DNA of 64,000 nt from an uncultured Ignavibacteriales bacterium (GCA_964489705.1 CAZAZQ010000013.1:7085-71084), one strand, 5' to 3'. Positions 1 through 64,000 are shown, counted from the stretch's first letter. Translations and numbers: made by a program. The notes: a model not told the origin generated them from the sequence alone.

Positions 1-13982: not shown

Positions 13983-15068
13983 TCACGCAATGACTCCGCC
14001 CCCGAGGACGATGTCGCCGTCGTAAAAAACGACCGATTGTCCCGGGGTGATGGCGCGCTGCTTTTCCTTGAAGACAACCCTGACGCTGGTGGGGCTGGTG
14101 CGGGTTAGCGTTGCTTCCGCCGGTTGGTGGCGATAACGGATTTTGACCTGAGCGGAGAACGGCTCATCGGTCGGTTCTTTTGCCACCCAATTGACCTGCT
14201 GGGCCGTCAGTTCAGAGCTGTAGAGGGCGTCGTCTTCGCCGACTATCACGCGATTGTGTTCCGGGTCAATCCGCTTGACGTAAAGCGGTGTCGGATGGGC
14301 GATGCCGAGGCCGCGGCGTTGACCGATAGTATAGTATGCCGTCCCGTTGTGTCTGCCGACAACAGTACCGTCTTCAAGAACAATGTCGCCCGGCTGAGGG
14401 GGGATGCTGTGCTTTTCGTCCCATTCCCGCACAAAGCGACGGTAGTCGTCATCGGGTACGAAACAAATTTCCCGTGATTCCTTTTTTTCTGCGGTGCGAA
14501 GTCGGTGACGGCGGGCAATCTCCCGCACTTCCGATTTGCGCAATTTCCCTAACGGCATGAGCGTCTTGGCTAACGCGTCTTGGCTAAGCCCCCAGAGGAC
14601 ATACGACTGATCGCGGGTTTCGTCGATGCCTTTGCGGAGGGCAAAACGTCCGTTCGACAGGCGCTCAATGGTGGCGTAATGGCCGGTGGCGATATAGTCG
14701 CAGCCGATTTCCAGCGCTTTTTGCAAGAATGCCGTCCAGCGTACTTCGGAGTTGCACCGGACGCACGGATTCGGGGTACGTCCCGCTTTGTATTCGGCGA
14801 CGAAGTTTTCGATGACGTTCTCTTTGAAAATCTCGGACATGTTCAGCACGTAGAACGGCGCTCCCATTGCGTCACATAAGAGACGGCAGTCGTTTACGGC
14901 ATCGAGGTTACAACACCGGCCGTCCTTGTAAATATCCCCCCCGACGTCGACGTAATCCCAGAGCTTCATATGGGCACCGATGATGTCGTAGCCCTGCTCT
15001 TTGAGCAGAAGAGCCGCTACGGAAGAATCGACTCCGCCCGATAAAGCAATAAGCACCTTCTTACCCAT
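13983..15068 (-). CDS. mnmA: tRNA 2-thiouridine(34) synthase
   Basis: SGGVDSS, TPNPCVRCN, ATGHYA, DQSY, YTIGQRRGL, AITPGQ. Confidence 0.97.
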   Translation of the reverse strand: MGKKVLIALSGGVDSSVAALLLKEQGYDIIGAHMKLWDYVDVGGDIYKDGRCCNLDAVNDCRLLCDAMGAPFYVLNMSEIFKENVIENFVAEYKAGRTPNPCVRCNSEVRWTAFLQKALEIGCDYIATGHYATIERLSNGRFALRKGIDETRDQSYVLWGLSQDALAKTLMPLGKLRKSEVREIARRHRLRTAEKKESREICFVPDDDYRRFVREWDEKHSIPPQPGDIVLEDGTVVGRHNGTAYYTIGQRRGLGIAHPTPLYVKRIDPEHNRVIVGEDDALYSSELTAQQVNWVAKEPTDEPFSAQVKIRYRHQPAEATLTRTSPTSVRVVFKEKQRAITPGQSVVFYDGDIVLGGGVIA

Positions 15069-15107
15069 ACCTTACCCAAAAGTAAAAAAATGTACGGCGG
15101 GGATACG

Positions 15108-16280
15108 TTACTCTTTGTCTTTTCCATACAGCGGCGACATCGCCCGTAACCGCTCGATGATGGGGGGGAGCTTTTCCAAGACATAATCAAGCTGCTCTTT
15201 CGTTGTCGTTCTTCCCATGGAAAAGCGGATCGCCCCTTGCGCCAATTCCGGAGGAATGCCCATGGCAGTCAGGACATGCGAGGGTTCTGTTGCTCCGGCG
15301 GTACATGCCGAGCCGGACGAAACCGCAATGCCTTCCAAGTCCAATGCTAAGACAATAGATTCACCTTCCACACCGCGAAAAGAAATGTTCACCGTCGGCG
15401 GGACACGGTTTTGCCGCGGTCCGTTGAGAGCGACATCGGGAATCTTCTCAATAATTTTATCGATGAAGTAATCCGCCAGCTCGGTGTGATAGCGGTAATC
15501 TTCGTCTTCTCTCTTCTGGGCAACTTCCAGAGCCTTCGCCAGACCGATGATACCGGCGACGTTTTCCGTACCGGGGCGGCGCTTCTTTTCGTGGGAGCCG
15601 CCAAAGAAGAGAGGAGCAATCTTCACTCCTTGCCGGATATAGAGCGCCCCCGCGCCTTTCGGTCCGTAAATTTTATGCCCTGTCAACGAAAGCATGTCGA
15701 CTCCCAACTTCTTCACGTCGACCGGAATCTTCCCGATTGCCTGCACCGCATCGGTGTGAAAAAGGGCGCCTTTTTCGTGGGCAACTTCAGCAAGGGCGGC
15801 GATGTCTTGAATGGTGCCGGTTTCGTTATTGGCGTACATTACCGACACGAGGGCGGTCTGCTCGGTAACTAGGTCTTTCAGTTTTTCAGCCGAGACAAAA
15901 CCTTCTCGATCAACCGGCAAGATGTCCAAAGCAAAGCCTTCCCGGTGGTGCAGATGTTCCGCCGGTTCCAAAACGGCATGGTGCTCGATGGCGCTGACCA
16001 CAAGGTGATTTTTCGTGTTTTTGAAATGATACGCCGTTCCCAGCACCGCCAGATTGTCCGATTCCGTTCCGCCGGAAGTGAAATAGAGCTCTGACGGATC
16101 ACAATTGATATATTGAGCGATTTGCTCGCGGGCATTTTCCAAGGCGACTTTGGCATCTCTGCCGAACTGATGAACGGAGCTGGCGTTGCCGAATTTCTCA
16201 TGGAAGTACGGCAGCATGGCTTCCACCACTTCTTCATCAACCGGCGTGGTGGCGTTATGATCGAGATATATCGGTGTCAT
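15108..16280 (-). CDS. iscS: Cysteine desulfurase (IscS/NifS)
   Basis: YLDHNATT, FTSGGTESDN, HTDAVQ, GHKIYGPKG, SSGSAC. Confidence 0.95.
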   Translation of the reverse strand: MTPIYLDHNATTPVDEEVVEAMLPYFHEKFGNASSVHQFGRDAKVALENAREQIAQYINCDPSELYFTSGGTESDNLAVLGTAYHFKNTKNHLVVSAIEHHAVLEPAEHLHHREGFALDILPVDREGFVSAEKLKDLVTEQTALVSVMYANNETGTIQDIAALAEVAHEKGALFHTDAVQAIGKIPVDVKKLGVDMLSLTGHKIYGPKGAGALYIRQGVKIAPLFFGGSHEKKRRPGTENVAGIIGLAKALEVAQKREDEDYRYHTELADYFIDKIIEKIPDVALNGPRQNRVPPTVNISFRGVEGESIVLALDLEGIAVSSGSACTAGATEPSHVLTAMGIPPELAQGAIRFSMGRTTTKEQLDYVLEKLPPIIERLRAMSPLYGKDKE

Positions 16281-16389
16281 GGTACCTATCCTTCAAAAGG
16301 TTATTTTCGAGTTCATATTATTGTAACACACCATAGCGAGAGTCGGTTGAATTCGACAGGTATAAATTTTTCGCCGCACCGGCTCTTTT

Positions 16390-18315
16390 CTAAAAGGCGT
16401 ACAATATAGTGAAATGCCACCGGTCGTCAAAGTCGATTTTTTTGGTCTTTATCCGGCGGGCGTAATCGATCCGGATCGGTCCGGCAGGGGACATGATTTG
16501 GATGCCGGTGCCGTAAGTATACGCCAATGAGGAAAACGTAAAGTCCTTCGTATGAAGAAACCCGTTCCCGATGTCGAAAAAGATTGACTGCCACAGCGGA
16601 AAAGAGCGGAAGAGGTCTTTGAGGAGAGGAATCGGGCGGAAGATTTGAAGGGTTTTCCAACGGAATTCTTGGTTGAAAACGCAGGTGAAATTCGCACCCC
16701 GCGGCGTGCCGTCGTCCCACGTCGGTCCGAGCGTATTTTCTTTGAACCCTCGTACCGTATTGGCGCCCCCCATATAAAAGAGGTCGTTAACGGGGACGAT
16801 TTCCGAAGCACCAAAGGGTTTGGCGTGTTCAAAGCGCAGCCGGGTTGCTGAAATCCAACCGGGCCAAACGACTTGGTAGCTTGACCAACTGGTGTGCCAC
16901 TTGTAGAAATGTTCATCCCCTCCCAAGAACCCGCCGAAATAGTCGAAAGAAAATTCCGTCACCGAGCCTCGGCGGGGAATAAAAGGATTGTCGCGACTGT
17001 CGCGACGGAAGGAAAAGTAAATTTTCCGCCGAACCGAAATCCCGTTCTCTTGTTTTTTCAGTTCGACCTGATCGTCGGGAATGCCGAAAATATTTACTTT
17101 GATATATTCAAGTCCCAACGAGGTTTTTATCTCGCTGCCGAAGTTTTTCATCGTGGAAGCCGAAACCGACCACGTTTCAATACGATAATTCTGCACCGGG
17201 TCTTTTACCCCCGGCTCATACTTCCCGGTCAAGCTGAGCGGCATTCGCAGACCGAACAGCCACGGTTCGGTGAATCGCAGTTGATAGTTATGTCCCAACA
17301 GCCGAAGAGTGCGGTCGGTGCCGAAGGTAAATTGCGTTTGCAGGTCGTAACGACGGGAGCCCAAAAAGTTCCGTTTTCCGAAACCGGCGGTGAAATCCCA
17401 GATGAGGTCGCGGACTTCCGATTGACCGATACCGGTACGGAGGGTCAAGTAAGTCGGCTTTCGCTCCCGAACCCGTACGACGAAGTCCGGTTTCAACCGG
17501 TCGGTGATGGTTTCGGCTCGGCTGATGTGGAAAGTGCGGAAGTAACCTGACTCCATAAGGCGGCGTTGCGAATCGAGAATATCGTTCCGGCGATAGATGT
17601 GCCCCGGGATAATACGGAGCTCCCGGCGGGCGACATATTCCGGGAAGCGTTGGATTCCTTCGATGATGACCTCTCCAAAGTGAACCAAGGAATCGGAGTT
17701 GATAGCGAACGTGACGTCGGCGAACGGTTCGATTTTGTTGGTATCAAGGCTGAACGAAACTTTCGCATACGGGTAGCCTTCGTTTGCGAGTATGGTCTTC
17801 ATGTTAAAAGTCGCATCGTGCAAATCGAACAGGTTAATCGGTTTTCCGTAGCGGAAACGGGAGGCGATTTTTTGAAAGTCGGAAGTGAAGCGCTTTTCAA
17901 ACGAGCCGGTTATCTTCTTGTTGCCGTAATAAAATCGTTTCCCCTCACGGATATCCACCCGCACCAAAGCGGTGGAATCTTCCGGCAAAATCTCGAAAGT
18001 TTCCTTCACTTGAATCCCTAAGAACCCATTGGAGAGATAGAGGTATTTTATTTCCAAGGTGTCGCGTCCGAGGGTTTCCCGCTGGATTTTGGTGCGACGG
18101 TCTCCTTTTATCGTCCGCCAGAAGGAGCGCTTTCGGGAGTACATGCGTTTTTTGATATCCGAGGCTTTGAAGAAACGGTTTCCGGTGATGAGGATGGAAT
18201 CGATGGCAGGTTTCGAGCGCACCCATCGCAGCGTCACCCAGTCAATAGCATGGCTGCCGGACGCCGCAAAGCTCGTTCCAAGCACTATGAGAATGAAAAG
18301 CAAAAGCCGTCGCAT
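16390..18315 (-). CDS. tamA: Omp85-family outer membrane protein (TamA/BamA-like)
   Basis: POTRA repeats, GGANTVRGF, PAGPIRIDYA, C-terminal F; overlaps tamB stop. Confidence 0.8.
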   Translation of the reverse strand: MRRLLLFILIVLGTSFAASGSHAIDWVTLRWVRSKPAIDSILITGNRFFKASDIKKRMYSRKRSFWRTIKGDRRTKIQRETLGRDTLEIKYLYLSNGFLGIQVKETFEILPEDSTALVRVDIREGKRFYYGNKKITGSFEKRFTSDFQKIASRFRYGKPINLFDLHDATFNMKTILANEGYPYAKVSFSLDTNKIEPFADVTFAINSDSLVHFGEVIIEGIQRFPEYVARRELRIIPGHIYRRNDILDSQRRLMESGYFRTFHISRAETITDRLKPDFVVRVRERKPTYLTLRTGIGQSEVRDLIWDFTAGFGKRNFLGSRRYDLQTQFTFGTDRTLRLLGHNYQLRFTEPWLFGLRMPLSLTGKYEPGVKDPVQNYRIETWSVSASTMKNFGSEIKTSLGLEYIKVNIFGIPDDQVELKKQENGISVRRKIYFSFRRDSRDNPFIPRRGSVTEFSFDYFGGFLGGDEHFYKWHTSWSSYQVVWPGWISATRLRFEHAKPFGASEIVPVNDLFYMGGANTVRGFKENTLGPTWDDGTPRGANFTCVFNQEFRWKTLQIFRPIPLLKDLFRSFPLWQSIFFDIGNGFLHTKDFTFSSLAYTYGTGIQIMSPAGPIRIDYARRIKTKKIDFDDRWHFTILYAF

Positions 18316-21300
18316 CAGAACTCCCAGTGTAGTTTCAAGGCTAAATGGTACAATTCCTGCTCGTCCCGAAGCCCTTCAATGAGGAACGCTTTGCTGAAGC
18401 GGTATTCGAACCCGACTTCCTGCCGGGTCTGACCCGAAAGGGTAGAACGGCCATAGACGTAGAGGTTGGGGGCGGTGTAAAAGCCGACCGTTATCCAGGC
18501 TTGGAAGGGGTTGTTCTTTTCGTTGTAGATGGGATCGATTTCAAAAGTCTCGACGCCGAGATGCCCCAAATGGCGGGCGCCGATTTGGGAAATTTGTGAG
18601 GAGACAAGCCCGGAGAGGCGCTGTTCAAACTGAGTCGATGACGATATCGAATCGGAGCTGTAATAGTTTGCCGCTAAAATGGGGAGGATGTCTTCGCGGG
18701 CGAAGCCGGAACCTTCCGCCGGTCGGATATCCGGCTCTTCGAGTGTTCCGGTGACGTGGATACAAAGTTGCAGCGATTCGGTGGTCTCGGTGGTTTCGTC
18801 AAGGGCATGGCGCGTCCCGGCAATACGGGTGCAGCCGGTGATGTCCAAGCGGGGGTTGATTTCCGGGTTGCCTTCGAAGATGACTTTGCTTCCCGGTTCG
18901 AGTCGGAAAGTTTTATCAAAGAGGAAACCCCGACCGCGCAGGATTTCCATTTCCCCGATAAAACGATAAACCCCTTTCTCACGGATGAGATTTATCTGCC
19001 CGGAAAATTCGGCGTCAATGTCGTCGTTCTTTATCCAGTAGTTGGCAAGGACATCAATGTTGATATTCAAATCCCACGGGTTTTCGCCGGATAGAGCGTG
19101 CATCAGAGGCGAGCCTTCATCTTCGGAAGCAAAGTTGACGAGGTATTTCATCGAGGTGATGGTCAAATCGCCGGTTACCAAAGGAGGAGTATCTCCTTCG
19201 ACGTGGAGCTCGCCTTCCACGACACCGCGAATGTCATCCAGCTCATACGAGAAAGGAAACTCTTTGGGAAGGGTGATATCCAAGTCGTAATAGAAATTGT
19301 CCAGTGACTTGACGGTAATTTCCCCTTCGATATAGGCATAGCTTTTTCGTTTGTGTCCCTTTTTGCCGGCGGTGTAGGCTTCGATATGGTCGATGATAAT
19401 CTTGTTGTCTTTCATCGTCACCCCGGCGGAATCGGCGTACAGCGGGTATTCCAATTCGAAATATTTCAAGCGGGCGTTTTTGATGTAGGCTTCCCCTTCT
19501 AAGTGGGGAGATTGCGGCGTGCCGGTCAGCAGAATGTCGGCAAAAAAGTCGCCGTTGAGCTGTTCCACGGAAGGCATAAGAAAACTGACCAAGTCGAAAC
19601 TGCTGTCGGTGGCGGTGAAATGAATATCCATCGGCAAGTCGGGAAAACGATCCACCACTTCGGAAGTGAACGCCAGATCGACATAGAAAGAACCTTGAGC
19701 GTGGTAGGTTCCCGTTTCGGAAAGGATGAGAACGCTGTCTAAGCTCAGTCTTCGTTGTTCATAAGACAGGTCGGCAACAACATTTCCCAACAACAAATCT
19801 TGATAGGTCAGCGAATCGACCGTTCCCAGCAAGGAGAACCGAGGTTTCAGGAAGGTCCCTTCGATATGGGCGTCACACGAAAGAATGCCGCTGATTGCCA
19901 ATGAGGTGTCGTAGAGAGACAACCACGGTTTCACCGGTATCCGTTTGAGAGATGTATTGATATCCATGGATTCGTCGTAGTTGACTCGACCCGAAACGGA
20001 CAGTCGGGCGAACCCATCGCTGATTTCCGAGCGAAGAAAATGAAATCCTGCCGAGTCGATGGCGATTTGAAGTGCCTCCCGGTTATAAAACACTTGGTCA
20101 AACAGGGTGAGGGTGAGCGTGTCGATAGTCATCGCCATCGGGGTGACGCCGTAATCAAAGCGTCCTTTTCCGACCAGATGGGTGTAGGGGTTGCTCATGG
20201 AAAACGTATCTATTGTGACTACAGTGGAGTCGACCAACAGGAAGGTGTAGCCGGAATCGTACGGTTGGCTCCACGCCGTGCCATCGAAGAAAAAGGCTTC
20301 CACGCTGCCGTGCTTGCCGGTGAGAAATCTTTCCAGCTCCACCGAGGCTGCGAAATTCTGAGAAAACAAGCCGTACAGCCACAAGGAATCCGAAACGAAC
20401 ATCCCTCGGAGGTCGGGATCGGCGGTCCGTCCCGAGATGGTCGCTTCGGCATGTCCTCTGCCACCGGGCTGATCGATGAAGAGTTTGCCGCGGTAGCGGT
20501 CGAGGTTGTTCAGCTCCGCCGTGACGGTCAGGTTGATGGAGTCGGAATACTCGATGCAACCGCTGAGAAAAAAGACGTTTTCGAAATAGTTGATACGAAA
20601 CGAGTCGGCAAAGCAGAGAGAGTCGGTCGTTATCAACAGGGAACCTTCCGCTTCATGGAGAGGATACTCGTCGAAAGAAGATTCGTGCAGGCTGGTTTGA
20701 AGGTGGAGCGTCAATCGGTCGTTGCGGAACGATTGGCCGGTGAGAGCGAGGGAGCCGGTCAGGTCCGACTCGAAGGTATTGGGGACGAGCTTGTTGAGAT
20801 TGAAGTTCGTCAGTTCGGCATTGAGAGAATAGTGTTCCACCGGAGCGGAGAAGTCGATTTCGCCGTTCCCGTCAATGGTGCAGTTTTCGAGAATGGTACC
20901 GAAGAGGGTGTCCACCACCAGATGGGCGCCGTCGAAAGAGAATTTCGCCGAGACGTTTTCGACATTTTTCTCCAAAAATTCACCGGCGACGTCCACCGAG
21001 CCGGCTATTTTTTTGCCGGAAAACGAGATGTCCCCGTTGGCGTCAATGACGCCGGTCAGTTTTGTCTTGGTGAAGGCGCGGGTGTCGGCAAGGTTGAAAT
21101 TGTCGAGCGAAAAGGTGAGGTTGCCGGTGGGCGTATCCCGAAGGAGGATATTCCCTTTGAGTTTGAGGCGGGTGTCATCTTTCAAAACGGTACAGTCGGA
21201 CAGCACTATCATCTTTTCAGCGTATGTCGCTTTTCCGCTTGCCGAGGTGAGAGCCAGACGTCGGTCGCTGGACTCAAAGCTGAGGTGCTTCAGATCTACG

Positions 21301-21854
21301 GCATAGGTATTGTCTCTTCCTCCCACGGCGGCGGAAAGGTTCAGACGGGTCAAGCGCAAGGTGTCGCCCGGTGAAATAAGATTCAGGGTTGTCGAACTCA
21401 AACCGACATCTTCGATGAGAAACTCCACCGGGGAAGCCTGTTCCTTGCTTTTCGACGACGAGGAAAGGCGGGGGAGGAGGTAATTGCCGGTGCTGTCCCG
21501 CAGTATGGTAATAACGGCGGAATCGAGATACAAATAGTCGAAAAGGTAGCGATGTTGCCAAAGATTAGAGAGGGAATAAGCGGTCGCTGCGGTGGAGAGC
21601 GTCAAAAGAGGAGGCGTCAAGCCGCCGTCGTTGCGGCGTATGACCACATCTTTCAGGACAATGCCGGAGAAGAGACTGCCGCGTACATCGCCGACGGTGA
21701 TGCGTAAATCATATTTCCGTTCCAACAACGATGCCAGACGGACGTTGACCAGTCGTTCCAAACCGCCGAAGACAAAAAAGTACAGGTACAAAGAGCCCAG
21801 CAAAAGAACGAACCCGAGGAACAGTCCGAAGATGATGCGCTTAGCCCTCTGCAT
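18315..21854 (-). CDS. tamB: Translocation/assembly module TamB (DUF490)
   Basis: N-terminal anchor, long beta-rich body, INPRLDI..VTGTLEEP C-terminal domain; next to Omp85 gene. Confidence 0.82.
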   Translation of the reverse strand: MQRAKRIIFGLFLGFVLLLGSLYLYFFVFGGLERLVNVRLASLLERKYDLRITVGDVRGSLFSGIVLKDVVIRRNDGGLTPPLLTLSTAATAYSLSNLWQHRYLFDYLYLDSAVITILRDSTGNYLLPRLSSSSKSKEQASPVEFLIEDVGLSSTTLNLISPGDTLRLTRLNLSAAVGGRDNTYAVDLKHLSFESSDRRLALTSASGKATYAEKMIVLSDCTVLKDDTRLKLKGNILLRDTPTGNLTFSLDNFNLADTRAFTKTKLTGVIDANGDISFSGKKIAGSVDVAGEFLEKNVENVSAKFSFDGAHLVVDTLFGTILENCTIDGNGEIDFSAPVEHYSLNAELTNFNLNKLVPNTFESDLTGSLALTGQSFRNDRLTLHLQTSLHESSFDEYPLHEAEGSLLITTDSLCFADSFRINYFENVFFLSGCIEYSDSINLTVTAELNNLDRYRGKLFIDQPGGRGHAEATISGRTADPDLRGMFVSDSLWLYGLFSQNFAASVELERFLTGKHGSVEAFFFDGTAWSQPYDSGYTFLLVDSTVVTIDTFSMSNPYTHLVGKGRFDYGVTPMAMTIDTLTLTLFDQVFYNREALQIAIDSAGFHFLRSEISDGFARLSVSGRVNYDESMDINTSLKRIPVKPWLSLYDTSLAISGILSCDAHIEGTFLKPRFSLLGTVDSLTYQDLLLGNVVADLSYEQRRLSLDSVLILSETGTYHAQGSFYVDLAFTSEVVDRFPDLPMDIHFTATDSSFDLVSFLMPSVEQLNGDFFADILLTGTPQSPHLEGEAYIKNARLKYFELEYPLYADSAGVTMKDNKIIIDHIEAYTAGKKGHKRKSYAYIEGEITVKSLDNFYYDLDITLPKEFPFSYELDDIRGVVEGELHVEGDTPPLVTGDLTITSMKYLVNFASEDEGSPLMHALSGENPWDLNINIDVLANYWIKNDDIDAEFSGQINLIREKGVYRFIGEMEILRGRGFLFDKTFRLEPGSKVIFEGNPEINPRLDITGCTRIAGTRHALDETTETTESLQLCIHVTGTLEEPDIRPAEGSGFAREDILPILAANYYSSDSISSSTQFEQRLSGLVSSQISQIGARHLGHLGVETFEIDPIYNEKNNPFQAWITVGFYTAPNLYVYGRSTLSGQTRQEVGFEYRFSKAFLIEGLRDEQELYHLALKLHWEF

Positions 21855-21857
21855 GAG

Positions 21858-22523
21858 TTACCGTCCCAACTCCTCCATGATAGAGCGGGCGGTCAGGTAA
21901 CCGTCTCCCGCTCCTTCGCCGAGATCTTCGATGACTTCTTGAAGGAGTTCGAAAGAAGCACCGACGTTGAGCGCGCCTTTGATGTGAGAGTAAAGCTGTT
22001 TGTCGTAGTTTTCAATCATCAAGCAACTGACGATTGCCAGCTCCCGCTCGATAACGTTCAGCTCCGGGCGGGAAAGCACCTTTCCGTACCCTTCGATGAC
22101 CATCCAGCGAAAAATTTCCGGCGCAAGGTGCTCCACTCGTTCTTTCAAGCGGTCGTAGTTTGTCGCATAGACCTTCTGGCAGAGAGCCACCCCGCGGGTG
22201 AACCATTCTTTTGATTCATCCGCATCTACCTGATGGAGTTGAGATGCGCTGTCGGGGGCGGGCAATCGGGAGTGGAGGTGCTCGGCGGCGCGCAACATAC
22301 GGGGAAAACCGAGGAATAAGTACGATTGCAGGACGATTTCATACAGCAGGCTTCGCTCAAGCTGATGCCTCCGACAGTGCTCTACCGCCATATCCAACCC
22401 TTCCGGTTCGGCAACTGCAATCGCTGCGGAATAAAGTGCCAGCAGGCGCGTTTGATGGTGCCGCGCGGGGGCAAAATTCCTCAAGCGCTCGTAAAATTTC
22501 TCGCGACGGAAGCCGTAATTCAT
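21858..22523 (-). CDS. Carboxymuconolactone decarboxylase (CMD/AhpD-like) family protein
   Basis: LQSYLFLGFPR, EGYGKVLSRPEL..ERELAIV, HIKGALNVGAS. Confidence 0.85.
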   Translation of the reverse strand: MNYGFRREKFYERLRNFAPARHHQTRLLALYSAAIAVAEPEGLDMAVEHCRRHQLERSLLYEIVLQSYLFLGFPRMLRAAEHLHSRLPAPDSASQLHQVDADESKEWFTRGVALCQKVYATNYDRLKERVEHLAPEIFRWMVIEGYGKVLSRPELNVIERELAIVSCLMIENYDKQLYSHIKGALNVGASFELLQEVIEDLGEGAGDGYLTARSIMEELGR

Positions 22524-22570
22524 GGCATAAAGAAATGGCAGAACGGCGCCCTTCGCAATTGGAAACTTGT

Positions 22571-23752
22571 CTACTTTTGTTGCTCTTTCAATTGCCTTTC
22601 GAGGTCGGCGAGGGTCTTTTTGAGAGAGTCGATTTGTTTGAGCAAGGTATTTTCATACCTGCTTTGGTACGGAAGCGCATACGACGCCTTCGATACCGTC
22701 AAGGGAGAGGACAGTTTTCCCACTTTCAGTCGGACATGGTAGGGGGTATTGTTACGCAGGAGTCCGACTTCGATAATCGTGCCGGGGGAGAGCTGTTGGA
22801 TAAGGTTTTTCAGCTCGAGGGCCGATTCCAACGGTTTGTGGTTCACGCTCAAAAGCAGATCACCTTTGCGCAGTCCTGCTTTGGCGGCTGGGGAAGAAGG
22901 CAATACGCGGGTAACCATGACTCCTTTGTTAATGACATGGTTGCTGCTGGCAACGGCTCGAGCAAGCTGGGTGCTGGGCGTCAGAGTAATCCCCGGAACG
23001 ATTTCGATGTCCGCCGTGGTGATTCCCAAATAGCCGACCGGTCGGTCGCCTTTGGTCAAGAGGTGATGGACAATGTCGGGAATTTTTTTCGCCGGGATAG
23101 CCAAACCGACTTCAAGTTTTCCTTCCGAGCCGAGCCCTCCCGTGATAAGCCCGAGTAACTTCCCGGATAAATCAAACACCCCTCCGCCGACGGTGCCGGA
23201 GGTGATGGGAGCGGAAAACTGTATCATCTCGTCGGGGCGGGAACCGGCACAAAAGCCCAAGGAAGGACATGCCGGTAAGCCGTATGAGTTGCCGATAGCG
23301 ATAACCATTTGTCCGGCGCAGCTTCCACTGCCGCCCAGCGTCACCGGGGTGCCGATTCTGCTGTTGACATATATCACCGCCAAGCCGGTGCGGTAGTCGA
23401 TACCGCGGATTTGTGCCGGGAGGGTGGTGTTGCCGAAATGGACGATGATGTGTTCTTTTCCGGAGACTGCTTGTGCCGAGACCAAGATGTGCCCGAGCAT
23501 ATCATAGATAAGCCCCGAAGAAATCAAGCTCTGCACCGCTTCGTCTTTCGGACAGCCGGGGGAACCGCCGCCGTACGATTCCACCGTGACTACCGACCGG
23601 GAGAGACGATAGATGAGCTCGTTCAGTCCCTTTTCCAGTTCTCCAATAGCCGGTTCGGCTGAGAGTGTCACCGTGGTGACGGCTGAAAAAAAGACCGCCC
23701 AAAAAGTCATCTTCGTGATTTTTTTGGCGGTCGTCGATAAGCGCATGAGCAT
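22571..23752 (-). CDS. HtrA/DegS-like trypsin-PDZ protein with degenerate catalytic triad
   Basis: VIAIGNSYGL, IQFSAPITSGTVGGG, GYLGI PDZ, SPAAKAGL; H/D/S positions substituted; start uncertain. Confidence 0.85.
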   Translation of the reverse strand: MLMRLSTTAKKITKMTFWAVFFSAVTTVTLSAEPAIGELEKGLNELIYRLSRSVVTVESYGGGSPGCPKDEAVQSLISSGLIYDMLGHILVSAQAVSGKEHIIVHFGNTTLPAQIRGIDYRTGLAVIYVNSRIGTPVTLGGSGSCAGQMVIAIGNSYGLPACPSLGFCAGSRPDEMIQFSAPITSGTVGGGVFDLSGKLLGLITGGLGSEGKLEVGLAIPAKKIPDIVHHLLTKGDRPVGYLGITTADIEIVPGITLTPSTQLARAVASSNHVINKGVMVTRVLPSSPAAKAGLRKGDLLLSVNHKPLESALELKNLIQQLSPGTIIEVGLLRNNTPYHVRLKVGKLSSPLTVSKASYALPYQSRYENTLLKQIDSLKKTLADLERQLKEQQK

Positions 23753-23753
23753 T

Positions 23754-24440
23754 TTAGTATACCCTTCCACCCTCCTTCTCTAATTGAGTGCTGGGAGGAA
23801 TAAACTTTTTGATGACTTGTCGTACTTGGTAGTACCCCGGTGCATAGGGAGCCGGCGGCGTCGAGCGGGACGAAGCCATCATAAAGCCCGCCGAGTGTTC
23901 CAGTGAGTGCAAAATTTCTTGCCGGGCAATGGAGCTCGACAGTTGATTCATTCTTTCCGCCAAGGCGATTTGGTCTCTCAGCGTCCAGTCGGGGGTAAGG
24001 TGGGTCGAGCTTATAGTGTTATGGAGCGGTTGCGCCGTCAGGTAAGAATCGTCGAGGGCGACCGAAAATTCGTTCGGGGAAGAATGGTGGGAAGGAGAGA
24101 AGTTTATCACCGCCAACAGAATCACCATGCAGGTCGTCACGAAAGCCGGAATGACCTGTCGCCACAAGACCACCGGCGCCCGCTTGGGAAGGTATGCTTT
24201 GCTTCGCGTTTCGGCGAAGCGCTCTTGGGCGATCCGGTTGAGCAATTTGTGGTTGAAATCATCGGCGACCTTCAAGCTGTTCAGCTCTGCTTTCGCTTGA
24301 ACCATCGACCGATAAAATGCCTCCTCCCGTCGGCACGCCGAGCACGTCGAAAGATGCTCGCTGATAGCCTGCTTGCGGCTACCGTTCAGCTCGTCGTTAC
24401 AGTATGCTGACAGGTAGGAGCGTACTCTTCGACAGCGCAT
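23754..24440 (-). CDS. Zinc-finger (zf-HC2) transmembrane anti-sigma factor
   Basis: MRC..LSAY..HLSTCSAC (HxxxCxxC) plus one TM helix; overlaps the ECF sigma gene. Confidence 0.88.
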   Translation of the reverse strand: MRCRRVRSYLSAYCNDELNGSRKQAISEHLSTCSACRREEAFYRSMVQAKAELNSLKVADDFNHKLLNRIAQERFAETRSKAYLPKRAPVVLWRQVIPAFVTTCMVILLAVINFSPSHHSSPNEFSVALDDSYLTAQPLHNTISSTHLTPDWTLRDQIALAERMNQLSSSIARQEILHSLEHSAGFMMASSRSTPPAPYAPGYYQVRQVIKKFIPPSTQLEKEGGRVY

Positions 24441-24999
24441 TATAACCCTCCAGTTTCGGTTGTAATTTTTCACGTAACATCATCCGGGCACGATTGACCC
24501 GCGATTTGACCGTCCCGAGGGGAATGGACAAAACCTTGGCGACTTCTTCGTACGGGAGTTCTTGGATATCCCGGAGGACAAACGCCAGCCGGTATTTCTC
24601 CGGTAAAGATCTAATGGCGCTGTCCAGAGCCTGAGGTAAGCGGCTGGGGAGCTTCATTTCCACCGCAAATTCGGATTCATTCCCCTTCATATCGGTAATA
24701 TCAAGGAACTTGAATTTCTTTCTCTTCCGCAGCTCGTTTCGAGCCAGATTCAGCGCGATGGTATATATCCACGTCGAAAAGCAGTGCTGAAAGTTGAACG
24801 ACTGCCGATGTTGATATACCCGGACAAAGGTTTCTTGGACTATATCTTCCGCCTCGTCTTGCGAGGAGAGCATTCGTCCGATGACGTTCATCAACCGGTC
24901 CTTGTAACGGTCGACCAACTGGTTGAACGCAACCATGTCGCCTTTTTGGACCGCTCTCATGAGCTTATAGTCGATGTCTTTTTCCGCTTCTTTTCCCAT
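24397..24999 (-). CDS. ECF RNA polymerase sigma factor
   Basis: AEDIVQETF, FSTWIYTIALN, PLGTVKSRVNRAR. Confidence 0.95.
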   Translation of the reverse strand: MGKEAEKDIDYKLMRAVQKGDMVAFNQLVDRYKDRLMNVIGRMLSSQDEAEDIVQETFVRVYQHRQSFNFQHCFSTWIYTIALNLARNELRKRKKFKFLDITDMKGNESEFAVEMKLPSRLPQALDSAIRSLPEKYRLAFVLRDIQELPYEEVAKVLSIPLGTVKSRVNRARMMLREKLQPKLEGYNALSKSTLLPVSIL

Positions 25000-25029
25000 A
25001 TTTTCACCATCAAAAAATGTAACTATAAG

Positions 25030-25057
25030 TATTACCCTCCCGAGCGGAGAAAGTTCC
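25030..25057 (-). promoter_or_regulatory. ECF-type promoter (probably autoregulatory)
   Basis: GGAACTT-N15-GTAATA about 30 nt upstream of the sigma ATG. Confidence 0.6.
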
Positions 25058-25158
25058 TTTTTTTCTTATCGTCCTTTTGGCTCACCTGCCTGATTGGCAA
25101 AAAGTTATGCCGATTTTAGAGTTTCTGTTCAAATATAAGACATTTTCTCTCAAAAAGG

Positions 25159-26373
25159 CTAAAAAAGCGCTGGCCAGGGAGAAAGATAGACCAAGAAGCC
25201 CAACAGTCCCAATAGGATAACCGGGATAATGATTTGCCGGTATACTTTGAGCAGATCACTGTGGAAATATTCGTTGGTCAGGATAAGGCAAAGGTGAGTA
25301 GGGGAAAGAATCATGCCCAGATAGCCGGAGAGGTACGCCAGCATAATATGAGCCGGGACGATTTCCGGCAGATAGAGAAACCCGGCTAACAGGGTATAGC
25401 TGAGGGCGACAAAGGCAGCGACCATACCGGTCAGAATCCCCGCCGTGAAGCAGACAAGAAATATTACGAGCTCTTCGGGAAGGTTGAGCTGGGTGGTCAG
25501 CTTTGGGATAGAACCGATGGCGCCGGAGAGCTCCAGCGCGGTCTGGAAGGAGAGGGTTCCGTATATCAGGAAGATAAGTTTATATGACAAACCGTGTTTG
25601 AGGGCGGTACGTAAACTATCACGTGAAGGTCGGGCAGTAAGGATGAGGATTATCACGGCGCTTAGAACGGCAAGGGCGAGGTTGACTTTGAAAACACCGT
25701 AAATGAGAATCGCCAGAGCGATAGGCCAGATGCTTTTGAGAATGCCCCACAGGGCGGTGAAGAGGTGAGGGGCGGAACGGCTGTGATTGTCGATTTTTCG
25801 GATGAAAAATATCAGCCCCAAACCGGTCATGATAATCGTAAAAGGAAACTGGATGAGCGAAACTTTGCCGATGGGCATACCGGTGATGGCTTCAGTGAGA
25901 ATTATTCCGGGATAGATGGGCCAAAAAAATTCGACGATGTGCCGGAACCAGTAATTGCTGGCGGTTCGGAAGTGCGGGGCGTATTTTTCGTCGGAAAGGA
26001 CGTTCCCTACCAGCGGAGCCGACAGCAACGAGCCGCCGGGCATCGGCATCAGTCCGACCAACGGCGGCAGCACCGCCACAGCGGTTTTGTTCCCGCCCGG
26101 GAGGCTCCTACAGGCGTCGGTCAGTTTGTCCAGGAACTTCAGTTCTTTCAAAAGCTGCCCCAAAATGGTTATCAACAATATGACGGAGGTAAGAGAAATA
26201 AACCGTTTTGACTTCAGAAGCTCCCAGTATCCCTCCAACAGGAGGGCAAAGTCTACCCGGTAGATGAGAGCAGTGACGAGACCAGCGCCGAAGAGAGTTA
26301 TACCGACCGATAGCTTCTTTCGCAGGGCGACGATGATTAATGCCAACACGAACAGTAACTTCAGCGCTTCCAT
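25159..26373 (-). CDS. DUF401 family membrane protein
   Basis: GLMPMPGGSLLSAP, NYWFRH, SPTHLCL; start set at MEALKLL (ORF-track extension overlaps the divergent gene). Confidence 0.85.
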   Translation of the reverse strand: MEALKLLFVLALIIVALRKKLSVGITLFGAGLVTALIYRVDFALLLEGYWELLKSKRFISLTSVILLITILGQLLKELKFLDKLTDACRSLPGGNKTAVAVLPPLVGLMPMPGGSLLSAPLVGNVLSDEKYAPHFRTASNYWFRHIVEFFWPIYPGIILTEAITGMPIGKVSLIQFPFTIIMTGLGLIFFIRKIDNHSRSAPHLFTALWGILKSIWPIALAILIYGVFKVNLALAVLSAVIILILTARPSRDSLRTALKHGLSYKLIFLIYGTLSFQTALELSGAIGSIPKLTTQLNLPEELVIFLVCFTAGILTGMVAAFVALSYTLLAGFLYLPEIVPAHIMLAYLSGYLGMILSPTHLCLILTNEYFHSDLLKVYRQIIIPVILLGLLGFLVYLSPWPALF

Positions 26374-26520
26374 AGCCAGCAGTATATCATAGTTTCGCCA
26401 AAAGTCAACGAAACTCACTTGACAGACAATCGTCCTTCTCCCTATGCTTGGAGTTGGTTTGTCGGTGTGACGAAGCGTGTGACGGGAATAGAGACGGATA
26501 TGAGAGGAAAGGAAAAGGCG

Positions 26521-27360
26521 TTGAAAGTTGTGACGACGATTAACGGACGGTTGGTGCCGCGTGGAAAAGATAAAATCTCGGTGTTCGATAATGCTCTGCT
26601 CTATGCGGAGGGGTTGTTTGAAACGCTTCTGGCGGTAGGGGAGACGATTATTTTTGAGAAGGAACATTTGCAGCGTCTCCGACGAGGAGCCAGGGTCATC
26701 GGATTGGAGATTCCCGTTTCCTTCGACATTTTATCGAAGTGGATGAAAAAAACTATCCGCCGTCATCCCGATTATATCAAGAAATTGCGGCTGACCGTCA
26801 CCAGCGGCGAATCGGCACGGTGGGTCGGCAAACAGGGGAAGCCACAGGTGATTCTCAGCGCTTCTCCGCATCAATTGCCGGAAGAGCCGTATCGCTTGTG
26901 GGTGTCTGATTTTCGGGTCGACCAACGGTCGGTCTTTCGCCGCATCAAGACGCTCTCGTATGCCATCCATGCCGCCGCTTTGAAGCAAGCACGAAAAAAG
27001 GGGTGTGACGATGCTCTTTTATTGAATCAAAGAAGCCAGGTGGCGGAAGTGACCTCTGCAAACGTTTACTGGGTGAAGGGAGGGCGAATTTACACGCCTC
27101 CGTTGACGGCAGGATGCCTCGAAGGGGTAACACGGCGGGTGGTGTTGAAAGAAGCTACCAAGTTAGGGATGAAAATCTCCGAGAAGAATACCACCCTCTC
27201 CGGACTGTTGGAGGCGGACGAGGTGTTTATCTCAAGTTCGCTGAAGCTTGTCGTGGGTGTTGGCTTTATCAGAACACCGTACGGGAAACATCATCTCCCT
27301 TCAGGAGAGATAACCGATCTTCTTTCCACACATTTTCGGAAACTCGTGCACGCTGTGTGA
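26521..27360 (+). CDS. Aminotransferase class IV (IlvE/PabC-like)
   Basis: YAEGLFET, EHLQRL, IKTLSY, EVTSANV, CLEGVTR; start TTG 26521 or ATG 26500. Confidence 0.9.
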   Translation: MKVVTTINGRLVPRGKDKISVFDNALLYAEGLFETLLAVGETIIFEKEHLQRLRRGARVIGLEIPVSFDILSKWMKKTIRRHPDYIKKLRLTVTSGESARWVGKQGKPQVILSASPHQLPEEPYRLWVSDFRVDQRSVFRRIKTLSYAIHAAALKQARKKGCDDALLLNQRSQVAEVTSANVYWVKGGRIYTPPLTAGCLEGVTRRVVLKEATKLGMKISEKNTTLSGLLEADEVFISSSLKLVVGVGFIRTPYGKHHLPSGEITDLLSTHFRKLVHAV

Positions 27361-27457
27361 TGCCGTGCAAAGAGCTTTGCCGGGAAACAAACTGTCCTGA
27401 ATTTTTCTCCTGCTCTCGGAGTGCGCTTTTGGGAAAAAAACGGTAGAAACCACAGAC

Positions 27458-27544
27458 GGCAGACGTTCTTGTCTGCCTTTGAGCCGTCAAAGTAACATAC
27501 CCAGTAGATGAATTGTTGCGCCGTCAGGAATCCTTTCCTGACGG
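27458..27544. repeat. Two short REP-like palindromes
   Basis: GGCAGAC-gttctt-GTCTGCC (27458-27477) and CCGTCAGGAA-tcct-TTCCTGACGG (27521-27544). Confidence 0.5.
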
Positions 27545-27718
27545 TTGATGGGGCTATTCGTCTTTCTTGACATTTACTGTTATACCGATAGCCAAAGAGC
27601 ATGCCGATTGAGTCGCCTTCATCGACGTTCGAGCTTTTTGTTGACTTGTCTTTAGTCATGTCTCTATTGTGTACATTGGAGAGTTTTTTGACACGGATAT
27701 CACAAGCGAGGTGAAAAG

Positions 27719-28534
27719 ATGAAATATTCCTTGAAACATATATGCTCAATCTTGTTTTTTTTAGCCGCTTTAGTTATGCCCCTCTCCGATGCTTTCGGAC
27801 TTCAGCAGGGCAGTTTGTTTGAAGTGCCGCCGCGATGGTTGGTGGATGCGCCCACGGCAGGTACTTTGCCTCGCGCCTATTACTGTATCGGCTTTCGATT
27901 CTATCCCAATGGCGGGGCTTTGGCAAATGCGGATATCGGGCTGTCCAATCGTTTGATGTTGGGAGTCGCCTTCGGGGCGGAAGACGTCATTTCGAACCGA
28001 GAGCCGACCTGGAACCCCCGCATCGAGTTCAATGTCAAACTTCGGATGATTGACGAAATGGAGTATTTCCCTGCGATAACAATCGGGTTTTCTTCTCAAG
28101 GAGTGGGCGGGTGGAACGCTGAGCTCCGCCGGTATACTTTCAAGTCGAGAGGATTCTACCTGGTGGCAAGCCGGAGTTTCTACTTCTACCAGTGGACCTC
28201 GGGATGGCATGTTGGGGTGAATTACTCTCTTGAAAACGAGGTCGATCACGACAGAGATTTGAATTTCTTCGTCGGTTTTGACGCGACCTTCAAGTATAAC
28301 CTTGCCTTCTTAGCAGAGATAGACGCCGCTTTGAATGACGACAAATCGACCCTGCCTGACGGGACGCCGTATAATTTTGCCGGCAAGGGACGAGGTTACT
28401 TGAATTTTTCCGTGAAGTGGCTCTTCACCGAGAACTTGGAGCTGGAAGCGTTGATGAAGGACTTGCTGATAAATCGCCGTGAGTCGGAGACACTCACCCG
28501 CGAAATACGCATAACCTATATCGACAAATTTTAG
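27719..28534 (+). CDS. Outer-membrane beta-barrel protein, YjbH-like
   Basis: Signal peptide, LVDAPTAGTL, PAITIG, amphipathic strands, terminal F. Confidence 0.7.
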   Translation: MKYSLKHICSILFFLAALVMPLSDAFGLQQGSLFEVPPRWLVDAPTAGTLPRAYYCIGFRFYPNGGALANADIGLSNRLMLGVAFGAEDVISNREPTWNPRIEFNVKLRMIDEMEYFPAITIGFSSQGVGGWNAELRRYTFKSRGFYLVASRSFYFYQWTSGWHVGVNYSLENEVDHDRDLNFFVGFDATFKYNLAFLAEIDAALNDDKSTLPDGTPYNFAGKGRGYLNFSVKWLFTENLELEALMKDLLINRRESETLTREIRITYIDKF

Positions 28535-28540
28535 GAAGGG

Positions 28541-29275
28541 CTAAAAGCCGAACTTCCGCCAACGTGAAAGCACTAACTCGATGAAATCCCCCACCGTGGT
28601 GACGACTTTCCGGTAGTATTCTTTTGATTTTTCGACGTTGAACTCCGGGTATCCTTCCTCTTTTTTGTACAAAAGGATGGAACCGGGGACGGGGTAGACA
28701 TCCGCTCCGGGTTGGAACTGATACGCCAAAGCCGGGTCGTATGTTTTTTCGTCGACAAGATTCGGGTCCAACGCGAGAACCATTGCCGTTTCGTCGGTAC
28801 CGGCGTGACCGCCCGCATGTCCCCAGAACTCGGTTGTCATCGATTCGCAAATCATCCACCAGTGAATGACGGCTACGTTGACTTTATGGCTATAATGAAA
28901 ATCTTGAGCCACGTTTTTGAGCACCGTGTTATTTCCGCCATGCCCGTTGATGAGAAAGATGTTGGTGAAGCCAGTGTCGGCAAAAGAGGTGAGAATATCC
29001 TGGAGGAAAAGCGCGTAGGTGTCGGGGCGGATGGTGATTCCACCCGGGTAACGATAGAGCGAGCGGGTAATGCCGTAACCTAAGGTCGGAGCCACCAAGC
29101 CGTTGAACCGTTCGGCGAATTCCAACGAGAGGGCTTCCGGAATGTAATTGTCAGTACCGAGGCAAGCGGAGCCGTGCGCTTCGGTAGTCCCGACAGGAAG
29201 GAAAATAGTCTGAATCGTTTGGGGTACCAGCTCTTTGACTTTGAGCCACGACAATTTTTGCAGTTCTCGTTCCAT
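28541..29275 (-). CDS. Creatininase/creatinine amidohydrolase family protein
   Basis: LPVGTTEAHG..LGTD, NGHGGN, HAGTDET. Confidence 0.92.
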   Translation of the reverse strand: MERELQKLSWLKVKELVPQTIQTIFLPVGTTEAHGSACLGTDNYIPEALSLEFAERFNGLVAPTLGYGITRSLYRYPGGITIRPDTYALFLQDILTSFADTGFTNIFLINGHGGNNTVLKNVAQDFHYSHKVNVAVIHWWMICESMTTEFWGHAGGHAGTDETAMVLALDPNLVDEKTYDPALAYQFQPGADVYPVPGSILLYKKEEGYPEFNVEKSKEYYRKVVTTVGDFIELVLSRWRKFGF

Positions 29276-29278
29276 CGG

Positions 29279-30025
29279 TTACTCCAGCTTGGCAAGAATG
29301 CGTTCCATGACGATTTCGGTCTCTTTCGCCGTGTTGTTGTCTCCTTCGTAACGGAACTGGTTGATGTCCCGCACCATGATTTCCAATTCTTCCGGGCTTT
29401 CGACCGCATACCAGATTTCCAGTTCCGACCACGCCAGTTGCTTCTTGGTAAAGGCTTCGGCAACCTCCGAATAGATAGCAGGCGATTTCCAATCGAAGTC
29501 CGCCAGATTGATTTGGTAGGAATTGGACATACCGATGATATAGTACCTGCCTTCCGGGGTCGGTCCGAAGACCGCATCCGACTCGCTAAGCATCTTCAAA
29601 GCCCGCTGCATCATCGCCGGGCGAATGGTGGGGGTACGACTGCCGATAACGAGTACGTGTTTGTATCCGGCGGCAAAGCAGTCTCGGAACACTTTGTCGA
29701 TGCGGATTCCCCAGCGTTCATGTTCCAATTCGAACGATTTGAACCGGTTTTTGAAGGGCTGTCCCTTGACGTTCGACAACTTCTTTTTCAAATAGCCGGT
29801 CACGATTTCCACAAGGCGTTTCCGTTCGGGGGAATTGATATAGTACAAACGAACGTCAACATTCTTGACGTCGAGACAATTCGTTATTGTGTCGGTGATA
29901 AAAGCTTGATGCAGAAACCGTAGATTATCGCCGGTAATGATACCGAAATCCATGGTAGAACCGTCTTCGTACGGCTCCTGAACACATATGGCTATGACTG
30001 CGTCATTCTGTTTCTTCGGCGGCAT
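29279..30025 (-). CDS. DUF2064 (TIGR04282-like) nucleotidyl/glycosyltransferase-fold protein, divergent
   Basis: VLVIGSRTP, AVFGPTPEGRYYIIG resemble the DUF2064 motifs IGxDxP and LGPAxDGGYYLIG. Confidence 0.75.
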   Translation of the reverse strand: MPPKKQNDAVIAICVQEPYEDGSTMDFGIITGDNLRFLHQAFITDTITNCLDVKNVDVRLYYINSPERKRLVEIVTGYLKKKLSNVKGQPFKNRFKSFELEHERWGIRIDKVFRDCFAAGYKHVLVIGSRTPTIRPAMMQRALKMLSESDAVFGPTPEGRYYIIGMSNSYQINLADFDWKSPAIYSEVAEAFTKKQLAWSELEIWYAVESPEELEIMVRDINQFRYEGDNNTAKETEIVMERILAKLE

Positions 30026-30101
30026 ACTCTCACTTTGTATGAAGTGTTCATTTGCGGGCTAATATATGAACCTCGTTCAGGGCAGTCAAGCACGGCGCAA
30101 G

Positions 30102-30152
30102 AAAAAAAGATGTTTTGCCGCTCTCTGGTGCGGAAAAACGGCAAAACATCTT
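30102..30152 (-). terminator. Terminator downstream of dsbD
   Basis: AAGATGTTTTGCCG/CGGCAAAACATCTT 14-bp stem with T-run on the minus strand. Confidence 0.75.
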
Positions 30153-30183
30153 CACATCGTAAACGGAAAATATCGGGGTGATC

Positions 30184-32148
30184 TTACCGTACTTTTTGCA
30201 TCTCCGCTATCATATCATCCGGTTCGATAACGCCCTTCAAGATGCGCTTTACTTTGCCGGAGGAATCCAAGAGTAAGGTCGTCGGTAAGGAATAATGTTT
30301 CATTCCAAAGCGTTTCATGAAGTCTTTCGTAATCTCGGTACCGGCGTTTTCCAGTTGGACTTTGATGGCGACAAACCGCTTCGCTTCCGCGGCGACCCGG
30401 GGATTGTTGAACGTTTTCTTCTCCAATACTCGGCAATTGGCGCACCAGGTCGCCCAGGTGTCGATTAAAACCGGCTTTTGCTCTTGCTTGGCTCGAGCCA
30501 GCCCTTCTTCAAGGTTTGTCTCCCACTCGATGAGACCATGCTTCCGTTCTCCGACGGCGACACTGGAAGCAGGCAGCCACTCTGAAGCGGGAGGGAGAAT
30601 GAGCCCTTGCGTGAGCAAAGTACCCGCGAAGAGGTATACCCCGACTATCAGTGCCAACAATCCGGCGAACTTTTTCAAGCGTAAGAAGAAGCCCGCCTCC
30701 GGGGTCAAACGGTCAAGACCGCCCCAGAAGACGGCAAAGGCTATCATGACCAGACTGGTCAGTATGGCGTTTAGGGTCGGGGAAATGATGGTTCGCAGGA
30801 AGTAAAGCGCCATGATAAGCAAGACAAAACCAAAAAACTTCTTGATGGACTCCATCCACTCTCCGGCGCCGGGAAGTTTGCTGATAGCGGATGAGAACAT
30901 CCCGATAATGATGTAGAGGGTTCCCAGACCTAAAGCGAACACGAAAAGAACCAAGAATCCGATGACCGGCGAGCCGCTGGTGGCGACATAGAGCAAGATA
31001 CCGGCGACAAAGGGTCCCACGCACGGGGAGACAACCAGCGCAGCTACCACGCCCAAAACAATTGAGCTGACGATACCGCCCCCTTGTTTGGTGGTGCCGA
31101 GCTTCTGTCGGAGGGAAGAGGGAACCTGCAATTCATACAAACCGAACATAGAAAGAGAGAAAATGACGAAAACAATGGCGATGCCGATTACCACCGCCGG
31201 ACTGGCAAGCCAGGCGCCAAACACCCCTCCGATAAGCGACACTATCAGTCCCATGATGCCGTAGATAACCGCCATGGAACCGACATAAACCAAGGACAAG
31301 ATGAAACCTTTCGCCAGGGTGCGTTGTTGTCCGGCGAAGATGCTGACGGTAATTGGTATCATAGGGTACGTGCACGGTGAAAACGAAAGAAGCAAGCCGG
31401 TTAAAAATGCCAATCCGAGCGCGATGAAGTATCCCCAGAATCCGTACTTGTGTATCAGGCGCTCAATTTCGTTCTCTTCCGTTGGGGCGGAGGACGGTTC
31501 TTCCGAAGAAGAAGAGGGAGTTGGTGTGGGCTCGATTGATGAGAAGAGTTCGGCGTTGAGAGGGGTTCCGTTCTCACCTATGGTTATTCTCAGAGGAGCT
31601 TCTATGGTTTTCGGAGGGAGGCATTGTTTATCGTTGCACGGTTGAAAAGAAAAGCGAACGGGAAGAGAGATTTTTTTCGCTGATATATTGTTATCAATCG
31701 TCACCAAGAACGGAATGACGACTTTCCCGCTGTAGACCGAAATTTTTTCGTCAATGAGCACCGCGTCGGAACCGTCGGGGTAGGTGACGTCATGAGGAGT
31801 GACGCCGGGAAGAGTGTCGAACGAGAGTTCCGCCGGGATAAGCCAATCTTGATACGGTTTCGCCGAGTTGATATGCCATTCCGGGTCGATGGTGACGACA
31901 GCCGCCGCTTGATAGGTCTCTCCCGGTTTCGCTTCACTCATGGAAAAACGGGTCTCCACCGTGACAAGATTGTTCCTTTGCGGCTCGTCTTCAAACATGT
32001 CGAAGCCGGACTGAGCGGAGATAGATGAGACGGCAAACAGGGACAAAAGAATTGTCACCGCCATAATTAGCTGAGGAACGTTGTTTCGGGGTTTCCGCTT
32101 ATGAGGACATTTGTTGCCGTTTTTGAATGTTCGGAGATACTTTTTCAT
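30184..32148 (-). CDS. dsbD: Thiol:disulfide interchange protein DsbD
   Basis: N-domain QPCNDKQCLPP, TM SPCTYPM and SPCVGP, C-terminal WATWCANC; start uncertain. Confidence 0.92.
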   Translation of the reverse strand: MKKYLRTFKNGNKCPHKRKPRNNVPQLIMAVTILLSLFAVSSISAQSGFDMFEDEPQRNNLVTVETRFSMSEAKPGETYQAAAVVTIDPEWHINSAKPYQDWLIPAELSFDTLPGVTPHDVTYPDGSDAVLIDEKISVYSGKVVIPFLVTIDNNISAKKISLPVRFSFQPCNDKQCLPPKTIEAPLRITIGENGTPLNAELFSSIEPTPTPSSSSEEPSSAPTEENEIERLIHKYGFWGYFIALGLAFLTGLLLSFSPCTYPMIPITVSIFAGQQRTLAKGFILSLVYVGSMAVIYGIMGLIVSLIGGVFGAWLASPAVVIGIAIVFVIFSLSMFGLYELQVPSSLRQKLGTTKQGGGIVSSIVLGVVAALVVSPCVGPFVAGILLYVATSGSPVIGFLVLFVFALGLGTLYIIIGMFSSAISKLPGAGEWMESIKKFFGFVLLIMALYFLRTIISPTLNAILTSLVMIAFAVFWGGLDRLTPEAGFFLRLKKFAGLLALIVGVYLFAGTLLTQGLILPPASEWLPASSVAVGERKHGLIEWETNLEEGLARAKQEQKPVLIDTWATWCANCRVLEKKTFNNPRVAAEAKRFVAIKVQLENAGTEITKDFMKRFGMKHYSLPTTLLLDSSGKVKRILKGVIEPDDMIAEMQKVR

Positions 32149-32251
32149 CACGCATTACCTTTTTCATCTCAATCTCGATTTTGGTTCCACGTATAGTTAA
32201 TAGAACATAAGAATACATGGAAAGGTTTGGAAAATAAAGCCCCGATTTTTC

Positions 32252-33511
32252 TTATTTGTTTCGGATATAGGCAATGATTTCGTTCTTGAGCAAAGTGATA
32301 AGCTCGTCCTGATCAATTTTGGCGACGATTTTTTCCGCAATTTTTTCAGCGAGCTCTTTCCGGAATGCTTGGGTAAAGAGGTGAATTTCGTCGGGCGAGA
32401 AGGTTTCGGTCAGCTCCTGCCACGAGCGGTTTGACGGCTGTTGCTGAGAAGCGGGAAGATGTTTTTCCTCGAGCTTTTCATAGTGAGCCATTTCGTCGGA
32501 ATGGAATTTTTCCACTTCTTTTTTGAATTCATCGAGAAACTGCTTCACCTTTTCTTGGTTGTTCGGCGCCGGTTGAGAAGGGGATGGGGAAGCGGGAGCC
32601 GGAGTAATCGGATCGACGACCGAAGCGGGACTGGTGATGTCCAATGCTTCGGACGGCGGCACCGATTGAGAAGAGGAGGGAGAAGAAGGAGTCGGGCTGG
32701 GGGAAGATGCCGGAGCTTCGCCTTCTTTGCGCATTTCGCCAATGAACCATTCGTAGTCGTGCACTTGACTGTCGACTTCCACGTGAAGCGCTTCGGGATT
32801 TGCCAAACCGTACTGGTCGGTTAAAATTTCGAGTTCGTCGCTTTCGTTGGCGCCGGGAGGGGATGCCTGAGCTTGCGAAGGTTGGGGATGGCGGATATCG
32901 GTGGTATCGCTGTCCTGGATGAGAATGGTCTCCACTTTGGTGCTGTCGGAGTGTTTTTCCGTTTCCTGTTCGACATTATCGAAGCCGATAAACTTCTCCG
33001 GCGGCTTGGTACCGCTTTTCTTACTGGTGATGGTTGTCTTATCCATTACCTCCGAGTCGGTAACATCGATCCGGTCGATACCGAGGGCGGCATCAAGAAA
33101 ATCATCGTCCAGTTCCGCTTGCGTCAAGGGATTTTCCGGCGGGGGAGAAGCGGGCTTTTCCGCGGCGGCAGTGAGGGAAGTGACCTTCTGTAAAAAATCA
33201 TCAGCATCGAAGGGGCGGGGAATAATCATTTCCGGTGGGACGGAAAGCTGAGTATTGGGAGCATCGAAAATCAACATGGCGATTTGGGAACCCTTGGGAT
33301 CTTTCTTCACGCGTTCGTACAAACTCAGCCCGTCGGAAGAACGCAGTTCACCGCCGATAATAACAAGATCCGGTCGGGTGAAGTTGAGCACCTCCAGCGC
33401 CTTGTCCGCCGTTCCCACCGAAATGACCTCGAATCCGTTTTGTCTCAAGAGGGTTTCAGCTACCCCGCGAATAGCGTCGGATTGCTCTGCCAAAAGGACT
33501 CGTTTTCTCAT
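32252..33511 (-). CDS. Atypical response-regulator receiver protein with long Pro/Ser/acidic linker
   Basis: Receiver fold RVLLAE..PDLVIIG (phospho-Asp replaced by G), low-complexity middle, helical C-terminus. Confidence 0.78.
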   Translation of the reverse strand: MRKRVLLAEQSDAIRGVAETLLRQNGFEVISVGTADKALEVLNFTRPDLVIIGGELRSSDGLSLYERVKKDPKGSQIAMLIFDAPNTQLSVPPEMIIPRPFDADDFLQKVTSLTAAAEKPASPPPENPLTQAELDDDFLDAALGIDRIDVTDSEVMDKTTITSKKSGTKPPEKFIGFDNVEQETEKHSDSTKVETILIQDSDTTDIRHPQPSQAQASPPGANESDELEILTDQYGLANPEALHVEVDSQVHDYEWFIGEMRKEGEAPASSPSPTPSSPSSSQSVPPSEALDITSPASVVDPITPAPASPSPSQPAPNNQEKVKQFLDEFKKEVEKFHSDEMAHYEKLEEKHLPASQQQPSNRSWQELTETFSPDEIHLFTQAFRKELAEKIAEKIVAKIDQDELITLLKNEIIAYIRNK

Positions 33512-34342
33512 TTAGCGTACACTGCCTTCCGAATCTTTTTTGGACAACTTGGACGAAGCTTCTTCGAGAAATTTCCGCTCACTCTTGCTGAGATTCTCAA
33601 TACCGACCTCGTTTATTTTGTCGAGTATGGCGTCTACCCGCTTCATAATATCTTCGGCGTTTTGTCTGTTTTTCTCTAATTTGGCTTCTTTTCGGCGATG
33701 CTGCCAGTTATGCCATCGTTGCGATAGCCGAATCAGCCGTAGATCCGATTTCATGTATATCAACCCGAAGAGAGCACCGCCCAGATGAGCCATGTGAGCG
33801 ATATTGGCGCCTGAGAACAAGAATCCCAACACCATCATTCCCGGAATCGCCCATTTGACTTTGATGGGGATGAGGAAGTAGATGTACAAGTATCTGTTCG
33901 GGAACATAATCCAATAAGCGACGAGAAGGGCATAGATGGCGGCGGAAGCGCCGATTATGGGGTAGGGCTGAGAATAATTGAAAATCAGACTGAGCACCGC
34001 TCCGGAGATGCCGCCGAACAAGTAAAACTTGGCAAAACGTTTACTTCCCCAGAGGCGCTCGATTTCCGTTCCGAAAATCCACAGGGCGAACATGTTGAAG
34101 AAGAGATGCCAGAAATTCCCGTGCAGAAACATATAGGTGAAGGGTTGATATACGGCATTGGGGAAATCGGCAAAAAAACGTGCCGGGGTCAAACCAAGCA
34201 GAAACGTCAGGGGAGGGTAAAACTTTTGGACGAAGAAAACAGCGACGTTGGAGATGAGCATCACCTTAATAAAAGGCGATATCAGACTTCCAAAACCTCC
34301 CCCGCGCCGGAACGAGCGCTCTGTAAACTCATAACTTTTCAT
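33512..34342 (-). CDS. Rhomboid intramembrane serine protease with C-terminal DUF6576-like tail
   Basis: FLHGNFWHLFFNM, IGASA, AHMAHLGG; VDAILDKINEVGIENLS tail. Confidence 0.93.
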   Translation of the reverse strand: MKSYEFTERSFRRGGGFGSLISPFIKVMLISNVAVFFVQKFYPPLTFLLGLTPARFFADFPNAVYQPFTYMFLHGNFWHLFFNMFALWIFGTEIERLWGSKRFAKFYLFGGISGAVLSLIFNYSQPYPIIGASAAIYALLVAYWIMFPNRYLYIYFLIPIKVKWAIPGMMVLGFLFSGANIAHMAHLGGALFGLIYMKSDLRLIRLSQRWHNWQHRRKEAKLEKNRQNAEDIMKRVDAILDKINEVGIENLSKSERKFLEEASSKLSKKDSEGSVR

Positions 34343-34671
34343 CTGTTTCAGTTATCGGGTGTTCCGCAAAATCATTTATCCTCAGGGGCTTTTCTCCCCA
34401 TCACCCGACGTTTTCTCTCCGCTTGCCGCCGTTTCGTTCTTGTTTTCTTCCTCCGGAAGGGTGCAGGGAGGAGCCATTCAGGTGCCTACCCCAAACCGGG
34501 GAAAAACCTTCGCCATCAGGATATACCAGACAACTACGAATACTATTAAAATAACGAGGTCATACATATTTTATGCAATAGTTTCATGTTTTTGTCAAAA
34601 AATCAAGTCTTTTGCGCTCTTTTGCGGTATATCGCGTGATGAGAAGTACCTTTTGTTCAATTTGTATGCAG

Positions 34672-34707
34672 AAAAAAGCCGGTCTGAGGAGTTTCAAACC
34701 GGCTTTT
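34672..34707 (-). terminator. Terminator downstream of trxA
   Basis: AAAAGCCGGT/ACCGGCTTTT inverted repeat with A/T tails. Confidence 0.75.
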
Positions 34708-34720
34708 CGTCTATAGGGAA

Positions 34721-35047
34721 TTACGAGAGAATTTTCTCTAAACGGGAAACCAAGTGGGATTTGGGTACCGCTCCGATTACCCGGTCGACTTCCTGCCCGT
34801 CCTTGAAAACCAACAACGACGGAATCGACATAATACCGTATCTTCCCGCCGTCAGATTGTTGGAATCGACATCCAGCTTGGCAACTTTGAGCTTATCGGA
34901 ATACTCGTCGGCGATTTCTTCCAAGATGGGAGCAATCATCTTGCACGGACCGCACCAGGTCGCCCAAAAGTCGACAATAACCGGTTTATCTGATTGAATA
35001 ACTTCCGCTTCAAACGTGTCGTCAGTTACATGAACAGGTTTGCTCAT
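34721..35047 (-). CDS. trxA: Thioredoxin
   Basis: [18 protein letters not shown]; GGAGGAG RBS. Confidence 0.98.
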
Positions 35048-35093
35048 CTAACTCCTCCATTTTCATCTATCATCACGATTCTTTTTGTTTCTG

Positions 35094-35121
35094 TATAACA
35101 CTTCTTGTTTCCTGAAGTTCC
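35094..35121 (-). promoter_or_regulatory. ECF-type promoter upstream of trxA
   Basis: GGAACTT-N15-GTTATA, same layout as the motif upstream of the ECF sigma gene. Confidence 0.55.
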
Positions 35122-35245
35122 GTAACATCGAGAAAAGTACTCTTTCTTCTCGAAGAACAACCCTCTTCAGTCGAATGTTTTCATCGCACCCAATATATGT
35201 ATTGCCGAAGAGAAATCAACCTTTATCCTGTTTGTCGGTTATCGG

Positions 35246-38200
35246 TTATCGGTAGCGGAAGGATTTCTCTCGAAAGGTGACGCTCTTGGCAAACGAGCGA
35301 ACCTGCTCGGCAAACGCCTCCAGTCGGGTATCTTCGCCGGAATCGCGCAGTCCTTCGTAACTGATGTTCAACCACGGGATACCGCCCAAATCCTCCGAGA
35401 TTTTCTTGGACAAGGAACTGACCACCGTGCCGGGCATACAGTTGAACGGCATGGCGTTGACAATCCCCGACACGCCTTCGAAGGTCATCTCTATGGCTTT
35501 CCCGACCGAGAGGATGGCTTCTCCTTTGAAATCGAGAGGAAGGTATCTCGTCGCCAGGTTCATCATTTTCCCGACGGGGTAGTCTTCTTCCAACTGCGCT
35601 AGCCTGGTGAAATACTTGGCGATTTTATGTTCATGCCGACGTTGGATGAAGACTTGCAGGCTGCCGCGGAGAAAATCTTTGAGTCGGCGGTCGCGGAGAG
35701 CATCCCGTTGATAATCAAGAGAAGTGTACATCGGCCATTCGCAGAAAGGTGCCAGCCAGACCTGGAGACCCAGTTTCTCCAGCTTTTCGATGAGGTGGTT
35801 GTTGGAAAAGCGGTTATTGCGAAGGTAGATTTCCCCGACGACCCCCACCAGCGGGAATCTTTCGTCTATCGTCTCTATCTTGAGAAAATCGTTAACGGCA
35901 TCCCGCGCCAACGCTTCGAACGATTCTTCCCGAATCATCGTCCGGCTCAGGCGATGGATGTAATGGTAATAGACTTTTTCCGTTTCGCCCGGATTGACTT
36001 CATACGGACGAGTGTGGTGAAGCAGTTTCATCAGGTAGTCGAGAAAGACCAGCCCTTGCCAGGTTAGTTTGCGGAAAGTGGTGCCGTCTTCGATACCGAA
36101 ACCGGAATAGCCGTCCTTCGAGTTGGGGGAGAAGATGGGCACCTCATGGTAGCCCAGGTCGTCCAACACAATCCGGTGATACTGGCTGTACAACCCGAAG
36201 CGGCACGGACCGTCGGCGCCGGGCATGAAAAAGACGGTACGACTCGGGTCGAAATCCTCGGATTTGATTTTCTTTATCATATCACCGGTGGTAACGACCA
36301 ACGGGAAACATTCCTTGCCGGAAGAGAACTTTTTCCCGTACTCAAGCGTTAATTCATCCGGTTCGTCCAGCACTTCCGCCGTCAAGCCGAAACGCTCGAA
36401 CGCCGCCCGCAAGACGTAGGCATGGTCACACATGTTCGGAATATAGATGGTCTTTTCAAAGGGACGGAAATCGTCGCAGGCGATGTTGAAACTGCTGACC
36501 GGCATACTGAACGTGTAAAAGCGGAGAGAATCGACAAACGCTTCGCAACGGGTAATCAAACCGGCGTCGGCGGAGTGTTCGTCGAGTTCAAGCTGGAGGA
36601 ACGGTTTCCCGTACATGAGCTTGCGGAAGAAGTGGGTGATAAACGAATCGGGACCGCAGCCGAAGGAGGTGATGTAGACGGCAAACAAATTGGGATGCTT
36701 GCGGATGTAATCCCCCGCCGCCAGAATCGATCGGCCATACCGCCAGTACATGTAGGAGTAATCGGCTTCATCATCGGCAATGGGAAGGAAATCGATGGGG
36801 ATGGCTTTGAGTCCCAGCTTGCGGATCTTATCGGGCAACTCCAGGGAGAGCCAGCGGTCATTGCCGTTGTACGGACGGCTGACGATAACCAACGCCTTTT
36901 CGTCCGGCTCCAATTCCTCGAGAATTTTTCGTCCTTCTTCAATCAGGCTCCGCCGGTAGGTTTGATAAGCGCGGAATCCCGCCTCCAGCGCTTTCTTGTA
37001 TTCGCTGTCGGAAAGGTCTAAATCATCCGCCAGATGCTTCATGCGTTGGTGCAGCTCGTTCATATCGGAACTGAAAGAGATGGGCGAATTGAGAAACGTG
37101 ATGTTCAAACTGTCGAAGTCAAAACGAGCCCGAATCGAAGAGCCGACGGATTGGACGTACGGACAGTAGTAGGCGCCGTTGTCGGAATCCTCGTCGTCGA
37201 CCGCCATTTTAATCAAAGCCGGGAGAAAAATGGCATCGACTTTTTTCTCGATGAGGTTGGCGATGTGACCGTACACCATTTTGATGGGGTAGCAGGTTTC
37301 CGCCGTAAAAAGTTCAAGGGCGTCTTCGGCGATTTTCTTATTCGAGAGGTTGGAGTTGACGACGCGGAAGTTCAACGCTTCGAAAAACGCCCGCCAGAAG
37401 GGATAATAGTCGTAAAAGTGCAAGACCATCGGAATGCCGATACGCCCGCGGATGACTTTGGGCTTGGTGAACTTTTGGTATCGTTTGAAAAGGAGCTTGT
37501 GGCGCAGTTTCATGTAGTCTGGGGGGAGTTGCTTTGCGGTCCGTTGTTTGATGTCGTACTTTTCGCAGCGGGCGCCATAGTACAGCGGTTCTTCCCCTTC
37601 GATTTCCACTTTATGGATTTCGCACTGGTTGGCGCAGTCTTCACACACGAACGACTCAATCTCGTAATGCCGTTTGTGCAGGTCAAATCCTTTGAAGTTG
37701 GTTTGGAAACCCGGCTCGGCTATTTTCTCTTTGGCGAGAATTGCCGCTCCGATGGCACCGGTAACGTCATGGTGCGGGGGGACGGTTATCTTTTTCCCGA
37801 GGAGCTTCTCGAACGCCGCCACCACCGCTTTGTTCCACGCTACGCCGCCCTGGAAGAAGATATGGTTTCCTATCCGGCGGTCCCCGACCACTTTGGTGAG
37901 GTAGTTGCTGGCAATGGAATATGCCAATCCCGCCAGTAAGTCATCCTTGCTGGCACCGCTGCGCTGGTGAGCGACCAGGTCCGATTCCATGAAGACGGTA
38001 CACCGTTCGCCGCATCCGACCGGACATTTGGCGTGGAGCGCTTTTTCGCCGAATTCCGTTTCAATCTGGATGTTGAGTTTTTCCGCCTGCTCTTGAAGGA
38101 AAGAACCGGTACCGGCGGCGCAGGCTTTGTTCATTTCGAAGTCGACCACCGCTTGCTTGTCGATGGATATGTATTTCGAATCCTGCCCGCCGATTTCAAA

Positions 38201-39451
38201 GATAGTGTCGACGTTCGGATCGATGTCAATCGCCGCCGTCGCTTGAGCGGTGATTTCGTTGCGAACGACATCGGCACCGACAAAATCCCCGATGAGGTAG
38301 CGTCCCGAGCCGGTCGTTCCCACCGCTTTGACGATGACTCTGTTGCCGACTTCTTCGCCGATTTCCGCCAGCCCGCGGCGTACCGCTTCGATGGGACGCC
38401 CTTCGGTCATCAGGTAACGACGGGCGATGACGTGATTGTCTTTATCAATCAATACCACGTTCGTCGAAAGTGAACCGATGTCAATGCCGAGAAAAACCTC
38501 AAGGTTATCAATGTCTTTCGGTCGCTCAGCTAAAGTAATACTATAATACTTGGAATCGGGATAATCGAACGAGAGTGCATCTCGTCCCGATTCGGGAACG
38601 GTGCGGAATTTCAAGTAGGCGGCGATTCGTTCCGGATCGAAAGATTCAACCACGGCATTTTCTTCCCGCGCCAACAATGCCGCCCCAACGGCGCCGATGA
38701 CGTTATAATGTGGAGGGATGATGAGTTCGTCTTTTTCCAAGTCCAAGATTTCCGTAAAGGCACGAATCATGCCGGGGTTAGCGGCGACCCCTCCTTCGAA
38801 GGCAATCGGCTTGTCGAATTTTTTCCCGCGGGCGATGGAGCTTTTGAAATTCCGCGCCACGGCAAAACACAAGCCTGCCACGATATCGTAATCGGGGGTG
38901 GCGATTTGTTGCAAGTGAATCATGTCCGACTTGGCAAAGACCGAACACCGCCCGGCGATGCGGGGAGGATTTTTCGATTTGAGTGCGAGTTTTCCGAACT
39001 CGTCTTCGATGGATATTTTCAGCCGCCCTGCCTGCTGGTCAAGAAAAGAGCCCGTGCCCGCAGCGCATTGGGCGTTCATAGCGAAGTCGGTGACAATTTT
39101 TTGACTGCTGTCGAGGATGAGCAGTTTGGAGTCTTCTCCGCCCATCTCGATGACGGTGCGAACCTCCGGTATCACGTGAAAGTTGCCGTGAGCGATGCTG
39201 GCGATTTCGCCGTAGAATTTTCCGCCCAAAATCGACTGGGCGGTTTTGCCGCCGATACCGGTCATGCCCAATGTGAACGTTTGATTCCGAAGCTCCGGAA
39301 ATTGCTCCGTGAGAATCTCGTGCAGCCGTTCGAAAGGACGTCCTTGGAATCGGCTGTAGACTTCCTTGACGATGCTGTCCCCGTCCATGAGGACAAGCTT
39401 GACCGAGACGGAGCCGATGTCGATACCTAATGTCGTATGTTTTGTACTCAT
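35246..39451 (-). CDS. Acyl-CoA dehydratase activase fusion (two ASKHA ATPase domains + DUF2229 + dehydratase-like domain)
   Basis: Two GIDIGS..GG(E/Q)DSK..CAAGTGSFL modules, ETCYP, SFGCGPD, LELDEH, PFNCMP. Confidence 0.92.
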   Translation of the reverse strand: MSTKHTTLGIDIGSVSVKLVLMDGDSIVKEVYSRFQGRPFERLHEILTEQFPELRNQTFTLGMTGIGGKTAQSILGGKFYGEIASIAHGNFHVIPEVRTVIEMGGEDSKLLILDSSQKIVTDFAMNAQCAAGTGSFLDQQAGRLKISIEDEFGKLALKSKNPPRIAGRCSVFAKSDMIHLQQIATPDYDIVAGLCFAVARNFKSSIARGKKFDKPIAFEGGVAANPGMIRAFTEILDLEKDELIIPPHYNVIGAVGAALLAREENAVVESFDPERIAAYLKFRTVPESGRDALSFDYPDSKYYSITLAERPKDIDNLEVFLGIDIGSLSTNVVLIDKDNHVIARRYLMTEGRPIEAVRRGLAEIGEEVGNRVIVKAVGTTGSGRYLIGDFVGADVVRNEITAQATAAIDIDPNVDTIFEIGGQDSKYISIDKQAVVDFEMNKACAAGTGSFLQEQAEKLNIQIETEFGEKALHAKCPVGCGERCTVFMESDLVAHQRSGASKDDLLAGLAYSIASNYLTKVVGDRRIGNHIFFQGGVAWNKAVVAAFEKLLGKKITVPPHHDVTGAIGAAILAKEKIAEPGFQTNFKGFDLHKRHYEIESFVCEDCANQCEIHKVEIEGEEPLYYGARCEKYDIKQRTAKQLPPDYMKLRHKLLFKRYQKFTKPKVIRGRIGIPMVLHFYDYYPFWRAFFEALNFRVVNSNLSNKKIAEDALELFTAETCYPIKMVYGHIANLIEKKVDAIFLPALIKMAVDDEDSDNGAYYCPYVQSVGSSIRARFDFDSLNITFLNSPISFSSDMNELHQRMKHLADDLDLSDSEYKKALEAGFRAYQTYRRSLIEEGRKILEELEPDEKALVIVSRPYNGNDRWLSLELPDKIRKLGLKAIPIDFLPIADDEADYSYMYWRYGRSILAAGDYIRKHPNLFAVYITSFGCGPDSFITHFFRKLMYGKPFLQLELDEHSADAGLITRCEAFVDSLRFYTFSMPVSSFNIACDDFRPFEKTIYIPNMCDHAYVLRAAFERFGLTAEVLDEPDELTLEYGKKFSSGKECFPLVVTTGDMIKKIKSEDFDPSRTVFFMPGADGPCRFGLYSQYHRIVLDDLGYHEVPIFSPNSKDGYSGFGIEDGTTFRKLTWQGLVFLDYLMKLLHHTRPYEVNPGETEKVYYHYIHRLSRTMIREESFEALARDAVNDFLKIETIDERFPLVGVVGEIYLRNNRFSNNHLIEKLEKLGLQVWLAPFCEWPMYTSLDYQRDALRDRRLKDFLRGSLQVFIQRRHEHKIAKYFTRLAQLEEDYPVGKMMNLATRYLPLDFKGEAILSVGKAIEMTFEGVSGIVNAMPFNCMPGTVVSSLSKKISEDLGGIPWLNISYEGLRDSGEDTRLEAFAEQVRSFAKSVTFREKSFRYR

Positions 39452-39765
39452 GGGGAATAAATCAACACCTCCCCTTTCTTGTTGGCAAGTAAATAATAAT
39501 CTTATTCCTCCTTCTTGATCGCATCCTTTGATTATGTGTTATACGCATCAGAGGCGACGGCATTGGCATATCTTTGAACAATGCGGAATTTTTTTCATAA
39601 CCGGCATGACCAACAGGGAATGTCCCTTATTCTCAAACGGAAGAACAGGGAGGCGATACCTGTCGTTTCCTGTCTCATTCCATGCTGACGGATGAAAAGG
39701 CAGCCTTCAAGGAATGCTTTAAGGGGAAGCGGTCATCTATTGACACGATGAGGGATGCGAGAGGG

Positions 39766-41922
39766 CTAACGCCACAGTCGGTCGTATAACTGCTTTACGC
39801 TGTCACGCTGTGCCGTGGCGCCGTTTACATCGAGTCGTTGCAGCAAGATCTGAAACGCTTCACGATAATTTTGAGCGATGTCTTTCTCGGTGCGGCTGAG
39901 GAATCGTCTTCCTTCAAAGCCTCGGTAGTCATAGCGACGGAGAAGGTTGTCTTCCAACGGATGGTAATCTTCTCTTTTAGCGGAATCCGGTTCGATCTTC
40001 CATACCAAGCCGTCAAGACGTAAAAGGCTCTCGAGGTCACCGTGGAGTATTCGGTTGGTGGTGGTGTACAACGGCCTGCGCCACTGATTGTGGGCAAGAA
40101 TGTTCAACAACACCTTGTCTTGAATCAATAAGTATTTGTCCGCAATCGTGGGAGTAATAGTTACCGTCACGCTGTTTTTTGAGCCGCCTCCGGCAAAGGT
40201 CACTTCTTTGGATTTCCAGGGAACGACACGGAGATTTTTCAACGAATCCGGCGTCAATGACCAAGGCAGAGCGGGGCGATAGCGCATGGTCGTTTGGAGA
40301 AACCAAACGGTATTCAACAGGGGAAGGTTCAAGACCGCGACGTCATTTCGGTAGTTTTCCACGATTTGCAAATACCACAGGGGGAAGGTGTCGATATCGC
40401 CGCCGGTGAAGAGAACGGCATTTTTTTCACATGAGTCGAGTATGTTGCGCGCATAAGCCAGACAGCCGTAGTTGTGACTTTGATTGTTGGAGCTCCAGTT
40501 AGCATGGAGGGCATTGAGCGGCAGAAGGACGAACAGCCCCGCCGAGGCAAACCAGATGCTGTCGGCATACCGCGGCAAAAGCCGAGTCGTCGCGTTCAGA
40601 ACGGCATAACAGCCTACCCCAAGCCACAATGAGAACACCATGAAAGAAGCGAGAAAATGGCGCTCCATATTGCGAAAGAACGGCTCCGGAACGTTGAGGT
40701 AGACAATAGCAATAAAAGAAGCGCAGAGAAACATCCCGAGCAGCCAGAGGGCTTGCTTGGTCTTTCGGACGAAGTGGTAAATCATGCCGACAAGCCCGAC
40801 GATTACGGGAATACCGAACATTCCGGTGAGTTTGACATTCTCCGTTGCGGCATCGAACCCGATGAAGTTCCAGCCGAAATAGCGGAGATACTCGTGTTTT
40901 ACCTGCCAATCCCAGAAAGGTCCTTTTCGTTGTAAGAGATCGCTGCCGAAAGTTTTGATGCCGAACTGGTGCAGCGTCAGGTAATCCCAAAGGCTTTTGA
41001 AGGTATCAGGATTGCCGAGGTTGAAAACAGGGTGAAGCTGGGCACGGAAGAGGTTCGTCAGTTGAAGCGACGCTCCCAACAGGAAAAGAACAATGCCGCC
41101 CGCCCATATCCGGTAGTCCAAAAGGACCCTGGGACGCCGCAGGAGCACCAGCAAGAGAAACGCCGGTAAAAACAGCAGGTTGCTTCGATGAACACTTATG
41201 TCCAAGCCGAAAAGGAAGGCGGCAAGAAGGAGGTAGTTTCCGGCTCCGGGTTGCTCCGAGCTCTCCCACCAGCGAAAGGCAACAAAGGTGAGAATCGTTG
41301 CCATCAACAGGGAAAAAGCATACGGGTTGGTGAACGTCCCGTGCCGCCAGATGCACGTCGTAAAAGCAAAGCAGAGAGCAGCAATGATGCTTGCCGCTTG
41401 TACCAAGAAGGGGCAAGCGTGGTTAAAAGTCGAGAGAATCCGCACCAAGAGGACGTAGACAATTGCTGCCGATAGGGCGGTGACAATGGCGGTCAAGATA
41501 TGTATTCGTACCGTTGGAGAAGGAATGAAAGAAGCGTATCCTGCCAGCCGCCCGAAAAGCTGGAGCAGGACCGAGCCGGGAGGCGCTAAGATGCCAAGCG
41601 TGTAGCTTCCGATGATGTAGTCGGGGCTGCTCCACCAGGCGGGAGCCGGGTACATAGTAAGGATGTAAACAATAAACGCTCCGGCAAAAACTCCCCACAC
41701 AGGAAAGGAATCCCGTGAAATGCTCCATATTTTTCCCATTTTCTCTTGACGGGGGAGAAGTCCACGCGGAATCAGAACCACGTATCCCAAAATCAGCAGA
41801 ATCGGCGCCACGGTGAGGCTCAGGGCACCGTCGACCGGTGGGGTGCGAAGGGCGACAAATCCAAGCACGAGGCACAGGATGCCCATATAAAAAGAACGCG
41901 TCGGCTTCCGGGTATTTCCCAT
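39766..41922 (-). CDS. Second, divergent DUF2723/TMEM260-like membrane protein
   Basis: LGILAPPG, GDIDTFPLWYLQ, NLPLLNTVW; N-terminal DUF3098-like hairpin. Confidence 0.82.
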   Translation of the reverse strand: MGNTRKPTRSFYMGILCLVLGFVALRTPPVDGALSLTVAPILLILGYVVLIPRGLLPRQEKMGKIWSISRDSFPVWGVFAGAFIVYILTMYPAPAWWSSPDYIIGSYTLGILAPPGSVLLQLFGRLAGYASFIPSPTVRIHILTAIVTALSAAIVYVLLVRILSTFNHACPFLVQAASIIAALCFAFTTCIWRHGTFTNPYAFSLLMATILTFVAFRWWESSEQPGAGNYLLLAAFLFGLDISVHRSNLLFLPAFLLLVLLRRPRVLLDYRIWAGGIVLFLLGASLQLTNLFRAQLHPVFNLGNPDTFKSLWDYLTLHQFGIKTFGSDLLQRKGPFWDWQVKHEYLRYFGWNFIGFDAATENVKLTGMFGIPVIVGLVGMIYHFVRKTKQALWLLGMFLCASFIAIVYLNVPEPFFRNMERHFLASFMVFSLWLGVGCYAVLNATTRLLPRYADSIWFASAGLFVLLPLNALHANWSSNNQSHNYGCLAYARNILDSCEKNAVLFTGGDIDTFPLWYLQIVENYRNDVAVLNLPLLNTVWFLQTTMRYRPALPWSLTPDSLKNLRVVPWKSKEVTFAGGGSKNSVTVTITPTIADKYLLIQDKVLLNILAHNQWRRPLYTTTNRILHGDLESLLRLDGLVWKIEPDSAKREDYHPLEDNLLRRYDYRGFEGRRFLSRTEKDIAQNYREAFQILLQRLDVNGATAQRDSVKQLYDRLWR

Positions 41923-42172
41923 CAGGCTATCCCTTTCCCCGGTTCCTCTTGGATATCTCGTCGTTGTGCCGAATGAGCCTCTCGCCGGTGAGAGAGAAGC
42001 GAAAATTCTCTTCTCTGCCGTTTTCGGCGACGGGAGCTTGTTTTACCTATGCACACGATACGCAGTCTGTTGCTTGAGGTTCAAAACCGAACGACTTTAC
42101 CCATGATGGGAATTTGTTCTCATTGAGTCAAGTGTTTTATCGCTTGTGTTTGTCGGGTGGAAAAGAAACCAT

Positions 42173-42200
42173 AAAAAAAGCGGGAGAGAACTCCCGCTTT
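42173..42200 (-). terminator. Terminator downstream of the MCP gene
   Basis: AAAGCGGGAG-agaa-CTCCCGCTTT with T7 on the minus strand. Confidence 0.85.
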
Positions 42201-42232
42201 GAAAAAAAGAGGTTACTTTATCAGGGACAGGC

Positions 42233-44389
42233 TCAACTGTGAATCTTAAATCGGGACACCATCTGCTGGAGTCCCTCCGCCTGTCGGTTGAGCTCTTCGG
42301 CGGCGGCGGCGGACTGTTCCGCACCCTTCGCCGTTTCGTCGATAACGTTGGAGATCTGCTCGATGCTTCGAGAGATTTCCTCCGCCGCGGTGGACTGTTG
42401 CTCCGCAGCCGAAGCGATTTGCTCTATCATGTCGACCACCCGCTGGTTCATTGCCACTATTTCATTAAGGCTGTTGCCGGCTTTGTCGGCAAGTTCTCTG
42501 CCCTTGTCGACTTCTTGAATTCCGGCTTCCATCGAATTGACCGCATCTTCGGTTTCGTGTTGGATGCCTTTAATCATGTCGGTGATTTCGCTGGTGGCTT
42601 TGCTGGTGCGTTCGGCAAGTTTTCTCACCTCATCGGCGACCACCGCAAAACCGCGCCCCTGCTCTCCGGCACGCGCCGCTTCAATGGCGGCGTTGAGTGC
42701 CAACAGGTTGGTTTGGTCGGCGATGTCGTCGATGACGCCGATGATTTCACCGATCTGATCGGCGGAGTTCGCCAGCTTGGCAATGGACTCGGCGGAATCA
42801 CGCACCACGTCGGCGATTCGCTGCATCCCTTGAATGGTGTCGCTGACGATTTGTCCGCCGGTCGAAGCGGTGGTGGAAGCGTTCCGGGAAGCGTCGGTGG
42901 CTTCGCCGGCGTTTCGGGACGACTCTACGATAGTCGCGGTCACCTCTTCCACTCCCGAAGAGACCTGGTTAATCTGTTGCGCTTGCTCGTTCACTCCCTG
43001 GGAAAGTTGCTCAGCGGTGGAGGATATCTGAGTAGCGGCGCTGACCAACTCACGAGCGTTATCAGCAAGCTGACGAATCATGCCGGAGAGGTTTTCAATC
43101 ATGATCTTGAAGGAATTCCCCAGCACGTCCTTTTCGGATTTCGGTTTCACTTGGACGGTTAAATCATTTTGAGCAATCCTTTGGGAAGCCTCGGCAATTT
43201 CTTGGATGTAGGTGATAAGTTCCTTTGAAGATGATTGAAGCAATCCGATCTCGTCATCGGAATTGACTTCGATGGTGTGGTCGATTTCCCCCTTGGCGAT
43301 TCCGACGAGAACGGTTGTGACTTGCTTGATGGGGTCGGCAATCTTTTTGGCAAAGAAGTAAAGCAGCCCAAGCGCCAACAAAAGACAAATTACACCAAGG
43401 AGAATTTGTTTCCACATCGCCGAAGAAGCTTTGGCGGTTATTATCTCCTTGGGGACTTCCAGCTTCACTGACCACGGAGTGGCAGTTTGTCCTACGGTCA
43501 AGGGGGTAAACACCCGAAGTTTTTCTCCGGCGAACTCGATGGTTTCCTTCGCATTTTGAATGGCGGCAAGGGTCTTGCTGGTTTTGGCTTGGTCCTCACC
43601 GCGGGCGGCACGAATCGCAATCATATTCTTCCCGACCCGTTCAGGGTGTCCCGTTACGCCGCAGATTGTCCCGTCGTTGCTCAGGATGACCAAGGTTCCG
43701 GTCTTGTCAAAGATATCAAGTTTGTCTGCAATCTCCTGTAGTTTATTCAGCCGCAGGTCAATGCCGGTAATCCCGTAGAAACGTTCGTTGGCAATGATAG
43801 GAGCGACCAAAGAGATAACCAGCTCATTGTTGCCTTGAATCGGATACATGTGGGGATTGACAAGGCATTCTTGCTTGGTCTTTTTGCACAACTCATAAAA
43901 GTTCTTTTCGGATTTAGCATCGTAGCCGATGGTCGGACTCAGGCGAATTTCTCCTTGCGGATTGCGGCTCCAATACGGGATGAACCGCCCGGTCTTGTCG
44001 TGCCCGTCGGTATCGATATAGCCCATATCCATCCCGTCGAAGGCATCCGGCTCCCAGACCGTGTAGACGCCGGCAAATTCGGGATTTCGTTGTAAAGTGG
44101 TTTGCAGGATTCCGTTGGCTTCTTCTCTGCCGATGTCGAGCAAAATCTTTTCATCTTTCACGGCAGAGAGGGTTTGAGCAACCGATTTGGCTGCATCCAG
44201 CGCTTTTTCGAGCTGAAACTTCACGGCAAAGGCATTGGTTCGGGCGGCATTAATTGTGTCATGTTCTGCCGTGTTTATGGCGATTTCCCGCATTGAGAGG
44301 GCGGAGTAGGTAATGATAATCGCCGTGGTAATCAGCAAAGCAAAGCCAGCCCAGAGCGCTATTTTCAATTGCACCGATTTAATTTTCAT
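42233..44389 (-). CDS. Methyl-accepting chemotaxis protein (dCache-HAMP-MA)
   Basis: Two TM helices, [15 protein letters not shown] dCache, [38 protein letters not shown]. Confidence 0.97.
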
Positions 44390-44549
44390 CTGAACACCTA
44401 TCCCTTTGTTGTTCTCTGATTGCGTAACCTCTTTTTTTGTGCTGCGTAGGACAATCAGACAACCCCCACGCAGCATGCTTTATATATGAGCTATTGAAGT
44501 CTGCTTGCTCTTCCTCCCAGAACAGCAAGCAGAACTTCATCCCCTTGTC

Positions 44550-44576
44550 TTATCGGCATTTTCTTCTCTCCGCTGA
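44550..44576 (-). promoter_or_regulatory. sigma28 (FliA)-type promoter of the MCP gene
   Basis: TCAG-N15-GCCGATAA on the minus strand. Confidence 0.65.
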
Positions 44577-44608
44577 TGGGTCAGAAGAGAGAGTCGTTTC
44601 CATTTGTC

Positions 44609-45508
44609 TTATTGAGCCGACGCAAACGCTCCCAGCTTGAGTTCTTTCAGCAGGTTTTCAACCACGGCGTAATTGAGCGGTTTGGTCCAACCGATACATT
44701 TTGCCGCCTTGGCAGCCTGACAGTCGGACGGCATCGTCATTAACGCTTCGGCAACCTGTTTTGCCAGCTCCGGGCTGGTATGAGCGCACTTGGCGAGGGG
44801 CCATTCCGGGTAGAGCTCGGTGCTGTACACAAAAGGAAAATCACCGTCCTGCCGGTTGAGTATCCGGAAATCGGACAGCTTGATTTTTCCTTCCGCCGCC
44901 ATCCGCTCCATGGTATCACTGCGGACGGTACCGACCTCGGCGACTCCCTTGGCAACCATTTCCACAACTTTGTCGTGAGTACCGGCTTCTTTGAACATAG
45001 CGCAGTCTTTTTCCGGGTCGATGCCGTGTTGTTTTAATGTCCGCAACGCCATTTGGTAGCCGCCAAAAGAACTCTTTTTCACGCACATGAAGCGTTTCCC
45101 TTTGATGTCTTCCAAGGTCTTTATGGGACTGTCGGCACGGACGAAAATAACGCCGCCGAATTCCTTGAGCGCTTTCCCTTCGCGGGAATTGATAAGGGTG
45201 GCAATGGCTTCACCGCCGAAACGTTTCTTCATGTCGACGTACATGGAGGAATTTACGAGAAAGAAGTCCACCTTTTTGTCCTTCAAAAACATCGGCACGG
45301 CATCAAACTTCAAGGGAATAATGCGGAATGTTTTGCCGACCTTCTGAGTCAAGTATTCCGCTGTCGGCATCCATTTTGCCAGACACTTTTCCGCGCCGCG
45401 TTTTGCCAGCACGCCGATTTTGACGACGTTGTCGTCGGCAGCGTATCCGAGCGTTCCGAGACAGAAGATCGCCGCCGTGAGAACGGTTACCATGATTGTC
45501 TTACGCAT
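44609..45508 (-). CDS. Periplasmic PhnD-like binding protein, TtrS/ThsS sensor-domain type
   Basis: Signal peptide; IGVLAKRG..W.P, FGGVIF, SSFGGY, HDKVV, STELYPEWP, GWTKPLNY. Confidence 0.85.
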   Translation of the reverse strand: MRKTIMVTVLTAAIFCLGTLGYAADDNVVKIGVLAKRGAEKCLAKWMPTAEYLTQKVGKTFRIIPLKFDAVPMFLKDKKVDFFLVNSSMYVDMKKRFGGEAIATLINSREGKALKEFGGVIFVRADSPIKTLEDIKGKRFMCVKKSSFGGYQMALRTLKQHGIDPEKDCAMFKEAGTHDKVVEMVAKGVAEVGTVRSDTMERMAAEGKIKLSDFRILNRQDGDFPFVYSTELYPEWPLAKCAHTSPELAKQVAEALMTMPSDCQAAKAAKCIGWTKPLNYAVVENLLKELKLGAFASAQ

Positions 45509-45573
45509 AGTCTTTTCTCCTTTTGATATATAACGGGTGAGGGAATTTCCGTCACCCGTCGTGCTTTTTTCTT

Positions 45574-46416
45574 CTATTCACCGGTGGTCGACAAAAGCAC
45601 CCCTTCCGGGTTGAATCCTTCCTCGACCCACCGCTTGACCCCGCCGTCCAGAAAGTAGTAGTCCTGACGCCCGTATTTCTCGAGGTAGTATTGCAACCAG
45701 CGGGTCTGCTTCCCGACGTTGCCGAAAAACAGCAGGTGAGACGTCGGGATGGCTCCTTCGTTTTTCAAGAAGGTGACAAACTCGTCAAGGGTGACTTTCT
45801 TCGTCCCCGGCAAGCGCATGGGAATTTCATTGCGCTCTTTCCGGTCTCGGATGTCAAAGAGGGTGTATGTCCCTTCTTTGACTTTGGCAAGAAATTCCCG
45901 GGGGGAGAGGCAGTGTTCTTTGTATTTCTCCGGTTTTATGAGCTGGTGTTGAGCCGTTTCAGCGGTCATCGGCTCCCCGAAGAATTCCGTCTTTTCCGGG
46001 TGGGTGTTTGCCCATTCGAAAATACCGGCATCGTAGACAAAGACATTCTTGAATCCCCACAGCACCGCCTTCCGGGTGGCTTTGTAGCTCTTGGAACAGG
46101 TCGTGCCGTTGCAGTAGAACACAATCGGACGGGAATCGTCAAGGCCTCTCAACTTGAGAAGATCCGCTTTCTTCATTTTCCCGACCAAGATGTTCTTGGC
46201 GTTTTTAATGTGGATGACGTTGTATTCCACATGGTTCCGAGCGTCGATGATGATAGCCTTATCGTAAATCTTGGCAAGTTCGTCGGTCGATATCGGGGTG
46301 AGTTGCGGGTACTCCTCCCGGAGCGGAAAGTCAGTCGCACCGGCAAATGACACTCCCAGAACCATCAAACTTGCAAGCCCAAAAGCTATCAGTCGGAATG
46401 TGTTTTTTGTTCTCAT
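45574..46416 (-). CDS. Exported tandem rhodanese-domain protein
   Basis: Signal peptide; IIDAR..EY..HIKNA, VFYCNGTTCSKS; second domain lacks the active-site Cys. Confidence 0.88.
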   Translation of the reverse strand: MRTKNTFRLIAFGLASLMVLGVSFAGATDFPLREEYPQLTPISTDELAKIYDKAIIIDARNHVEYNVIHIKNAKNILVGKMKKADLLKLRGLDDSRPIVFYCNGTTCSKSYKATRKAVLWGFKNVFVYDAGIFEWANTHPEKTEFFGEPMTAETAQHQLIKPEKYKEHCLSPREFLAKVKEGTYTLFDIRDRKERNEIPMRLPGTKKVTLDEFVTFLKNEGAIPTSHLLFFGNVGKQTRWLQYYLEKYGRQDYYFLDGGVKRWVEEGFNPEGVLLSTTGE

Positions 46417-46451
46417 CTTTCAAACCCTTCTCACGAGAGGTTCAAGTGTCG

Positions 46452-47681
46452 TTAGAAAGCCACTTGTAAATTCGCCCAGAATTCATCGTTATCGACCGAG
46501 GTTCCTTCTTCGCCGTTGATTTGGTAGTTGAACTGGATTTTCGTGTACTTCCGGTCAATGTAAAGATTGGTGCCTATGGTAATCCGGTCGACTTTATCGC
46601 CGCTGACATCCAGGTTGTTATCCAGCTCTTCATACCGAGCGAGGAGCTGAATGGTGGGCAGGAAAGAAGAATTGGTATTGAATGAGTGTCCCGCCCAGGC
46701 GTACCAGCCGGCTTTCTTGGTGGAGCCGACTTCCGAGTAGATATATTCGGCGGAAACAGTTTCGTTCTTCCAGTTCCAAACCACCGATCCGCCGTACGTC
46801 GTAAGGTCTTGCTTCAACGAGGCGGTATCGTTGGTCTTGCCGACGAGAGCGTTCCCGGCAATGGAGAACATCTTGGCAAGTTTGAACTCGGCTCTGCCGA
46901 CGACGTTTTTATCGTTGTTGACATCCGAGGTATTGATGCCGGAACCGTTGAACAGACCGGCGGAGAAGACCACCCCGAAGTTTTTATTGAACTGATTCTT
47001 ATAGGTGATGCTGGCGCCGATGTCCCGGTCGGTCCCCAGGCTTTTTGCTCTTGAGGTGTTCACAAACGGCAGCGCCGTCGCTGAAAGCAAAAATTCCGTC
47101 CCGAACGGCGGTTTGTACTGACCGAAGTTGAATGCCCAGTGCGGATTGGGGCTCAACGAGAGCATTCCGTCGAGGAGCTTCGGTGATTTGGCGAATTCCG
47201 CCATAATCTTGATGGTAGCGTATTGATTCAATCGTCCTTTGACGGCTAAACGAGCGCGCTTTGATTGAAAAGTAGAGCTTGCATCGTCACCGAGTTGATT
47301 TTGGTACTGCCCGTGGACGAAGCCCGTAAGAGAAATTCTTCCGTGAGCGATGCCAGCAATATTTTTGGGCCGGTTGGCATCAACCTTTTTCGTCTCTTGC
47401 ACCATTCCTTGGAGCTCTTGAACGACGTTTTCCAAGTTGATGGCGAATTCGTACCACGGATCCCGCTGCAAGTCGGCAGCGCTCGGTTGTCCGTTTATTT
47501 CCGCGTACTGTTTTCCCATACGGTCCTTGTACGGGTAGTTCTGCTTCAACACTTGAATGGAAGCGTTGAGCTTGGAGAGCGCTTTCAGGACACTGTCGTA
47601 ATCCTGCGCTTGGGTACTTGTTCCGGTCGTCATAGCCACCAGTCCAAATACCGCCACCATGATGAGTGACACCTTTCTCAT
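46452..47681 (-). CDS. OprO/OprP-like anion-selective porin
   Basis: Signal peptide, coiled-coil N-terminus, KRARL, FGQYKPPFG, DRDIG, LFNGSG, ARYE, terminal QVAF. Confidence 0.82.
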   Translation of the reverse strand: MRKVSLIMVAVFGLVAMTTGTSTQAQDYDSVLKALSKLNASIQVLKQNYPYKDRMGKQYAEINGQPSAADLQRDPWYEFAINLENVVQELQGMVQETKKVDANRPKNIAGIAHGRISLTGFVHGQYQNQLGDDASSTFQSKRARLAVKGRLNQYATIKIMAEFAKSPKLLDGMLSLSPNPHWAFNFGQYKPPFGTEFLLSATALPFVNTSRAKSLGTDRDIGASITYKNQFNKNFGVVFSAGLFNGSGINTSDVNNDKNVVGRAEFKLAKMFSIAGNALVGKTNDTASLKQDLTTYGGSVVWNWKNETVSAEYIYSEVGSTKKAGWYAWAGHSFNTNSSFLPTIQLLARYEELDNNLDVSGDKVDRITIGTNLYIDRKYTKIQFNYQINGEEGTSVDNDEFWANLQVAF

Positions 47682-47800
47682 GTTATCCCCTTTCATATAG
47701 TAGGTGTTTTTGAAATGTTGGTGTGCTTTCTATATCTCTCCCATCCTCCTCGGTGAACTTTGCCCCCGAGTCCGAAAGTGGATGCCCTCGTTTACATTAC

Positions 47801-47827
47801 ATTTCGGCTGAATTGATGTTTGCTTTA
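47801..47827 (-). promoter_or_regulatory. sigma28 (FliA)-type promoter of the porin operon
   Basis: TAAA-N15-GCCGAAAT on the minus strand. Confidence 0.65.
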
Positions 47828-48007
47828 TAGAGAATGGGTGGCGAGCCTGGGATGAAGATGCACAATTTTCAAACATTCCTCATGTCAAGAGGACGGGACG
47901 GAAGAGAAGAGAATATTTCAAAATGAAACGCTCGTTTGACTTTTGAGTAAAATTGCTGTAAACTACGGTATGAATTACGGACAACCGAAGGAGCTTGAAA
48001 AAGAGCC

Positions 48008-49453
48008 ATGAGCATCGTCGAGGTGAGGAAAGCTGCGGTGGCGGGGATGTTTTACCCCGCCAGCCCGGTCGAGTTGAGCAAGACCATCGCCGGTTTGTTC
48101 GCCGAAGTGGAGAAGAAGCCCATCTCCGGCAAGCCGCTTGGTCTGATTGTACCTCATGCCGGGTATCTGTACTCGGGAAAGACGGCGGCGTATGCGTACA
48201 AGTTGCTGGAGGGAGAACAGTACGACACGGTGGTGGTTGTTTCTCCTTCGCATACGGTTTTCTTTCAAGGTTCGTCGGTTTTTCAGGGCGACGGGTACGA
48301 AACCCCGTTGGGAGTGGTGGAAATCGATAAAGAGCTTTCGGAAAAAATCGCTTCAATTACCCCAACCGTCTACTTTTCGAAGATGGGACATGCCAGCGGT
48401 TCGACGCGGGGAGAACATGCTTTGGAAGTCCAACTCCCTTTCCTCCAAGTCGCGCTTCAAAAATTCAAACTGGTGGCGATTGTCATGGGCGATCAGGAAG
48501 AGGATTCGGTACGGACGTTAGGGGAAACACTCGGGGCGGCGTTGAAAGGCACCAACAGTCTCATGGTCGCTTCCAGTGACTTGTCTCATTTTCATCCCCA
48601 ACGGGTTGCTCAGCGGCTGGACAGCACGATTAGAACCGCGGTGGAAAAGTTCGACCCTGACTTGCTGCTGGAAATTCTCTCGACCGGCAAAGGGGAAGCC
48701 TGCGGCGGCGGACCGATGGCAGCGGTGATGATGGCGGCAAAGCGGTTGGGAGCGAAACGCTCGTATTTTCTCCACTACACGACCTCCGGGGAAACGACCG
48801 GGGATTTCAACGAAGTGGTGGGATATCTTTCCGCCGTAATACCCATCGAGAAAGTAAAAGCATCTCAGCCGGAGGAGGTCGGAGCTCCGGCAGCACGCTT
48901 GAAGAAGAGGACGGGGTTGACCGAAGAAGAGAAGCGCGCCCTTTTGAACATCGCCCGTGACGCCATCAAAGCCAAACTAATGGGGCAGCCGTACGAGCCG
49001 CCGCACATTGAGAGTCTCAGCGCAGTGAAAGGTGCTTTCGTAACCTTAAAAATTCACGGCAATCTGCGCGGCTGCATCGGGCAAATCCGAGGCTACCAGC
49101 CGTTGTACCAAACTATCGCCGACATGGCGGTAGGAGCGGCATTTGAGGACCCTCGTTTTCCGCCGTTGACGAAGGAGGAGTTCGAACAGTTGGAATATGA
49201 AATCTCCATTTTGTCTCCGCTGGAACGGGTGCATGACATCAGCGAAATTGAAATCGGCAGGGACGGGCTGATGATAAAGCTTGATCTTCACTCCGGCTTG
49301 CTGCTCCCGCAGGTGGCAACCGAGCATGGCTGGGATGTCATTGAATTTCTCGAGCAAACCTGTTTGAAAGCCGGTCTGCCCAAAAACAGCTATAAAGACA
49401 AGAACGCCGAAATATACAAGTTCTCCGCCGAGATTTTCAGCTCAGAAGAGTGA
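48008..49453 (+). CDS. amrB: AmmeMemoRadiSam protein B (MEMO1) - protein A (AMMECR1) fusion
   Basis: VAGMFYP, PHAGYLYSG, EHALEVQLPFLQ, SSDLSH; then GAFVTL..LRGCIG, DPRF, LLPQV. Confidence 0.93.
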   Translation: MSIVEVRKAAVAGMFYPASPVELSKTIAGLFAEVEKKPISGKPLGLIVPHAGYLYSGKTAAYAYKLLEGEQYDTVVVVSPSHTVFFQGSSVFQGDGYETPLGVVEIDKELSEKIASITPTVYFSKMGHASGSTRGEHALEVQLPFLQVALQKFKLVAIVMGDQEEDSVRTLGETLGAALKGTNSLMVASSDLSHFHPQRVAQRLDSTIRTAVEKFDPDLLLEILSTGKGEACGGGPMAAVMMAAKRLGAKRSYFLHYTTSGETTGDFNEVVGYLSAVIPIEKVKASQPEEVGAPAARLKKRTGLTEEEKRALLNIARDAIKAKLMGQPYEPPHIESLSAVKGAFVTLKIHGNLRGCIGQIRGYQPLYQTIADMAVGAAFEDPRFPPLTKEEFEQLEYEISILSPLERVHDISEIEIGRDGLMIKLDLHSGLLLPQVATEHGWDVIEFLEQTCLKAGLPKNSYKDKNAEIYKFSAEIFSSEE

Positions 49454-49628
49454 CTTGTGGTAAATCCGTGAAGAAATTGTGAAGGGGCATAGGAAAGAGC
49501 TTTTCCTTTGGCATGTTATGGGGGAGGGGAATAATTCTTTCTGTCGCAAGCTGTTTGAGTTCTCCTTGAAATAAAGCGCTTCTTTCAACAAACTTGTCTC
49601 ATGACGACCAATTGCTTACCTTCAGCTC

Positions 49629-50633
49629 ATGTCGCCGCAAGAAGCAAAGAAAAGAAGTGTCCTTATAACCGGCGCCAACGGATTTGTCGGTTCCCGATTG
49701 TGTCGGAAATTTGTTGCCGAGGGATTTCGGGTCATTGCGGGCGTTCGCAAAACCGCCGATCTGTCACTTCTGGACGGGGTGAACGTGGAATACCGCTACG
49801 GCGATGTCCGCAAACCGGAAACATTGGAAAAGATGGTGGCAGGGGTTGAATATGTTATCCACAATGCCGGGGTGGTGAAAGCCAAAAAGCCGTCGCTTTT
49901 CTATGACGTGAACGAAAAGGGAACAGCGGCTCTTTTTCAAGCCGTTGCAGCCGTCAATCCTCAGGTAAAAAAAGTGGTCTACATATCATCGTTATCCGCC
50001 GCCGGTCCTTCTCGTGACGGTCGGTTGATAAAAGAAGATGATACGCCCCACCCCATCAGTGTTTACGGCAAATCAAAGTTAGCCGGAGAACGGGCGGCGC
50101 TTTCTTTTGCCGACACCTTTCCCGTTGTCGTCTTGAGGCCGTCGGGAGTGTACGGACCGGGCGATAAAGAAATCTTTTCCTTCTTCGAAACGGTCAATCG
50201 GAGATTCAAACCGCTTCTGGGCAACCCTGAACGGAAGCTGCAACTCATCCACGTCGATGATTTGTGCCATGCTGTTTTCTTGGCGGTCACACGTTCGGGT
50301 AAGTCCGGTGAAGTGTATTTCATTGCAGAAAATAGGGCTTACTCCCTACGGGAGCTGGTTACCCTTCTGGAAAAGGGAGCCGGAAAGAAAGCGGTGCCGG
50401 TTTTCATTCCCGGTTTTGTGTTTATGGCGATATCTTGCCTCTCGGAGTTCAGTTTCAAGTTGGTCGGCGCCACGCCCATGTTGACCCGAGAGAAAGCGCG
50501 GGAGCTGTTGGCGTCGTGGGAAGTGGATGTCTCCAAGGCGCAGCGGGAACTGGGCTTTGAATCACAGATTCCTTTTGAACAAGGAGCACGGGAAACGTAC
50601 CGCTGGTACCGAGAACAAGGATGGTTGAAATGA
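49629..50633 (+). CDS. NAD-dependent epimerase/dehydratase (extended SDR)
   Basis: TGANGFVG, YGKSK, RPSGVYGPGD. Confidence 0.92.
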   Translation: MSPQEAKKRSVLITGANGFVGSRLCRKFVAEGFRVIAGVRKTADLSLLDGVNVEYRYGDVRKPETLEKMVAGVEYVIHNAGVVKAKKPSLFYDVNEKGTAALFQAVAAVNPQVKKVVYISSLSAAGPSRDGRLIKEDDTPHPISVYGKSKLAGERAALSFADTFPVVVLRPSGVYGPGDKEIFSFFETVNRRFKPLLGNPERKLQLIHVDDLCHAVFLAVTRSGKSGEVYFIAENRAYSLRELVTLLEKGAGKKAVPVFIPGFVFMAISCLSEFSFKLVGATPMLTREKARELLASWEVDVSKAQRELGFESQIPFEQGARETYRWYREQGWLK

Positions 50634-51049
50634 TTTCTTTTTCATTGATAGGCTATTGTCTGCTTGCCGGAGGAGCGTACTTGCTGTTGATAAGTCTCGT
50701 GATGGAAGCGCTCGGGAAAAGGCTGAACGTTCTCAGGGATATTCCTGCCGATATGGTAGAACCCTACGGCTGGCCGACTTTCCTTGTCGGCTTTTTCATG
50801 GAGATGTTGTTTTTTGTTTTCATCCCGACTATCGCCTACAGCTCTTTGTATCTTATCATTCCCCTTTCCGGGGTGCGAACCGGCCTGGCGGGAGCACTGC
50901 TGGCATTCACCTTAGGGGTGATACCGGCGCTCATGATCTTTTCCTTACGAATCCGCTTGTCGATGCTCTACGTTTTGTTCTACCTTTTGAGCATACTGCT
51001 GAAACTGGGCGGATGTTTGGCAATCATCGGATATGTGTATGCATTATAG
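50630..51049 (+). CDS. Hypothetical 4-TM membrane protein
   Basis: ATGA overlap with the epimerase stop; four hydrophobic segments. Confidence 0.7.
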   Translation: MISFSLIGYCLLAGGAYLLLISLVMEALGKRLNVLRDIPADMVEPYGWPTFLVGFFMEMLFFVFIPTIAYSSLYLIIPLSGVRTGLAGALLAFTLGVIPALMIFSLRIRLSMLYVLFYLLSILLKLGGCLAIIGYVYAL

Positions 51050-51163
51050 ACAGGAAAAAGAGCGGGGAGAATCCGTTTCTCGATATTGGACGGATTCGGG
51101 GTATGGAACGTTGTTAAGATGAGAGTATCTCTCACCGCATATTGAGAAGAGCCGGAGTTTGTC

Positions 51164-52834
51164 GTGCGATTGTGTTGCCTCGTGGTTCGACTTATTATCT
51201 GTTTGGTTCTTGCCTTTACATGTGTGAAAGCGGGTGAGAACTCGTGTTCGTCAGTGATGGAGGGGTATACCCGCCGGTTTGACGGCTACCGCGGATGGCT
51301 CATCGACAGCGTCATCGTCGACAATAGGAACATCTTCGATACGGAATGTCCCAAGTACCGCCATTTCGCTTTTTCTCTTGCCAACAAGTTCCATTACAAG
51401 ACCCGCCGATCAATTGTCCGGCAGGAGATTCTCTTGAGGTCCGGCGAACCGTTTTCTCCCGAGTTGGCGGAGGAAACGGCTCGGAATTTACGTCAGCGCC
51501 TGAAAATTTACGATGCCTGGGTAAGCATCAAGCCGCTTTCAAACAGGCGGGTCAAGGTACGGGTGGTCACGATTGACGAGTGGAGCCTTTCCGGGGGAGT
51601 GGACATCAAACGGGACGGAAACGAAACCCGGTATGAGTATTCCGTAACGGAGAAGAACCTCCTCGGGAGGAATATCTACCTTTCGGCAAGCTACTACGTT
51701 CAATCTTCTTATGAAAATTATTTTCAAGCGTCTTTGACGGAAAAAAGATTGTTCGGTTATCCCCTTGCTTTGAGCGCCGTCTACAACGGCGATCCTTTGG
51801 GCACTTTCCGTCAAGTTAACCTCAGCCATCCTTACTATAATTTGGAGCAAACCTCTTCCTTTGGGGTGAGTGTGGCAACGACGGCGGGGCGGCGGGAAAC
51901 CTGGAACGATTCGGCGCTGGTAGGACAGGCTGAGTATGAAGGAGATATCTTTTCCCTCTACGGCTCCTATCGCACCGGGACATACACCCGAAAACTATTG
52001 ATAACACCGCAATATACTTACCGTTTCGAGCGAACCTTCAACCTGACGGTCAATGCCGACAACTATAATGACAGCCTTCTGGCTCAGGAAAGCTTTGCGG
52101 CTGATTCCCTGTATCATCAACTGGGGGGGCAATTGCTCTTTTTGAACCAGAATTTTATCACTTTGCAGCGGATCGACGGGTACGGCTACACCGAAGATTT
52201 TGTTCTGGGAACGGCTTTGGGAACGGATTATGCCCGGGCGTTTACCGCCAACTTTACCGATTACCTTTTCGACCGGGTCTCGATTCGTGCCGCCGAGCGG
52301 TTCAGAGTGAAGAAGCATCTTTTTTATATCATGTTTCAGCGTCACCTTTGGTTTCGGGGCAGCAGTCAACTGCGGCAAGCCAACCAGTTTCTCACGAATT
52401 ACTATTACTTTCCCCGGGAATCTCTCACCATAGCCGCCCGAGGGATATACGTTTCCGACGACGCCGGGGATGTTGACCGCCTCTCGGTGGGAGGAATGGC
52501 GGATATTCGAGGGTATGACAAGGTCTTTATGACAGGGAATCGGAAGGCGGTATTTAACGTGGAAAGCCGTTTCAATCCTCGGCTTGAGTTTTTGACGGTG
52601 CTGGTCGGCGGGGTCATCTTTGTGGATGCCGCTCGTTCATGGAAGTACGACGAGCCGTTGACCTTCCGGGACTTCCGATTCAGCGTCGGCTTCGGGCTGC
52701 GTCTTGCTCTGGAACGTCTTTTGAAGAACAAACTATTGCGTTTTGATGTCGCTTATTCCGATAAAAACGGCTGGCAGCTTTCCTTCGGTACCGGTCAATA
52801 TTTCCTTTCCTTCAGTAACTCTTTTTTCCCTTGA
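51164..52834 (+). CDS. Omp85-family/POTRA-domain outer membrane protein
   Basis: NKFHYKTR..ETARNLR POTRA, EKNLLG, GGMADIRGY, LRFDVA. Confidence 0.8.
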   Translation: MRLCCLVVRLIICLVLAFTCVKAGENSCSSVMEGYTRRFDGYRGWLIDSVIVDNRNIFDTECPKYRHFAFSLANKFHYKTRRSIVRQEILLRSGEPFSPELAEETARNLRQRLKIYDAWVSIKPLSNRRVKVRVVTIDEWSLSGGVDIKRDGNETRYEYSVTEKNLLGRNIYLSASYYVQSSYENYFQASLTEKRLFGYPLALSAVYNGDPLGTFRQVNLSHPYYNLEQTSSFGVSVATTAGRRETWNDSALVGQAEYEGDIFSLYGSYRTGTYTRKLLITPQYTYRFERTFNLTVNADNYNDSLLAQESFAADSLYHQLGGQLLFLNQNFITLQRIDGYGYTEDFVLGTALGTDYARAFTANFTDYLFDRVSIRAAERFRVKKHLFYIMFQRHLWFRGSSQLRQANQFLTNYYYFPRESLTIAARGIYVSDDAGDVDRLSVGGMADIRGYDKVFMTGNRKAVFNVESRFNPRLEFLTVLVGGVIFVDAARSWKYDEPLTFRDFRFSVGFGLRLALERLLKNKLLRFDVAYSDKNGWQLSFGTGQYFLSFSNSFFP

Positions 52835-52858
52835 CAACCTCTTGAAATTCAATACATT
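52831..52858 (+). promoter_or_regulatory. Putative sigma70 promoter
   Basis: TTGACA-N16-TACATT. Confidence 0.45.
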
Positions 52859-53089
52859 ATAGGTGTACATATCGCCGCCACTCGGACAGGAAGGGAAAGA
52901 GGAGGGGAACAGGAAAACAAAGTCGTATGTTATTGAGGATAAGTAACACAATGATAAGCGGATGCAAGTACGACTCTCTTTCTTCCATCATTCCTGTGGC
53001 GCTTAAGGCGACGCTGTTGGAGAGCTTTGCATTCTCGCCGATAACAGTGAGGAAACCAACAAGTTAAAGTGAGGATAGCGTTGAAGGAC

Positions 53090-55105
53090 ATGAAGGTCGG
53101 TTTGACAGCATTGATAATGGGGGTACTCTGCATAGTAGCCGTTACATCGTATGCCGGCAGCGGCATGAATACGGATCCTTTGATGGCGATCGAACAAGAC
53201 TACCAGGACGGTAAACTTTCATTGGATGAAAAAGTCAGATTGCAGATTACTGCCGTCAAACACCCCGAACAGCTTCCGCCCCAATACTTGCCGATGGCGC
53301 TGACAACCGGGCAGAAATATACCTCGCGTTACATCACCATGTTGTTGAAGGAAATCATCCTGCAATGGGATCAGCTTTCCGAAGAAACCCAGCAGGCATA
53401 CTTGAGCGCTTTCGTTCGACACACCACGGAATTCGTTTATACTTCGCCGGGCGGTTTTTTCAAGCTTCACTACGACACAACAGGAACCAACCGGGTTCCT
53501 GCGGCTGATGACGATTCCAGCGGCGTGCCGGATTTTGTCGAGAAGTGCGCTGCCTATTGCGACACCTCGTATAACATCCAAATCTCGTGGGGATTTTTGC
53601 CGCCTCCTTCCGACGGCGGGTTGGGCGGAGATACCCTCTTTGACGTCTACTTTGAGGAAATGGGCTACTATGGCTATGCCCAGCCGGAGGGACCGGGACC
53701 CGAACCCTGGAACGACTACTACAGTTATTTGGTCCTCAATAACGACTTTTTAGGGTTTCCTCCCAACAATGACCCGGAAGGTAACCAGTACGGAGCCGCC
53801 AAGGTAACGGTGGCTCACGAGTTCCATCACTGCATCCAGTTTGCTTACGATATCAGCGAGGGAAGCTGGTATATGGAGTTGGATGCGACCAGTTGGGAAG
53901 ATTTGGTTTTCGACTACTCTGACGACAATTACAATTACTTGAATTCTTTCTTCGACTACCCGGAAAAGTCGTTAATGGAAAACACCAATCACGCCTATTC
54001 CTGCTTTATCTGGAACCTCTATTTGGCTCAGCGCTTCGATACGTCTTTGTTGGTCTCAGTATGGGAGGGGGCACGGTATGATGATGTGTACAATACCCTT
54101 TCGGATACATTACTGGCGCGCTACGGGTGGACGCAAGATTCCGCCTTTGCCGAATTTACAACCTGGAATTATTGTACGTACAATCGAGATGACGGTTTAC
54201 ACCATGAAGAAGCGTCGAGCTATCCATTAATCGCTATCGGGAGAACTCACGTGGCGTACCCGGTCAACTTCCAGACCTCTCCAACCGCGCCGTCAGGTTA
54301 TGGGGCGTGCTACATACATTTCTTCCCTCAAGGAGCAACCGGCATTCTCCGCTTGACGTTTAACGGCGATAATTCACGAGAGTGGGCTGTTTATATTGAC
54401 AAATCGACCATTGCCGGAGGGCATGAATTTGAAAAAGTCAATTTGGATTCCAACTATTATGCGCAGATTGACGTTTTCAACTTTGAATCGTATGACCGGG
54501 TGGTCTTAATCAGTGCCAACACCAGCGAGTTCAGTTCCGGAGCATTTTTCAGTTACTCGGCGGAGATTCTCAAGCCGTACGCCTGTTCCTCGATTGTTTT
54601 GACGAACGATTCCATTGTTTACTCCGGCGGGTCTCGGGATTTCGAGTACCGGGTTTTCAATACTTCCTCTTTGAACGATGTCTTTGATATTATTGCCTGG
54701 GATGAGCTGGGATGGTTACCTCCCGATACCATCAGCAAAGCCATCCATGCCGGGGAAGACACGGTCTTTACTTTCCAAGTTCACCCTCCCCAGGGTACAC
54801 CTTTGGGAATGACCTCGACGCTATACTTCAAGGTTCGCTCATGGGGCGATTCCACCGTGAGTGATCTGCAGGTTTCCGGCGGCAAAACCATCCTACAGCA
54901 CGGAGATGCGGATTTTTCCGGAGAGATAAGTGTCTCGGATCTTACCTACCTTGTTTCTTACTTGTTCAAGTCTGGTCCGCCTCCAGTACCGGTAGAAGAA
55001 GCCGGTGACTTTAGTTGCGATTCCCTTGTGAACGTCGTCGACCTTACCGCGATGGTTTCATTTCTTTTCGGGGGAGGTGCTCCCCCGTCATGCAATCCGT
55101 ATTAA
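53090..55105 (+). CDS. Secreted MXAN_6640-like zinc metalloprotease with C-terminal dockerin
   Basis: Signal peptide, FKLHY, TVAHEFHHCIQ, WYME; duplicated GDxxxxGxxxxxDLxxLVxxLFxxG dockerin. Confidence 0.85.
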   Translation: MKVGLTALIMGVLCIVAVTSYAGSGMNTDPLMAIEQDYQDGKLSLDEKVRLQITAVKHPEQLPPQYLPMALTTGQKYTSRYITMLLKEIILQWDQLSEETQQAYLSAFVRHTTEFVYTSPGGFFKLHYDTTGTNRVPAADDDSSGVPDFVEKCAAYCDTSYNIQISWGFLPPPSDGGLGGDTLFDVYFEEMGYYGYAQPEGPGPEPWNDYYSYLVLNNDFLGFPPNNDPEGNQYGAAKVTVAHEFHHCIQFAYDISEGSWYMELDATSWEDLVFDYSDDNYNYLNSFFDYPEKSLMENTNHAYSCFIWNLYLAQRFDTSLLVSVWEGARYDDVYNTLSDTLLARYGWTQDSAFAEFTTWNYCTYNRDDGLHHEEASSYPLIAIGRTHVAYPVNFQTSPTAPSGYGACYIHFFPQGATGILRLTFNGDNSREWAVYIDKSTIAGGHEFEKVNLDSNYYAQIDVFNFESYDRVVLISANTSEFSSGAFFSYSAEILKPYACSSIVLTNDSIVYSGGSRDFEYRVFNTSSLNDVFDIIAWDELGWLPPDTISKAIHAGEDTVFTFQVHPPQGTPLGMTSTLYFKVRSWGDSTVSDLQVSGGKTILQHGDADFSGEISVSDLTYLVSYLFKSGPPPVPVEEAGDFSCDSLVNVVDLTAMVSFLFGGGAPPSCNPY

Positions 55106-55285
55106 GACTTCCGCTCGGCGACCGCCCCCAATCAAAATTTTCTTGTTGAGTCGTTTTTGTCGATTTTTTTAGTTGACTTGTTTCTCTCATTTCCGGTATC
55201 AATACCCCGTGATAAAATAAAGTTACGTATTGCCTTGTTGACTCGGACCTCACGGATGACGTCCGAGACAAAAATAGGGGGATGT

Positions 55286-55498
55286 ATGGATAACGGTTTC
55301 GAGCCGAAGATACTCATTTGTTGTGAGTGCGGACAAGAGTTCGTGTTCACGGTGGCTGCGCAAAAGTACTTTGCTGAGCGAGGATACACGGAAGATCCGA
55401 AGCGATGTAAGAGTTGTCATACGCGATATAAGAAATCGCAGCGTGATGCCCGGCACCAGCCTGAGCCTATTACTTCCGAATCGAATTACCCGGAGTAA
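55286..55498 (+). CDS. Small zinc-ribbon protein (zf-trcl type)
   Basis: CCECGQEFVFT..Q.YF..RG...PKRCKSC; AGGGGG RBS. Confidence 0.88.
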   Translation: MDNGFEPKILICCECGQEFVFTVAAQKYFAERGYTEDPKRCKSCHTRYKKSQRDARHQPEPITSESNYPE

Positions 55499-55515
55499 CG
55501 AGCAGTCAAAACAAT

Positions 55516-55545
55516 AACCCCGGTCGAAAAATCGACCGGGGTTTT
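55516..55545. terminator. Terminator between convergent genes
   Basis: AACCCCGGTCGA-aaaa-TCGACCGGGGTT followed by T-run; second hairpin GGGTAACC/GGTTACCC follows. Confidence 0.8.
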
Positions 55546-55600
55546 AATGGGGTAACCAGGGAAAAAGGGGGTTACCCGATGTTCAGGGGGTATGGCATTC

Positions 55601-57343
55601 CTATCTCACTAACATCATCTTCTTGGTTACACATGTTCCACCGGCAGTGAACCGATAGAAATATACACCGGATGAGACTTCTTGTCCATTCGAATCGCAT
55701 CCGTCCCACACCACCCTTCCGGAACCGGCTTCGAGCGTTCCCGCAAAGAGTGTTTTAACCTTCTGTCCCATAACGTTATAAATTTCCAGCGCCGCGGTTG
55801 TTTTATCCGAAACGGAATAGAAAATGGTCGTCGAGGGATTGAACGGATTCGGGTAATTTTGTGACAGTTCGATGGTCACGGGAAGCAAGACGCCGGTACT
55901 GTCTCCTCCTGTCCCGGAGGACAACCCCACCGTAAAATCTGCGTACATGACCGCCCCGGAGACTGAAATATCGTCCACAATGACAGACGTGGCGCTGTCA
56001 TTATAGGCATGGGAGCTCGGGGTGGAAAGAGCACTGAAGGTCGTGTTGTTTGTGCTTCCGGGAAACGGATCTCCGGTGTCGCCGTAATCCGTTTTATGTT
56101 CCAACTCGAAGAGACCGTCTGCCTGTTCCAGAGCTACTTTGTAATGCACCCCGCTCGGTTGACCGGACCACCATTCCTCGGTATTGCCGGCTTTGCTTTC
56201 GTCAATGTGCCAAATGAGCAACCCGTCGCCGGGGAGATAGCTGTCGTACCCGACCTTCTGTCGGTTTTCCACCAAAAAGTATTCATTGCCGATAACGCCG
56301 CCGTTCCAGAGGCGATAGATGTCGGCCGTCTCCTCCACTTGCACGATAGCTTGGGATAAAGTGGTGGCGGTGACATTTTGCGGGGTGGCAAGGCCCATCT
56401 GCACCCGACTCCAGGCACACGGATGAGCCGGTGAGCGGCCGAATCCCTGGGGTCCCAACCAACAGCCGAACGACATCAAGCCCCACCGGCCGATGCCGTT
56501 GGATGAGTAATCGGTATCGTATAAATCGGGTAAGCCGAAGCCGTGTCCCAGTTCATGGGCGTAGACACCGATAGTCATGTCGCCGGGGGTTTGCCAAAAC
56601 TCCGGTTGGATAGTGTAGTCTCGGATGTAGACGCCGTCTTTCAACCGTGGCGTTATGCTCCACTTATGAGACCAAATGTCGTCATTGCTTCCGCTCAATT
56701 CCGCCCCGGTGCCGCTATGGACCACGATGAGGACGTCAACGATGCCGTCACCGTTGTTGTCATAGTTGGAAAAATCCACGTGGGCGTCGACCAGGTCGAC
56801 AAGGTCTTCAACCAGCTTTTGAGTGTTTTGCGGATATGTCCCGGTGCCGTTTTGTCCGTTGACATAGTAGGCGTATGTCTGCGGTGCCGTCTGCCAGCCC
56901 AAGGTGGAAGGGAGATTGACGGTGACAATATCCAGTTGTCCGTAGGAAATTTCATGGTAATAATCCGCTACCGTGCTGCCTATCGTATCAAAGAGAAGGG
57001 AATCGAAGAATGTTGCTCCCACCGAACTGGGATGGTCGGTGAACTGCACCAAAATCGCCAACGCTTTGAATTCTCCCGAGAGGAGCGGACTGTTCGTTCT
57101 GTCCGGTGACGTTTGCGCCTCCTTGCTCAGAGAACGTATCTCGCCGGTGCAAATACCTTTGGCGTGCATTTGGTCAAGATGGCTGAAGAAGTAAGGAGCT
57201 TCCACGGTGTCGCTTTTCAGTTGTTCCAGCAGACGAGGATGAGGAGGCGCCCCCTGAACCACTCCAAAGAGAAACAGACCAAGCCCTATGCTTATCCCGA
57301 CGATATTCAGCCAACCGATGCGATGTCGAACATGCCTTTTCAT
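55601..57343 (-). CDS. M6 (immune inhibitor A) metalloprotease with FlgD-Ig/T9SS-like C-terminal domain
   Basis: IWSH, HELGHGFGLPDLYD, WGLMSFG, EYFLVENRQ, LSQNYPNPFNP..SSGVYFYR. Confidence 0.92.
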   Translation of the reverse strand: MKRHVRHRIGWLNIVGISIGLGLFLFGVVQGAPPHPRLLEQLKSDTVEAPYFFSHLDQMHAKGICTGEIRSLSKEAQTSPDRTNSPLLSGEFKALAILVQFTDHPSSVGATFFDSLLFDTIGSTVADYYHEISYGQLDIVTVNLPSTLGWQTAPQTYAYYVNGQNGTGTYPQNTQKLVEDLVDLVDAHVDFSNYDNNGDGIVDVLIVVHSGTGAELSGSNDDIWSHKWSITPRLKDGVYIRDYTIQPEFWQTPGDMTIGVYAHELGHGFGLPDLYDTDYSSNGIGRWGLMSFGCWLGPQGFGRSPAHPCAWSRVQMGLATPQNVTATTLSQAIVQVEETADIYRLWNGGVIGNEYFLVENRQKVGYDSYLPGDGLLIWHIDESKAGNTEEWWSGQPSGVHYKVALEQADGLFELEHKTDYGDTGDPFPGSTNNTTFSALSTPSSHAYNDSATSVIVDDISVSGAVMYADFTVGLSSGTGGDSTGVLLPVTIELSQNYPNPFNPSTTIFYSVSDKTTAALEIYNVMGQKVKTLFAGTLEAGSGRVVWDGCDSNGQEVSSGVYFYRFTAGGTCVTKKMMLVR

Positions 57344-57355
57344 GATATTCACCCC

Positions 57356-58660
57356 TTAGAAGTGGAATCCCGTCGAGAGAGCGAAATTGAGTTCTTTGGC
57401 GGAGTAGGGGGAAAAACCGGTGCCGGTAACTAAGGCGAGGTCGAGATAGAACAGCGGCAAATTCAAGCCGGTACCGACGGAGAAAGCGGTATTCTCGCTG
57501 CCGCCCGTGGCAAAACCGCCTCGCAACGGAATCACCGGCGTGACCCACCACTCGACACCACCGGCAATGCGGGGTTTGGAGGACGAACCGGCCGCTCGCC
57601 GGAATCCCTGCTCCCAGTCGAGTGCCCACAGGAGAGAGCCGGACGTCCGCGCCAAACCAACCGTCATAACGGAAGGAAGGGTCGTCGAGAAAGGAGGAAT
57701 GTCCTTGGTGTAGTCGTCTGAGACAATGTAATCTTCGTTCATGTTCTCGACGGTCATGGTGTCAAAGCTGAAAAGGTAACCATGCTCCTCTGTCTCCCGA
57801 GTCCACGAAACGGTGCTGAGGAAGTTCTTTACCCGCCAACCTGCCGTATAGCTGTCGTTGAGACGAATCGCCGCTCCGATATCCAAAGCGTAACCGGTAC
57901 CGCCGGTGGAAGTTTGCGAGGTCAGGTAGCCATCCCCGGAGAAACCGGTGGCATACGTAGCCAACATCCCCTCCAAGTCGACGATACGTTCCACTGCCAG
58001 TCCTTTGATATATTTCACCGTCGCGCCGACGGCGACTTGACGGGTACCGGCTTCGTATATGGGCATCCCATAAGAGAGTCCGGCTGAAACATAGCCGACC
58101 GCATCGAGGTACGTGCCGGTCAAATCGATGACGTCGGCGAACGAATTGCCGTTGAGAATCAAATCGATGACATCTTTGCTGACATTGGCGTCGGCGAGGG
58201 CTTCAAGAGCAACAGAGAAGACCAGGGGACCGGATGTGGTCGCCAGCGCCGCCGCTTCCACATCGGCAACGACGCTCAATCCTTCGTCAGGTACCCGTCC
58301 GAGCAGGTAGTCTTTGTCACCATCGGTCAAGAAGGCGCCGGTATATTTATTGTAATCGCCCAGCGAAAAAGCATTGTTGGAAATGTTGGCGCCGAGCCCG
58401 AAAAGCTCGATGCCGCGGCTTTGGTAACCGGCAAGTCCAAGATTAGCCGGATTGTACCGGGCGGCATCGACCCCCATCGCCAAACCGATGTGGGCTCCTC
58501 CCATGCCGACCGCGCGTGCGGAGGCTTTTTCCGCACTATGGCTTTGACTGAAAGTCAACAGAGCCGCGAGCAGAGCCAGCAAGAGGATTTTCCCGGCGAT
58601 AAGGAATGGTTTTCGTTCAACCGCCGATGCCCGTACTGAGGATGTATGTGGATATTTCAT
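57356..58660 (-). CDS. Outer-membrane beta-barrel (DUF5723/TraF/PorV-like)
   Basis: ARAVGMGGA..NPANL, GYALDIG, PLRGG, terminal F; AGGAGG RBS. Confidence 0.75.
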   Translation of the reverse strand: MKYPHTSSVRASAVERKPFLIAGKILLLALLAALLTFSQSHSAEKASARAVGMGGAHIGLAMGVDAARYNPANLGLAGYQSRGIELFGLGANISNNAFSLGDYNKYTGAFLTDGDKDYLLGRVPDEGLSVVADVEAAALATTSGPLVFSVALEALADANVSKDVIDLILNGNSFADVIDLTGTYLDAVGYVSAGLSYGMPIYEAGTRQVAVGATVKYIKGLAVERIVDLEGMLATYATGFSGDGYLTSQTSTGGTGYALDIGAAIRLNDSYTAGWRVKNFLSTVSWTRETEEHGYLFSFDTMTVENMNEDYIVSDDYTKDIPPFSTTLPSVMTVGLARTSGSLLWALDWEQGFRRAAGSSSKPRIAGGVEWWVTPVIPLRGGFATGGSENTAFSVGTGLNLPLFYLDLALVTGTGFSPYSAKELNFALSTGFHF

Positions 58661-58673
58661 CGTTAGCCTCCTT

Positions 58674-60737
58674 TTAGAATTCACCGTCAAAGTGGTACTC
58701 GACTTCGAGGTATCCTGTGATGGTGAGATAATCGTTTTGCGTCAGCTTTACGACCTGTCCGTTGGTGCTTTCGAGGGTGATTTGCTGTCCGATGTAGAGG
58801 GTGTCGTTTTCAAGGATGCGGCGAACATCCGCGCTGTCCAAGTATATCTCCTGATACCCGGTTGAAGCCGTGTCAATGACGATTCCATTCGCAGAAACCG
58901 GGGCAGCCGTGATGGAGAGGGAATCGAATGTTTTTACCGGCGTCGTATAGATCGAGACGGAATCTCCGCCGAGATACAAGTCGACCTGGGCGCCGAGCGG
59001 CAGATGACTGGTAATGTTATAGACCAAACGTCCGGAAATAAAGTGATCGGTGATGGCGTCGATGTTGTCTTGACTTATCTCCGTGCTCTGAATGTCGGTT
59101 TCAAAAGTCGTCTCGTTGATGATGAGTGCCAGAGGGGCGGAGATGTTGATGCGGGCTTGAACAAAGTCGTTTGCCTTGATGGTGCCTTGGTACAACCCAT
59201 CTCCGAATGTCACCGAACCGGTCACATCGATATGAGTCGGGAAGGGATAGAGAAAGTCGGCGACGGTACTGTCGGTAATGGTGCTTATCGAAGTGCTGTC
59301 ATACCCGCTGGGGGCGATGTCGCCGATGAAATGGAGACTCTTGCCGTTGTTGCCTTGTAAGAGCACATCAAGGTGTCCCGGCAGGTTGATACCGTTTTCC
59401 ACTTCCAGCGTTAAAAGAGCGGAAGCAAACTGTACCGAATCCAATCCCGTCGGGGCGTCGATATCTTGGGAGACGTTTACAAAGTCAGCGGAAATGGTGT
59501 CGAACACTCCCGTGACTGACCCGAAAGCAAGATTAGTCAAACTGGCATCGACAAAGAAACTGTCGTCCGCGTTCACTTGAACCTGCTGGCTGGTGCCGGG
59601 AAGGGAAACGGAGACGTTTACCTGAATCTCCTGCGGGAGAGTGTTGTCCTGCGGAACCAAACGGTATTGGCTGAGATCTATAGAGGTGTTGGTGCTTTGT
59701 CTGCCGACGAGATGCTGGTTGATGGAGAGGGGAATATCGCTGGAGGAAATGAAATCGGGAAGGGTAATCACCAAGTCGGCATCGAGGTTGGTTTCGTTAA
59801 TAATTTGCAGGTTCAGCGTACCGCTGGAAAGGGTGGCGGTATCGATGCGGTTATTTTCATCCAAAGGAATAGTGGTCGGGTATTCGCGGGAGAAAGACGG
59901 GATTTCCGCCGTTGCCGACGAGACCACCAAACTGTCGGAAAAAAGCAACTCCGTTCCAATCGCCCGCGTGGAAGCCGAGTCAACTGTGCCTCCCGGCGTG
60001 TAACAATGAGAGTTCACCCGCAGGGAATTCGAAATACTGGCGTTGTTGAGGGGAATGTGACTGGTATCGGACGTTCCGTGGAGGATCGGTTGCGGGAAGG
60101 TATCGGTGGCGATAACCTGACTGTAGAAGTTGTCATAGATTTCGACAATGACCGTATCCAGATCGATTCCTAAGTTGTTGTCGATGACGATATCAACGTA
60201 CCCGTCGGCAATAGTAGCCTGGGTGAAGGTCGAAATGGTGGGCATGTCGTTGTACAAGTCGAAGCTCCCGGCGGCAACGTCGGCGCTGTCACCCGGCAAG
60301 GAGCTGGCAAGCCCCGCGATGGTTGTCAGGCTGACCGTCACCGGATCGACACTCGGTGAGCTGATGCTTACCGTCCCGAGCTTTTCCGAAATGACGCTGT
60401 TGATGTCAGGGGTGGTCAAGAGGTCGGCATCCAGTCGGATGGTGTCGAGCTCTTCCGTGATGGATAAAGACGCCAGCCCGCTGCTGTCGAACCCAACTTC
60501 GTCTTGGCCGATTTCGTCAACCAGCTCTTCCATCGGGAAGAGGCGGTTTATCATCGGAACGGTCAAGTTGGTGTTCCATTCGGGAGCTTCCGGTTTTTTG
60601 ACGGTACACTGGGTCAACGTCAGAAAGGTGACGATAATCGCCAGCCCCAAAAAGAGCTTGGTGCCCAATTTGAAGACAAACGAATCAAGGAAACTTTCCG
60701 AATATTCTCTTCTTCTTTTTTTCCTTCTTTTTGCCAT
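58674..60737 (-). CDS. Large beta-rich hypothetical lipoprotein
   Basis: Basic N-region, hydrophobic stretch, LTQC lipobox-like; D/S/T-rich mature part. Confidence 0.75.
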   Translation of the reverse strand: MAKRRKKRRREYSESFLDSFVFKLGTKLFLGLAIIVTFLTLTQCTVKKPEAPEWNTNLTVPMINRLFPMEELVDEIGQDEVGFDSSGLASLSITEELDTIRLDADLLTTPDINSVISEKLGTVSISSPSVDPVTVSLTTIAGLASSLPGDSADVAAGSFDLYNDMPTISTFTQATIADGYVDIVIDNNLGIDLDTVIVEIYDNFYSQVIATDTFPQPILHGTSDTSHIPLNNASISNSLRVNSHCYTPGGTVDSASTRAIGTELLFSDSLVVSSATAEIPSFSREYPTTIPLDENNRIDTATLSSGTLNLQIINETNLDADLVITLPDFISSSDIPLSINQHLVGRQSTNTSIDLSQYRLVPQDNTLPQEIQVNVSVSLPGTSQQVQVNADDSFFVDASLTNLAFGSVTGVFDTISADFVNVSQDIDAPTGLDSVQFASALLTLEVENGINLPGHLDVLLQGNNGKSLHFIGDIAPSGYDSTSISTITDSTVADFLYPFPTHIDVTGSVTFGDGLYQGTIKANDFVQARINISAPLALIINETTFETDIQSTEISQDNIDAITDHFISGRLVYNITSHLPLGAQVDLYLGGDSVSIYTTPVKTFDSLSITAAPVSANGIVIDTASTGYQEIYLDSADVRRILENDTLYIGQQITLESTNGQVVKLTQNDYLTITGYLEVEYHFDGEF

Positions 60738-60786
60738 AGTGTCCCCCAAAGCATAATTTCCACGTATCTGTTTCTTTCAGTTGAAG

Positions 60787-60803
60787 CGCAAAGAGAGTGC
60801 CAA
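60787..60803 (-). promoter_or_regulatory. sigma54 (-24/-12) promoter
   Basis: TTGGCAC-TCTCT-TTGCG, exact TGGCAC-N5-TTGC consensus 50 nt upstream of the lipoprotein ATG. Confidence 0.75.
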
Positions 60804-60853
60804 CGCCGAAATCTCTCGGTTATTCCTTGCCGGAGAATAAGTTAGGGGGCTGG

Positions 60854-60917
60854 TATGGGAGCCGTCCCATAGCCGGAAACCTTGTGAAACACCTTATCCT
60901 ATGGGGATTTCCCCATA
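60854..60917. promoter_or_regulatory. Pair of 18-bp palindromic operator/enhancer sites
   Basis: TATGGGAGCCGTCCCATA (60854-60871) and TATGGGGATTTCCCCATA (60900-60917). Confidence 0.65.
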
Positions 60918-60951
60918 TTGTGTCTTTTTTGTTTTTGTGTATATTGTGTAT

Positions 60952-61929
60952 ATGGGAACAACAGCACGAATGGCAAAATATGACCGGCTCCTGTATATTT
61001 TGAATCTGCTGAGGGCGCGGCGAAATCTCAACGCCAGAATGCTTGCCCAAGAGTGCGGGGTGACGGAGCGCTCTATTTACCGGGACATCGTCGCCCTATC
61101 TGAAGCCAACGTCCCCATCTATTATGACAATGGGTACAAGTTAGCTTCCGGAAATTTCCTTCCGCCGCTGAATTTCAGTTTTGACGAATACCAGTGTCTG
61201 AAGCTGGCGATGGAGTCCTCACCATTGACCAAGGTGCCGAAATATCGAGCCTTGATAAAAAAGATTCAGGCGAAAATCGACGCCGGTTTGTCGGATTCGG
61301 TCAAGAAGGAGAAAAAGTTCGCTCCTCAGACCACCCGCATCGACATTCTTACCTCGGAGGGACAGGAAAGGGGGGAGAGGTTCTACGGTGATATTGAAAA
61401 GGCGATAACGGATTGGCGCTGCTTGGAGGTGGAATACCACTCCATCCACAGCGGGGTGACAACCAGAGTGGTAGAGCCGTACTTTATTATTTTTCGAGGT
61501 CGGGCGTTTTACTTTGTGGCGTACTGCCGAATGAGAAAAGAATTTCGAACCTTTCGGATTGAACGGGTCTCCCGCCTGAAAATCCTTGAGGAGAAATTTC
61601 AGAAAGATGATTCCGTTACGCCGGAGACGTATTTCGAGGGAAGCTGGGAAGTCTACAGCGGTGAGCCGGTCGAAGTAGTGGCACGTTTCCGAGGAGCCGC
61701 CGCCCGCGTGATTCTTTCAGGGAACCATCATCCCAAAGAAAAAGTGGAAAAGATAAGCGAAGATGACGTTATCTATCGGGTGGTCACGCGAGGGACCGAA
61801 GAGATTCAACGCTGGTTGCTTGGTTTCGGCACCGAGGTGGAAGTGCTGGAACCGGCTCATCTTCGAGAAAGCCTTGCCGCCATCGGAACGTATCTCTCCT
61901 CGACATATTCTTCCGAGGCACATTCCTAA
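60952..61929 (+). CDS. HTH-WYL-WCX transcriptional regulator (YafY/PafB type)
   Basis: RLLYIL..LAQECGVTERSIYRDI HTH; RVVEPY..FYFVAYC..RTFRIERV WYL; EVLEP; start 60952 or 60970. Confidence 0.93.
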   Translation: MGTTARMAKYDRLLYILNLLRARRNLNARMLAQECGVTERSIYRDIVALSEANVPIYYDNGYKLASGNFLPPLNFSFDEYQCLKLAMESSPLTKVPKYRALIKKIQAKIDAGLSDSVKKEKKFAPQTTRIDILTSEGQERGERFYGDIEKAITDWRCLEVEYHSIHSGVTTRVVEPYFIIFRGRAFYFVAYCRMRKEFRTFRIERVSRLKILEEKFQKDDSVTPETYFEGSWEVYSGEPVEVVARFRGAAARVILSGNHHPKEKVEKISEDDVIYRVVTRGTEEIQRWLLGFGTEVEVLEPAHLRESLAAIGTYLSSTYSSEAHS

Positions 61930-62037
61930 TCTTCTTCACGGAGGAACATGAAGAAAAATTCCATTGGGTAAATGGGGAATCCGGTTATATTACGGAAAGT
62001 AGAGAAAATCTTCATTCTAATATCAAGGAGTATCTTC

Positions 62038-64000
62038 ATGGGAACCCCGGCGCAAGCGGCAAAGAGTTTTCTCCTCTTCTTTTTCTTTACCACAATAACC
62101 GCCACGACCTTCAGCCAAGTTCCGTTGGCTTTGGATCCGTTTTGGGAATCATCCGAGTCGGGTGTCTATTCCACCGGCATGATATGGTATGACGCTGACA
62201 AGGACGGGTATATCGACGTCTTTTTTTCCAATGGGAACGATATGGCGCTGGCTCCCAATACCATCTACCTGTCCGATTATGGGACCCTGTCGAGTCTGTC
62301 GGCTTCCTGGTCATCGACCAACGCCGAGTATTCCGGGCATTGTGCCGTGGGAGATCTGAACGGTGACGGCTTCCCGGAGTTTGTGGTCGCCAACTACCTC
62401 GGCGCCGACGGGTTTTCTTCCGCCAACCATTCCAATATGTATCTCAACCTCAACGGCTTTGTCAATCCCAGCCCGGATTGGTACACCGCTGACAGCATGT
62501 ACTCCTTTTCATGTGCCCTTGGCGATGTTGACATGGACGGCGATCTCGACGTTATTTTCGCCACCGGCGAGGGGTACAACTCGATTTATCAGCGTGACCT
62601 GATTTACTTCAACGTCAATGGAACGCTCCAGACCAGCCCCGGCTGGCAATCGGCTATCCTGACGGCGGCAATGGACGTGACGGTCGGAGATGTCGACAAC
62701 GACGGCGACCTCGATCTTGCTTTTTGTTATGGTAACCGGGCTCCCTCGATATTTTACAACAACAGCGGAACGATCGAAACCTCGCCGGGGTGGGTATCCA
62801 ATGACAACGAACCGGGCAATACGCTGGTGTTCGGAGATGTCAACGGGGACGGTTGGCTTGACCTGGTGGTGGCGTTCAATAATCAGACCGGCGGGGGAGG
62901 GTACTATAAAGTGTACTTTAACGACGGCACCGGTTCACTCAATCCGTCTTACGGTTGGCGCTCTTCCTCCGGAGGGTACGGCTCGGCGCTGTCTTTGTAT
63001 GATTACGACAACGATGGGGACGATGATTTGGCTGCCGGTCGGTGGTGGGATCGTCCTCGTATGTACGAGAACGTTGGAGGTACTTTCACCTTAGCCCCGG
63101 TCTGGCGGGCAACTCCGTCGACGGTGGTGGAGGAGTTGGCGTGGGTTGATGTCGACGGGGACGGGGTAGAGCTGATAATCGACACGATTTCTTCGTCTTC
63201 ATCTCGGAAGTTGTTTTATACCGCCAAGCATCCGCTCTATTCTTTTGATTCGGTCATTGTGGATGGGGTGAAGCTTAACTATGACGAATACTGCTTTGAT
63301 TTGATTTCCGGTTGGGTGTCGTTGGCTCAGGCTCCGGTCTCAGAGGTACGGTTGTACTATCAATATTCATACAAAAACGACCTCGCCGTAGCCAACTGGG
63401 ATGTCTATAACGAAGTCTTCGGCAATACCAACCAACCATACGTTGATTTTGCCGCTGATATCACCGTGGGATTTGCGCCGTTGACGGTGCAGTTCTCCGA
63501 CAACTCGCAGGGTGCGACCGGTTGGCTCTGGCGGTTCGGTGATGGTGACAGTTCCGCGGTGCAAAATGCCGCTCACACCTTCACAGCAGCGGGAAGTTAT
63601 GATGTCTTCTTGCAGGCTCTTCTTCCCGACGGTTGGCACAACCACACCAAGCGGCACTTGGTGACCGTGTTGGCTGATACTTTGTTTCTACCGGACGATA
63701 CTTTTGTCATCAACCCCGGTGACACGCTTCGAATGCCCATATATCTGGAAAATACTCAGCCGATGGAGAGCTTTACTCTTCCCATTACGTGGAGTGGGGC
63801 GGTGGAATTGAATTACCTCGGCTTTGATACCGATTCCTGCCGAACGGATTATTTTGAGAAAGTTCAACTTACGGGCTTTGACCCGATCAATCAGAAGTTG
63901 GTCTTCCGATTTGTCGCCAACACCGGGGGGACTGCCCTTCCTCTGGAACCCGGGAAGGGAAGGCTCATCAATATCTCTTTTGTCCATAGTTCCGGGTTTG
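62038..64000 (+). CDS. Secreted FG-GAP/VCBS repeat protein with PKD and cohesin-like domains (3'-truncated; absent from ORF track)
   Basis: AAGGAG RBS, ATG 62038, signal peptide, repeated DxDxDGxxD motifs, APLTVQFSD..WLWRFGDG PKD; frame appears open to the window end. Confidence 0.9.
   Translation, partial: MGTPAQAAKSFLLFFFFTTITATTFSQVPLALDPFWESSESGVYSTGMIWYDADKDGYIDVFFSNGNDMALAPNTIYLSDYGTLSSLSASWSSTNAEYSGHCAVGDLNGDGFPEFVVANYLGADGFSSANHSNMYLNLNGFVNPSPDWYTADSMYSFSCALGDVDMDGDLDVIFATGEGYNSIYQRDLIYFNVNGTLQTSPGWQSAILTAAMDVTVGDVDNDGDLDLAFCYGNRAPSIFYNNSGTIETSPGWVSNDNEPGNTLVFGDVNGDGWLDLVVAFNNQTGGGGYYKVYFNDGTGSLNPSYGWRSSSGGYGSALSLYDYDNDGDDDLAAGRWWDRPRMYENVGGTFTLAPVWRATPSTVVEELAWVDVDGDGVELIIDTISSSSSRKLFYTAKHPLYSFDSVIVDGVKLNYDEYCFDLISGWVSLAQAPVSEVRLYYQYSYKNDLAVANWDVYNEVFGNTNQPYVDFAADITVGFAPLTVQFSDNSQGATGWLWRFGDGDSSAVQNAAHTFTAAGSYDVFLQALLPDGWHNHTKRHLVTVLADTLFLPDDTFVINPGDTLRMPIYLENTQPMESFTLPITWSGAVELNYLGFDTDSCRTDYFEKVQLTGFDPINQKLVFRFVANTGGTALPLEPGKGRLINISFVHSSGF

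Follow-up and report, generated by a model that had tools for sequence, protein, structure and literature searches.

The window analysed here, 64,000 nucleotides of DNA from an uncultured Ignavibacteriales bacterium (GCA_964489705.1, CAZAZQ010000013.1:7085-71084), carries on its minus strand, at 42233..47827, four co-oriented open reading frames for a porin, a tandem rhodanese, a PF12974 binding protein (SBP) and a dCache MCP (Table 1), the same set that the initial annotation had described. Porin, rhodanese and SBP each begin with a hydrophobic, signal-peptide-like N terminus (read by eye). The open reading frame of the MCP (PDC/dCache, HAMP and MCPsignal domains) spans 42233-44476, and translation more likely starts at the ATG at 44389, which follows AAGGGA; for the porin, the second ATG at 47681, preceded by the ribosome-binding site AAGGGGA, is the likelier start. 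A scan of the flanking genes at 35246-41922 and 48008-52834 found neither a permease nor an ATPase of the ABC type, and no histidine kinase; within these limits the earlier statement that none lies nearby holds.

Table 1. Features of the porin-rhodanese-SBP-MCP region (positions in the window)
Feature	Position	Strand	Basis or remark
Sigma-28 (FliA)-type promoter-like match TAAAG-N14-GCCGAAAT	47801..47827	-	5' of porin gene
Outer-membrane porin, Porin_O_P family, 414 aa	46452..47696	-	Pfam
Exported tandem rhodanese-like protein, 280 aa	45574..46416	-	Pfam, two stretches
Free periplasmic PF12974 (PhnD-fold) SBP, TtrS-type sensor family, 299 aa	44609..45508	-	Pfam
Second sigma-28-like element, SBP-MCP spacer	44550..44576	-	Perfect -10 GCCGATAA (44550-44557), weak -35 (TCAG)
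Hairpin, 15-bp stem, between -10 element and MCP start	44495..44539	-	Folding versus shuffles
MCP, 718 aa from likely start: TM1, dCache, TM2, HAMP, MCPsignal	42233..44389	-	ORF up to 44476
Periplasmic dCache ligand-binding domain of MCP, amine-motif residues intact	43415..44293	-	
Intrinsic-terminator-like hairpin and T run, 3' of MCP stop	42177..42200	-	

The porin matched Pfam Porin_O_P with 34.5 bits (cut-off 20.9; only profile positions 10-163 of 370 were covered) and is, by this match, a member of the OprO/OprP-type family with putative anion selectivity. Its sole NCBIfam match was a weak one (25 bits) to ExtI, the porin of selenite/tellurite operons, and no solved relative was found by sequence. 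Orthologues lie 5' of the SBP gene in G007 (59% identity) and in G154 (39 to 57% identity), where the porin gene is split and the SBP gene is interrupted by an internal TAA. The rhodanese matched PF00581 with 90.3 bits over two stretches; domain 1 has the loop FYC102NGTTC107SKSY, with both cysteines conserved in 19/19 aligned rhodanese sequences, and domain 2 is Cys-less and contains GKQTRW. Judged by its domains, the exported protein is of the rhodanese-domain sulfurtransferase type with a catalytic-loop cysteine and putative enzyme activity.

The SBP is present in one copy in this 97.9%-complete genome. It matched Pfam Phosphonate-bd (PF12974) with 165.7 bits, and its AF2 model (pLDDT 94.1) has the two-lobe binding-protein fold, with PtxB, HtxB, ArrX, AioX and PhnD as Foldseek matches at E values of 1e-15 to 1e-20. 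Two assignments were rejected, PhnD because TIGR03431 gave 92.7 bits against a cut-off of 261.1, and a full TtrS kinase because the NCBIfam TtrS model NF040750 gave 138 bits (cut-off 750), matched in its sensor part only (model positions 8-264), and the protein stops at residue 299. A real TtrS, encoded on an E. coli plasmid next to ttrBCA and ttrR, is 28% identical to the SBP (E = 1e-34) and has the motifs IGVLAxRG..W, (S/A)FGGY, STxLYP(E/D)W and W..P in common with it, which bears out the similarity to TtrS noted before. The SBP family profile scored 157.5 bits with this TtrS versus 29.3 bits with E. coli PhnD. In a tree with PhnD as the (long-branched) outgroup, the TtrS group is nested in a kinase-fused clade (100/96) and the SBP of the window stands among the free forms; beyond these, it is most closely related to the sensor domains found in kinases, cyclases and MCPs. 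A profile search of the genome gave no match above cut-off to PhnC or PhnE (TIGR01097, TIGR02315), and the best ABC candidate was a GlnQP-type amino acid transporter. The PF12974 protein is, as had been supposed, a dedicated sensor-type SBP without a cognate Phn-type ABC transporter. The phylogeny proposed with the initial annotation likewise places it with TtrS-type sensor domains and PhnD outside.

Linkage of SBP and MCP genes is conserved across lineages. An MCP gene is the immediate neighbour of 17 of the 32 other free-standing SBP genes and is not adjacent to the remaining 15; at an SBP identity of at least 47%, 14 loci have an MCP neighbour and 4 do not, one of these 4 being cut by a contig end. 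Since the six genomes counted have 2 to 29 MCP genes, we estimate chance adjacency at below about 1%. MCP-linked SBPs are scattered over several well-supported clades, one SBP-MCP pair (L032) sits in a CheA-SBP-MCP-MCP-CheR cluster, and 10 of 120 longer homologues, among the matches listed, are fusions of PF12974 with MCPsignal. The SBP-MCP spacer is 132 to 219 nt long in the window and has its own promoter-like element; several relatives have spacers of 30 to 68 nt or overlapping genes. The partner MCPs have at least four unrelated sensor-domain types, and therefore no single conserved docking surface is obvious.

The rhodanese family is also MCP-linked, independently of the SBP, a link newly seen in this analysis that supports the earlier placement of the rhodanese in a chemosensory unit. 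Among 285 genomes of its own phylum, it occurs only in G000 and G154, each time in a porin-rhodanese-SBP-MCP cluster, and 401 genomes of a second phylum have four homologues, three with a co-oriented MCP gene immediately downstream and one cut by a contig end; the readable species genomes with a homologue are MCP-linked in 3/3 cases. At metagenome loci with a readable downstream gene, that gene encodes an MCP in 5 of 8 cases at rhodanese identities of at least 39% and in 0 of 9 below. Fusions of the rhodanese to longer signalling proteins were looked for and not seen, which is weak evidence. The dCache domain of the MCP at a rhodanese-only locus (L075) is 37% identical to that of the window (E = 7e-74), and small-domain MCPs at L082, L085 and L125-L127 are similar to the ones at the SBP-linked loci L023, L024, L026 and L032 (E = 1e-10 to 1e-25); by these matches, rhodanese-linked and SBP-linked MCPs belong to the same sensor-domain families. 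Of the four-gene neighbourhood, the SBP-MCP and rhodanese-MCP pairs recur; the complete set is found in only 2 genomes and the porin link is limited to 3 related ones.

The sulfur oxyanion that the initial annotation had proposed as ligand stays a candidate. The idea that the pocket equals that of the Ttr clade, implying the same ligand, was rejected: K36, N107, G119, S147, H178 and D198 are 82 to 100% conserved among MCP-linked free SBPs and are replaced in 3/3 Ttr-group kinases by M/Y/F, S, S, A, A/V/M and C, respectively. Because of these six differences from the tetrathionate sensors, tetrathionate is an unlikely ligand, and a sulfur compound is left as plausible, not proven. There are two hints at sulfur: one fused relative adjoins cysK and cysE, and a kinase from Azospirillum (37% identical) adjoins a ttrBCA-like reductase cluster. 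Among the 54 neighbours scanned of 17 mapped kinase-fused relatives, a Psr/Phs/Ttr reductase was found in 0/17 cases; in the available part of Daeffler et al. (PMC5408782), 31 of 154 PhnD-like kinases lie near thiosulfate or tetrathionate genes.

The caveat raised earlier, that the MCP resembles amine receptors, was correct. In the alignment to 7PRQ (chain numbering converted to the published PctD numbering by an offset of 11), the full dCache_1AM motif is present, R, D, F, Y, V, S and D standing at PctD R103, D133, F188, Y189, the M215-type hydrophobic position, S217 and D235. In 70 homologues, R56, D86 and Y133 are invariant and D179 is nearly so. An amine is probably the direct ligand of the membrane-distal MCP pocket, and a receptor with a complete amine motif could function without any partner.

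In sum, we favor, with a probability of roughly 0.55, a chemosensory module whose transmembrane chemoreceptor receives input from periplasmic accessory proteins, a reduced-sulfur stimulus being its weakest step. In other bacteria, too, genes for the SBP and for the rhodanese repeatedly adjoin chemoreceptor genes, which points to an undescribed way of sensing a small anion. In our model, a small, multiply charged oxyanion would enter via the anion-type porin and be bound in the SBP cleft lined by the invariant K36, R37, N86, S147, H178/D179 and R196. The liganded SBP would then dock on the periplasmic part of the receptor and alter CheA signalling, much as Tar is engaged by MBP and CtpL by PstS. 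The rhodanese, with its two cysteines, may act as a co-sensor that either converts the stimulus or is itself loaded (e.g., persulfidated) and then detected by the same MCP. Reduced sulfur in the form of thiosulfate, polysulfide or sulfane sulfur would be the most likely stimulus, and the receptor would integrate two inputs, one via the accessory proteins and the other an amine bound directly by the MCP. More tentatively, it is imaginable that in anaerobic sulfur-cycle bacteria two unrelated families of exported proteins, the orphan SBP and the tandem rhodanese, serve one set of chemoreceptor families as accessory sensors that cooperate or can replace each other. If so, the rhodanese would be a first case of an enzyme-type (persulfide-loadable) co-receptor in chemotaxis, the response would be taxis toward sulfane sulfur or thiosulfate, and the SBP/rhodanese system would make up half of the chemoreceptor repertoire of this organism.

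The same architecture could instead serve a phosphorus, arsenic or selenium oxyanion (phosphite, pyrophosphate, arsenate, arsenite or selenite), with the rhodanese-fold protein acting on the same element; some rhodanese-fold proteins are arsenate reductases. The solved structures closest to the SBP are PtxB, HtxB and PhnD1 and the sensor SBPs ArrX, AioX and XAC2383 (the entries of XAC2383 being bound to ATP or chloride), the SBP scored 59 bits with a putative selenate SBP model, the porin is in the phosphate/pyrophosphate-porin family and has the weak ExtI match, and the best NCBIfam matches of the rhodanese are selenoprotein-type rhodaneses, all below cut-off. By sequence, however, PtxB (40 bits) and ArrX (32 bits) fall far behind the TtrS model (138 bits), and no ars, arr, aio, ptx or ext gene is among the window genes scanned. 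We consider such a stimulus rather unlikely.

If the MCP were a plain amine receptor in direct contact with its ligand, the neighbouring operon of porin, rhodanese and SBP would be a separate periplasmic unit for sulfur or anion handling that does not signal through it; the alignment with PctD at every motif position, the Methanosarcina kinase 3LIB as the closest solved domain (115 bits) and the long spacer with its own promoter-like element agree with this. We nevertheless consider it improbable, because SBP and rhodanese genes adjoin MCPs across lineages and MCP types, often at the short or overlapping distances given above, because PF12974-MCP fusions occur, and because the genome has only two MCP genes. 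The SBP might also be an ordinary transport subunit whose membrane partner lies elsewhere or is of an unrecognised type, its adjacency to the MCP reflecting co-regulation of uptake and taxis as for MBP and PstS. Known SBP-chemoreceptor pairs do mostly use transport SBPs, according to the available part of a review (PMC8050422), and one distant free homologue (L038, 40% identity) adjoins ABC permease and ATPase genes, but the other 31 of the 32 have no adjacent ABC genes, the genome lacks PhnC and PhnE matches above cut-off, and, apart from the free forms, the SBP is closest to sensor domains. We regard a transport subunit as highly improbable.

Our preferred reading, the accessory-protein module, has partial parallels in known systems. 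The coupling of an exported free SBP gene to an MCP gene recalls the SBP-dependent chemoreceptors, in which the SBP presents the stimulus, i.e., Tar-MBP, Trg-GBP/RBP, Tap-DppA, Tsr-LsrB, CtpL-PstS, TlpB-AibA/B and, in Halobacterium, BasT-BasB and CosT-CosB; in the part of the review available (PMC8050422), a table marks BasB as a signalling-only SBP, whereas none of the pairs there uses a PF12974 protein, a rhodanese or a dedicated porin. With TtrS/ThsS the SBP shares the sensor-domain family and motifs, and the PhnD-like periplasmic domain is the likely ligand site of such kinases in the available part of Daeffler et al. (PMC5408782), but here the SBP is free and without a kinase, the output is an MCP, six pocket residues are changed and no reductase operon is nearby. 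An orphan PF12974 protein is also the ligand-binding half of the two-part periplasmic receptors AioX-AioS (covered in the review, PMC8050422, in its available part), ArrX and XAC2383-XAC2382, and ArrX, AioX and XAC2383 are structural neighbours of the SBP model. They differ in that the output here would be chemotaxis and in their low sequence similarity (ArrX, 32 bits; XAC2383, 23 bits). AioX, ArrX and XAC2383 are free PF12974 proteins whose signal goes to a kinase or a diguanylate cyclase. The MCP domain is by sequence a member of the dCache_1AM receptors (PctD, TlpQ, McpU, PacA, McpX and M. mazei 3LIB), for which the excerpted literature describes no accessory periplasmic protein. The exported rhodanese fold is reminiscent of the polysulfide-sulfur transferase Sud (1QXN, a weak match of 24.5 bits) and PspE, and the rhodanese-porin pair recalls ExtH-ExtI of Geobacter, a rhodanese adjoining a porin, of which only the ExtI model was matched. 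Unlike all of these, the protein described here is a tandem rhodanese whose first domain has a C-x4-C loop and whose second lacks cysteine, and it is linked to MCP genes and not to a reductase or cytochrome conduit.

Sigma-28 control had been proposed as well. The sigma-28-type pattern matches twice in the window (0.16 expected) and 17 times in the genome, one match lying directly 5' of fliA and the downstream genes being mostly not flagellar; the main flagellin gene has GCCGATGT upstream, and a -10-like element precedes 2/2 MCP genes. A match precedes the porin gene, and fliA is in the genome. Among relatives, no match to the pattern was seen 5' of the porin gene in G007 and G154 or 5' of the SBP gene in L012, nor was there one in L021 and L022. 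The separate promoter suggested for the MCP fares similarly, with a perfect -10 element but a weak -35 position. We consider the motifs plausible promoters, and expression of the module may be tied to the flagellar regulon via FliA. The hairpin that follows the second element has no U tract and a ΔG of -31.3 kcal/mol (z = -3.55; 2 of 200 shuffles fold equally well), and it is possibly a 5'-UTR or processing structure.

The gene neighborhoods surveyed here reveal a conserved linkage between a free-standing binding protein of the PhnD fold (PF12974; SBP) and a methyl-accepting chemotaxis protein (MCP). The ORF map and the Pfam matches agree on the four co-oriented genes that the initial annotation had placed in this part of the window, encoding a porin, a tandem rhodanese, the SBP, and the MCP (table). 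The porin, rhodanese, and SBP products have signal-peptide-like N termini, the most likely start of the MCP is ATG 44389, which is preceded by AAGGGA, and a hairpin resembling a terminator, with its run of T residues, lies 3′ of the MCP gene. The flanking genes are unrelated to the cluster and code for a double BcrAD/BadFG-type activase, a TMEM260-like glycosyltransferase, a Memo-AMMECR1 fusion, an HpnA-like epimerase, and an Omp85-family protein. As had been read from the sequence, no ABC transporter or kinase gene was found among the flanking genes scanned with Pfam and NCBIfam.

Features of the four-gene cluster and of other places in the window
Feature	Position	Strand	Evidence or description
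Four co-oriented genes	42233-47696	-	ORF map of the window
Porin	46452-47696	-	Pfam Porin_O_P, 34.5 bits (cut-off 20.9)
Rhodanese	45574-46416	-	Two rhodanese stretches, 90.3 bits (Pfam)
SBP	44609-45508	-	Phosphonate-bd PF12974, 165.7 bits (Pfam)
MCP	42233-44476	-	PDC/dCache sensor, HAMP, and MCPsignal (Pfam)
Hairpin	44495-44539	-	15-bp stem, no U tract; SBP-MCP spacer, downstream of GCCGATAA
Memo-AMMECR1 fusion gene	48008-49453	+	481 aa; AmmeMemoRadiSam system proteins B (Memo) and A (AMMECR1) in one chain; divergent from the porin operon
Double activase gene	35246-39451	-	1401 aa; BcrAD/BadFG-type activase ATPase module present twice, plus DUF2229
Second sigma-28-type match	7613-7639	+	TAAAGCTTCATACTTGCCTGCCGAAAT; no ORF of at least 60 aa starting within 300 nt downstream

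To follow the SBP beyond the window, ORF maps and Pfam scans were prepared for 32 other free-standing homologues, of which 5 come from four named or MAG loci, 2 from the window's own phylum, and 25 from 24 usable loci (a second phylum, represented by 401 genomes, supplied 26 loci, of which the contig-end fragments L044 and L045 were left out). An MCP gene immediately adjoins the SBP gene in 17 of the 32, and among those at least 47% identical to the window protein, 14 have the MCP neighbor and 4 do not (one of the latter, L029, ends 406 nt downstream). ABC permease and ATPase genes adjoin the SBP only once in 32 (L038, 40% identity). Since the six genomes counted have only 2, 3, 7, 12, 17, and 29 MCP genes, we estimate the probability of adjacency by chance at less than about 1% per gene. 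In several relatives, the SBP and MCP genes overlap or are spaced by 30 to 68 nt, and at locus L032 the pair is part of a CheA-SBP-MCP-MCP-CheR arrangement. At L033 (G656:C58, 6013-10429), a single dCache MCP lies between two different PF12974 SBP genes (47% and 36% identity to the window SBP); a related genome carries these elements at two places that lie 27 kb apart (L034 and L042, G610:C1). The loci are not all independent; L034 and L042, for example, share a contig and belong to one rearranged locus. MCP-linked SBPs are spread across several supported clades of both a 67-row and a 152-row tree. In the window's own phylum, the domain occurs in 15 of 285 genomes and is free-standing only in the source genome (G000) and in the relatives G007 and G154; in all three, the free SBP adjoins an MCP.

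The SBP is a sensor-type orphan and not a PhnD. Its top NCBIfam model is TtrS (138 bits, sensor part only), followed by the generic phosphate/phosphonate SBP model at 108.6 bits, slightly below the cut-off of 112; PhnD itself, with 92.7 bits against a cut-off of 261, ranked below both and was rejected. The TtrS-type motifs noticed in the initial annotation also hold against a reference, the TtrS encoded on an Escherichia coli plasmid next to ttrBCA and ttrR (28% identity, E = 1e-34), with IGVLAxRG..W, (S/A)FGGY, STxLYP(E/D)W, and W..P common to both proteins. The SBP shares 37% identity with an Azospirillum kinase that is encoded next to a ttrBCA-like reductase cluster. In the 67-row maximum-likelihood tree, rooted with E. 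coli PhnD and lacking ThsS, the TtrS group is nested within domain-fused sensors that form a well-supported clade (100/96), the window SBP groups with its two nearest orthologues (100/100) in the free-standing part of the tree, and PhnD forms a very long, outlying branch; the 152-row quick tree gave the same partition. Consistently, a profile of the SBP family scored TtrS with 157.5 bits and PhnD with 29.3 bits. The AF2 model (pLDDT, 94.1) has PtxB, HtxB, PhnD1, ArrX, XAC2383, AioX, and PhnD as structural neighbors. A cognate transporter elsewhere in the genome had been named as a finding that would speak against an orphan, but neither PhnE nor PhnC was found above cut-off in the 2.86-Mb, 97.9% complete genome, in which the SBP is single copy and the best ABC candidate is a GlnQ/GlnP-type amino acid transporter.

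Longer homologues carry the domain, at about 50% identity, in front of histidine kinase, GGDEF/HD-GYP, SpoIIE phosphatase, and MCP modules. Fusions of PF12974 with MCPsignal make up 10 of 120 among the matches listed (P0142, P0143, P0156, P0164 to P0166, P0181, P0189, P0197, and P0211); they are about 750 to 790 aa long with PF12974 at the N terminus, and the source of P0142 is named Waterburya agarophytonicola. In the 152-row tree, they form a single clade, which also includes P0206 (613 aa, with PF12974 as its sole recorded domain).

The rhodanese is linked to MCPs independently of the SBP, a connection absent from the initial annotation. In the own phylum (285 genomes), it occurs only in G000 and G154, each time within the four-gene cluster. 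Four homologues were found in the second phylum (401 genomes); in three of them (L125, L126, and L127, L126 being from the Desulfosarcina alkanivorans genome), a co-oriented MCP gene follows directly, and the fourth (L124) is cut by the contig end. The downstream gene was readable in 17 of 31 metagenome loci: of the 8 that are at least 39% identical, 5 have an MCP after the rhodanese (L075, L080, L082, L083, and L085, all five without an SBP), compared with 0 of 9 below 39%. All 19 aligned rhodaneses keep the signal peptide, the FYCNGxxCxKS loop with both cysteines (FYC102NGTTC107SKSY in domain 1 of the window protein), and a GKQVxW second domain whose loop is devoid of cysteine; the N-terminal signature is (D/K)(F/Y)PLR in the MCP-linked proteins and GFPGR in the others. 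No rhodanese fused to a longer protein was found, which is weak evidence, and the ESM Atlas returned only generic "rhodanese-related" clusters. On metagenome contig L077 (1767-4468), a small HTH gene lies between the genes for two tandem-rhodanese paralogues (42% and 46% identity to the window rhodanese), and the surroundings contain no MCP gene.

The porin is found beside the SBP only in G000, G007, and G154, and in G007 the rhodanese is missing. It gave no meaningful match to solved structures. An ORF upstream of the SBP at L012 was considered as a porin and discarded, having neither a Pfam family nor a tblastn match to the window porin. The sole other full four-gene set (L021, G154:C13:32500-49500, at 7982-10990) is damaged, with an internal TAA within the SBP match and a porin split into ORFs of 138 and 266 aa, which may reflect decay or an assembly error; an additional 4HB-type MCP gene lies just upstream of its porin.

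What holds the SBP, rhodanese, and MCP together in one functional network is that the partner MCPs share sensor domains. The dCache domain at L075, a locus with only the rhodanese, shares 37% identity with that of the window MCP (E = 7e-74), and the periplasmic domains of about 150 aa in the rhodanese-linked L082, L085, and L125 to L127 match those of the SBP-linked L023, L024, L026, and L032 (25 to 34% identity, E = 1e-10 to 1e-25). These shared receptor domains are the strongest argument that the window cluster is a unit.

The MCP, one of only two in the genome, belongs to a large dCache family (4384 representative clusters at E ≤ 0.001), and its likeness to amine receptors, raised as a caveat in the initial annotation, is borne out by matches to 9HEH (121 bits), 3LIB (115 bits), PctD, TlpQ, McpU, 7PSG, and 6D8V. 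Aligned to PctD, it retains the amine-motif residues given in PMC10589655, and direct amine input is therefore likely. The accessory proteins would then supply a second input, as maltose-binding protein does on Tar. A predicted complex of SBP residues 25 to 299 with the dCache domain (score, 0.10; mark, 0.32) weighs neither way. Just 3′ of the SBP-MCP pair at L013 of D. alkanivorans (11742-13199) are genes for an MttB-family (trimethylamine-type) methyltransferase and an RpiR regulator, which may be fortuitous or may hint at a link to amines.

Among the closest precedents to the SBP-MCP pair are ArrX and, reportedly, XAC2383-XAC2382. AioX-AioS, as covered in the 2021 review (PMC8050422), is another. 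Binding-protein chemoreception is known from a handful of systems, nearly all with transport proteins, and the review lists no PF12974 protein. No description of a PF12974-MCP or rhodanese-MCP pair was found in the literature searched, although the data sets of PMC10589655 and Daeffler et al. (PMC5408782) may include relatives. The cluster probably represents a new form of binding-protein-dependent chemoreception, to which a rhodanese partner, apparently undescribed so far, is added. With a conserved PF12974-MCP pair that has no transporter, indirect chemoreception gains a new sensor family, and an experimentally easy route opens to the ligand of the very large TtrS-like sensor-domain group, whose members, roughly 50% identical to the SBP, sit on kinases, cyclases, phosphatases, and MCPs. 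The independent rhodanese-MCP linkage suggests that proteins of the sulfurtransferase type can take part in perceiving a stimulus; this would be relevant to the way in which bacteria that reduce sulfur and metals locate their electron acceptors.

The proposed sigma-28 control of the cluster is plausible. TAAAG-N14-GCCGAAAT is located about 100 nt upstream of the porin start, and the genome has fliA, itself preceded by a sigma-28 motif; GCCGATGT precedes the main flagellin gene and GCCGAAAC the second MCP gene. However, no such pattern turned up in G007, G154, or L012, and its 17 genome-wide matches lie mostly before non-flagellar genes. The nine annotated ORFs downstream of matches include one CheY-like receiver, one GGDEF protein, and one weak GNVR match, and six have no Pfam family; fliA was recognized separately. 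At L075, GCCGATAG is upstream of the rhodanese. The promoter of its own that had been ascribed to the MCP agrees with the predicted element GCCGATAA upstream of it, which has a stable hairpin on its downstream side (dG, −31.3 kcal/mol; z, −3.55).

Of the initial reading as a whole, the view of the cluster as a chemosensory module and of its SBP as an orphan sensor protein holds; sulfur as the ligand and a stepwise mechanism from porin to receptor are still proposals. Residues K36, R37, N86, N107, S147, H178, D179, and R196 of the SBP are invariant or nearly so and lie at strand ends and helix N termini of both lobes in the AF2 model; with the pocket assigned from conservation and secondary-structure position, this arrangement suggests a small, multiply charged anion. 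Tetrathionate is not expected, because 3 of 3 Ttr-group kinases have more hydrophobic residues at six pocket positions (K36, N107, G119, S147, H178, and D198) whose conservation is 82 to 100% among the free forms linked to MCPs and, for the most part, 72 to 95% in the fused core family. The rhodanese tilts the odds toward sulfane sulfur or thiosulfate as the stimulus; oxyanions of P, As, or Se are less likely alternatives. For such kinases, Daeffler et al. (PMC5408782) give 13 of 154 near thiosulfate genes and 18 of 154 near tetrathionate genes. Our kinase-fused relatives (18 loci fetched, 17 mapped, L112 giving no map; 54 of 79 neighboring ORFs scanned with NCBIfam at E = 1e-30) mostly have response regulators, kinases, and c-di-GMP proteins as neighbors, so that no ligand can be deduced from them, and one cysK-cysE pair was the only metabolic clue near the 17. 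A distant free SBP at L039 (G663:C43, 6001-10650; 40% identity) is divergent from a gene for a 1018-aa molybdopterin oxidoreductase and is possibly a reductase-linked member of the family.
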